This document shows, in pieces, positions 1 through 27,665 of a stretch of 27,665 nucleotides of DNA. Source of the DNA: a virus (Duplodnaviria > Caudoviricetes); IMG/VR virus record IMGVR_UViG_3300023296_000894, positions 1 to 27,665 of that record; one strand, written 5' to 3'. Every line of letters starts with the position of its first letter. The stretch's first letter is position 1. The position numbers were made by a program, and so were the translations under genes. Below the pieces are notes generated by a model. The model did no database searches and was not told where the DNA came from. It saw only the letters and a list, made by a program, of their open reading frames with translations.

Positions 1-460
1 CTTTGATAGGCGTAGCTTTTGCTTTCTTAGCCATTGTAAGAAAGTCATTTATGTTAATTAGCTGGCCAGCTTTTTTAAATCTAGCACCGGTAGCGATACC
101 CAACGCAATTTCGCCAATGTCGCCTATGTTGTAATCAGCCTCTTTGCCTTTGATAGCAGGACTTTTGTAAATTCTACCAATTGTAATTTTTTGGTCGTCG
201 ATAGTGTGTAATCTAATTTTTTTAATTAATTCAATTTGTTCAGGAGTCGCTGTGTCTGATCCATCCCAAATTTCGGCTAGGTTATCTGCTACAGCTTGTG
301 GATTTTTTAATTCAATGCGTACTTCACCATTGTCAATAGGAATAGGTGTACCTTGCTCAATAAGTTCAATAAGATTGATCCAGTACTCTGGATTTCTCTT
401 GCCAAAATCCGCAACACTTAACGTAGCTTCATTAATAATTTTAATTTCGGTGTATCGCAT
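1..460 (-). CDS. Hypothetical phage protein, 3'-truncated by the window edge (MRYTEIKIINEATLSVADFG...); possibly late/virion
   Basis: Manually translated open frame from ATG at 460 to the edge. AGGA RBS and an ATAAATA late-promoter-like motif lie upstream. Not in the ORF track. Confidence 0.7.
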   Translation of the reverse strand, partial: MRYTEIKIINEATLSVADFGKRNPEYWINLIELIEQGTPIPIDNGEVRIELKNPQAVADNLAEIWDGSDTATPEQIELIKKIRLHTIDDQKITIGRIYKSPAIKGKEADYNIGDIGEIALGIATGARFKKAGQLININDFLTMAKKAKATPIK

Positions 461-483
461 TGCTTATTTCCTATTTTATATAT

Positions 484-1170
484 TTATTCAATATCAGGAA
501 ACAAACATTCTTGTACGAAGACTCTTACATCTTCTTCGTTTAAACCTAAACTGACCATTGTACGAGGAGTATGAGGATTCTGTTTTTGATAATGTGCATA
601 ACGGTTTTGTGCAGCTTTGACTTCGTCTATGTCTGCTTGATTATTAAATAATCCAATCTTGGATAGATAGGCATCAATGCTGTCAAAACTAAGTTCTACC
701 AGCTGATCCAATTCATCTGTTTTGCTGACATTGCCTGCTGCTACCATGTGTTCACTAAAGATTGCTTGCGCCCACTCAGGTAGTTCACGCTGTTTGCGCC
801 ATTCTAGTTTAGCAACTTCGTCACCAAATGCTTCAATCATAGGATGTGCTGCATCAGTGCTTCTACTGTAGTCGTGGAAGAATCCTGTAATCTTGTTTTT
901 ACCAGCAATAACATCCAGTCCAAAAATAGGACCGTTGTTGTCCAGTCTTGGAAATACACAACAATGCATCATCCACAGTCCCTTAGTATCACGTACATCA
1001 ACTACATCAATGTGGGCACGGCGATAGTTGTCACTGCTCCATACTCTGTTGATCCAGCCTGGTTGATTAAATCTGTCCATACCCGGTTCAAATACTTCTG
1101 TACCAGTAGCGTCAAAGCGTTCTATTAAACGATCTTGTATTTTGATCAATGTATCCCAAACTTCACTCAC
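484..1170 (-). CDS. pcyX: Ferredoxin-dependent bilin reductase, PcyX type
   Basis: Motifs EPGMDRFN, RRAHIDVVD, GLWMMHCCVFP, PIFGLDVIAG, FHDYS, LPEWAQAIFS, QNRY..YQKQNPHT. Directly downstream of heme oxygenase. Probable start is GTG at 1170 (GAGGAG RBS, overlaps hemO stop) rather than 1185. Confidence 0.9.
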   Translation of the reverse strand: MSEVWDTLIKIQDRLIERFDATGTEVFEPGMDRFNQPGWINRVWSSDNYRRAHIDVVDVRDTKGLWMMHCCVFPRLDNNGPIFGLDVIAGKNKITGFFHDYSRSTDAAHPMIEAFGDEVAKLEWRKQRELPEWAQAIFSEHMVAAGNVSKTDELDQLVELSFDSIDAYLSKIGLFNNQADIDEVKAAQNRYAHYQKQNPHTPRTMVSLGLNEEDVRVFVQECLFPDIE

Positions 1171-1702
1171 TGTCCAACTCCTCAAAAAGTTTCATAGCAA
1201 ACTCAAAACAGATATTTGCTTCGTCTGCCATTTCATCTGTGAGCATGGATCTAACGGTGACTTTAAGTTGTTCTACATTTTCAAAATCGTACATTGTGCC
1301 TGACCCAGGATTGCGTTTACGAATCATCTGACCACCATACATATCACCAAAGTGACGAACATAAAGATGTGCTAATATGTCATGAGTTTCATCTAGATCC
1401 ATGACATAAGCAATGTAGCTACTCGCAGTTGGACATAACAAGTCGATATTGCGCTGAATATTGTATGTTGTTTCTAGTTCTTCTATGTCATTGCGAATAG
1501 CTGCTGCTCGACAAATGTCTTCAATGCCTGTTAGAACACCTTTGTTACCTGCAACACTTTCTAATGCAGCATATTGCACATATTGATTGTAAATGTATCT
1601 ATGGTATTCTACTGGAGTCATACCCTTGAGAAGTTTACGTGCATGTTCCGTACGCTCTGCCTTTTGATGGTTTTCCCAAGTCAAATCTTTTAGTTTATTC
1701 AT
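1163..1702 (-). CDS. hemO: Heme oxygenase
   Basis: LKDLTWENHQKAE (proximal His) and AHLYVRHFGDMYGGQMI distal-helix motif. Confidence 0.93.
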   Translation of the reverse strand: MNKLKDLTWENHQKAERTEHARKLLKGMTPVEYHRYIYNQYVQYAALESVAGNKGVLTGIEDICRAAAIRNDIEELETTYNIQRNIDLLCPTASSYIAYVMDLDETHDILAHLYVRHFGDMYGGQMIRKRNPGSGTMYDFENVEQLKVTVRSMLTDEMADEANICFEFAMKLFEELDSE

Positions 1703-2007
1703 GCGTCTTCTTCTACCTTAAGACGCAACGGAAATCCGTTGTCTCGAGACAATGTAGTTGCTTCAATGGCTTTTTGTTCAGCAATTTCATAACTATAAAT
1801 ACCAACTACTCCAGAACCTTCTTCGTGAATTTGTACCGTGATGTTGTTAGCACTTTGCTCGCTGTGTTTAAAGAATTCGATCAACAATGATACAACAAAA
1901 TCCATCGGGGTTTTGTCGTCATTTAGCATAATAACTTTGTATCTCTTAGGCTCTTTATTAGTTACTTTAATTTTTTCGTTGATTACTACGTCAGTGTTTG
2001 TACTCAT
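1699..2007 (-). CDS. clpS: ATP-dependent Clp protease adaptor ClpS
   Basis: YKVIMLNDDKTPMDFVV...IHEEGSGVVGIYSYEIAEQK...GFPLRLKVE. Confidence 0.95.
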   Translation of the reverse strand: MSTNTDVVINEKIKVTNKEPKRYKVIMLNDDKTPMDFVVSLLIEFFKHSEQSANNITVQIHEEGSGVVGIYSYEIAEQKAIEATTLSRDNGFPLRLKVEEDA

Positions 2008-2025
2008 TTTTTAATCCTTTTAATG

Positions 2026-2048
2026 ATGGGGGGATGTTATCCCCCCAT
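2026..2048. terminator. GC-rich hairpin after hsp20 (terminator or processing stem)
   Basis: ATGGGGGGAT-gtt-ATCCCCCCAT perfect 10-bp inverted repeat; weak U-tract. Confidence 0.5.
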
Positions 2049-2055
2049 GACTTAG

Positions 2056-2517
2056 TTAGCCTTCAATTGTGTCTTGTACAATACCGTTAAAGTCTGTAAT
2101 TGCAATCTTCTTTGGTTGTAGTTCTTCTGGAACATTGCGTACCAAATGAATATTAAGCATACCTAGTTCAAGACCTGCTTGGCGAACTTCGATATGATCT
2201 GCTAGTGTAAAGGTCCTACGGAAGTTGCGACCTCCGATTCCTTTGTGTAGATAGTTTACTGCTTCATCACCCTTGGGTGCAACACCTTCTACTGTGAGCA
2301 GATTCTTTTCCAGTGTGATATCTAGATTGTCCATACCAAAGCCTGCAACGGCAACACTGATCATGTATTCGTCTTCGTTGATCTGTACAATGTTGTATGG
2401 GGGATATCCGTTAGACTTTGTGTTTTCAAATACACGATCCATATCACGGAACAGTTGATCAAAACCTATAGTAGCACGATGTAGCGAGGGCAGATCTAGA
2501 GTTTGTAATCTTGTCAT
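2056..2517 (-). CDS. Small heat-shock protein Hsp20 (IbpA-like)
   Basis: IGFDQLF, YPPYNI, AVAGF, YLHKGIGGRNFRRTFTLAD, GMLNIHL, PEELQPKKI. Start at MTRLQ (2517) after an AGGAG RBS. Confidence 0.95.
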   Translation of the reverse strand: MTRLQTLDLPSLHRATIGFDQLFRDMDRVFENTKSNGYPPYNIVQINEDEYMISVAVAGFGMDNLDITLEKNLLTVEGVAPKGDEAVNYLHKGIGGRNFRRTFTLADHIEVRQAGLELGMLNIHLVRNVPEELQPKKIAITDFNGIVQDTIEG

Positions 2518-2577
2518 TTCATTTCTCCTTTTAAAGCAAGATATAATCGGACCCATTATGGCGTCCATATTTATTTA

Positions 2578-3252
2578 TCATTTGCCTATTGTACTAGATT
2601 CATACACTGAATTATGAGTTTGAGTACAGCGTATAAATGTTGTACATTTAGGCAGTTGCTTGATTGTACCGGCACCTACATAAGTACAAGTCGAACGGAC
2701 ACCTCCGAGGATATCCTGTACCGTATTGGCTACAGCACCTCTGTAAGGCACAAGCACTGTGCGTCCTTCTGACGAACGATAGTTTTTCAATCCGCCAAAA
2801 TGCTTGTCGTTTGCACTTTCACTGCTCATACCGTAGAACTGTACAAACTGTTTTGCTTCTACTAATTCTTCGCCGGTGTCATAGTGTATTTCACCAGTCT
2901 TAAATGCTCTGTTGATAATTTCGCCACCGCCTTCATCGTGTCCGGCAAGCATACCACCTGCCATTACAAAGTCTGCACCAGCAGCAAATGCTTTGGCTAC
3001 ATCGCCAGGGCAAGTGCAACCGCCATCAGCAATGATATGTCCACCAAGACCGTGAGCAGCATCGGCACATTCGATGACAGCTGAGAGTTGCGGGTAGCCC
3101 ACACCAGTCTGCAATCTCGTCGTGCATACGCTATTATGTACCACTACACCCTCGATATTGTATGAATGATCTTCTTCGACTTCAAGATCATATGTGTATC
3201 CATCATATGGTTCAATTTCAAGTATATCTATTTCAACTAATTCAAATTTCAT
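2578..3252 (-). CDS. guaC: Split intein C-part (40 aa) fused to the C-terminal half of GMP reductase
   Basis: MKFELVEI...[20 protein letters not shown]|[19 protein letters not shown]...[21 protein letters not shown]...FYGMSS. Confidence 0.93.
3133..3252 (-). mobile_element. Split intein C-fragment (IMPDH-1-like), ends His-Asn, +1 residue Ser
   Basis: Block F (TYDLEV..DHSY) and block G (VVHN) followed by Ser. Confidence 0.92.
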
Positions 3253-4069
3253 CTAAAATACTCCAGTCATTTTCTTTAATTTGTGATTCCCATATAACGA
3301 GATATCTATATCCGTTATCTTCTGCTAATTTTTGTTTTACGATATCGCGTTGCTTTTTATATTCTTGTCGTTCTGTTAATATATTATACACTTCGGGGTT
3401 CCCGTGCCAAAAATCTCCGTGAACCTCTAAAACAATATTGCTATTTATTAAAAAATCATACTGTGCTTTATTATGTAAAATGAAGTTATACTTAAAATTG
3501 ACGCCTAACTCTTGTAACTTTTGTTCTGTTGTTTTTTCTATTTTAGTTTTTTTAGGTCTACTATTAACAGATTTTATTCCCATTAATGAATAATATTCTT
3601 TAGGACGTTTGCCTACAGTTTTCATAAATTCGGACTGTTTCTTTTTAAATTCATCAGTATGAGTTTTTCCATAAAATCCGTTATCATTGCCATAGCGAGC
3701 ACATTTTTGGCGAAGTATTTCTTTGGTCTCGTCCGTGTGTGTTTTTCCATAGAACGCATTATTTTCGCCAACAAATCGATCCTTCATAAAATGCGATTGC
3801 TGTTTTTTTGTTTCCGTAGTATGATTTTTACCATAAAACGGATTACTTTCACCTACTTTGTTGCAACTTTGGCACATATATTCGTTTTTTAATAATGCCG
3901 ATCTAAAACCTACCTGCGTTAATGATTTACATTTATAACATCTGATTTCTATTTTGCCTAAATCACCGGAAGAAAGTTTCTCTCCATTTTCAAAGTAGGC
4001 AAAATTGTTTCTGCCTACTTTTTCAAATTTTATAATTTCCACACAATTTTTAAACATTTTAGATTTCAT
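3242..4069 (-). CDS. Free-standing homing endonuclease: Zn ribbon, three NUMOD3-like repeats and a Vsr/DUF559-like nuclease domain
   Basis: CYKC..CQSC; three N.FYGK.HT.E.K repeats; YDF....[11 protein letters not shown]...RD..KQ..A...[12 protein letters not shown]. Sits between the two intein halves. Confidence 0.88.
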
Positions 4070-4403
4070 ATCCTACTCCAATAGCAACTTTTATAGTGTT
4101 ATATTTATGCTTTAGAAGTAAATAATCCTTTGTTAAATCTTTTGCTTCGACCCATTCTGCATATTGATGAATATTATCATCTGTTACTGTTTCTCGATGT
4201 TTTTTATGTAAAACATAAAACTCGTGATTAGGAGTTGCTTTAATACCATTAATATTAACTATTGATTTTTTATCGTCAAATTTAAATGTATTAGTAACAG
4301 TTTTATAAGATCCAGTGTGAGTTAAAACTTTTTCACCTTGTTTAATATCTTCGATATTCTTTAAACATTTATCAGTCTTAACTTTTTGCCCAGGAGCAAA
4401 ACA
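4059..4403 (-). mobile_element. Split intein N-fragment
   Basis: Block A CFAPGQKV, IEDIKQGEKVLTHTG, block B ATPNHEFY, WVEAKDL, then a stop codon. Confidence 0.92.
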
Positions 4404-4985
4404 TCCAGGACCAATGCCCACCTTAATAATATCTGCTCCAGCAAGAATAAGTTCCTCCGTCATTTCTCTTGTAACCACATTACCTGCTATAATAACAAGA
4501 TGTGGAAAGCGTTTGCGTACTTCACGAACATGTTCAGCAAAGTGTTCTGAATATCCATTTGCAATGTCAATGCAAACATATTTTAGATTGTCTTCACATT
4601 TAGCATACACAGCGCACAGTTTCTCAAAGTCTGCTGTGCTGGTGCCTATGCTCATAGCCACATAGTCTGTGCGATTAAGTCCGTCACCGTAGAAAAACTC
4701 AATCAGTTCTTCCGCAGTGTAGGTTTTTACAAGGCAGGTAAAGATACCTTGTGCGCCCAACTCATCTGCCATAGCAAATGTGCCGACACCGTCCATGTTA
4801 GCAGCCATGATAGGTACACCTCGATAGTGAGGGTCTTCTGAGCAGTTGTCAGGGAAGTCTGGAATGTAATTTCTAAAATTTGTTTTACGTTCTAGACTAA
4901 CTTCACTACGACTTTTAAGTGTGCTGCGCTTGGGCCGGATCAGCACATCCTTGTAGTCTAATTTTACTTCGGACTCTAATTGCAT
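4059..4985 (-). CDS. guaC: N-terminal half of GMP reductase (194 aa) fused to split intein N-part (114 aa)
   Basis: KLDYKDVLIRPKRSTLKSRS, AANMDGVGTF, DIANGYSEHF, AGNVVT, GADIIKVGIGPG|CFAPG. Confidence 0.93.
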   Translation of the reverse strand: MQLESEVKLDYKDVLIRPKRSTLKSRSEVSLERKTNFRNYIPDFPDNCSEDPHYRGVPIMAANMDGVGTFAMADELGAQGIFTCLVKTYTAEELIEFFYGDGLNRTDYVAMSIGTSTADFEKLCAVYAKCEDNLKYVCIDIANGYSEHFAEHVREVRKRFPHLVIIAGNVVTREMTEELILAGADIIKVGIGPGCFAPGQKVKTDKCLKNIEDIKQGEKVLTHTGSYKTVTNTFKFDDKKSIVNINGIKATPNHEFYVLHKKHRETVTDDNIHQYAEWVEAKDLTKDYLLLKHKYNTIKVAIGVGYEI

Positions 4986-4991
4986 TACATT

Positions 4992-5225
4992 TTACCAGTT
5001 CTGAAAATCTTTGATTCTTTGCTTTTTAAGGCGGCGTGTGGCAGCTTCTTTTGCTTTACGGCGCTTTGTGCCTTTGGATTCGTAGAACTCTCTTGAACGG
5101 AGTTCTTGCAGCATTCCGTCATCAGCGAGGCGCTTTTTTAGTTTGCGAAGCGCCTTAGCAATGTCATTGTTGTATACATCAACTTTGGTTCCTTTAGAAA
5201 ATTGTTCTTTAGCGTGTTTGCTCAT
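4992..5225 (-). CDS. rpsU: 30S ribosomal protein bS21
   Basis: VDVYNNDIAKALRKLKKRL...LQELRSREFYESKGTKRRKAKEAATRR. Start at 5225 after a GGAGG RBS. Confidence 0.88.
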   Translation of the reverse strand: MSKHAKEQFSKGTKVDVYNNDIAKALRKLKKRLADDGMLQELRSREFYESKGTKRRKAKEAATRRLKKQRIKDFQNW

Positions 5226-5601
5226 TTGTTCCTCCAATGATATTTTCAAGCAAAATAAAATCATAAATTCTATTCTTGCTTATTAAATTATACGGCGTTG
5301 TGCCGTCGTTTGTCAAGTAAAAAGTGTTTGGTTGCGCAATAAAATGTGATAGAAACATTCTCACCTCAGGCCCACAATTATCAACATCAATAAGTGTAAC
5401 ATCAACTTTTTTTATTAAGTTGATCAGCCATTCAATGTTATCGAATGCAGTTTCATACAGATATAGGTTCAAATGAATCTGTGTTTCGCTTAATATATTG
5501 TTGAGTAACTGTTTTTTATCTGTGGTTGGACATACAACAAGTATGCTGTATGCATCGTTGTTTAATATGTCTGGCGGTGTAATTATTGTAACATCATTCA
5601 T
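5209..5601 (-). CDS. Hypothetical protein
   Basis: 130-aa ORF overlapping both neighbours in operon fashion. Confidence 0.7.
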   Translation of the reverse strand: MNDVTIITPPDILNNDAYSILVVCPTTDKKQLLNNILSETQIHLNLYLYETAFDNIEWLINLIKKVDVTLIDVDNCGPEVRMFLSHFIAQPNTFYLTNDGTTPYNLISKNRIYDFILLENIIGGTNEQTR

Positions 5602-7309
5602 CTTTAGATCTTATACGGTTCCACAAACTATTAGGACTTTGTTCGCTGTTTTGAACATAACTTACCCATGGTAGTTCGTCTATTTTACCCTTTATATATT
5701 GATCTTTCCAAAACTTAATGTTCTGATCTGGATTTAACGATTTCCAGTCTTGCTTTGCATTTTTATAACCTTCATCCTGCTCGAGTAGTTCTAATTCTTG
5801 ATGTCGTTGTGTTTCGTTGTCATCCATTCTGCTGGAAGAGTCTCCTCCATTATATTGGGCTCCAGTTGTGATATGTACAATTTCGTCGGTGTTGTTTTCT
5901 TTGTCGGCACCGCCGGCAGCACCACTACTGTATTCGTCTGGACTTTCTGCTGGTGCAGATAACTCATGTTCATCAGAGCTGTTAAGTGATTGATCATTTT
6001 GTTTTTCTTCCTGCAAGTAATTATTTCTACTAATTATTGCTTGTATTTTTTTATCCGTCTCTTCCTTTTCGAGCTGGATACGTTGATTTTCTTCAGCAAC
6101 AAGTGCTGCTTTAGCTCGTAGTTTAGATTCCCTACGTATTTCAAATGTCTGTTGGCTAGCTATCAACAGTAACACTGCCAATGGATCAAATACAAATATG
6201 ATTATAAGTATAACCCATCTTACTGCTTCTTCTAATAAATTATCATTTGCTGATTGTCCATATATAAATTCCGCAAGGTACTTTACTGGCCCTACTTCTG
6301 CTTCCAGCTTTCTGTATTCTATTTGTAAAGTATACTTTTGTTCTTCGAGTGTGTCTATGTTAGTGTTTGCCTGAACAATTATATTTTGCTGTTCGTTGAC
6401 TGAGTTTGCAATAGCTTGAATATCCTCGGTGCCCAGCTGTTCTCTCAGTCGGGCAATTAGCTTATCACTGTCTGCAATTTGCTGTTCTGCTATACTGCGC
6501 AATCTAGCAATTTCATTTCTAGCAGCTTGAACATCAGTTTGTGGGGTTGTTCTGATTTGATCAGCTTGGTTTAATAATTCGTTGCGTTTAGATTCTTCAG
6601 TGTTCCTGTACTCTTGTATTCTAGCACTGGTAGACGGACCTAATGATCCGTCTTGTTTTGCTCCTACTATGCCTTGCGCAATTGTTATTTCATTGTTTGT
6701 TAATGCTAGATTCAAGTTAGTTAACGCATTTCCTATTGTAGAAGCTTGTGCCAACAATGGCTCTATACGATTTTCCAATGCTTGTTCTGCTTTTGCAATA
6801 ATTTCAAGTTGTTCGTCAATTGCAGGTTGTATTCGATCATAAGCACTGTCTATTCTTGTTTGCTCTGCATCAATTTTTGCTTGCAGTTCTGCATCGTTAT
6901 TAGAGCCTTTTGATTCTATATCCGATATTCTCTGCTCTGCTCGCTGGATGATTTCCAGTTGTCTAGCAACATCTGTATCAATACGTTCAATTTGTGCAAG
7001 GCCTTCGGTGGCGTTTGCGGTTTGTTCAATGTGTGCTTTAGATAGGAAACCAAAAATTCCCATACTGGTAATCAGCATCAATACTACAACAGATACACTA
7101 AGATACCCTTTAAGCCACCATTTGGCTTCATTCCAGTAGTGGTGTAGCCATACTGCGGTCACCAGCTTGGCTACTTCTAAAGTAGTGCCCATGATCATGA
7201 TAGGAACAGCCGCAGCAGCAAATATTGCAACCAAGCCTGCAACTGAGTAATAGATTGCAACAGCACTGATACTTAGTGCTGTTATTAGTGTTAATATACC
7301 TAATATCAT
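5594..7309 (-). CDS. Membrane-anchored coiled-coil protein with a possible peptidoglycan-binding motif
   Basis: About three N-terminal hydrophobic segments, a long heptad-rich region, QGIVGAKQDGSLGPSTSARI motif, a further TM segment (WVILIIIFVFDPLAVLLLIA) and an acidic tail. Confidence 0.75.
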   Translation of the reverse strand: MILGILTLITALSISAVAIYYSVAGLVAIFAAAAVPIMIMGTTLEVAKLVTAVWLHHYWNEAKWWLKGYLSVSVVVLMLITSMGIFGFLSKAHIEQTANATEGLAQIERIDTDVARQLEIIQRAEQRISDIESKGSNNDAELQAKIDAEQTRIDSAYDRIQPAIDEQLEIIAKAEQALENRIEPLLAQASTIGNALTNLNLALTNNEITIAQGIVGAKQDGSLGPSTSARIQEYRNTEESKRNELLNQADQIRTTPQTDVQAARNEIARLRSIAEQQIADSDKLIARLREQLGTEDIQAIANSVNEQQNIIVQANTNIDTLEEQKYTLQIEYRKLEAEVGPVKYLAEFIYGQSANDNLLEEAVRWVILIIIFVFDPLAVLLLIASQQTFEIRRESKLRAKAALVAEENQRIQLEKEETDKKIQAIISRNNYLQEEKQNDQSLNSSDEHELSAPAESPDEYSSGAAGGADKENNTDEIVHITTGAQYNGGDSSSRMDDNETQRHQELELLEQDEGYKNAKQDWKSLNPDQNIKFWKDQYIKGKIDELPWVSYVQNSEQSPNSLWNRIRSKDE

Positions 7310-7347
7310 TGTGTATTTATTGTTTCATTTTTTGAATTTTATGCGTA

Positions 7348-7728
7348 CTAATTTCTACGCATTTCCGCAATGTCTTTTGCGTCTTGTTTTTTATCTGCAA
7401 AGATTGGTACCATGTTACTCTTGTGCATAGTAGCCACGCCCAACAATTGCCGCTCGCCACTGTAGATCATTGACTCTCTAGCCTTGCCATGACCAGCTAC
7501 ATTATTACTCAGCTTAACTGACGACTTTGTTTTGTAATCTGGAATTTCATTAATGCCTACACGCTCTCCCTTGGCGTTGGTAGGCAGTGTTGTTTTACCT
7601 ACACCCATTGACTTGAGCCAAGCTTCATGGTCTGTTTGTGCTTGAGAAAGACGCTTGCTTTTGCTGGCTTTTTGCTTGCGATTGTATTTGGTTGTGGTCA
7701 GATACGGTCCTACCATAGACATTGTCAT
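7348..7728 (-). CDS. Hypothetical basic phage protein
   Basis: 126-aa ORF with its own sigma70-like promoter and AGGAG RBS. Confidence 0.75.
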   Translation of the reverse strand: MTMSMVGPYLTTTKYNRKQKASKSKRLSQAQTDHEAWLKSMGVGKTTLPTNAKGERVGINEIPDYKTKSSVKLSNNVAGHGKARESMIYSGERQLLGVATMHKSNMVPIFADKKQDAKDIAEMRRN

Positions 7729-7753
7729 AGAAAACTCCTGCTGTTATTTTTAT

Positions 7754-7782
7754 ACAATAGCAGGAGTTTAATCGGTTGTCAA
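7754..7782 (-). promoter_or_regulatory. Sigma70-like promoter
   Basis: TTGACA-17 nt-TATTGT. Confidence 0.7.
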
Positions 7783-8243
7783 GTGTTTACTGCATCAATC
7801 TGTTCTTGTGTTACAATACCTTCGTTAACAAGGCGAACCCTGTTTGCAAGATGTGCAGATTCGATCAATGCTTTATTTTCTGCATTGTACACTACTGCAT
7901 GTCCTTCTTTGAGCAATATATCACATACACTTATTTCGTTGCGTGGTCCCCAGTTTATTATGTGTACAATGTCTCCTATGATTCTACCGAATTTACCTTT
8001 TGAATCATAAGCAGTTGTTCTTAAATATCGAACTGATCCAACTGGACATAGTTCTTCTACTTTAGATTTAGCAAGTAGACCAAATATCTTTTCTACACCG
8101 TCACTGGTTCGTGATTCCGGAGCGTCAATTCCACTTAGTCGTACTCTTTCATCTTTTAACCATACTCCAAACCCTAGATCAATATCTACATCCACGGTAT
8201 CGCCGTCGACTACTCGTATTATTTTACATCTGTACTCGTACAT
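7779..8243 (-). CDS. Thermonuclease (SNase-like) family protein
   Basis: RVVDGDTVDVDIDLGF...RVRLSGIDAPESRT...GKFGRIIG. Confidence 0.9.
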   Translation of the reverse strand: MYEYRCKIIRVVDGDTVDVDIDLGFGVWLKDERVRLSGIDAPESRTSDGVEKIFGLLAKSKVEELCPVGSVRYLRTTAYDSKGKFGRIIGDIVHIINWGPRNEISVCDILLKEGHAVVYNAENKALIESAHLANRVRLVNEGIVTQEQIDAVNT

Positions 8244-8264
8244 TTTGATATATTCTTTCTAAAA

Positions 8265-9101
8265 TTAAAGCCATTTAGGTTTCTTGATTTTCTTAAACGG
8301 TTTGGCAATAGCATCACCAGCTTTTTTACCAGTATCTACTACTTTATCAGCTGCTTTAGTTGTTTCTTTAGCCACCGTATTTGCTGCTTTAGTTGTTTCT
8401 TTCGCAGTTTCATTTGCTACATTAACTATTTCTTTCTGAGCTGGCTTTGTATCTACACTAACACTAAGGTCAACATCAACTCCAGCCAGCAAAGCAACTT
8501 CACCACTTACTCCTACAGTAGCAACACCGTTATCCATAGTTGCGCCGCCGCCAACTTCAGCACCTGCTTGAACACCGATACTTACACCACCAGTTGCAGC
8601 ACCACCATTGCCACTGCTGTCATAAGCACTCGATGTATTGTCAACACCAACACTTGCTCCTGCTGTAGCACCAGCATGACCTGCTGCACCATCTTTACCG
8701 ATTTGCGCCGATGCACCGGCACTTGCTCCTGCTTCTGCATGAACTGCGGTTTCGTTCTTAACTGTCACATCACCGACTTGTTGACTTACACTTGCGCTTG
8801 CTTCTGCACTTGCGCCAACTTCTGCGCCCGCTTCAGCATAAGCATTGCCGCCACTTACACCCGCTTGTGCTCCTGCACTTGCATGTGCTTCTGCGCTTGC
8901 TCCTGCTTCTACAGTAGTATCACCGTAGGCTGCACTTGTGCCAGCTTCTGCACTTACGCCGGCCTCTGCACTTGCTGCGGCAGTTGTAGCAGTTACTTCT
9001 GTGCCTGCACTTGCATGTGCTTCAGCGCTGGCGTGTGCTTCAACGTCGACGCCGCCTACAGTTGTTTCTGCACTTGTACTTGCTTCTACTTTATCATTCA
9101 T
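8265..9101 (-). CDS. Ala/Gly-rich repetitive protein
   Basis: 278 aa with recurring ASAEAHASAG / GASAEA units and a twice-repeated AKETTKAA near the C-terminus. Confidence 0.75.
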   Translation of the reverse strand: MNDKVEASTSAETTVGGVDVEAHASAEAHASAGTEVTATTAAASAEAGVSAEAGTSAAYGDTTVEAGASAEAHASAGAQAGVSGGNAYAEAGAEVGASAEASASVSQQVGDVTVKNETAVHAEAGASAGASAQIGKDGAAGHAGATAGASVGVDNTSSAYDSSGNGGAATGGVSIGVQAGAEVGGGATMDNGVATVGVSGEVALLAGVDVDLSVSVDTKPAQKEIVNVANETAKETTKAANTVAKETTKAADKVVDTGKKAGDAIAKPFKKIKKPKWL

Positions 9102-9411
9102 TGTAATTATCCTCTTCTTTTCTTCTTGCTAATGCGCTGCCTGTTAATAATGCACCAAACGCCAAATGAAACATACCTGCACCTTTAAGCGTCAGTGGTT
9201 CATAAGGTGCCCATGCTAATTCTATTAATTGCATTTGGATGTCGTGATCTACTTCTGATTGTACAAATACAGATGTATCTAATTGAGCCCTGGTTGCACC
9301 AACCCAAGTAGGGATTATAATAAAGTCAAAAATGCATATTATTGCATAAATCAAAGCAAGAATAGACTTCCAACCTTCACCTTTTTGTAGCCACACGAAG
9401 AAGTTTTTCAT
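9094..9411 (-). CDS. Small membrane protein (holin-like)
   Basis: Hydrophobic segments and a PLTLKGAGMFHLAFGALL motif; TAAATA just upstream. Confidence 0.6.
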   Translation of the reverse strand: MKNFFVWLQKGEGWKSILALIYAIICIFDFIIIPTWVGATRAQLDTSVFVQSEVDHDIQMQLIELAWAPYEPLTLKGAGMFHLAFGALLTGSALARRKEEDNYNE

Positions 9412-9439
9412 ACAACTATTTATGTATTATCTGTGTAGT

Positions 9440-9480
9440 TTGTTAGAATAAAGGGCCCGTTAGGCCCTTTATTCTAACAA
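9440..9480. terminator. Long hairpin, probably a bidirectional intrinsic terminator
   Basis: TTGTTAGAATAAAGGGCC-cgtta-GGCCCTTTATTCTAACAA perfect 18-bp inverted repeat. Confidence 0.75.
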
Positions 9481-9495
9481 TATTATGTGTTATTA

Positions 9496-9750
9496 CTAGC
9501 GTTGAAAGTTATTTGATTTCCAAATAGTTTTAGCATTTACCCTAATGAATTTCTTATCAGTTTCGTTAGGATTAGGGTTAGCAATAGTCACCATTACATT
9601 TTTACCAGCATCAAATGCCTTGCGCTGGTTAATCAAACGATCGCCACTGGCAAGATATGCTGCTCGCATCGCCCGCTTAGTTGCAGTGCTTACATTGCTG
9701 TGAACACCAGCACTTACATTACCTTTGCTCTTTCCGCCTTTTTTACCCAT
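9496..9750 (-). CDS. Hypothetical basic protein
   Basis: 84-aa ORF with AAGGA RBS and an upstream promoter. Confidence 0.7.
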   Translation of the reverse strand: MGKKGGKSKGNVSAGVHSNVSTATKRAMRAAYLASGDRLINQRKAFDAGKNVMVTIANPNPNETDKKFIRVNAKTIWKSNNFQR

Positions 9751-9785
9751 TTTGTTATTCCTTGTGTTAAGTTGTTAATATAATA

Positions 9786-9814
9786 ATTGTATACTAAGAG
9801 TATACCGTTGTCAA
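9786..9814 (-). promoter_or_regulatory. Sigma70-like promoter
   Basis: TTGACA-17 nt-TACAAT. Confidence 0.75.
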
Positions 9815-9818
9815 GAAT

Positions 9819-9841
9819 AAAGGGGCAGTTTCCTGCCCCTT
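9819..9841 (-). terminator. Intrinsic terminator after the porin gene
   Basis: AAGGGGCAG-gaaa-CTGCCCCTT followed by TATTCTT on the minus strand. Confidence 0.7.
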
Positions 9842-9861
9842 GTTGCCGTGACTTAGGTTTA

Positions 9862-10653
9862 TTAGAAGCTAAAGCTTACACCAGCGCCTACACTGTTTGT
9901 TTCAGCGTTAACGTTGTATGTGCCTTCTGCGTATACATTTAGACCAGTGAAGTCGTATGCTACACCAGCACCAACGTTTTGGAATGCGTCTGTATCGTCA
10001 CCGTTTACAAACGCTGTAGCGAAACTGTAACCTGCACTTGCTTCATAAGCAACTACTTCTGTTGCACTTGCATAGGTTACAATACCACCAACTGCAACGT
10101 CAGCAGTTACACTATAATCGGCTCGTACACCAACTGTATAGTCTTCGCTGTCGACGTTATAGTCTGCTACGCCAGTAACAGCACCTGCGCCGACGTCAAG
10201 TGTATAAGAACCTTGTACGTTTTCAATGTCGCCAATGTCGGTGGTGATGTTAGTGAATCCAATCAGCACTGCGGCAGAGCCAAATTCCACAATCAACGAC
10301 TCATGATCGCTTGCAGGGTTTGCAATAGTATCGCCGCCTACGATTTCAAAATTATTACCAATAAAAATGTCACCCTGATCTCCAAAAGACACAGTAACAG
10401 CATCAGTTGCTATGCCAAGTTGCCATTCGTCAACAGTCAAATTGCCAGCATCAACTGATTCAAGATTGAATCCGCTAAAAGCAAGGCCCGCGCCAGTGTC
10501 AGCAGTTACACCAAAACCCAGTGTGGTTTCAGCTACATAGTTGCCAGCTGTGTTTTCAGTAATTTCAACGCCAACTGAACCACCAAGTTCTGCTGCGGTG
10601 GTTGTGCCTGCTACGAATAGTGTGGCTACAGTTGCCATAAATAGATTGCGCAT
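9862..10653 (-). CDS. Outer-membrane beta-barrel (porin-like) protein
   Basis: Signal peptide MRNLFMATVATLFVAGTTTAA, alternating amphipathic beta-strand pattern, C-terminal GAGVSFSF ending in Phe. Confidence 0.8.
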   Translation of the reverse strand: MRNLFMATVATLFVAGTTTAAELGGSVGVEITENTAGNYVAETTLGFGVTADTGAGLAFSGFNLESVDAGNLTVDEWQLGIATDAVTVSFGDQGDIFIGNNFEIVGGDTIANPASDHESLIVEFGSAAVLIGFTNITTDIGDIENVQGSYTLDVGAGAVTGVADYNVDSEDYTVGVRADYSVTADVAVGGIVTYASATEVVAYEASAGYSFATAFVNGDDTDAFQNVGAGVAYDFTGLNVYAEGTYNVNAETNSVGAGVSFSF

Positions 10654-10686
10654 GTTTTATTTCCTTTTTACATGTGTTAAACAGTA

Positions 10687-10712
10687 AAGGGCAAGTTCGA
10701 TGCTTGCCCTTT
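10687..10712. terminator. Hairpin upstream of the porin gene (terminator or 5' stabilising stem)
   Basis: AAAGGGCAAG-ttcgatg-CTTGCCCTTT. Confidence 0.55.
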
Positions 10713-10732
10713 CACTATTATAGTTATAACAG

Positions 10733-10945
10733 TTATTTGCGTTTAGTCAATCGTTTTGATTGTTTAGTAGGCTTTTCAGCAACAATATTGGGTAAAGTGT
10801 TGCGTTCTAGCAACGGTAACACTGCTGCTTCTGATTGACTGCGGTTCCATTTGAACTGCTTTTCTGCTTCTTTAAGCATATCCTCTACGGCATCGTGCCT
10901 TGCTATAATGCCGTAGAGCATTCGATCTATTTCGATCCAATTCAT
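10733..10945 (-). CDS. Hypothetical protein
   Basis: 70-aa ORF with ATGA overlap to the upstream gene. Confidence 0.65.
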   Translation of the reverse strand: MNWIEIDRMLYGIIARHDAVEDMLKEAEKQFKWNRSQSEAAVLPLLERNTLPNIVAEKPTKQSKRLTKRK

Positions 10946-11172
10946 CCGCCGACATAAGTTTCTGTTTTTGGTCTATAAAAGTTTTTTTGATTGTGAAGCC
11001 GACCGAGGAGATCTTGTATCTCCTTTACCTCACGATCCGCAAGCTGCTGATTTTCAATGTCAGCAGCAGTTAATTTGTATTCAGTAACTGTGCGCTGTCT
11101 ATCACGTAGTGCATGTTCGATCATTTCGATGTCACGCACTGTTAGTTCAAATTCTGTATTGGGTTTTGTCAT
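10942..11172 (-). CDS. Hypothetical protein
   Basis: 76-aa ORF with ATGA overlaps on both sides. Confidence 0.7.
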   Translation of the reverse strand: MTKPNTEFELTVRDIEMIEHALRDRQRTVTEYKLTAADIENQQLADREVKEIQDLLGRLHNQKNFYRPKTETYVGG

Positions 11173-11756
11173 AGTGTGTCTGCTATTTTGTGATTAACTT
11201 CTGCGTGGCCTTGCTCGTCTGCTCTCACTGCTATTACAACATCACGCAATGTTGCGTCATCTGCTAGATTATAATAGTCACGAGCAATGTTGGGTGCAGG
11301 AATATTTTCTGTTCTTCCTGCATCAATCTCTTCCAGGTAGTGAGTGTAGCTGATCACTGCTTGATCTTCAAAGTAGCCTACCATTCTGTGTGCTGTGGTT
11401 GGGAAGAATACGTAAAGAATAAAATAAAAGTGCCAAAACACAAACTGTGCAAATAGAATCAACAGTCTTTCAAAGCGACTTGGCTTTGCGATCTCAACAA
11501 AGATCATAAGATGCATACGCTCGTTTTCTGCTTCTTCTAGCAGCGTTTTGATCCAGCCACGTTCGTCTGGTGCTATGTTGCGCAGGCTGCGTAGGTGCTG
11601 CCACATACCTGCTACCATGCCTGGAACACCTGCCACAGTCTCTAGAACAACTGCACGATGTCCATAGCGTTTGGCGAAGAATGTGTCCGCGAACCAACGA
11701 AAAGTCATTGTTAAAAAATAAGCAACTCTATCACTGAAGTCTTTGGGCTGTCTCAT
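11169..11756 (-). CDS. aox: Alternative oxidase (ubiquinol oxidase, di-iron)
   Basis: LETVAGVPGMV, HLRSLR, LLEEAENERMHL, HRMVGYFEDQAVISYT, PAPNIARDYY, VRADEQGH. Confidence 0.93.
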   Translation of the reverse strand: MRQPKDFSDRVAYFLTMTFRWFADTFFAKRYGHRAVVLETVAGVPGMVAGMWQHLRSLRNIAPDERGWIKTLLEEAENERMHLMIFVEIAKPSRFERLLILFAQFVFWHFYFILYVFFPTTAHRMVGYFEDQAVISYTHYLEEIDAGRTENIPAPNIARDYYNLADDATLRDVVIAVRADEQGHAEVNHKIADTL

Positions 11757-12115
11757 ACATGTTCACCGTTGTTTGCACGGCCGTTGTACTTTGCGCCTGC
11801 TGTTACTAATTTGTTTATGGAAGTTGGGTTGCGGTTTGCTTCACGGAATGTGATAGCAGTGATTGCAACTCCACTGATCAGCAATATGTGAAACACTGCA
11901 CTGATGCCAAACGCAACAAAGCTGCCCAGCATAGCAGCAAAAAGGCCGCTCCATACAAATGCTAGACTTTGAAATACCATATGAGCCGCCATAGGGTCTA
12001 GATTCTTCAGTGGTGAATTTTCAATGGTCATTACGCTATCCCACATCTCTCTAGGCATAGCAATTACAGTCTTCACTGTGGTAACTATGCCTACTGGCTT
12101 TGCTTTTCTGTTCAT
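11753..12115 (-). CDS. Small membrane protein, translationally coupled to aox
   Basis: Start MNRKAK at 12115 (AAGGA RBS); two long hydrophobic segments. Confidence 0.75.
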   Translation of the reverse strand: MNRKAKPVGIVTTVKTVIAMPREMWDSVMTIENSPLKNLDPMAAHMVFQSLAFVWSGLFAAMLGSFVAFGISAVFHILLISGVAITAITFREANRNPTSINKLVTAGAKYNGRANNGEHV

Positions 12116-12143
12116 TGTGTGTCCTTTTGTATGTGTATATGTT

Positions 12144-12172
12144 AATTTAGCATTGTTTAGCGTATGTGTCAA
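12144..12172 (-). promoter_or_regulatory. Sigma70-like promoter of the aox operon
   Basis: TTGACA-17 nt-TAAATT. Confidence 0.65.
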
Positions 12173-12329
12173 GCATCGTTGCTGCGCTAAAGTGTAGCAG
12201 GTACTTACAGTTTCAGAGTGGTGCGTTTTGTATCCCACTATTTGTAACCCAATGTCCTAGTCCCAGTTTAACGGGCACATTCTCTTACCCAGCTGATAAA
12301 ACTATGTTAAACCTTTTTGCCGTCTGTAA

Positions 12330-12506
12330 GTGTAAGTTGATTCTGTTACTAGGTTCAACTTACAAAACCCTCACATACCCTTAGGCTGCTATTGCCATCT
12401 CTGGCGCTCTATTTGCGTTTGCATTTAGAATGTTTGACTGAATAACGTAGGTCAACACGAATACCTAAAAATAAGTTTTTAACGCCCGTCGATCCCTTTC
12501 GCCCCC
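12330..12506 (-). ncRNA. ssrA: Two-piece (permuted) tmRNA, coding piece; tag ANANRAPEMAIAA* at 12381-12422
   Basis: Starts GGGGGCGAAAGGGATCGAC; resume context TAAAT-GCA; tag ends in AA; 3' hairpin GTAAGTTGA...TAACAGAA-TCAACTTAC. The 3' end is approximate. Confidence 0.9.
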
Positions 12507-12538
12507 GGAGTAAAACACACATTTATATATGTGCTTTA

Positions 12539-12612
12539 TGGTGGAGGCGTTGGCCTTCGAAAGCCAAGTCCGGTACATCAATCACCTATTCGTGATTAAA
12601 CTATAAGACAGT
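12539..12612 (-). ncRNA. ssrA: Two-piece tmRNA, acceptor piece
   Basis: GGAC-TTGGC-TTTCGAAG-GCCAA-CGCCTCC-ACCA. CGCCTCC pairs with GGGGGCG including the G3:U70 Ala determinant, and CACGAATA pairs with TATTCGTG of the coding piece. The 5' end is approximate. Confidence 0.85.
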
Positions 12613-12613
12613 A

Positions 12614-13366
12614 TTATTTCCTATAGTATTCCATTCTACGACCTTTATACCAACCGTTTGGTATCTCGCCGCTCGTGTATTTATTTTCTTTTGTTGTTGG
12701 ATTATAGATCCAAAAATTTCCATAAACTCCAGACTTTCTCTTTAGCCTATCTCTTGCTTCTGTAATCCTTATCCATCCTTCTTGTATATTATATACGGAA
12801 AAAACTCGTTTGTCAAGATTGAATCTCGAAGTATCTGTAAGATTTTCTGGAACACACCAGCATTTGTCTTTCATACTATTATTTTCTTTTTGATATTTAG
12901 AAACTTTTTTGTATGATTCCTTATAGACATCAGGGTTGTCTCTAATCTTCCTTTCTTTAGATTCGTTAGCTTTTTTACTAAGATTTACAACTTCAGGGTC
13001 GCCCTTCTTAAATGAAGTTGATCGAAGTCCACCTCCTTTTTTAGCACCTTTTAATCTTGCTGCTTGGGCAGCAGGCGCCTTATTCCAAGTACTCCATCCT
13101 CCGTCGCCTTCTTCTATTTTAAGATTAGCCCATTCGTTAGATTCGACAATATTAAAACGGTTGCTGTATTCTATGCCCTTTTCTTTAATAACATCTTTAC
13201 TGTCTGTTATTATTAATATTTCTGTAGAGATATCAGCACCGTGTTTTTTAAGATGATTTGTCCATCGTGTACCACTGCCTTTATAAGTATATGGGTCAGC
13301 AGATGTCTGACCTAGGTATTTTAATCCTGTTTGATTGTGTGTTTTTACATATAAATAATATGTCAT
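12614..13366 (-). CDS. GIY-YIG (Seg-like) homing endonuclease
   Basis: YYLYVKTHNQTGLKYLGQT..DPYTYKGSGTRW..HLKKHG...WANLKIEEGDGG; C-terminal IPNGWYKGR DNA-binding-type motif. Confidence 0.85.
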   Translation of the reverse strand: MTYYLYVKTHNQTGLKYLGQTSADPYTYKGSGTRWTNHLKKHGADISTEILIITDSKDVIKEKGIEYSNRFNIVESNEWANLKIEEGDGGWSTWNKAPAAQAARLKGAKKGGGLRSTSFKKGDPEVVNLSKKANESKERKIRDNPDVYKESYKKVSKYQKENNSMKDKCWCVPENLTDTSRFNLDKRVFSVYNIQEGWIRITEARDRLKRKSGVYGNFWIYNPTTKENKYTSGEIPNGWYKGRRMEYYRK

Positions 13367-13434
13367 TGCTGGAAATCTCCTTTAGTATTTTTAGAGTAGT
13401 TGGGACTGCCATCCGCGAACTACATTATTATTTA
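13367..13434 (-). promoter_or_regulatory. TAAATA late promoter plus conserved structured leader (copy 1)
   Basis: TAAATA..TGTAGTTCGCGGATGGCAGTCCCAACTACTCTA..AGGAG..CAGCAATG; a homologue lies at 18676-18747. Confidence 0.75.
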
Positions 13435-13456
13435 TCTAAAAGAGTTATTTTTGCCC

Positions 13457-13508
13457 GGTACCGCCCCCAGGTCCAGAATGTGTCCACGTTGTTTCAACGT
13501 TTACAAGT
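13457..13508 (-). pseudogene. Truncated second tmRNA acceptor piece
   Basis: GGACCTGGGGGCGGTACC has the alphaproteobacterial-type GGCGGTA T-loop but is not followed by an acceptor strand or CCA; lies directly after a promoter. Confidence 0.7.
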
Positions 13509-13509
13509 T

Positions 13510-13539
13510 TATTTATACACTCTTTTTATGATTTGTCAA
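13510..13539 (-). promoter_or_regulatory. Promoter of the tmRNA locus (TTGACA plus TATAAATA)
   Basis: TTGACA-16 nt-TATAAATA could act as a sigma70 promoter, a T4-type late promoter, or both. Confidence 0.7.
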
Positions 13540-13745
13540 CTATTTCGATCTGCTCTGGTGTTTCCGCGATCTAGATACCACGGATCCAAATTCAACTGTT
13601 GAGCAACTTCTGCCGCTTGTTCTACACTGTTACAGCTGGTGACCATGTCGCCTTTGCGGCCGCCTGTGCGGATTCGCCACAGTGTCTTACCCAGTGTGGT
13701 AACTTCTTCGTATACCTTAAAATCGTTTCTTACTTTAGTAACCAT
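13536..13745 (-). CDS. Hypothetical protein
   Basis: 69-aa ORF, AAGGA RBS. Confidence 0.7.
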   Translation of the reverse strand: MVTKVRNDFKVYEEVTTLGKTLWRIRTGGRKGDMVTSCNSVEQAAEVAQQLNLDPWYLDRGNTRADRNS

Positions 13746-13756
13746 TGTATGTTCCT

Positions 13757-13993
13757 TTACTCTATGGTTTGGTTGATGTATTTTTTGTATAGTTCTAAAC
13801 TGTCTCGTTCCAATACAGGATCAAACTCTTTGTTAGGATATTTGATACGGGCAAAGGTAAGTTGAGCATCAGTTAGCCACACTACCTCGCCGGCATCCCA
13901 CGATCTGTTTAATATCTGTGTCCAAACAGTATAACAGCGTTTTCGATCACGCTGACGAACGGGCTGGGGTATAGGTGCGGACCACTTGTTCAT
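13757..13993 (-). CDS. Hypothetical protein
   Basis: 78-aa ORF, ATGA overlap. Confidence 0.65.
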   Translation of the reverse strand: MNKWSAPIPQPVRQRDRKRCYTVWTQILNRSWDAGEVVWLTDAQLTFARIKYPNKEFDPVLERDSLELYKKYINQTIE

Positions 13994-14373
13994 CTGCCCA
14001 GCCTCACAGGAGTTTTAATAGGTCCTACGTGTCCAACTTTGTCGCCTGGTTCTGCAGGTTCTACACGATGTCCATGCATACGCAGCAGTGTTGTTTTTTT
14101 TGGCTTCAGCCATTTTACTTCGTAGGCAACATCGTGTTTGAAATATTCATCTACCCAGAGTGTGTATATTTTTTGTATACCAGTATAGGTCTTGCTGTGT
14201 TGTCTGCCCTTGCTAAGAGTCATTTTAACGTCTGCCCGCTTGTAGTCATCTTCAATCGCATAGATACGATACAACTCGTAGCCCAAGCGAGGCAAGCGAA
14301 CAGCATTGCAGGCTGTGCGACTTTGCGTAAGCCGTTGTTTGAAGTCTACATCAAAACGATGACACGATGACAC
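13990..14373 (-). CDS. Hypothetical protein (start uncertain)
   Basis: ORF in a tightly packed minus-strand array. Confidence 0.55.
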   Translation of the reverse strand: MSSCHRFDVDFKQRLTQSRTACNAVRLPRLGYELYRIYAIEDDYKRADVKMTLSKGRQHSKTYTGIQKIYTLWVDEYFKHDVAYEVKWLKPKKTTLLRMHGHRVEPAEPGDKVGHVGPIKTPVRLGR

Positions 14374-14710
14374 CTTCTCGTACTTCTCCTTTTAACACAC
14401 GCCAAGTGTATTCTCGTTCTTTCCGTTCGCGGTACTGTGTGCGAAGTCCATCTTTGTCTCTGCACCACGCTCGCATACGTTCAGCATTGCCATAAGCTTG
14501 AGCAGGCAACTTGAAAAATACTTCATTTACGATTTCAGGCAGGCGCGGCTTGTTCCAATGATCAGCACGACCACAAGCAAGTTGTAGATCGTTGCAGATA
14601 ACTGCGGTCAAAAATCCACCTGGCATATAACCGTGCAGCAGATAGTTTTCAAGACCTTCGTCCAGCAAACTGTTGCCAGTGTTGATATCAGTATAACGGA
14701 TCATTGCCAT
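14351..14710 (-). CDS. Hypothetical phage protein
   Basis: 119 aa; contains YLLHGYMPGGFLTAVICNDL..A..RAD..N. Confidence 0.7.
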   Translation of the reverse strand: MAMIRYTDINTGNSLLDEGLENYLLHGYMPGGFLTAVICNDLQLACGRADHWNKPRLPEIVNEVFFKLPAQAYGNAERMRAWCRDKDGLRTQYRERKEREYTWRVLKGEVREGVIVSSF

Positions 14711-14892
14711 TCATTTCCACGATTAATTTCTTCCTGTGTAAACTGTCCACCCATTCGATCCGGATTCAGTCTCCAGCCCATATCACTGTTTTGGTGTTCC
14801 AGATGTGCAACACGCTTTTGCAAACGCCAAATCTCTAGTACAAGATCCTGTTTCTTCATCTTCATCAGTTTGTTGAATTCTTGCTCAGTCAT
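14701..14892 (-). CDS. Hypothetical protein
   Basis: Start MTEQEF at 14892 after AGGAGG. Confidence 0.65.
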   Translation of the reverse strand: MTEQEFNKLMKMKKQDLVLEIWRLQKRVAHLEHQNSDMGWRLNPDRMGGQFTQEEINRGNEWQ

Positions 14893-14934
14893 TGTGTGCC
14901 TCCTATATACATTTATAACACACAGACACAAACA

Positions 14935-15237
14935 TTACAAGTAAAAAGTTTCTTTAGATTCCAGTGGCATAGCCATCAACAGCAAAGTGTGATATTTTTC
15001 TCCGCGGAAGTAGATGCGTTTGCTGCTCCATCGTTTGCCCTTATGATGAGCAACACCTCGATAGTTACCATCGCCATATACACGGCCAGCAAACTCCCAA
15101 AACTCTGGTCCGAGGTTAGCGCGGCAATATTTGGTATAACGATTGTAGTTGTTCCAGTCGTTGCTGTCAAACTCCACATAGCAATCAAACCCATAACGGT
15201 GCAGATTGTATCGTTTATCGGTTTTACGAAGTTTCAT
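14935..15237 (-). CDS. Hypothetical protein
   Basis: 100-aa ORF in the array. Confidence 0.65.
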   Translation of the reverse strand: MKLRKTDKRYNLHRYGFDCYVEFDSNDWNNYNRYTKYCRANLGPEFWEFAGRVYGDGNYRGVAHHKGKRWSSKRIYFRGEKYHTLLLMAMPLESKETFYL

Positions 15238-15466
15238 TTTTCCATTCCACAGCCTGTAGTTGAATCATTAAAAACTCTTTACGATCAACTGGTGTCATTA
15301 TTCCTGTTTGTCTATTTTTAACATACTTTACTTCATCTGTCAACGGGTCCCAACTCCAAATACGAGAAGAGAAGACCAGTGGGGGTGAGCCTATTGCTGC
15401 ATGACGATAGTATTTTATATTGTTATATCGCCACTTTTCGGGCATTTCATAAAACATCACCTTCAT
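15224..15466 (-). CDS. Hypothetical protein
   Basis: 80-aa ORF, GAGG RBS, ATGA overlap. Confidence 0.65.
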   Translation of the reverse strand: MKVMFYEMPEKWRYNNIKYYRHAAIGSPPLVFSSRIWSWDPLTDEVKYVKNRQTGIMTPVDRKEFLMIQLQAVEWKNETS

Positions 15467-15615
15467 TTGATACGTGCCTCTGTGTATTTTGTGTTAGCAT
15501 ACAGTTTTTTACCGTTTGTGCGAATCATATCAACCAGTGATTGTGGTTTATCTTCAGGGTATGCTATGTCCCAGTTTTCTACTTCTTTATTACACACGAT
15601 ACAATTTGTTTTCAT
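15463..15615 (-). CDS. Small hypothetical protein (50 aa, MKTNCIVCNKEV...)
   Basis: Manually found; ATGA overlaps at both ends; below the ORF-track cutoff. Confidence 0.6.
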   Translation of the reverse strand: MKTNCIVCNKEVENWDIAYPEDKPQSLVDMIRTNGKKLYANTKYTEARIK

Positions 15616-15833
15616 GCTTCTTGTGTTCCTAGTTCATAGTTCCAACCCTTGCCGCCAAGTGTTTTGAGATTTTTCCATTTATCTGCTTCTTCCTTACACT
15701 GAGCCGACTGTCCCATACTGCCTACCACAGCAAAACAACTGTCACAACGATAGGAGAAATCACCGTCAAAGTGAGCAGTTGATCCACACGGTAGAAATAT
15801 TGTATTAAGAACGGTCATTCTTTTGGTTTCCAT
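15612..15833 (-). CDS. Hypothetical Cys-rich (Zn-finger-like) protein
   Basis: PCG...YRCDSCFAVVGS...C. Confidence 0.6.
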   Translation of the reverse strand: METKRMTVLNTIFLPCGSTAHFDGDFSYRCDSCFAVVGSMGQSAQCKEEADKWKNLKTLGGKGWNYELGTQEA

Positions 15834-16135
15834 AGTTTAGCAAATTTCAACACATTTGGCAGTTCTTCAGTAAGTTTGGTATAAGTTACTGCACAACTCT
15901 TACGCCCGTCTAATGTCGTGTTTTCGTGTCCTAGATAGACATTATCAAGGGCGGCAATCTTATCAAACTCTTTTTGATTAACACGAATCACACATTTCTT
16001 AAATGACATACGCAACCAGTTATTGTAATGTCTGTCATTTTGAAATTGTAAATGAGCCCCAAGAACAGCATGTGCCACAAGAGTAGGCGTCATATAGTCT
16101 GGAAACTCATCTAATACACAAATATACATTTTCAT
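15815..16135 (-). CDS. Putative peptidyl-tRNA hydrolase, PTH2-like
   Basis: KMYICV...LVAHAVL...WLRMSFKKCVIRV pattern and a size typical of PTH2-fold proteins. Confidence 0.6.
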   Translation of the reverse strand: MKMYICVLDEFPDYMTPTLVAHAVLGAHLQFQNDRHYNNWLRMSFKKCVIRVNQKEFDKIAALDNVYLGHENTTLDGRKSCAVTYTKLTEELPNVLKFAKLWKPKE

Positions 16136-16359
16136 TCTGCCACATGTCCTCCTGTAGGGTTTTGTTGATACACAGCATCGCCAAGGTTGATCAACTTCTC
16201 GATATGTTTCGGTTCAAAGTTCCACGCTGGCTCCGTCATATTTACAAGATTGTATCCATGACGATGTACACAGCGACCATAGTAGAGAGCATAGCCATCA
16301 CCGTGCGGCTCGATTGTATATCTGTTTTCACACTTACATTCACCAAACGGATCAGTCAT
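16132..16359 (-). CDS. Hypothetical protein
   Basis: Start MTDPFG at 16359 after AGGAG; ATGA overlaps. Confidence 0.6.
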   Translation of the reverse strand: MTDPFGECKCENRYTIEPHGDGYALYYGRCVHRHGYNLVNMTEPAWNFEPKHIEKLINLGDAVYQQNPTGGHVAE

Positions 16360-16493
16360 AGCATTACTCCTAATAAAATTCCAAGTCCGAAAACAGCAAT
16401 TACAGTCCCAATCACATACCAAAAAGCAGGACCCAAAATCATTCCAGCAGCAAGAACGACCAAGTATGGAAATTCAATAATTTTTTTAAGCAT
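16356..16493 (-). CDS. Small membrane protein (45 aa, MLKKIIEFPYLVVLAAG...)
   Basis: Manually found; fills the gap with overlaps on both sides; strongly hydrophobic. Confidence 0.6.
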   Translation of the reverse strand: MLKKIIEFPYLVVLAAGMILGPAFWYVIGTVIAVFGLGILLGVML

Positions 16494-16845
16494 CTCCATA
16501 AGCCTTTAAAAAGTTTTCCATATACTTGCGAATGTTTTCCGCACCTACGGGATTCATTGAATGTACTAAATATCCAAAGCCCATGGGCAAACGCAGATTG
16601 TGATCCATGATATAATCACAGAACCATTTAGCAAAGGTGTAGCCAGTCTTTTCGCCATCACCAATGATGTAGTGTACATCTGCCAAATCATGATCAAATG
16701 ATATGAAAGTGGGCAAGCCATATTGCTCCACACACCACACAGCATCATCCATAGTGCGGCAGATAACTAGATCCTTATAAGGCCCATAGTTGTGACGCAC
16801 ATCTGCTGGAAAGCGTATGTCATCTAAAAAAAGTGTCCAAGCCAT
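16486..16845 (-). CDS. Cyclic-phosphate-processing receiver-domain protein
   Basis: LFLDDIR.P...ISFDHDL...KTGY..AKW...VHSMNPVGAENI signature. Start at 16845 after GGAGG. Confidence 0.8.
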   Translation of the reverse strand: MAWTLFLDDIRFPADVRHNYGPYKDLVICRTMDDAVWCVEQYGLPTFISFDHDLADVHYIIGDGEKTGYTFAKWFCDYIMDHNLRLPMGFGYLVHSMNPVGAENIRKYMENFLKAYGDA

Positions 16846-17081
16846 TATAGGCCTCCATATTTCAATACAAACAAAGTATAGCACTTTTCGTTAGCAAAGT
16901 CAACTCTTGTTTGGGGAATATATTGTGCCTTGAACTGTTTGAGTTCTTGATTTAGTGTATCAAGGTCAAAGCCTTCAAGGTTGTTTTGTTCAACTCCTCT
17001 ATCACGTAGGTCGCGAATAAAGTTTTGCCAGTTAGTAGGACACAAGGATAGGCCATCACCTAACCGTAGACTCACAGTCAT
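16845..17081 (-). CDS. Hypothetical protein
   Basis: Start MTVSLR at 17081 (ATGA overlap). Confidence 0.6.
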   Translation of the reverse strand: MTVSLRLGDGLSLCPTNWQNFIRDLRDRGVEQNNLEGFDLDTLNQELKQFKAQYIPQTRVDFANEKCYTLFVLKYGGL

Positions 17082-17236
17082 TTTAATGTCCATAAGTCTT
17101 TGGCAAAATCGCCCATCTCCGCTAATCCCGCTTTGTAGCCAGCCAACCAAGCACGATACAATGCTTCCTCTGTATCGCCTCGCAACAGTTCTGTTAGTTG
17201 ATCTTTGTTCGCTTCAAACCATTCATCAAATGTCAT
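17078..17236 (-). CDS. Small hypothetical protein (52 aa, MTFDEWFEAN...AWLAGY)
   Basis: Manually found; ATGA overlaps at both ends. Confidence 0.6.
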   Translation of the reverse strand: MTFDEWFEANKDQLTELLRGDTEEALYRAWLAGYKAGLAEMGDFAKDLWTLK

Positions 17237-17442
17237 ACTTCTACTACCTTTACTTCCTGTACCACAAGCACTCTATTGCCTGGATAACTCACATGATGTC
17301 CCGCAGCGTCGATTGTTTTCTGTGCTTGAATTGGGCTGGTAAACAGTCGTACCTCGTCGATAAAATAACTGTACCAACCGTTGCTGCTGGAGCGTTGACG
17401 ATAGTATTCACCACTGTTTGTGTCTTTGATTACCCAAGCCAT
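17233..17442 (-). CDS. Hypothetical protein
   Basis: 69-aa ORF in the array. Confidence 0.6.
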   Translation of the reverse strand: MAWVIKDTNSGEYYRQRSSSNGWYSYFIDEVRLFTSPIQAQKTIDAAGHHVSYPGNRVLVVQEVKVVEV

Positions 17443-17780
17443 TGCTTCAACCTTTCACCAAAATACTTTTTTGTCGGTTCGTGCTTGTTCCTCAGTATCA
17501 AAACAGGCGATGTCGATCTTACTGTCTCACCACCAAACACACGCTCTTTTACAAAGTAGTGTTTGCTCGTAGCAGTATATTGACGGCCCATATCATCGTA
17601 TGGCACACTCACTTCACGGCTGGTTACATCATATGTAGTAAAGTCAATACGAACTTTGCGTAGATCAATAATAAGTGTGCTGCCCAGTCGCTTGCCATCG
17701 TGTGTTTGATCTACAACTGAGAACTCATCCGCTTCCCAGTTGTTGCGATAGGCTAATAGTTTTCCACTACCGTGTGACAT
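17430..17780 (-). CDS. Hypothetical protein
   Basis: Start MSHGSG at 17780. Confidence 0.6.
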   Translation of the reverse strand: MSHGSGKLLAYRNNWEADEFSVVDQTHDGKRLGSTLIIDLRKVRIDFTTYDVTSREVSVPYDDMGRQYTATSKHYFVKERVFGGETVRSTSPVLILRNKHEPTKKYFGERLKQWLG

Positions 17781-17781
17781 A

Positions 17782-17958
17782 TTATTTTTCCATCCTAAAG
17801 ATACGTTCGATTTCAAGTTCGCTTTTGTCTTTTACTCGTTTACAGAATTGATGATATTGATCTGTATCATAAAGCTCGTGTTCAACAAACTGTTCAAACC
17901 ACTTGTTTACAACTTGCTGTCGCAGTTGTGCTCGGTCATGTTGTATACCGTGTGACAT
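17782..17958 (-). CDS. Small hypothetical protein (58 aa, MSHGIQHD...)
   Basis: Manually found; first gene after a TATACT-containing promoter near 17993-18020. Confidence 0.6.
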   Translation of the reverse strand: MSHGIQHDRAQLRQQVVNKWFEQFVEHELYDTDQYHQFCKRVKDKSELEIERIFRMEK

Positions 17959-18048
17959 ATGTGTGTCTTTCGTTTGTTTCTATTACACATAAAGTATAGC
18001 ACAATCAAGAGAAAACGCAAGCAAAAAGTTGCCTGCGTTTTCAAAGGT

Positions 18049-18606
18049 TTACATACCTAACCACTTAGCACAAGCGTCCCACTTGACGTTTGTAGTGATG
18101 TTCTTCGCAATGTGCTGTAGCAGCAACTCTCGCAAGTCGTGGCCGTCCAACATACGGAAGATGAACTGAGCATCGGTTTTGTGTTCCATAGTAGGAACAA
18201 ACTCAGTAGCAATCCGCTTGCGGTCATTCTGATACATCAGTTCGCAACCAGTTCGATATACAGCCAAGCGATCCTCAGTTGATACAAATGCTCGCCAAAA
18301 ACGCAGTTCAAACTCGCGAATGCGTTCAACTTGAACAGAAGGCAACATGGGAATCACGTCGTCCACTTCTTCGTTGATGATTAGGTTGACAATGTTACGA
18401 TCAAACACAATGCGATCAATGGTCTTATGAATTCTAACATATTGATCTGCTTTGATTTTTACTCGGTGTCCATCTGCCAACGCAAGAACAAAGCCTTCTG
18501 CGTTTTCAAGGCCACGAGTAAATTCTATCAGAGAATCAATTTTTGTAAATGGTAGGATTGTATCTACCAATGGAATATTAAATTCTTGAATTTTGTCTAG
18601 TAGCAT
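18049..18606 (-). CDS. RNA ligase 1 (T4 RnlA-like), C-terminal fragment
   Basis: Motif IV (AEGFVL), motif V (RVKIKADQYVRIHK) and a helical C-domain. ATG at 18606 with GAGG RBS. Confidence 0.85.
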   Translation of the reverse strand: MLLDKIQEFNIPLVDTILPFTKIDSLIEFTRGLENAEGFVLALADGHRVKIKADQYVRIHKTIDRIVFDRNIVNLIINEEVDDVIPMLPSVQVERIREFELRFWRAFVSTEDRLAVYRTGCELMYQNDRKRIATEFVPTMEHKTDAQFIFRMLDGHDLRELLLQHIAKNITTNVKWDACAKWLGM

Positions 18607-18634
18607 AGTTGGTTGCCTCTTACTGTGTTTAGCA

Positions 18635-18663
18635 AGTATAGCACTGCAAATATAGTTTGTCAA
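18635..18663 (-). promoter_or_regulatory. Sigma70-like promoter for the ligase C-fragment
   Basis: TTGACA-17 nt-TATACT. Confidence 0.85.
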
Positions 18664-18675
18664 CTGATAAAAGGC

Positions 18676-18747
18676 TAAATAAAAGTGTAGTTCACGGACT
18701 TCGTGGTGGTCGTCCCAACTACTCTATAACTAAGTAGGAGTTACAGC
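18676..18747 (+). promoter_or_regulatory. TAAATA late promoter plus conserved structured leader (copy 2)
   Basis: TAAATA..TGTAGTTCACGGAC-N12-GTCCCAACTACTCTA..AGGAG..CAGCATG. Confidence 0.75.
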
Positions 18748-19542
18748 ATGAATATTTATATACAGATTATAAGTGATCTCTCACAAAAGAACAAGTATTT
18801 TTCTTGGTGGCAGTCTATGATCGAACGTGGTATACAAAGAGCCAGCACTCGAGAAGAAGCCAAATCTCTGCTAGGATATGTAGAAGGACACCACATAGTG
18901 CCTGTTAGTTTTAACCTCGGTGGCAAAAACGATAGCGATAACTTTGTTTATCTTACTGCAAAAGAGCATATTATGATACATAGACTAATGTGTAAATTTC
19001 TCACTAATGAATATAGAATAAAATCATTGAGAGCATTTCATTGCATGTGCTTTAAAGATAACGGTGGTCAAAACAAAAGATTAGCATCGCTACACCAGTT
19101 AGCAAAAGCAAGAGAGGCAGTATCTGAATCGAACAAAGGCAAACGAGGCCCAATCGGTGTTCCAGCCTGGTTTACAGAATCAACCGATTTTGATATTTTT
19201 TGCGATCGATTAGGAGAATTGGTAGCAGAAGGATTAAGTGATCCGCAAATAGGTAAAAAGTATGACGTAAGTGCTACCGCTATTTTTAATTGGAGAAATA
19301 AACTAAATCTCAGAAGACGTCGATGGCAACTGAGAGATAAAAAATGGTTACACAATCACTATGTGAATAAAAAATTGTCTGCAGAGAAAATTGCGTCTCT
19401 AATAGGTTGCAGCGGAACAGCCGTTCAACAATATTTGATTAAATTTAATATACCTATTAGAGACGCAAACGAACGCCAAAAATCAAGAACTGATCGGAAG
19501 ATACTCACCAGTAATGTTGTGACGAACTGCCAACAAGGTTAG
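18748..19542 (+). CDS. HNH homing endonuclease (MobE-like) with two C-terminal HTH motifs
   Basis: YVEGHHIVPVS...GG.NDSDNFVYLTAKEHIMIHRLM; LSDPQIGKKYDVSATAIFNW; LSAEKIASLIGCSGTAVQQYL. The only convincing plus-strand gene. Confidence 0.9.
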   Translation: MNIYIQIISDLSQKNKYFSWWQSMIERGIQRASTREEAKSLLGYVEGHHIVPVSFNLGGKNDSDNFVYLTAKEHIMIHRLMCKFLTNEYRIKSLRAFHCMCFKDNGGQNKRLASLHQLAKAREAVSESNKGKRGPIGVPAWFTESTDFDIFCDRLGELVAEGLSDPQIGKKYDVSATAIFNWRNKLNLRRRRWQLRDKKWLHNHYVNKKLSAEKIASLIGCSGTAVQQYLIKFNIPIRDANERQKSRTDRKILTSNVVTNCQQG

Positions 19543-20076
19543 TGTATCTTCTTCGTATGGAAGAACAATTTGATTGAATGGACTACACCATTCAAAAATT
19601 GGAGTTAGTTTTTCACTGATACACCAGGCAGCGAAGTCTTTGTATCGAGTGTTTTTGGCTATAAACTCTTCGGCTTGCATAGCCACTTCAGTGATTCCCA
19701 TTTTAGTCATCCAACGGATATAACCATCAACTAGCATAGGGTGAATCATTGATCCATCCAGTTTTTCCATGATAACATGAGGCTGTGATAGATTAACTAA
19801 ATGCGGCTGAGTTTCTTCCTTTTCACCAACATTAAAAAATTTCACAAACGGACGAGCAGCAATTTCACCGCTTGGGGCGAACTTCAAGCCTCTACACTCA
19901 CGTCGAACAGCACCACCTAAGTCATCGGGCCCAGTCATATTGAAGGTGTCAGCCATAGCCACCACATAGTTTACCACACTATATCCTTCACGCTCTGCTA
20001 CGATAAATTCGTCGCGGCCTTCAATGTGAGGAAGCACATCATCAAGATGACGGATTTCAGGGAATTGATAGTTCAT
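19483..20076 (-). CDS. RNA ligase 1 (T4 RnlA-like), N-terminal fragment
   Basis: RECRGLKF, ARPFVKFFNVGE, motif I EKLDGSMI, TPIFEW..P.NQIV..Y, LLAVRHNITGEY. Confidence 0.9.
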   Translation of the reverse strand: MNYQFPEIRHLDDVLPHIEGRDEFIVAEREGYSVVNYVVAMADTFNMTGPDDLGGAVRRECRGLKFAPSGEIAARPFVKFFNVGEKEETQPHLVNLSQPHVIMEKLDGSMIHPMLVDGYIRWMTKMGITEVAMQAEEFIAKNTRYKDFAAWCISEKLTPIFEWCSPFNQIVLPYEEDTLTLLAVRHNITGEYLPISS

Positions 20077-20107
20077 AATCTTTACTTTCTTTTGTGTCTA
20101 CTCTCAT

Positions 20108-20136
20108 ACTATAGCACAAGAGTAGACTGTTGTCAA
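20108..20136 (-). promoter_or_regulatory. Sigma70-like promoter with flanking inverted repeat
   Basis: TTGACA-17 nt-TATAGT; GTCTACTCT...AGAGTAGAC brackets the -10. Confidence 0.8.
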
Positions 20137-20672
20137 GCAGGTTCTGCGTAGTCAATTCCAAGCAAGGCCCCGTGCATATCATAGAAGGTGATCATATCAA
20201 ACCCTTCGTCAGCAGTGGGCATCACAAACGATTCAATCATATTGCTCAAGATGTGCTGTGGGATAGTCTTGCCAGGACGATTTGCAAGACGCTGTGCCCA
20301 ATCTTCCTTGTCACCTGAGTAATCGCTTGCAGGTGGAACAATACACTCACAGCGAACCTGATAGCCAGCCTGACGCATACGATTGATAATCTTTGCTCGC
20401 TTCTTAACTCCCAAGGTGGTTTGGTCCCAGATGATGTCCTGGCGTTCTTTGATAGCATAAGCAAGATCAATATCGGCTTCTGCTGTAGCACTTTTGATAT
20501 GCTTCTCAAACACCTCGTCATAGGTCTTGCCCAAGAATTTAGCAATACGTTCAAGAATGTTGTCAGTGCTGTAGACAAACACATCAGGATCTATTGTGCT
20601 CATATCGCGAACACGAGTTGACTTGCCCATTGCAGGCAAGCCAACCATTACAGTGCAGATAGGCTTAGACAT
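20133..20672 (-). CDS. P-loop kinase, polynucleotide 5'-kinase-like
   Basis: MVGLPAMGKST Walker A, STDNI, IIWDQT, RLANRPGKTIP. Confidence 0.85.
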   Translation of the reverse strand: MSKPICTVMVGLPAMGKSTRVRDMSTIDPDVFVYSTDNILERIAKFLGKTYDEVFEKHIKSATAEADIDLAYAIKERQDIIWDQTTLGVKKRAKIINRMRQAGYQVRCECIVPPASDYSGDKEDWAQRLANRPGKTIPQHILSNMIESFVMPTADEGFDMITFYDMHGALLGIDYAEPA

Positions 20673-21121
20673 TAGAAGTCCTCCTCACCTTGGTACACGT
20701 TGAACACAAAGATACCGTTATCACGCCACATGCGAACCACTCTGGGCCTATCATCAAACACCATGTCAGGCTTGCGATTAAACGCAAGAACAATATCGTC
20801 CAGGATTTCCTGCTTCACAATGTCGTCGCTGCGGAAGTCGTCTGCCTTACGCATCCACAGATGCGAACTTGGCATCCAGAATTCGTTGGCATCCAGCCAC
20901 GCGACTGTAGCATCTCGAGTGCGCTCATTACGCCCGCTGGCAAACACAATGTCGTGTCCTGCGTCACGCAGTGCAAAGAACGCAGCCGCAACGTAAGGGT
21001 TCACAGCATCATTGGGGATGCCAGCGTCAAACGCCTTCCAGTTCTTTGGCTTGCTGCGAACATAGTCCAGCCGATGCTCGATGTTAGCAAGAGTTCCGTC
21101 AATATCAAATACTACTAGCAT
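20672..21121 (-). CDS. HAD phosphatase, polynucleotide 3'-phosphatase-like (PseT C-domain)
   Basis: VVFDIDGTLA, SGR, LWMR...DFRSDDIVKQEI, FDDRPRVVRMWR..GI. Confidence 0.9.
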   Translation of the reverse strand: MLVVFDIDGTLANIEHRLDYVRSKPKNWKAFDAGIPNDAVNPYVAAAFFALRDAGHDIVFASGRNERTRDATVAWLDANEFWMPSSHLWMRKADDFRSDDIVKQEILDDIVLAFNRKPDMVFDDRPRVVRMWRDNGIFVFNVYQGEEDF

Positions 21122-21153
21122 GTTATGCCTCTCTGTTTGTGTGTCTATAAATT

Positions 21154-21182
21154 AATATAACATTGTCAGATCAATTAGTCAA
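21154..21182 (-). promoter_or_regulatory. Sigma70-like promoter
   Basis: TTGACT-17 nt-TATATT, followed by a GAGAGG RBS. Confidence 0.65.
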
Positions 21183-21216
21183 GAGAAAAGGGCCCCAAGG
21201 CCCTGATCTTTTTTGT

Positions 21217-21390
21217 TTACTGTCCTACATTAAGGAACGGTACTGTTGATCCTGGAATCATTGTGGTAGGTAGAATGCCATTCCAACGCTCGGCCTGTAC
21301 CAGTTCAATCAGTGTTGGATTGTCTCGCAGTGCCGCACCCCTTGCACGGATCGCACTGGCTTCAGCATCACCAGTTAGTGTAATTGCCTC
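21217..21390 (-). pseudogene. Orphan C-terminal remnant of an SPFH/Band-7 (prohibitin-like) gene
   Basis: Frame reads EAITLTGDAEASAIRARGAALRDNPTLIELVQAERWNGILPTTMIPGSTVPFLNVGQ*; no upstream in-frame ATG before a stop. Confidence 0.7.
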
Positions 21391-21409
21391 GAACCCTTCT
21401 ATTTGTTCT

Positions 21410-21697
21410 TTACATTCGCGATTCAGGCATAAAATAATATAGAAGACTGCCTCCTTGCGAAACTGCGCCAGCTAGTTCTGTAGGAGTGAAATAGTCAACA
21501 CTGTGCCCGTTGCGTTTAACAGTCCACAATTCACCTGCATTTTTATTTGCTAAAATAACTGATCCTGTATTTTTTTCAAACGAAACTGCACGATAAGTTA
21601 ATATCTCGCTGTCAAAATTATCAGGACTTACACCATACTCGGCAAAAATATATTTTTTTAGTTCTTCTACAGTTTTCATTTGTGTGTTACCTCTCAT
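21410..21697 (-). CDS. Hypothetical protein
   Basis: 95-aa ORF after a TAAATA motif; may start at the second Met. Confidence 0.65.
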   Translation of the reverse strand: MRGNTQMKTVEELKKYIFAEYGVSPDNFDSEILTYRAVSFEKNTGSVILANKNAGELWTVKRNGHSVDYFTPTELAGAVSQGGSLLYYFMPESRM

Positions 21698-21707
21698 AGT
21701 ATATTTA

Positions 21708-21893
21708 TTAAACGTCTTTTTTCTTTTCTTGGATCTCCTGACGTCTTTTGACTATCAGATCTTTCATATCGTGTAATGCCTGGCGAGCACGAACAGCACT
21801 AGCTTTGACTCCTTTGTCTTCGAAACGCTCGTGTTCTCGAAGATACATTGCCCATACTAGTTTTAATTGTTCGTGTACGCTGTCTTCGTTCAT
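21708..21893 (-). CDS. Small Hc1/histone-H1-like helical protein
   Basis: ERFEDKGVKASAVRARQAL..MK.L...RRQEIQEKK; start at 21893 by ATGA overlap. Confidence 0.65.
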   Translation of the reverse strand: MNEDSVHEQLKLVWAMYLREHERFEDKGVKASAVRARQALHDMKDLIVKRRQEIQEKKKDV

Positions 21894-22483
21894 CCCACAA
21901 TATGCTCGTAAATTTCTTTCCAGTTCAAGCATTTGACCATGCCTTCCAGTACAGGTTCATTCATGTTAAATCCATGCTCAACCAGTATAGGCTTCAAGCC
22001 AAACTTCAAACCAGCAACTGCGTTTTCATACTTGTCTTCGATCCAATAGCGTCCTGTGCCTTGATACAGTTCCAATGCTTCATCCTTGTCAGCACCAGTG
22101 TCCAAACACATCAGGTGAGTAAATGCTGTGGGTCCGAACAGTTTCTCTAAATTCATTTTACGCAGTTTGTAAGCACTGTCATCAAGGCTAAGACTGGTAA
22201 TACAATGAAACACATAACCATGTTCTTCGTGCAGTCGCTTTACATAGTACATAGCGTCACGCAGTGCAGGTAGAAAGCCAATCGCAGCACTCTCGTTGAA
22301 GATTTTTACTTTGGTCTTTGCTTCTGACTTGGAGATATCAAACCGTTCTGATAGATCATAATAGTGATTACCGTTTTCAATTTGATTGTAACCGTGCTGT
22401 TCCATCCATGTACAGAACGCATACTCCCAGTTGCAGAGTACACCATCACAATCCGTCAAGATTACTTTGTTGTTGTTTATCAT
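21890..22483 (-). CDS. HAD-family 5'(3')-deoxyribonucleotidase-like protein
   Basis: ILTDCDGVLCNW, HCITS, WIEDK..NA..G. Confidence 0.8.
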   Translation of the reverse strand: MINNNKVILTDCDGVLCNWEYAFCTWMEQHGYNQIENGNHYYDLSERFDISKSEAKTKVKIFNESAAIGFLPALRDAMYYVKRLHEEHGYVFHCITSLSLDDSAYKLRKMNLEKLFGPTAFTHLMCLDTGADKDEALELYQGTGRYWIEDKYENAVAGLKFGLKPILVEHGFNMNEPVLEGMVKCLNWKEIYEHIVG

Positions 22484-22511
22484 TTTTTGGTCTTTCTGTT
22501 GCCTATATCAT

Positions 22512-22540
22512 AGTATAACACAAACAACAGAATTTGTCAA
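22512..22540 (-). promoter_or_regulatory. Sigma70-like promoter
   Basis: TTGACA-17 nt-TATACT. Confidence 0.85.
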
Positions 22541-22827
22541 ATCATTTGTAAGCCGCTGGTGCTGCTAACATATTGCTTGGCCATGTCTGCGTCTGTTTTT
22601 ACAATGAACAACAGTGACTCTTTGCGCAAAGAAATCTTTGCATCTGGGCTTGCTGTGAATGTAAACGGACCGAGGCCTATGCCCTGTTGACTAACAATCA
22701 ATGCCAATGGCTTTTGTACTGTGATTGTTTTGTCGTTTTCTTCTACGAAACGTGCTAGAATTTCTTCTCCAGCTGCTGTTCGAATTGTAATAGTATCGTT
22801 TGTTTTATATGGTGCTTCAATAATCAT
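22537..22827 (-). CDS. Conserved phage protein (possible small beta-barrel/Sm-like fold)
   Basis: TIRTAAGEEILAR...KPL...GLGPF...QYVSSTSGL. Confidence 0.7.
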   Translation of the reverse strand: MIIEAPYKTNDTITIRTAAGEEILARFVEENDKTITVQKPLALIVSQQGIGLGPFTFTASPDAKISLRKESLLFIVKTDADMAKQYVSSTSGLQMI

Positions 22828-22916
22828 TTTTTACGCTTGATTGCCTTTTTTGCTGCTCGCATTGCCCGAGTCTTTGTACTTGGTGATTTTGATTTGGTGA
22901 TTCGCTTGATTGACAC
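22824..22916 (-). CDS. Very basic 30-aa peptide (MSIKRITKSKSPSTKTRAMRAAKKAIKRKK)
   Basis: Manually found; GTG start overlaps the glutaredoxin TAG and its TGA overlaps the next ATG. Confidence 0.6.
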   Translation of the reverse strand: MSIKRITKSKSPSTKTRAMRAAKKAIKRKK

Positions 22917-23167
22917 TACAATGCCCATCCAGTTCCATTATAACCGGTTTCTTCTAAATAAGTAGACAGTTCTTTGTATCCGCCTATAGCTGATCCATTT
23001 ACAATGATCTGCGGATAAGTTTTAGCTTCGGGGAAACGTTCTAACAATTCTTCTCTAGTAAATTCGTTTCCTAGGCTGTAGTAACTATAATTCAGATGCC
23101 TTGATTCACACAGTGATCGTGCTGCATCACAGTATCCACAACTGGGTTTCCCCCAAATTTCTATCAT
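22916..23167 (-). CDS. nrdC: Glutaredoxin
   Basis: CGYC active site, KTYPQI, IGGY; lies in the nrd cluster. Confidence 0.92.
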   Translation of the reverse strand: MIEIWGKPSCGYCDAARSLCESRHLNYSYYSLGNEFTREELLERFPEAKTYPQIIVNGSAIGGYKELSTYLEETGYNGTGWAL

Positions 23168-24297
23168 AGACTGAATCCTTTTTGAATTATTTCTAATTTC
23201 CAGCCCGTTGTTTTTCCTTTTTTAGGAATAGGCCAGTTTTTTTGTATTTGCATTTTTAGTGTACTCCAACTTAGATTGTTTTTCTTACAAAATTCTACTG
23301 CTTCGCCGCCGCATAAAATATGTTCAACGCTTTGAGGTGATGTTAATTTATATGTGTAACTGTTTTTGTTACCTTTGCCAACTCGTAATTTTGCCTTGGC
23401 TCCTATTAAGTCCTTTGTACTTTGCTTCTGTGTTTTGCCGTACATAGGGTTTCCAGAACCAGTATTTAATTTACTAAACTTCTTGCGTGTTTCGTCGCTG
23501 TGACGTTTAGGCCCATAGCCTCCACGTTCTTTCTGCAGGCGCGATCGCAATTCTCGTTGTTGCTGTGCTTTTTCAACACCATAAATTTCTTCGTATGTTT
23601 TGCCTCTGTGATTAGGAGGATGTGCATCTATACAGATATTAGATAATATTCCGTCTTTTTCATATCCCTTTCTGCCATAACGCTTAATCAACTCTGATTC
23701 TATATTATACGCTAAATCTTCATCAATGATATTTTCAGCAATATACTCAATTAATGGTTCATTACCAGATGCACGTATGCTAGCAATCTTATTTTCTTTA
23801 TAAACATTCCTAGTTTCAGGAACGTCCCATAAGTGTGTTTTGGCTCGTCTACCTTTGCCTTTTCCGATATAAAAGGGTTGACTGTTTCTTGGGTCTACTA
23901 ATTGATATACATAATACACGCTATTTTTCTCCTGCTGTATATATTTAGCAAGAGACTGAGAATAACAGTTAGGTATTGAATAATCCTCGGTTTGATTAGA
24001 ACTAGCAGCAAAGATAATGTGTTCTCTGTGATCTTTATATGGGGTTATGTCTACTAGTTTGTCGTCTTTCCATATACTGTGCCGTATGGCTTGTATAACG
24101 CCAAACCCTTTTAAAAAATAATAGCCAATTACTTTCTTTCCGCCATAGATAGTGGTATGTGTTTTAACATTATTATGACAGTTGTTGTAATCGTATGCTG
24201 AGTGTGCGTTAACAACTACAGCGCCAATCCAGTTGCAATCAAGAGACTTTGCCATAGAACGCATGTCATCTTCAACTGCAACTGGATTGTTCCACAT
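23164..24297 (-). CDS. GIY-YIG/NUMOD3 homing endonuclease fused in frame to an N-terminal domain of about 125 aa; probable internal start at 23919
   Basis: YYVYQLVDPRNSQPFYIGKGKGRRAKTHL...E..LIKRYGR...GILSN; KRHSDETRKKFS, GNPMYGK. Confidence 0.85.
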   Translation of the reverse strand: MWNNPVAVEDDMRSMAKSLDCNWIGAVVVNAHSAYDYNNCHNNVKTHTTIYGGKKVIGYYFLKGFGVIQAIRHSIWKDDKLVDITPYKDHREHIIFAASSNQTEDYSIPNCYSQSLAKYIQQEKNSVYYVYQLVDPRNSQPFYIGKGKGRRAKTHLWDVPETRNVYKENKIASIRASGNEPLIEYIAENIIDEDLAYNIESELIKRYGRKGYEKDGILSNICIDAHPPNHRGKTYEEIYGVEKAQQQRELRSRLQKERGGYGPKRHSDETRKKFSKLNTGSGNPMYGKTQKQSTKDLIGAKAKLRVGKGNKNSYTYKLTSPQSVEHILCGGEAVEFCKKNNLSWSTLKMQIQKNWPIPKKGKTTGWKLEIIQKGFSL

Positions 24298-25427
24298 TAG
24301 AGGCTGAATCCTTTGAATGTGTCACTGCTAACGTCCTGTTTAGTGCCGCCAGAAACGTAAGAACTTATCTGTGTTTGCTGAGGTGCCACTTGTACTTCAG
24401 CGCCCGAAATCCATTTCTGTGTCCACGGCAGCGGATTGTTCTTGATGGTGTAGGGACTTTTAAGATTCACATTGGTCATTCTGCGTGTACAGATCCATTC
24501 AATGTATTCACTCAACAGTTGTGTGTTTAGGCCGATCATGCTTCCGTCTTTGAACAAATATTCTGCCCAAGCTTTTTCTTGATCTACTGCGTCGATAAAC
24601 ATTTGAACGCAGGCTGCTTCTGTTTCATCTGCAATCTTTTCAAAGTCCGGATCATCCTTCTTCAGTAGCTTGAGCAGCATCTGTGTGCTAGCTAGGTGCA
24701 GGTTCTCATCACGAGCAATCAACTTGATGATCTTAGCATTGCCTTCCATCTTCTTAAGTTCAGCAAACGCCCAACTACATGCAAAGCTTACATAGAAGCG
24801 AACACCTTCGAGAATGTTCACACTCATCAATGCCAGCCACAACAGTTTCTTTAATTCATAAAGATCAACCACCACAGTGTTACCGTTCACAGTGTGTACG
24901 CCTTCACCTAGTAGATTGTAGTAACTGGCCAGTTCAATTAGGTCGTCGTAGTACTTTGAAATGTCTCCTGCACAGTCTACAATTTCTGTAATGTTCATCA
25001 TCTCGTCAAAGATCTTGCTGGGGTTGGAATAGATGTTGCGGATGATGTGTGTATAGCTTCTGCTGTGGATAGTCTCAGAGAACGTCCAAGTGATGATCCA
25101 GTTCTCTAGTTCAGGTAGGCTTACAATAGTACCAAAGCTTTCTGCTGGTGCTCGACCCTGTACTGAGTCCAACAGTATTTGACGCTTGAGGTTTGAAGTA
25201 AAGATATGTCGCTCATGGTCTGTGAGAGCCTTAAAGTCTTTGGCATCTTGATAGATGTCTATTTCCTCAGGACGCCAAAAGAATCCCAACTGCTTGTCTG
25301 TTAGTTGATCAAACTGTTTGTACTTCAGTGTATCATAACGCTGAATTGTTGGGCCACCACTTGGATCAAGGAACGCCTTTACTGTAGTGTGGTCTACTGT
25401 GTTGGTGGTGTCAAATACACTGCTCAT
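24297..25427 (-). CDS. nrdB: Ribonucleotide reductase class Ia beta subunit
   Basis: FFWRPEEI, LLDSVQGR, SETIHSRSYTHI, LEGVRFYVSFACSWAF, IARDENLH, VAPQ. Confidence 0.97.
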   Translation of the reverse strand: MSSVFDTTNTVDHTTVKAFLDPSGGPTIQRYDTLKYKQFDQLTDKQLGFFWRPEEIDIYQDAKDFKALTDHERHIFTSNLKRQILLDSVQGRAPAESFGTIVSLPELENWIITWTFSETIHSRSYTHIIRNIYSNPSKIFDEMMNITEIVDCAGDISKYYDDLIELASYYNLLGEGVHTVNGNTVVVDLYELKKLLWLALMSVNILEGVRFYVSFACSWAFAELKKMEGNAKIIKLIARDENLHLASTQMLLKLLKKDDPDFEKIADETEAACVQMFIDAVDQEKAWAEYLFKDGSMIGLNTQLLSEYIEWICTRRMTNVNLKSPYTIKNNPLPWTQKWISGAEVQVAPQQTQISSYVSGGTKQDVSSDTFKGFSL

Positions 25428-25455
25428 TATAATAATCCTTTGATTTTAATTGTTA

Positions 25456-25528
25456 ATTTTAACACACTGCTCACAGTGTGTCAACATTTATATAGTGCAA
25501 CTATAACATGTCCCAGAGGACATGTCAA
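25456..25528 (-). promoter_or_regulatory. Two tandem sigma70-like promoters upstream of nrdB, each with a palindromic spacer
   Basis: TTGACA(25528)-17-TATAGT and TTGACA(25484)-17-TAAAAT. Confidence 0.75.
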
Positions 25529-26214
25529 GTATTAAATGTGTATGACCAGTCTTTCCATTTTTCTTTTTTTGATAAACATCTAGACCTTACCATTTTTGTT
25601 GAACTGAAACCATAAAAATTTACAACTTCAGTGACTGACTGAAATAATCCGTCAGGTGTATTTACTTTCTTCTTTCCATTGGTAGAGAGTGGATCTCCTA
25701 CATCCGGTGCCTTGTCTGTGTAAGACCACAAATAGCCATGAGCATTTGTAAACTTACCATCACAAGTATATTTAATATTTGAAGGAGATTTTGCTCCTAC
25801 TGCATCGCCTGCTTCTTGTAAACTACAAAATTTTGCGATTAAGTTTCCCCTTAAGTCAAATTGAAATACTTGTTTACGAAGATTCTTATCAGCCCATTCG
25901 TTCCAGCCTTTTCTAACATTAGTAAAATCCGTGCAGTGGCCGCCAGTTGCTGAATCCTTGAGATTATAATAGGTTCTATCATTTTTAACATTCATTGACT
26001 TTAGATAAAACTCCTCTCTTGTTAACACATCTTCTTTATTAATCACATATTCTAGTATAGTTCTACTGAAAGAGCTTGCTCCATATTTACTATATGCTTT
26101 CTTAAATGCTGTGCCGCTACCAGTATACGAATCGTTGTCTAGTCCAATGTGGCTTCCAATATACATTTTTCCATTTACAGTGTTAGTCCATTTATAAATA
26201 AATCCACTATACAT
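25525..26214 (-). CDS. GIY-YIG (Seg-like) homing endonuclease with a NUMOD1 domain, between nrdA and nrdB
   Basis: GFIYKWTNTVNGKMYIGSH...YTGSG..F..AY.KYG...E...YYNL; VFQFDLRGNLIAKFCSLQEA...SNI...C.GK...AHGYLWSY. Confidence 0.9.
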   Translation of the reverse strand: MYSGFIYKWTNTVNGKMYIGSHIGLDNDSYTGSGTAFKKAYSKYGASSFSRTILEYVINKEDVLTREEFYLKSMNVKNDRTYYNLKDSATGGHCTDFTNVRKGWNEWADKNLRKQVFQFDLRGNLIAKFCSLQEAGDAVGAKSPSNIKYTCDGKFTNAHGYLWSYTDKAPDVGDPLSTNGKKKVNTPDGLFQSVTEVVNFYGFSSTKMVRSRCLSKKEKWKDWSYTFNT

Positions 26215-26221
26215 GTTATAT

Positions 26222-26275
26222 CTCCTCTGCGTTTTTACTATATTACCTTAATACTATTTATCAAACGCAGCGGAA
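26222..26275 (-). promoter_or_regulatory. RBS-sequestering hairpin with a late promoter in the loop
   Basis: TTCCGCTGCGTTT...TAAATA...AAACGCAGAGGAG. Confidence 0.7.
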
Positions 26276-26282
26276 AACTTAA

Positions 26283-26816
26283 TTATATAGAGCAAGATTC
26301 ACATTCAGAATCATCGGGTTCTGCTTGCGGAATTTCTCCCATCATCTTAGAAACGTCTATTTCTCCTTGGCCATCGTTTGTTTGGAAATAATAAAGCTGT
26401 TTTCCGCCTAGCTTGTAGAACATCAACAGATGCTGCAACATTGTACTAAGTGGAATCTTCTCGTCTTCGTAGTACTGTGGATTGTAGCTGGTGTTTACAC
26501 TGATGCCTTGATCAATATATTTCTGCAACACTGCCATGATCTTTAAATAGCCTTCTGGGCTACGCTGATCCCACAGTAGATCATATTTGTTCTTGAGCTT
26601 TTTAAACTCTGGCACTACCTGCTTGAGTACGCCATGCTTGCTCTGCTTGATTGAGATTAGACTGCGCGGTGGTTCAATACCGTTGGTAGCATTTGCAATT
26701 TGCGCACTAGTGTTATGACTAATGCATCCATTTGACAAGGTATAAGTTTCGTTGTCAGTTGAAACATCCCAAGTGTGTTCTGTTCCTGCGTCTCTTGTAA
26801 TACGTTTAATTTTCAT
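26283..26816 (-). CDS. nrdA: Split intein C-part (35 aa) fused to the C-terminal 142 aa of ribonucleotide reductase alpha
   Basis: MKIKRI...TWDVST.NETYTLSNGCISHN|TSAQIANATNGIEPPR...QKYIDQGISVN..Y...KQLYY...CESCSI. ATG at 26816 with GAGGA RBS. Confidence 0.92.
   Translation of the reverse strand: MKIKRITRDAGTEHTWDVSTDNETYTLSNGCISHNTSAQIANATNGIEPPRSLISIKQSKHGVLKQVVPEFKKLKNKYDLLWDQRSPEGYLKIMAVLQKYIDQGISVNTSYNPQYYEDEKIPLSTMLQHLLMFYKLGGKQLYYFQTNDGQGEIDVSKMMGEIPQAEPDDSECESCSI
26712..26816 (-). mobile_element. Split intein C-fragment, +1 residue Thr
   Basis: Blocks F and G ending SHN before the NrdA TSAQ. Confidence 0.85.
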
Positions 26817-27665
26817 TTTAATAATTCCTCTTTTGTAATTGAACATTTTCCTTGTTTTGACACGTTATCTTCCCAGGGAATAAATTCTAAATTTTGCAAG
26901 CTTCCTAATAGCGCAGGATCAATTCCTTCAATAAATCCTCGAGATATTGAGAATTTATGATCTAGATGATAGGCGTTGTTGATACCTGCTCGGCCTCTTT
27001 TTTCATAATTCACTAATAAATTTAGGTCATGTTGATTAGTATATTTCCATACTTCTTTGTGATACTTTTTATAATTGGATAAGTCACAATATGGAACCCA
27101 AATGCCATTTTCTTCTAATGTTTTTCTGATCTTTGATTGCCGTTCTTTAAAAACGTTTTCTCCTAGGTTATTAATTGTGTTGTGACCTCTATTTTCCTTT
27201 ATCTTATGATTAATCTCGTTTTCATTTAATAACGTTGTCTTTTCTAAATATTGTCTGTAAGAATCAATACCTATTTTTTGATCGTGTATTTCTCTAATTT
27301 TTCTTTTTGCATAATCAAAAGACTTTCCCCTATCCAGATAATACTGAATATGCATCGGACTATTTTTATGTTGGAACTCTATTGCGCATGTTACAGCATC
27401 TTCGGGAGTATGTCCCTTCCTTATATAGTATTCTTTACAACGAGGTGACTGTGATCTTCCATTCTTCTTAACAGTATCCCAACCTTTTTGTAAGGACTTA
27501 CTCTTCCAATTGTTATACCGCCGGGTGCCTTCTTCGTTTCCATATTTTTTAATAAAGTTTGCCTGTGACGTTGCTTTGTCTGCTTTAAACTTTGAAATAG
27601 TAGCAAGTGCTTGTTCCTGGGAACAAGCATCTCTTTTCATTACATATTCCGGATCATATGGGTTA
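26813..27665 (-). CDS. HNH-type homing endonuclease, 5'-truncated by the window edge
   Basis: YHLDHKFSISRGF......LLGSLQNLEFIPWEDNVSK. The frame stays open upstream of ATG 27640 (NPYDPEYV) to the edge. Confidence 0.8.
   Translation of the reverse strand, partial: NPYDPEYVMKRDACSQEQALATISKFKADKATSQANFIKKYGNEEGTRRYNNWKSKSLQKGWDTVKKNGRSQSPRCKEYYIRKGHTPEDAVTCAIEFQHKNSPMHIQYYLDRGKSFDYAKRKIREIHDQKIGIDSYRQYLEKTTLLNENEINHKIKENRGHNTINNLGENVFKERQSKIRKTLEENGIWVPYCDLSNYKKYHKEVWKYTNQHDLNLLVNYEKRGRAGINNAYHLDHKFSISRGFIEGIDPALLGSLQNLEFIPWEDNVSKQGKCSITKEELLK

Follow-up and report, generated by a model that had tools for sequence, protein, structure and literature searches.

We think it probable that the middle part of this phage's own tmRNA gene has given way to a mobile cassette of about 1 kb, which consists of a gene for a nuclease with a GIY-YIG fold and a foreign tRNA-like half and likely spreads by homing. 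The anatomy of the locus, its empty alleles, the junctions, the recurrence and the mobility are established by sequence comparison, and by analogy with a known nuclease we lean towards the T-arm as the targeting determinant. The window, by which the whole analysed stretch of 27,665 nt is meant, is a partial genome of a large phage (8% complete according to CheckV) and contains nrdA/nrdB as well as genes for glutaredoxin, Hsp20, ClpS, rpS21, alternative oxidase and several nucleases. The stretch is present in 20 sequencing runs that are labelled as salt lake or lake water metagenome; 11 of them may be where this DNA comes from, and none of the listed runs is an RNA run. As the nuclease protein is identical in 12 of the 15 loci compared, and as positions 12183-13715 are spanned without a joint by single contigs in three of the four sequencing runs examined, the locus is not an assembly artefact. 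Its order on the minus strand is a promoter, a CCA-less stump of alphaproteobacterial type, a late-type promoter with a hairpin, an ORF of 250 aa, and a permuted tmRNA that is complete and whose T-loop has 8 nt. The individual features are the following:

13512 to 13539, minus strand: promoter of the resident tmRNA, TTGACA (13539-13534), 16 nt, TATAAA (13517-13512); 11/12 consensus in the sequence, recipient-derived
13453 to 13510, minus strand: stump of the resident acceptor piece with 5' pairing strands, GGAC at 13474, T-arm and GGCGGTA loop (13465-13459), no CCA
13429 to 13452, minus strand: A/T-rich spacer and late-type promoter motif TAAATA (13434-13429), from the sequence
13377 to 13423, minus strand: leader hairpin (13423-13396) and ribosome-binding site (13382-13377)
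12614 to 13366, minus strand: ORF of the 250-aa Seg-like nuclease, with a predicted GIY-YIG domain (residues 1-90) and a C-terminal domain
12788 to 12816, minus strand: sigma70 consensus TTGACA-17-TATAAT (12/12) within the nuclease ORF, from which the replacement tmRNA may be transcribed
12623 to 12628, minus strand: TACTAT, resembling a -10 hexamer and placed 7 nt ahead of where the new acceptor has its first helix strand; second candidate start signal
12539 to 12615, minus strand: replacement acceptor piece with the T-arm TTGGC-TTTCGAAG-GCCAA, ending in CGCCTCCACCA (Rfam, ARAGORN)
12507 to 12538, minus strand: intervening spacer of the permuted gene, 32 nt
12460 to 12506, minus strand: cassette-derived start of the coding piece with the 5' acceptor strand GGGGGCG, a GG-type D-loop mimic and strands that pair with the new acceptor
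12335 to 12459, minus strand: remaining coding piece with a recipient-type pseudoknot (12459-12434), the tag frame (12422-12381, ANANRAPEMAIAA*) and the 3' tail

The first-pass annotation had placed the parts that it named correctly, as could be confirmed from the sequence, ARAGORN and Rfam, and it was also right about the upstream acceptor piece without CCA, the complete downstream piece with its 8-nt loop, and the spacer of exactly 32 nt. It had further described the stump as breaking off in the middle of the T-arm, which is incorrect, because the hairpin closes with four of five stem pairs and is followed by one acceptor base. The window contains a single copy of the stump motif, and none of 100 shuffles contains one. 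The promoter at 13512..13539 overlaps a T4-late-like TATAAATA, and intact alleles have their promoter in the equivalent position.

Empty alleles of the locus are found in nuclease-free relatives. In 119 of the 120 loci with the T-arm motif of the stump (120 of about 640 loci), this motif continues into the acceptor strand, and the remaining one is the window's own stump. In the nuclease-free locus L406, the same three upstream genes and the same downstream gene surround one intact acceptor. L604, L615 and L579 possess a single GGCGGTA acceptor between a 5' sequence close to that of the stump and the pseudoknot of the window, and the nuclease-free L604 and L615 match the window to the left of the T-loop and to the right of the pseudoknot start. 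A search with the pseudoknot resulted in 46 loci, 24 of them distinct, with 17 GGCRGTR loops, five other 7-nt loops and one locus without an acceptor in the available DNA; among these 24 distinct loci, the group of the window is the only nuclease carrier. Apart from one compensatory pair, the pseudoknot is common to the 17 distinct GGCRGTR alleles. The comparison with endonuclease-free relatives, which the first-pass annotation had proposed, thus gave a single intact GGCRGTA acceptor and no double acceptor arrangement.

When 277 regions were compared segment by segment, the stump and the pseudoknot matched GGCRGTA alleles best, with L010, L043 and L064 as best matches of the 5' part of the stump, and the new acceptor and its partner strand matched best the sister locus L134, which also has the nuclease. 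The best matches of tag and tail were mixed. As the segment-wise best matches switch from recipient to cassette and back to recipient, the cassette can be placed at ~13456-12460, with a length of ~1 kb. That a nuclease cassette displaced the original acceptor and supplies the partner of the coding piece had already been proposed and agrees with these matches. The replaced part goes beyond the acceptor alone, however, as by these matches it also comprises the spacer, the D-loop mimic and those strands of the coding piece that pair with the acceptor. The recipient contributed the promoter, the stump and the pseudoknot. The right junction is found at about 12460, at the pseudoknot start, and the left junction likely lies within the T-loop core at 13470-13457. 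In the T-stem of the stump, the 5' strand is as in L010-type alleles and the 3' strand as in L406. This chimeric-looking stem fits a crossover in the loop, but two point changes could also explain it.

Judged by its predicted pairing and its matches, the rebuilt tmRNA is structurally coherent. Among the Rfam models for permuted two-piece tmRNAs (RF04321/RF01849), tmRNA_permuted is matched with 92.3 bits at a cut-off of 47 and alpha_tmRNA with 82.2 bits at a cut-off of 50, and ARAGORN calls a permuted tmRNA with the tag ANANRAPEMAIAA, in which the acceptor piece precedes the coding piece, in keeping with the original identification. The acceptor stem GGGGGCG/CGCCTCC forms 7/7 pairs with G3-U70, A73 and an ACCA end, and the tag frame ends in small hydrophobic residues. 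In tRNAs, the D-loop and the T-loop are linked by the 18-55 contact. Counted from the end of the D-loop mimic, the ninth base is A in 98 of 100 GGCRGTR alleles and G in 87 of 89 others, and we infer that this covarying base belongs to the 18-55 contact. In the window it is G, in agreement with the new T-loop.

Two helices keep every pair between the window and L134, with one double compensatory change in each, in a comparison of two sequences only. The coding piece pairs with the downstream acceptor, as had been noted before, and its duplex has -20.7 kcal/mol with the new acceptor versus -13.1 with the stump; this energy difference alone was used, as the z-scores against shuffles are weak for all alleles including the intact ones. 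The helix TATTCGTG/CACGAATA that had been quoted for this pairing is probably not the native one. Its strands are complementary and duplex folding by energy alone favours it, yet it has a C-A mismatch in the sister locus L134 and would use up a strand of the pseudoknot. MFE folding of the precursor led to a non-native arrangement.

The first-pass annotation had concluded that the acceptor must be processed from a transcript that also encodes the nuclease. As the ORF itself contains a sigma70 consensus of 12/12, such an excision from the nuclease mRNA is possible but not required, and the replacement tmRNA is likely transcribed from this internal promoter. The minus strand of the window has 11 sigma70 sites of at least 11/12, and the plus strand has none. 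L301, whose gene has lost its 5' part, retains a promoter of the 12816-12788 type at 11/12 in the same place; L242, L176 and L173 have other internal promoter sites, and several relatives have none. A -10-like hexamer is situated 6-8 nt before the helix in seven of ten related loci analysed, with a spacing as in intact alleles, and TACTAT may partly be due to Tyr-Tyr codons. The new acceptor begins, with its first helix strand, in an overlap with the stop codon of the nuclease.

It is hardly conceivable that the upstream piece acquires the CCA end of the downstream one through a group I intron or another kind of splicing. Group I introns do use four subsites in the T-loop of tmRNAs, and 4% of them come with a homing endonuclease (PMC11915505). 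Rfam, however, gave no intron family and no match to a ribozyme core at E <= 1, and only ~90 nt precede the ORF and ~40 nt follow it, the latter being the tmRNA itself. The downstream acceptor is complete alone, and the coding piece possesses the GG D-loop and the pairing strands of this new acceptor. An integrase island at ssrA was also considered and rejected, because the only ORF of the cassette has a GIY-YIG fold and there is no upstream duplicate of the CCA end.

The layout recurs at nine distinct loci besides the window. A blind search that ignored the nuclease, and which asked for the T-arm followed by TAAATA 16-30 nt further on, resulted in 42 matches, of which 20 were distinct: ten intact alleles, one unrelated locus (L417) and nine stumps. 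All of these nine stumps precede a GIY-YIG gene, one of which is broken. With L323 added, ten stump loci are available, and in all ten the T-loop of the downstream acceptor differs from GGCRGTR, with 6, 7, 8 or 9 nt. The T-stem is fully paired in nine of the ten stumps, and six stop at one and the same base, directly before CACCA. TAAATA follows all ten stumps, which was built into the search for most of them. The stump loop was also set by the search pattern, and L133, L134, L264 and L323, which were first found via the protein, share it. L242 has the nuclease and a new acceptor without a recognisable stump, L301 is without its 5' part, and in L237 the contig ends within the locus.

Several comparisons point to transfer with co-conversion, namely that of L416 with L448, the mosaic gene of the window, and a low divergence in two of four strains. 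L416 and L448 share a block of 770 nt with 17 mismatches and differ in the 5' part of the stump and in the tag, which indicates one cassette in two recipients. Between L122 and the window there are 0 differences in 1160 positions over 12381-13540, and 18/205 and 41/482 in neighbouring genes; L131 shows 1 difference in the cassette region versus 16/205 in a neighbouring gene. L124 and L132 give a weaker contrast and are near-identical elsewhere too, so that the contrast is clear in only two of the four distinct strains. Three runs contain a further contig with matches to nothing but the T-arm motif and a downstream element, at a distance of ~460 nt, which is the spacing of an empty allele and suggests a candidate recipient in the same habitat. 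Broken or reduced copies of the nuclease are found in L134, L301, L137 and L184. Only tails are left in L137 (E 3e-12) and L184 (E 6e-6), with 0.075 as the best value among 83 controls. For L178, L196 and L458, inspection by eye hints at nuclease tails, those of L178 and L196 being not significant.

The occurrence of the nuclease was compared between T-loop classes in allele sets that had been chosen by T-arm pattern, from which 24 short-flank and six non-permuted loci (GGCRGTA) and 26 non-permuted loci (8-nt loop) were dropped. According to profiles and Pfam together, a nuclease is encoded directly upstream in 0 of 62 distinct GGCRGTA alleles and in 8 of 22 alleles with an 8-nt loop (p 7e-6; as the loci are related, Fisher p-values overstate independence). 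Profiles alone give 5 of 22, to which Pfam adds L163 (NUMOD3) and a weak, sub-cut-off LEM-3 GIY-YIG in L170 and L173; Pfam found no homing family in the control ORFs (40 of 51 submitted). Among alleles with a 6-nt loop, 0 of 38 have the nuclease in the profile search (120 of about 220 loci), and no homing family was detected by Pfam in their upstream ORFs (27 of 34 submitted), which rules out that every non-GGCRGTA loop marks a nuclease. T-loops of 6 and 8 nt are indeed common in phage tmRNAs without an adjoining nuclease, and nuclease-free T-loop variants occur on the same backbone (L523 and L474, also L576 and L591). A loop switch can therefore have other causes, and as nuclease-free alleles also vary in the T-loop, the new T-arm represents standing variation that was captured by the nuclease. 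It is thus a different natural allele and no recoded replacement of the resident gene, as had been assumed initially.

The same nuclease-free variants speak for an alternative in which the T-loop swap was selected for the phage, either as an escape from a host nuclease that attacks tRNA or tmRNA or because of a better fit to SmpB or alanyl-tRNA synthetase, with the nuclease as a passenger or cutting elsewhere nearby. A host defence that cuts phage tRNAs has been described (PMC13096335), and in T4 the cleavage site of a free-standing nuclease is often hundreds to thousands of bases away from the nuclease gene (PMC2988022). We nevertheless think that this explanation is unlikely, because plain allele exchange leaves no stump, whereas the nuclease comes after nine of nine blind-found stumps, its gene is placed inside the broken T-arm/acceptor junction, and the shared end base is found in six of ten stumps. 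A homing cassette remains the preferred reading.

The GIY-YIG assignment is predicted from the fold and from relatives, which agree with what the first-pass annotation had called the gene; the protein of the window itself has no Pfam, PHROG or PDB-sequence match. An AlphaFold model from 19 sequences has a mean pLDDT of 77 and a pTM of 0.37, with a pLDDT of 86-95 over residues 1-80. In Foldseek, the three PDB entries closest to this predicted model are all the I-TevI catalytic domain, with an rmsd of 2.6-2.8 and a TM of 0.63-0.69 of target (0.69 for the best one, at a weak E of 6e-3). In BFVD (viral), 170 structure matches were obtained at E <= 0.001, many of them named Seg-like or GIY-YIG, the Atlas assigns the protein to SegE/SegB clusters (0.96), and its alignment to a SegE_GIY-YIG protein from Pfam has a probability of 98.8%. 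In 118 aligned sequences, Y6, Y17, G19, Y28-G30-S31-G32 and N81 are invariant or nearly so. Gly64 aligns with the catalytic, metal-binding Glu in the third helix of SegE-type relatives, and Glu85, which is invariant in the 118 sequences, may be a candidate stand-in for it. The SegE-type members L430 and L264 retain the usual Glu. These sequences point to a large unannotated GIY-YIG subfamily without the usual catalytic Glu.

The Gly at the usual position of the catalytic Glu is also an argument for the view that the cassette homed in the past, and that the nuclease is now dead or a DNA-binding repressor that is kept as the holder of the tmRNA promoter and 5' end. The broken or reduced copies in L134, L301, L137 and L184 and the promoter within the ORF fit this view, and T4 provides a precedent for retention via embedded promoters (PMC2988022). 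But the Gly and the invariant Glu85 are common to the 118 aligned proteins in many contexts, and strains with differing flanks all have the same unbroken ORF, which makes a dead nuclease quite improbable compared with a homing cassette.

The N-terminal domain belongs to a large family that occurs in many contexts, whereas the C-terminal domain tracks the tmRNA: in seven of seven distinct loci with at least 80 bits (among 396 loci), an acceptor follows 39-57 nt behind the gene. The pattern of the C-terminal domain gave one match in the genome collection. C-termini of related cassettes are joined to three kinds of N-terminal domain, and a single common target is therefore an assumption. In isolated phages, weak N-terminal matches were obtained in six Vibrio phage records, and no DNA match to the tmRNA.

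T4 SegB recognises a T-arm motif of tRNA and cuts after CCAR (PMC2330249). In a similar manner, the nuclease would in a co-infection bind the GGCRGTA T-arm of an empty allele and cut near the CCA end, and repair would then copy the cassette, with the T-arm as left-hand and the pseudoknot region as right-hand homology. Self-immunity would result from the splitting of the site, since the stump has the T-arm without CCA and the new acceptor has the CCA with another T-loop. As stumps keep an intact T-arm, this immunity presupposes that the T-arm alone is not cut. A change of the T-loop needs the matching base in the D-loop, and the cassette must therefore include the start of the coding piece. If the replacement RNA starts within the gene of the nuclease and shares the stop codon with it, the two would be coupled. 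We propose that nuclease tails survive decay because the promoter and the 5' end of the replacement RNA are situated in the nuclease gene. Embedded promoters could favour retention and autorepression at the stump would be possible, both with precedents in T4 (PMC2988022).

The alphaproteobacterial type of the stump could also suggest that the main target is the ssrA of the host, with the nuclease as a takeover tool that spares the phage tmRNA. Alphaproteobacterial hosts carry the GGCRGTA loop, but a DNA cut leaves the existing stable tmRNA in place, and the layout of stump and replacement indicates phage-to-phage gene conversion. As seen with Melnitz, an alpha-type phage tmRNA need not imply an alphaproteobacterial host (PMC9004378), and we consider host ssrA as the main target to be very improbable.

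Phage homing cassettes of this kind could form a phage-wide, splicing-free class that swaps the tRNA-like module. An arms race between the nucleases and the GGCRGTA T-arm would then drive the 6-, 8- and 9-nt loops and the D-loop switch, many nuclease-free variants would be scars of earlier invasions, and the stump would act as an uncuttable operator through which the nuclease represses its own late promoter, as I-TevI does; we put this forward only tentatively. It would be a testable reason for the high T-loop variability in phage tmRNAs. Empty allele, stump and replacement provide a natural set of test substrates, and the natural chimeras probe the contact of T-loop and D-loop (A18-G55 vs G18-U55). 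That invaders repair the phage tmRNA each time implies that it is apparently worth keeping.

Related hybrid genes are known from fungal mitochondria, where free-standing endonuclease ORFs bring a foreign piece of the target gene, for example in Allomyces atp6. These differ from the cassette of the window in that protein genes of organelles are concerned and the 3' end is replaced. The WHO elements from yeasts have been called a rare third category of homing element (bioRxiv 10.64898/2026.08.13.744650). As in the Torulaspora WHO elements, a nuclease is combined with an allelic piece of the target, and the gene is restored without splicing while a displaced fragment is left (PMC7282813). Both also have in common that the resident allele is expected to resist its own nuclease, and a diversity of target alleles (PMC7282813; bioRxiv 10.64898/2026.08.13.744650). 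WHO elements, however, combine LAGLIDADG with a zinc finger, replace the 3' half of the eukaryotic FBA1 and occur in clusters of up to 9, whereas the cassette described here has a GIY-YIG nuclease, replaces an internal segment of the phage RNA gene ssrA and leaves its stump upstream, and no clusters were seen.

Group I introns in the tmRNA T-loop are selfish as well, some have a homing endonuclease and they also concern the T-arm region, but they splice out and restore the same T-loop, whereas the cassette replaces the T-arm and has no ribozyme core (PMC11915505). The forms of tmRNA listed there are standard, intron and permuted (PMC11915505). The tmRNA of Melnitz is likewise an alpha-type permuted ssrA from aquatic T4-like phages, and 53 cases of two-piece tmRNAs were counted; nuclease or stump are not mentioned in the parts of that article drawn on here (PMC9004378). 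The portions considered of PMC4131195 and PMC10448857 deal with phage tmRNAs or phage homing nucleases, and a link between tmRNA and nuclease is absent from them. In the open-licence literature, with supplements outside the scope, no description of such a cassette was found, and the supplementary tables of PMC11915505 or PMC9004378 might mention one.

The cassette works like SegB with respect to the type of target and like WHO elements with respect to layout, and it is a member of neither the WHO elements nor the tmRNA introns. Phages have reached a WHO-like logic independently, and here the gene concerned encodes a structured RNA and each of the two junctions can be mapped to within a few bases. 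In common with SegB are the Seg-like GIY-YIG fold, the tRNA-type locus, the late-type promoter with a leader hairpin and the transcription unit with structured RNAs (PMC2330249, PMC2988022). The gene of SegB is flanked by tRNA genes that are intact, and SegB depends on being weakly expressed, as its own genome contains sites for it (PMC2330249, PMC2988022). In contrast, the nuclease of the window interrupts the tmRNA gene in which it is located and supplies a substitute half that has a different T-loop, and it is without the catalytic Glu at the usual place. In a fold of the short leader, the hairpin of the window leaves the ribosome-binding site uncovered, and a related leader is also found 5' of the ORF at window position 18748 and of the nucleases of L135, L323 and L242.

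Nuclease genes of other types are also found upstream of phage tmRNA acceptors, namely LEM-3-like GIY-YIG genes (weak Pfam matches that fall short of the cut-off) at the compared loci L170 and L173 and a NUMOD3 gene at L163. The acceptor stumps at L170 and L176 are shorter and end immediately past GGAC, which, together with the different nuclease types, suggests independent invasions. At L512, a further compared locus, a nuclease tail (47.6 bits) is located upstream of the acceptor, and the decayed nuclease gene there looks as if it had been interrupted by an unrelated small ORF. T-loops of the same 8-nt type as in the replacement acceptor are also present in 26 distinct phage tmRNAs that were not called permuted (a subset of loci L139-L222), and a profile search upstream of these 26 detected no nuclease.

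One leader is common to unrelated putative nuclease genes, occurring twice in the window and at the compared loci L135, L242 and L323. In each case TAAATA is followed by a hairpin that is closed by the same stem and then by the ribosome-binding site. An Rfam search gave no match to this leader, and it may represent a mobile regulatory module. These two copies and further features of the window are:

18670-18748, plus strand: shared leader
13434-13367, minus strand: shared leader
25525-26214 and 23164-24297: two more GIY-YIG-like genes, either side of nrdB
4985-2578, minus strand: IMPDH/GMP-reductase gene, split into two ORFs with intein halves
27640-26283, minus strand: NrdA C-terminal ORF
484-1702, 4992-5264 and 11169-11756: auxiliary genes (heme oxygenase, bilin reductase, ribosomal protein S21, alternative oxidase, ClpS)
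8265-9101, minus strand: long repetitive ORF, rich in Ala/Gly/Ser
12207-12244: conserved element of 38-41 nt downstream of the tmRNA

The intein halves of the IMPDH/GMP-reductase ORFs are weak matches to Hint_2 and Intein_splicing, and a Vsr-like NUMOD3 nuclease gene sits between the two ORFs, which is the split-intein layout known as a “fractured gene”. The NrdA C-terminal ORF, which is preceded by an ORF matching phrog_5104, opens with a stretch that appears intein-C-like by eye, and this region is probably a second fractured gene. Among the auxiliary genes, that for heme oxygenase adjoins the one for the bilin reductase, which is ferredoxin-dependent. The conserved element is also present at L133, a nuclease-bearing stump locus, and recurs on another contig in three sequencing runs.

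Follow-up and report, generated by a model that had tools for sequence, protein, structure and literature searches.

Two unrelated nuclease genes in a 27,665-nt stretch of phage DNA (the window) are preceded by the same leader, which is probably a two-way cassette: an antisense RNA of 60 to 75 nt, made from it, would base-pair with the mRNA of the nuclease and keep it from being translated. This reading rests on sequence comparison, namely the fold, the strand that the fold prefers, a second promoter box, and the tie of that box to the cassette. Homing endonucleases in phages are known to be controlled by promoter choice, by bypass hairpins, and by autorepression (PMC2988022). If true, an antisense cassette adds another layer of control, one that extends across unrelated nuclease families, and it could account for the tolerance of 13 such genes in a single genome.

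A leader shared by two nuclease genes

The preliminary description of this DNA had reported a common leader in front of two unrelated genes, and both copies lie where it placed them. Two copies of the pattern GTAGTT..AACTAC are found in the window (13396-13423 and 18687-18722), against a mean of 0.09 in shuffled sequences (a count of 2 was reached in 3 of 100 shuffles), and CCAACTACTCTA matches exactly at both leaders. The two nucleases, already held to be nonhomologous, share no BLASTP alignment (best E = 52). The features of the two loci are as follows.

12290..12657, minus strand: permuted tmRNA with a replacement acceptor piece ending in CCACCA at about 12539
12614..13366, minus strand: free-standing GIY-YIG-like endonuclease gene, 250 aa (open reading frame, family alignment)
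12788..12816, minus strand: perfect sigma-70-type promoter in the 3' end of the nuclease gene (12/12 consensus)
13352..13357, plus strand: antisense late-promoter box TAAATA, in codons 4-5 of the GIY-YIG-like gene
13368..13394, plus strand: predicted antisense stem-loop 1 (GCUG...UAG) of the GIY-YIG-like leader (covariance model, pair counts)
13396..13423, plus strand: predicted antisense stem-loop 2 of the GIY-YIG-like leader (pattern, pair counts, covariance model)
13429..13434, minus strand: TAAATA, sense late-promoter box of the GIY-YIG-like gene, followed after 5 nt by the outer stem (sequence)
13453..13476, minus strand: acceptor piece of the original permuted tmRNA, which the insertion truncates ahead of its CCA end
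18049..18663, minus strand: C-terminal half of the split RNA ligase, with the ATG at 18606 as its likely start
18663-18635, minus strand: own sigma-70-type promoter of the ligase C-terminal half (11/12 consensus)
18676..18681, plus strand: TAAATA, sense late-promoter box of the HNH gene, followed after 5 nt by the outer stem (sequence)
18687..18722, minus strand: predicted antisense stem-loop 2 of the HNH leader (pattern, fold, covariance model)
18724..18747, minus strand: predicted antisense stem-loop 1 of the HNH leader, together with the predicted RNA 5' end, G at 18747 (covariance model, fold)
18748..19542, plus strand: gene of a free-standing HNH homing endonuclease, 264 aa (match to phrog_655, homing endonuclease, E 8e-22)
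18753..18758, minus strand: antisense late-promoter box TAAATA, within codons 2-4 of the HNH gene; the predicted start is 5 nt away
19483..20076, minus strand: N-terminal half of split RNA ligase 1 (Pfam RNA_lig_T4_1)

We infer the promoter activity of the TAAATA boxes from the T4-type consensus (PMC2984593). The spacing of 5 nt between the sense box and the fold is found in 136 of 186 copies of the element. The covariance model matches 13368-13429 at 57.4 bits and 18681-18747 at 63.6 bits, both sequences having belonged to its training set. Stem-loop 2 of the GIY-YIG-like leader consists of a 6-bp outer stem, two bulged Gs flanking a single R-Y pair, an upper stem, and the 6-nt loop CUGCCA. 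Its counterpart in the HNH leader has the same two bulged Gs and an upper stem with a 2x2 internal loop; what had been read as a 12-nt loop folds as a 6-nt loop, CACCAC, over that internal loop. Stem-loop 1 contains the anti-Shine-Dalgarno letters CUCCUU at 13377-13382 in the GIY-YIG-like leader and is complementary to AGGAG at 18736-18740 in the HNH leader. The preliminary description saw a single hairpin and missed both the second covarying stem over the Shine-Dalgarno sequence and the reverse TAAATA.

The label “GIY-YIG” for the gene at 12614-13366 is weak: the protein itself has no nuclease match in Pfam or PHROGs, SegE_GIY-YIG is matched by 4 of 16 members of its family (best E 4e-4), and no solved relative was found. 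Insertion into a tmRNA and a ligase, as described earlier, is borne out by sequence and by the ligase alignments. The acceptor motif reaches CCACCA within 22 nt in 95 of 98 distinct contexts but not in the window, and the promoter at 12788..12816 likely drives the replacement tmRNA. The HNH gene is inserted against the host operon; the N-terminal half of the ligase aligns to residues 1-194 of the Cr30 ligase with 47% identity and the C-terminal half to residues 235-377 (E 8e-16). The proposed link between the leader and the unusual rescue of these two targets looks incidental, given up to 13 copies of the cassette in single records.

Covariation, strand, and loop of the fold

Both stems covary among related phage contigs. 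Across 80 sequences, 95.5% of cells pair and 14 of 19 pairs have changed on both sides, and among 36 distinct protein-anchored copies the values are 97.1% and 16 of 19, in covariance-model alignments that are biased towards the model; these and the other copy and pair counts include related sequences, with shared ancestry uncorrected. The bulged Gs are kept in 52 and 53 of 54 protein-anchored copies and in 70 of 71 whole-genome copies. Stem-loop 1 has an invariant CUG/UAG base that includes a G·U pair, the G-Y-G bulges are nearly invariant, and anti-Shine-Dalgarno letters lie inside stem-loop 1 in 180 of 186 copies.

The pair types favor the strand opposite the nuclease gene as the one suited to the conserved RNA fold, because the non-Watson-Crick pairs are G·U there and A·C on the mRNA strand. 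Read on the mRNA strand, the outer stem contains 9 A·C pairs versus 1 G·U among the 186 copies, while stem-loop 2 read on the antisense strand contains 27 G·U and no A·C among 54 protein-anchored copies. The R-Y pair is G-C in 50, G·U in 12, A-U in 9, and A·C in none of 71 whole-genome copies. The Y of the sense pattern is T in 11 of 48 copies with CAC and in 0 of 137 with CGC, a combination that pairs on the antisense strand only. For the outer stem alone, the whole-genome set gives 5 G·U versus 1 A·C (P = 0.22). Folding energy is lower for the antisense than for the sense strand in 169 of 186 copies, a gap that is partly inherent in the search pattern.

This preference bears on the reading first given to the leader, that of a cis-acting structure in the late mRNA serving as a protein-binding or processing site, which we now consider very improbable. 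The late mRNA does have the complement at its predicted 5' end, with a folding energy of -12 to -14 kcal/mol, and a fold of the mRNA is also required, as a kissing target, under the antisense explanation. However, that energy is ordinary relative to shuffles (z of -1.4 and -0.5), the mRNA-strand fold gains A·C mismatches instead of G·U pairs, and a reverse TAAATA pointing back across the leader is left unexplained.

The G·T asymmetry is compatible with a single-stranded DNA hairpin as well. Integron attC sites are DNA-hairpin recombination signals, and a bottom-strand hairpin with extrahelical Gs could likewise mark a cassette end or recombination site, as had been suggested for this leader; the strand-specific G·T pairs and the extrahelical bases fit, and loop inversions occur. 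The tmRNA insertion junction, however, lies about 20 nt outside the sense promoter and not at the hairpin, at the ligase a further promoter is located outside the hairpin, and the fold keeps a fixed spacing to the promoter boxes and is tied to the ribosome-binding site. We hold a DNA signal to be the least probable of the explanations considered.

Contrary to what had been thought, the loop of stem-loop 2 does not vary freely. It is 6 nt long in 132 of 186 copies and 6 to 8 nt in 174, and GNRA or UUCG tetraloops occur in none of the 186; the GGCA once taken for a GNRA tetraloop has C as its third base. The commonest loop, UUGGCG or its complement CGCCAA, is found in 30 of 186 copies across 13 stem contexts, and 13 loops are found in both orientations. 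YUNR is present in 48 of 82 distinct loops versus 28 in shuffles, and is thus enriched without being universal. The loop characters of the CopA and Inc RNAs, i.e., a short GC-rich loop, YUNR, and bulges in the upper stem, are all found. Within genomes, 5 of 258 loop pairs are identical versus 6.1 expected by permutation, a low-power comparison that puts loop diversity at chance level.

The extent of conservation raises the question of whether the opposite-strand RNA is instead a folded ligand of a host or phage protein (a chaperone, nuclease, or repressor) that does not act mainly by pairing with mRNA. The invariant CUG/UAG base and the near-invariant G-Y-G bulges do exceed the needs of kissing alone. 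Against this stand the tolerance of loops in either orientation, in keeping with self-complementary recognition, the confinement of the RNA to the leader that it complements, and the lack of a domain common to the downstream proteins. We regard a protein ligand as decidedly unlikely.

The reverse promoter box and a candidate antisense RNA

The reverse TAAATA, set within the first codons of the gene, is 5 nt away from the fold in 123 of 186 copies, mirroring the sense box, and occurs in all three reading frames (90, 19, and 7 copies). It is present in 44 of 46 nuclease genes with the cassette versus 5 of 66 relatives without it, a difference seen for both GIY-YIG-like genes (27 of 29 versus 4 of 23) and HNH genes (17 of 17 versus 1 of 43). 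The arrangement expected of a cis-antisense RNA, a reverse promoter near the gene start that faces the leader, is found here in the form of a sequence box only. One search for RNA runs covering positions 12000-19700 of the window listed none, which speaks neither for nor against expression. We also considered a long-range helix that would join the two promoter boxes in read-through mRNA, and rejected it; at seven flank positions in 160 copies, pairing did not exceed that of shuffles (smallest P of 0.03, uncorrected).

In the antisense mechanism that we propose, both promoter boxes would fire late. The antisense RNA would begin with stem-loop 1 over the ribosome-binding site, followed by the hairpin with two bulged Gs and a GC-rich loop of 6 to 7 nt. 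This loop would kiss the complementary hairpin at the 5' end of the mRNA, the bulged Gs would let the pairing spread down the stem, and stem-loop 1 would then mask the Shine-Dalgarno sequence as far as the start codon. Termination of the RNA would fall to the U-rich complement of the sense promoter; in the GIY-YIG-like leader, the complement of the box at 13429..13434 is the predicted U-rich tail. Repression would rise with genome copy number and cap nuclease output in late replication, as in IS10 RNA-OUT. Some observations run counter to the mechanism. With both promoters in one temporal class, no on/off timing is obvious, and the antisense box of the GIY-YIG-like copy in the window, at 13352..13357, sits an atypical 10 nt from the fold, the mode being 5. 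A terminator scan called neither hairpin of the window, where the stem is bulged, and the U-rich tail is imposed by the sense promoter.

Alternatively, the reverse promoter could act by transcriptional interference or as an outward promoter for neighboring genes, with a fold that only ends or stabilizes the transcript and with RNA-RNA pairing unneeded. The two boxes face one another about 75 nt apart, and in a crude open reading frame test the upstream neighbor is on the opposite strand in 54 of 115 loci (same strand in 37, none in 24). After stem-loop 2, 180 of 186 copies have a U-rich tail (5 or more U in 8 nt). However, the two conserved bulged Gs weaken a terminator stem, and stable tetraloops are absent from all 186 copies. 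Furthermore, in the 37 same-strand loci an outward promoter would face no gene of its own direction, and the C-terminal half of the ligase already has its own sigma-70 promoter. We consider this explanation unlikely.

Distribution and comparison with known systems

What stands of the regulatory RNA or cassette first proposed is a portable, covarying element outside Rfam that accompanies unrelated nuclease families; a working structure in the mRNA as a cis leader is not supported. None of the three refuting outcomes named for it at first (an Rfam match, a lack of covariation, a lack of enrichment before endonuclease genes) was observed. Rfam 15 gave no match at either window leader down to an E value of 5, which leaves the element as unrecognized as it was first called, and among 20 related loci it gave four weak matches, of which only PhrS overlaps an element (17.3 bits versus 37, E 3.6). 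Self-cleaving ribozymes, riboswitches, REP elements, and the C-loop were considered and have no Rfam match; the C-loop idea fell once the strand was reversed. A literature search found no paper describing this element.

The genes that follow the element are nucleases, as had been anticipated, and the cassette precedes many more nuclease genes, of unrelated families, in related phages. A near-strict pattern gave five matches in a species-genome collection, and since all five are metagenome-assembled contigs of 1.7 to 43 kb, the element looks phage-borne. BLASTN against cultured phages gave one plausible match, Rhizobium phage RHph_I1_18, with which the covariance model agrees (36.6 bits). In Caulobacter phage Cr30, too, a copy precedes the annotated homing endonuclease; a laboratory host exists for this phage and makes the idea testable, and the loop variants amount to a natural library for RNA regulators.

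Close parallels are RNA-OUT/RNA-IN of IS10 and art200 of IS200. There, a GC-rich loop initiates the pairing, and in IS10 the repression increases with copy number (PMC4513863). A conserved fold on the opposite strand, a reverse promoter box, and complementarity to the ribosome-binding site are all present here. Unlike those systems, the setting is a lytic T4-like phage and both promoters are putative phage late boxes; one cassette serves unrelated GIY-YIG-like and HNH genes and has no sequence or Rfam match.

Kissing-loop antisense RNAs are also known from plasmids, namely CopA/CopT of R1, Inc RNA of ColIb-P9, and RNAI of IncB/IncK (PMC10798244, PMC10724649, PMC3753616), and a cited title gives UUGGCG, the commonest loop here, as the target-loop motif of ColIb-P9. 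Because the stems are unrelated, the likeness of the loops is probably convergent. The target here is a nuclease leader rather than a Rep leader, there is no leader peptide or pseudoknot and no Rfam match, and the low-power comparison within genomes shows no sign of loop exclusion of the incompatibility type; the element works like CopA or Inc RNA at most and is not a member of that group. A bolder and doubtful extension is a plasmid-style copy-number circuit in large T4-like phages, in which the kissing-loop cassette, having reached the UUGGCG loop of Inc plasmids independently, would set a dosage-independent cap for each nuclease. Given the stems and occasional loops that cassettes have in common, their RNAs could also act in trans on other nucleases of the genome and on those of coinfecting phages, as an RNA-based immunity to homing.

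The bypass hairpins of I-TevI, I-TevII, I-TevIII, segB, and Aeh1 mobE limit translation, and the late transcript of the I-TevI type lacks the 5' arm of the hairpin (PMC2988022). A phage homing endonuclease, a late promoter, and a covered ribosome-binding site are common to both cases. Here, in contrast, the late box is upstream of each hairpin with its two arms, the fold favors the opposite strand, and the flanks of the boxes do not covary.

In-gene reverse promoters that yield an antisense RNA dampening the gene are described for the EcoRI and Eco29kI restriction genes and for the type I toxin-antitoxin system symE/symR (PMC3874152). Those are single bacterial loci, whereas the present element is a portable, structured phage cassette found across nuclease families. 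In the T4-like cyanophage S-PM2, the antisense RNA CfrI is expressed and overlaps a homing endonuclease gene (PMC2984593); by its description, on which our comparison is based, it is about 225 nt long and links psbA to the nuclease gene. Automated predictions of structured RNAs in IMG/VR by Fremin et al. (2023) include DNAVirus_8080, _8282/_8283, and _1290, for which the passages concerned give no mechanism (PMC10690425). The three candidates with known lengths, likened to the cassette by their listing descriptions only, measure 79 to 92 nt and lie upstream of GIY-YIG genes, two of them upstream of HNH genes also, and 8282 and 8283 are listed as an opposite-strand pair (PMC10690425).

The leader cassette and its distribution

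The preliminary description had drawn the same leader in front of two window nuclease genes with unrelated products, and both leaders are borne out by the window sequence, with CCAACTACTCTA exact at each and the outer-stem pattern found twice in the window compared with a mean of 0.09 in shuffles. The genes are as follows.

12614..13366, minus strand: GIY-YIG-like gene, 250 aa
18748..19542, plus strand: HNH gene, 264 aa

Their proteins do not align with each other, as had been stated. The HNH gene product matches phrog_655 (E = 8e-22). The GIY-YIG label holds only in part: the window protein matched no nuclease profile, although 4 of 16 members of its family gave a weak SegE_GIY-YIG match. The leader likewise exists as drawn, but the cassette is larger, with a second hairpin and a TATTTA in the first codons. 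Its full order is sense TAAATA, 5 nt, an internal-loop (bulged) hairpin, a Shine-Dalgarno hairpin, CAGC, the start codon, and TATTTA within the first codons. A comparison with Rfam gave no match at either window leader and only four weak matches on 20 related loci. No paper describing the cassette was found in a search of the published literature that had most subscription papers outside its reach. The accessible text of Fremin et al. 2023 reports automatically predicted candidates ahead of genes of the HNH and GIY-YIG types; one has a partner on the opposite strand, and the motif may already be in that list, without a mechanism.

The element is real and widespread. A strict pattern search of IMG/VR returned 125 loci (about 880 estimated), and a pattern with both outer-stem arms free returned 126 (about 2500 estimated, a few false matches included). 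Together with the window, these sets comprise 195 distinct elements, from which we kept the 186 with YAGY 12 to 48 nt downstream and dropped 9. By a crude motif rule, the genes downstream of the 186 copies are GIY-YIG-like (101), HNH-like (47), other (20), or short or absent (18). Among 113 downstream proteins of at least 100 aa from fetched loci, Pfam gave a nuclease-type match for 64, which a hand count of the table divides into 25 HNH-type, 14 GIY-YIG-type, and 25 with NUMOD3 or I-TevI-binding matches only. As many as 13 copies are found in each of two records whose completeness is 90% or more. A collection of species genomes yielded 5 matches, every one on a metagenome-assembled contig. 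The cultured carriers are Rhizobium phage RHph_I1_18 and Caulobacter phage Cr30; the Cr30 copy (30.6 bits, E = 4e-6) ends 2 nt upstream of an annotated homing endonuclease, and its boxes are variants (TAATTA sense, TAAGTA antisense); the antisense RNA predicted for it would begin close to record position 137001, on the minus strand.

At some loci (L002, L035, L046, L058, L064, L081, L091, L113, L147, L207, and L211), the reading frame after the cassette is shorter than 60 codons, which may reflect a frameshifted or decayed nuclease gene or else an orphan cassette that could still produce the predicted antisense RNA. Short leaders at L296, L304, L309, and L336, upstream of position 1501, have TAAATA and GGAGC-like remnants without the bulged hairpin and may be deletion forms of the cassette.

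Covariation and strand of the fold

Six Watson-Crick pairs form in the outer stem of 176 of the 186 copies, with 35 different stems; 73 of these 176 come from the free-arm search only, the strict pattern itself having fixed the stem in the others. When 80 sequences are aligned, pairing holds in 95.5% of cells (78% in shuffles) and 14 of the 19 pairs show two-sided change (11 in shuffles). So that the DNA patterns would not bias the set, loci were also fetched through their nuclease proteins, with 80 loci each from the GIY-YIG-like and HNH families. In an alignment of 36 distinct GIY-YIG-like-family copies, fitted to the model, two-sided change is seen at each of the 11 pairs of the bulged hairpin, the GG/CC pairs fixed by the DNA patterns among them. 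Both bulged Gs are kept in 70 of 71 whole-genome copies. A protein-binding RNA, which would use the fold as a recognition site, is quite unlikely.

Judged by its pair types, the fold belongs to the strand opposite the nuclease gene. The pair counts given here are of raw copies, uncorrected for shared ancestry. The outer stems of the 186 copies include 9 A·C and 1 G·U when read on the mRNA strand. Opposite CRC stands a single pyrimidine, and T is found there with CAC alone (11/48, versus 0/137 with CGC). This makes R and Y a pair on the antisense strand and often an A·C mismatch on the sense strand; the R-Y pair is never A·C in the 71 whole-genome copies. Across 54 distinct copies fetched through their proteins (2 rows skipped), the first ten pairs of the bulged hairpin, read on the antisense strand, amount to 497 Watson-Crick and 27 G·U pairs, with no A·C. 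For the outer stem alone in the 71 whole-genome copies, G·U outnumbers A·C by 5 to 1, which is not significant. The working structure had been placed in the mRNA, but its non-Watson-Crick pairs, mostly A·C there and mostly G·U on the opposite strand, favor the latter. A cis leader on the mRNA is very improbable. A hairpin acting as DNA is, at most, a slight prospect. The CRC/C internal loop of the preliminary description becomes one base pair between two bulged Gs when read on the antisense strand, and its GGCA is no GNRA loop.

The start codon lies within the second hairpin, 7 to 9 nt upstream of the CAGY end, at L024, L143, L154, L198, L200, L276, and L285, mostly with the reverse box or a close variant still 4 to 7 nt from the fold. 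The divergent leader of L284 (about 1410-1500), with a TTGGCG hairpin and a reverse TAAATA, was missed by R1, the covariance model of the fold, and was entered in the counts as cassette negative; it is possibly a second form of the cassette.

The reverse box and a putative antisense RNA

TATTTA is TAAATA read on the opposite strand, and the T4-like cyanophage late-promoter motif is NATAAATA in the accessible text of PMC2984593. In 123 of 186 copies, 5 nt separate the reverse box from the GCUG at the opening of the fold, and the sense box has the same spacing in 136; in the window, the reverse spacing is the canonical 5 nt in the HNH copy and 10 nt in the GIY-YIG-like copy. The box occurs in all three reading frames (90, 19, and 7), which indicates that it is not retained for its amino acids. 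With duplicates removed and 1 and 13 loci without an in-frame ATG left out, it is present in 27/29 GIY-YIG-like genes with the cassette versus 4/23 without (P = 2e-8) and in 17/17 HNH genes with the cassette versus 1/43 without (P = 5e-14). Across 160 copies, the sequences flanking the two boxes show no covariation of the kind expected of an RNA helix, and the boxes are therefore best read as two facing promoters. Transcriptional interference between them, or an outward promoter, is unlikely to be the function.

The cassette probably makes an antisense RNA that would cap translation of the nuclease. Comparison of copies supports the fold, its strand preference, the second box, and complementarity to the ribosome-binding site, the last in 180 of 186 copies. 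Both boxes would drive late transcription, and the reverse one would yield an RNA of 60 to 75 nt that would end in the U-rich stretch complementary to the sense promoter. Contact between its loop and that of the target would let pairing spread through the bulges and block initiation; as long as antisense RNA is not bound, A·C mismatches in the mRNA would make for a ribosome site that opens readily. By analogy with IS10, in which repression increases with copy number (PMC4513863, in part), the cassette would put a ceiling on nuclease production while genome number rises.

The loop looks well suited to a kissing interaction. Once 17 four-base loops are opened by one pair, it measures 6 nt in 132 of 186 copies and 6 to 8 nt in 174, and GNRA and UUCG tetraloops are absent from all 186. 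Both orientations are represented for 13 loop sequences. YUNR, located in the CopT loop in the accessible part of PMC10798244, stands in one orientation of 48 of the 82 distinct loops, versus 28 in shuffles. The commonest loop, UUGGCG or its complement (30 of 186 copies, 13 stem contexts), matches the 5'-rUUGGCG-3' loop motif of the ColIb-P9 antisense target, as worded in a title cited in PMC10724649. Available passages of that paper assign strand melting and pairing to an upper-stem interior loop, and those of PMC3753616 state that loop-loop regulators require one. Between the two window cassettes, non-cognate partners have a predicted binding energy of about −36 kcal/mol, versus −86 to −94 for cognate partners.

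Several results count against the antisense reading. A terminator scan made no call at the window hairpins, the two promoters, both of the predicted late class, would give no difference in timing, and an incompatibility test found no excess of loop diversity within genomes. As far as their available text goes, the cis-antisense controls of transposase, plasmid-replication, and restriction genes (PMC4513863, PMC10724649, and PMC3874152) would work alike. The cassette is a member of none of those families, and it differs from the T-even bypass hairpins as presented in the accessible part of PMC2988022.

The two insertions and other window genes

12290-13476, minus strand: GIY-YIG-like gene breaking the acceptor piece of a permuted tmRNA, with a replacement acceptor of different sequence downstream
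18049-20076, minus strand: RNA ligase 1 split in two by the HNH gene

Of 98 distinct contexts of the tmRNA acceptor motif, 95 run on to CCACCA. In the window, the nuclease cassette interrupts the motif before that point, and the replacement follows a perfect sigma-70-type promoter located within the nuclease gene. When aligned to the intact Cr30 ligase, the N-terminal half covers residues 1-194 and the C-terminal half residues 235-377; the latter is preceded by a sigma-70-type promoter and a ribosome site of its own (likely start, 18606). Neither rescue needs an antisense promoter. The suggestion that the element is a cassette end or recombination site is not supported at either insertion, the hairpin marking the junction in neither. 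For the tmRNA insertion, the first 100 residues have a 100% match in six IMG/VR loci (L258-L263).

23164-27640, minus strand: ribonucleotide reductase region, where GIY-YIG-type genes separate the subunits and also follow them
2578-4985, minus strand: GMP reductase gene, seemingly in two pieces around a NUMOD3/Vsr-like nuclease ORF
484-1702, 4992-5264, and 11169-11756, minus strand: bilin reductase and heme oxygenase pair, ribosomal protein S21, and alternative oxidase
8265-9101, minus strand: repetitive 278-aa protein

The cassette is absent from all nuclease genes of the ribonucleotide reductase region, in which the large subunit has an intein-like break. The apparent split at 2578-4985, with intein-like ends on both pieces, was read from translations; its GMP reductase and nuclease labels are tentative. 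The genes from bilin reductase to alternative oxidase, also read from translations, are presumably what these names say, and host-like. The 278-aa protein is rich in Ala, Gly, and Ser.

Follow-up and report, generated by a model that had tools for sequence, protein, structure and literature searches.

The window, by which we mean the whole stretch of DNA that was analyzed (a 27.7-kb fragment of 27,665 nt), belongs to a T4-like phage and comes from a record classed as virus. On its minus strand, we found that an RNA ligase of the Rnl1 type is encoded by two open reading frames. The N-terminal half (N-half, 197 aa; 19483–20076, minus strand) matches Pfam PF09511 (E 6e-27), PHROG 562 and the T4 Rnl1 structures, and the C-terminal half (C-half, 185 aa; 18049–18606, minus strand, with its ATG at 18606) matches PHROG 562 and the T4 Rnl1 structures. 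The two ORFs are separated by 876 nt, so that Rnl1 is not a single polypeptide here. Between them lies a free-standing HNH endonuclease gene (264 aa; 18748–19542, plus strand; PHROG 655, E 8e-22) that is antisense to the ligase. A preliminary description of this locus had the N-half ending in ...LLAVRHNITGEYLPISS followed by a stop codon and the ligase resuming beyond the opposite-strand, MobE-like HNH gene, and both the ORF list and the PHROG matches bear this out. The 3′ end of the HNH gene runs antisense over the last 60 nt of the N-half, an overlap that was absent from that description, and the only non-coding DNA is the 141 nt from the HNH start to the C-half ATG. These 141 nt carry a late leader for the endonuclease on one strand and a promoter and Shine-Dalgarno (SD) sequence for the C-half on the other. 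On the same strand as the ligase there are also a P-loop polynucleotide-kinase-like gene (20133–20672, minus strand; Pfam AAA_33, E 3.8e-13; PHROG 505, E 8.7e-10) and a stand-alone gene for a PNKP-type HAD 3′-phosphatase (20672–21121, minus strand; Pfam HAD_PNKP, E 3.5e-30; PHROG 415/505), whose products we infer to be RNA end-healing partners of the ligase. The same arrangement with the same HNH gene recurs in other contigs (L072 and L205), where ligase identity is 68–82%, which rules out an assembly artefact.

To place the two halves relative to intact Rnl1 homologues, a check on contiguity that had been proposed at the outset, we used the PHROG 562 (Rnl1) profile. The N-half covers profile positions 28–195 (E 1e-43) and the C-half covers positions 200–369 (E 4e-23), and the halves are therefore contiguous and non-overlapping. 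In a sequence search of the PDB, the T4 Rnl1 structure 2C5U matches the two halves with E values of 7e-14 and 2e-11, and homology to T4 Rnl1 spans the nucleotidyltransferase domain and the C-terminal helical domain. When aligned to T4, the break lies at approximately residue 193–194 and falls in a variable linker of the nucleotidyltransferase domain. With T4 residue numbers taken from the alignment, R62, K79, K105-D107-G108, K125, E162 and R185 of the N-half correspond to T4 R54, K75, K99, D101, G102, K119, E159 and R182, and E37-G38, K50, K52 and Y56 of the C-half correspond to T4 E227, G228, K240, K242 and Y246, after which the helical C-terminal domain follows. None of these 13 T4 landmarks varies in any of the 13 split alleles (see below); they include the catalytic residues of what we take to be motifs I, Ia, III, IV and V. 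As previously described for this locus, KLDGS (K105) and the FE motif, which reads FEW (E162), are in the N-half, and EGFV (E37) and KIK (K50, K52) are in the C-half. T4 K99, E159 and E227 are all required for activity (available text of PMC6035275), so neither half should be able to work alone.

The N-half tail and the C-half head together supply 40–45 residues between the positions of T4 Y189 and E227 in 13/13 split alleles; the same span has 37 residues in T4 and mostly 40–42 in long-linker intact relatives. Because the split alleles resemble the long-linker intact relatives in this respect, no residues appear to have been lost and no tail added. The concern that essential residues might be missing at the junction is not borne out by the alignment of the 13 alleles, in which none is lost and the catalytic set is complete. 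Oppositely charged added tails were not found: the net charge of the ends is –2 to +2, and the last residue of the N-half is not conserved.

Upstream of the N-half, there is a sigma70-type promoter-like site with an extended TG (TTGACA-17-TATAGT; 20108–20136, minus strand) that matches the consensus at 11 of 12 positions. A similar site stands upstream of the C-half (TTGACA-17-TATACT; 18635–18663, minus strand; 11/12), back to back with the endonuclease leader, and is followed by an SD-like GAGG (18616–18619, minus strand) 9 nt before the ATG at 18606. All of these signals had been reported in the preliminary description and all are present. The two sites are the best two of 14 promoter-like matches in the region, a count that itself exceeds the mean of shuffled sequences (9.1, sd 3.5) by only a modest margin, and 12 of 12 matches in the window to the stricter pattern TTGAC-17-TAnnnT fall on the coding (minus) strand. 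Among the split alleles, the best site upstream of the C-half scores 9–11/12 in all 10 insert-bearing alleles and 7–8/12 in the 3 insert-free alleles, and the C-half ATG has an SD-like word ahead of it in 13/13. At the level of sequence signals, each half has its own start signals; the two halves would be transcribed and translated independently, with the back-to-back promoter supplying the C chain. Directly 3′ of the C-half is a terminator-like hairpin of 14 pairs with a T-rich tail (18011–18042, minus strand), which is a consensus match only.

The endonuclease leader (18674–18740, plus strand) is recognizable by its conserved elements, which are a late-promoter-like TAAATA (18676–18681), a conserved stem GTAGTT...AACTAC (18687–18722) and AGGAG (18736–18740). 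From this leader, the inverted endonuclease would be expressed late, and it would presumably act in homing. Taken as single copies, neither the leader fold (z 0.36) nor the junction fold is better than those of shuffled sequences. We considered a ligase-specific role for the conserved DNA in the spacer between the endonuclease and the C-half and rejected it, as the same DNA is found ahead of endonuclease-like ORFs at numerous loci, and just 16 of its 117 copies contain a strict outward sigma70 site. By this distribution, the leader is a general endonuclease leader and not a ligase-specific one. The HNH ORF itself has a weak Pfam HNH match and C-terminal HTH-like repeats. Its best annotated phage matches are labelled MobE, with approximately 32% identity over the N-terminal 136–170 residues, and on this match the HNH domain is related to MobE. 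Five HNH copies at split ligase loci are 59–86% identical, and dN/dS is 0.10–0.24 in 10 of 10 pairs among them, indicating purifying selection.

In searches for further copies of the ligase locus, we found 212 redundant loci, which comprise 161 intact, 32 split and 19 partial or unclassified loci; these counts are not frequencies, because the queries were split halves. The intact loci within length filters (154/161) yield 87 unique proteins. The 32 split loci yield 13 alleles that are 34–82% identical, and both ligase frames, described as intact from the window, are open there and in 13/13 of these alleles. The insert is an inverted HNH gene in five alleles, an inverted GIY-YIG-like gene in four (by Pfam in L063, by 44% identity to L063 in L109, and by eye only in L003 and L196) and a small same-strand ORF in one, and there is no insert in the remaining three. 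In this insert-free set (L004, L208 and L146), the gaps are +1, –11 and –14 nt, and GGAG lies 6–9 nt before the C-half ATG in each. In every split allele, the insert-free ones included, the stop, the SD-like word and the ATG are at the same position.

Stand-alone halves are also abundant among protein clusters, which come without genomic context for either half. Among the best 120 of 194 C-half clusters, 105 are 182–197 aa long with motif IV at residue 37 or 38; these 105 have a median pairwise identity of 48%, and E37, G38, K50, K52 and Y56 are invariant in 105/105. Among the best 120 of 568 N-half clusters, 105 end no more than 8 residues from GxY, and the other 15 either lack a pattern match (7) or are longer (8). 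In cultured phages (the best 40 of 1689 and 40 of 69 records), the matches are adjacent wherever both halves matched, as in intact genes. Judged from these alleles and clusters, a large clade of phages has inherited the broken gene, with one endonuclease exchanged for another or none present. The inverted HNH gene does sit in the break, as initially described, but the break is more than an isolated event caused by this HNH gene. An endonuclease may have made the break or may have invaded an existing one.

To follow the history of the parts, we compared three trees. In a C-head tree, which has only 48 columns, 11 core split alleles form one clade (SH-aLRT 92–93). In a careful N-half tree, which leaves out L109, L075 and L199 as long branches, 11 split alleles form a clade with support of 100/99 and L063 falls beside it (79/96); L109 stands apart in the full tree. 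In a tree of the C-terminal domain, split and intact alleles are interleaved with 10 changes, and a single split clade is rejected (AU p 1.5e-5). Taken together, the three trees suggest that the parts of the catalytic domain mostly travel together and that split and intact alleles swap the helical domain. The C-terminal helical domain of T4 Rnl1 has a role in specificity. The insert-free allele L208, whose N-half is 93% identical to that of the window, nests among HNH-bearing alleles, and endonuclease loss is therefore favoured for L208. The break would have been passed down from a common ancestor to most alleles, and the gap would since have been held by different endonucleases or by none. 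An origin of the short-linker intact group by re-fusion of split alleles was suggested by a quick tree and is unsupported by the careful tree.

In an AlphaFold model of the intact relative L064 (pLDDT 93, pTM 0.82), the break region maps to irregular structure that links the final N-half strand with the helix preceding motif IV. When the N-half and C-half were predicted as two chains, the score was 0.94, as compared to 0.01 for the best of 3 controls, with 147–148 contacts, at least 97% contact agreement between runs and a partner pLDDT of at least 90. The score mark is reached by 116 of 157 solved pairs and 2 of 215 mismatched pairs, counts that hold only roughly here. The tightest contacts in the model join N-half residues 101–105 to C-half residues 37–42 and N-half residues 180–182 to C-half residues 11–14, and nearly all C-chain contacts are within residues 1–63. 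In this prediction, beta-strands from roughly the first 60 residues of the C chain (the IPLV strand and those of motifs IV and V) insert into the N-chain sheet near the adenylated K105, and the site around K105 is predicted to be rebuilt. Because the C-chain strands are predicted to slot into the N-chain sheet, the fold may be self-holding and added tails unneeded. The high two-chain score could possibly stem from likeness to the solved T4 Rnl1. The proposed modelling of the two chains as a complex thus gave a favourable result, subject to this likeness; since the halves of a split gene can pass on likeness to a solved structure, the model shows fit and not binding.

Many related phages share the cut and both halves are conserved, and the two proteins are therefore likely to assemble without splicing. 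From the sequences and the model, we consider it probable that the two genes are halves of one Rnl1 that form a non-covalent heterodimeric ligase, in which the active site would be drawn from both chains of one T4-type RNA ligase. Such an enzyme would act with the neighbouring kinase and phosphatase to seal broken tRNA or other RNA. It is improbable that the halves assemble but need a helper or have a changed role (adenylyl transfer only, or tail-fibre attachment) instead of ordinary RNA sealing. T4 rnlA carries an annotated second role in tail-fibre attachment; such a change would also fit with separate promoters, which permit unequal expression, and with the exchange of the C-terminal domain with intact alleles. 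However, every residue of the catalytic set is retained, genes for a kinase and a phosphatase adjoin the ligase, and the model, with the likeness caveat given above, joins the two chains without a third partner.

We found no Pfam match to an intein or Hint domain in either ligase half, and the split-ligase alignment has no room for an intein. There is no match to an Rfam intron family at E values up to 10, the three weak matches (E 2.5–8) being to non-intron families, and by eye no DNA beside the N-half stop is common to all inserts. The original claim of neither intein nor intron at the split ligase therefore agrees with the Pfam and Rfam searches, and splicing is excluded by the anatomy of the locus, not by transcripts. 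That the halves are rejoined in one chain in some way, whether by RNA splicing, by ribosomal bypassing or by a +1 frameshift in the insert-free alleles, seems highly improbable. Group I introns containing endonuclease ORFs do occur in T4-like phages (available text of PMC2988022), and all three insert-free alleles have a +1 frame offset that a frameshift could bridge. However, in addition to the lack of an Rfam intron match and of shared DNA at the N-half stop, the antisense HNH gene fills the gap and overlaps the N-half, the 141 non-coding nt hold two promoters and two ribosome sites, the stop, SD-like word and ATG keep their place even where there is no insert, and no slippery site was noticed by eye. 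As a side observation, the same Pfam search picked up intein pieces of the neighbouring IMPDH gene, weakly and below the cut-off.

To measure selection on two separately encoded halves, we compared the window with its closest alleles (Nei-Gojobori). We found dN/dS values of 0.07–0.14 for the N-half, 0.10–0.21 for the C-head and 0.12–0.18 for the C-rest at dS of 0.7–1.8, and the selection check proposed in the preliminary description thus indicates purifying selection on both halves. Across all split pairs with 0.05<dS<2, the median dN/dS is 0.15 for the N-half (20/78 pairs), 0.23 for the C-head (37/78 pairs, maximum 1.10) and 0.40 for the C-rest (28/78 pairs, maximum 0.95), and dS saturation probably inflates the values of distant pairs. 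The intact-ligase median is 0.14–0.17, which is not a like-for-like comparison because the intact set was filtered to pN<0.25.

In one complete genome (G002, 194,645 nt), the split gene is the sole PF09511 match and there is no PF09414 match; a PF09414-type ligase is present in 2 of 5 records checked, where it could back up the function. In L030 and L019 (the same phage, with flanks 99% identical), approximately 19663–17105 is deleted, so that the N-half has lost its end and the HNH gene and the whole C-half are gone. The remnants carry a one-base frameshift each, in different places and both in homopolymer runs, which may be decay or sequencing error. In two further contigs (L091 and L092), only the last 30 C-half codons are matched. 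Because L030 and L019 have lost most of the locus, the ligase locus is dispensable in some populations; a conditional need for the ligase is expected, because T4 rnlA is, by its annotation, required to repair tRNA in restrictive prr hosts. The least probable reading is that a homing endonuclease carries along a ligase that is broken, non-functional or decaying, as might be suggested by these near-identical deleted strains and by the higher dN/dS of distant C-half pairs, but the open frames, the catalytic residues invariant in 13/13 alleles and in 105/105 C-halves at such divergence, the low dN/dS of the window's closest pairs and the retention of the split in three alleles without an endonuclease all stand against it.

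The probable two-chain ligase can be compared with several known systems. In phage Aeh1, the order nrdA-a / mobE / nrdA-b places an HNH gene inside an enzyme gene, with the active site over two chains and without splicing; Aeh1 NrdA is active, its oppositely charged added tails are needed, both of its parts are translated from a single operon mRNA, and all 1200 other nrdA sequences are unsplit (Crona et al., 2010; available text of PMC3045599). Like Aeh1 nrdA, the split Rnl1 is encoded by two ORFs that flank a free-standing endonuclease gene and that both carry active-site residues. Unlike Aeh1, it has no tails, its endonuclease is inverted, its C-half has its own promoter-like site, and its break is common to more than 100 sequence clusters, with endonucleases that are interchangeable or absent. 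Activity is demonstrated for Aeh1, whereas the split Rnl1 is known from sequence and a model. In Aeromonas phages 25 and 44RR, gene 43 is split (43A/43B) with either the seg43 endonuclease or an untranslated spacer as the insert, and T4 topoisomerase gene 60 is split by mobA; in this class, the products are active and co-purify, and either splitting or invasion may have come first (available text of PMC2988022). As with gene 43, the Rnl1 split is maintained alongside differing inserts, and invasion may have come before or after it; in contrast to gene 43 and gene 60, a different enzyme is affected and the cut crosses one small catalytic domain, between nucleotidyltransferase motifs.

Fractured genes in metagenomic phage sequences (Dassa et al., 2009) consist of two ORFs flanking a free-standing endonuclease gene, which comes with a late promoter and a hairpin; they are rejoined by split inteins, except for an sbcD-like gene that has no intein and has extra terminal residues, and they include a DNA ligase and no RNA ligase among those described (available text of PMC2677866). 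The split Rnl1 shares the two phage ORFs around an endonuclease with these cases but lacks split inteins. It resembles T4 Rnl1 (RnlA/gp63; PDB 2C5U, 5TT6) in family, in catalytic residues and in having kinase and phosphatase genes nearby, and differs from T4 Rnl1 and Pnkp in that the ligase is two chains and the kinase and phosphatase are separate genes too (available text of PMC3400036). The locus had been put forward with no described precedent for Rnl1; our literature search, in which few subscription journals were covered, found no split Rnl1 in print, and none is described in the available text of PMC3400036, PMC6035275 or bioRxiv 10.1101/2025.01.02.630785.

If active, the split Rnl1 would be a naturally two-chain covalent nucleotidyltransferase (ligase) fold that is cut between catalytic motifs, of which we found no other in print. 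It suggests that an enzyme can tolerate an endonuclease-associated break in the absence of intron, intein and tail, and that such a break can become established across a whole clade of phages and persist after the endonuclease is gone. The many split alleles would be natural replicates for the question raised in Edgell's review of how the parts of split phage enzymes come together and of whether splitting preceded invasion or followed it, and the split site, already tested by nature, could be used for engineering conditional RNA ligases. A further-reaching reading, which we regard as doubtful, is that this is an old and stable two-subunit RNA ligase family in which the break is a permanent landing site for unrelated endonucleases and the separately promoted C subunit, with a helical domain that moves freely between split and intact alleles, can be exchanged or mixed between co-infecting phages, changing which broken tRNAs are repaired. 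The split would also explain a family of 185-aa proteins, most of which have no Pfam match.

The inverted HNH endonuclease ORF between the two ligase halves is preceded by a strongly conserved leader (window 18674-18747, plus strand), and we found a second copy near window 13392-13424 and further copies at loci L214-L338. In these copies TAAATA is followed by TAGTTCRCG, a variable hairpin and CCCAACTACTCTA, and then by the SD; the ORFs downstream are diverse and of the HNH and GIY-YIG types. TAAATA is present upstream in 116 of 117 distinct copies, and in 108 of the 117 the variable internal segment has a better fold than shuffled versions of itself. We estimate that about 880 stored stretches in the viral collection bear the leader. 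An Rfam search with the leader gave no match. The leader possibly corresponds to the two motifs of Fig. S4 in Dassa 2009 (PMC2677866).

Where the N-half and the endonuclease gene converge at two split loci, we found that their ends form a perfect inverted repeat (L003:3575-3610 and L209:710-745) and, as a result, the two proteins share their last residues (MLR; NLGH). The repeat is possibly a bidirectional terminator.

The nearest intact ligases, 24 of the 81, differ in motif IV, which reads EGD as opposed to EG followed by an aromatic or aliphatic residue, and their linker is shorter (34-40 residues); this group comprises L005, L011, L064, L068 and relatives. At another locus, L247, an intact-looking Rnl1-like ORF of 411 aa (start MNYTFPIIKN) and a GIY-YIG-like gene point away from each other, and the latter has the conserved leader described above as well as a promoter; here the endonuclease cassette is upstream of the ligase, not inside it. 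Near-identical strains of the window phage (L030 and L019) carry a deletion of about 2.56 kb, at about window 19663-17105, through which most of the ligase locus is lost; its junction lies at an imperfect 11-nt similarity (L030:3402-3412 and L019:1752-1762).

An IMPDH/GMP-reductase gene (window 2578-4985, minus strand) is broken by a split intein, with a Hint segment at the end of its N-part, an intein C segment terminating HN/S at the start of its C-part, and a NUMOD3 endonuclease ORF between them on the same strand (window 3242-4069), a layout that matches the one in Dassa 2009 (PMC2677866). The nrdA C-terminal fragment (window 26283-27640, minus strand) starts with an apparent intein C-part (...SHN/T), recognized by eye, and is preceded and overlapped by an endonuclease-like ORF; its N-part lies outside the window. 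nrdA is probably the second gene in the window fractured by a split intein, which probably brings the fractured genes within 27 kb to three.

The window also carries auxiliary genes on the minus strand: ferredoxin-dependent bilin reductase and heme oxygenase (484-1702), alternative oxidase (11169-11756) and, downstream of the ligase, cREC_REC, a cyclic-phosphate-processing receiver-domain gene (16486-16884).
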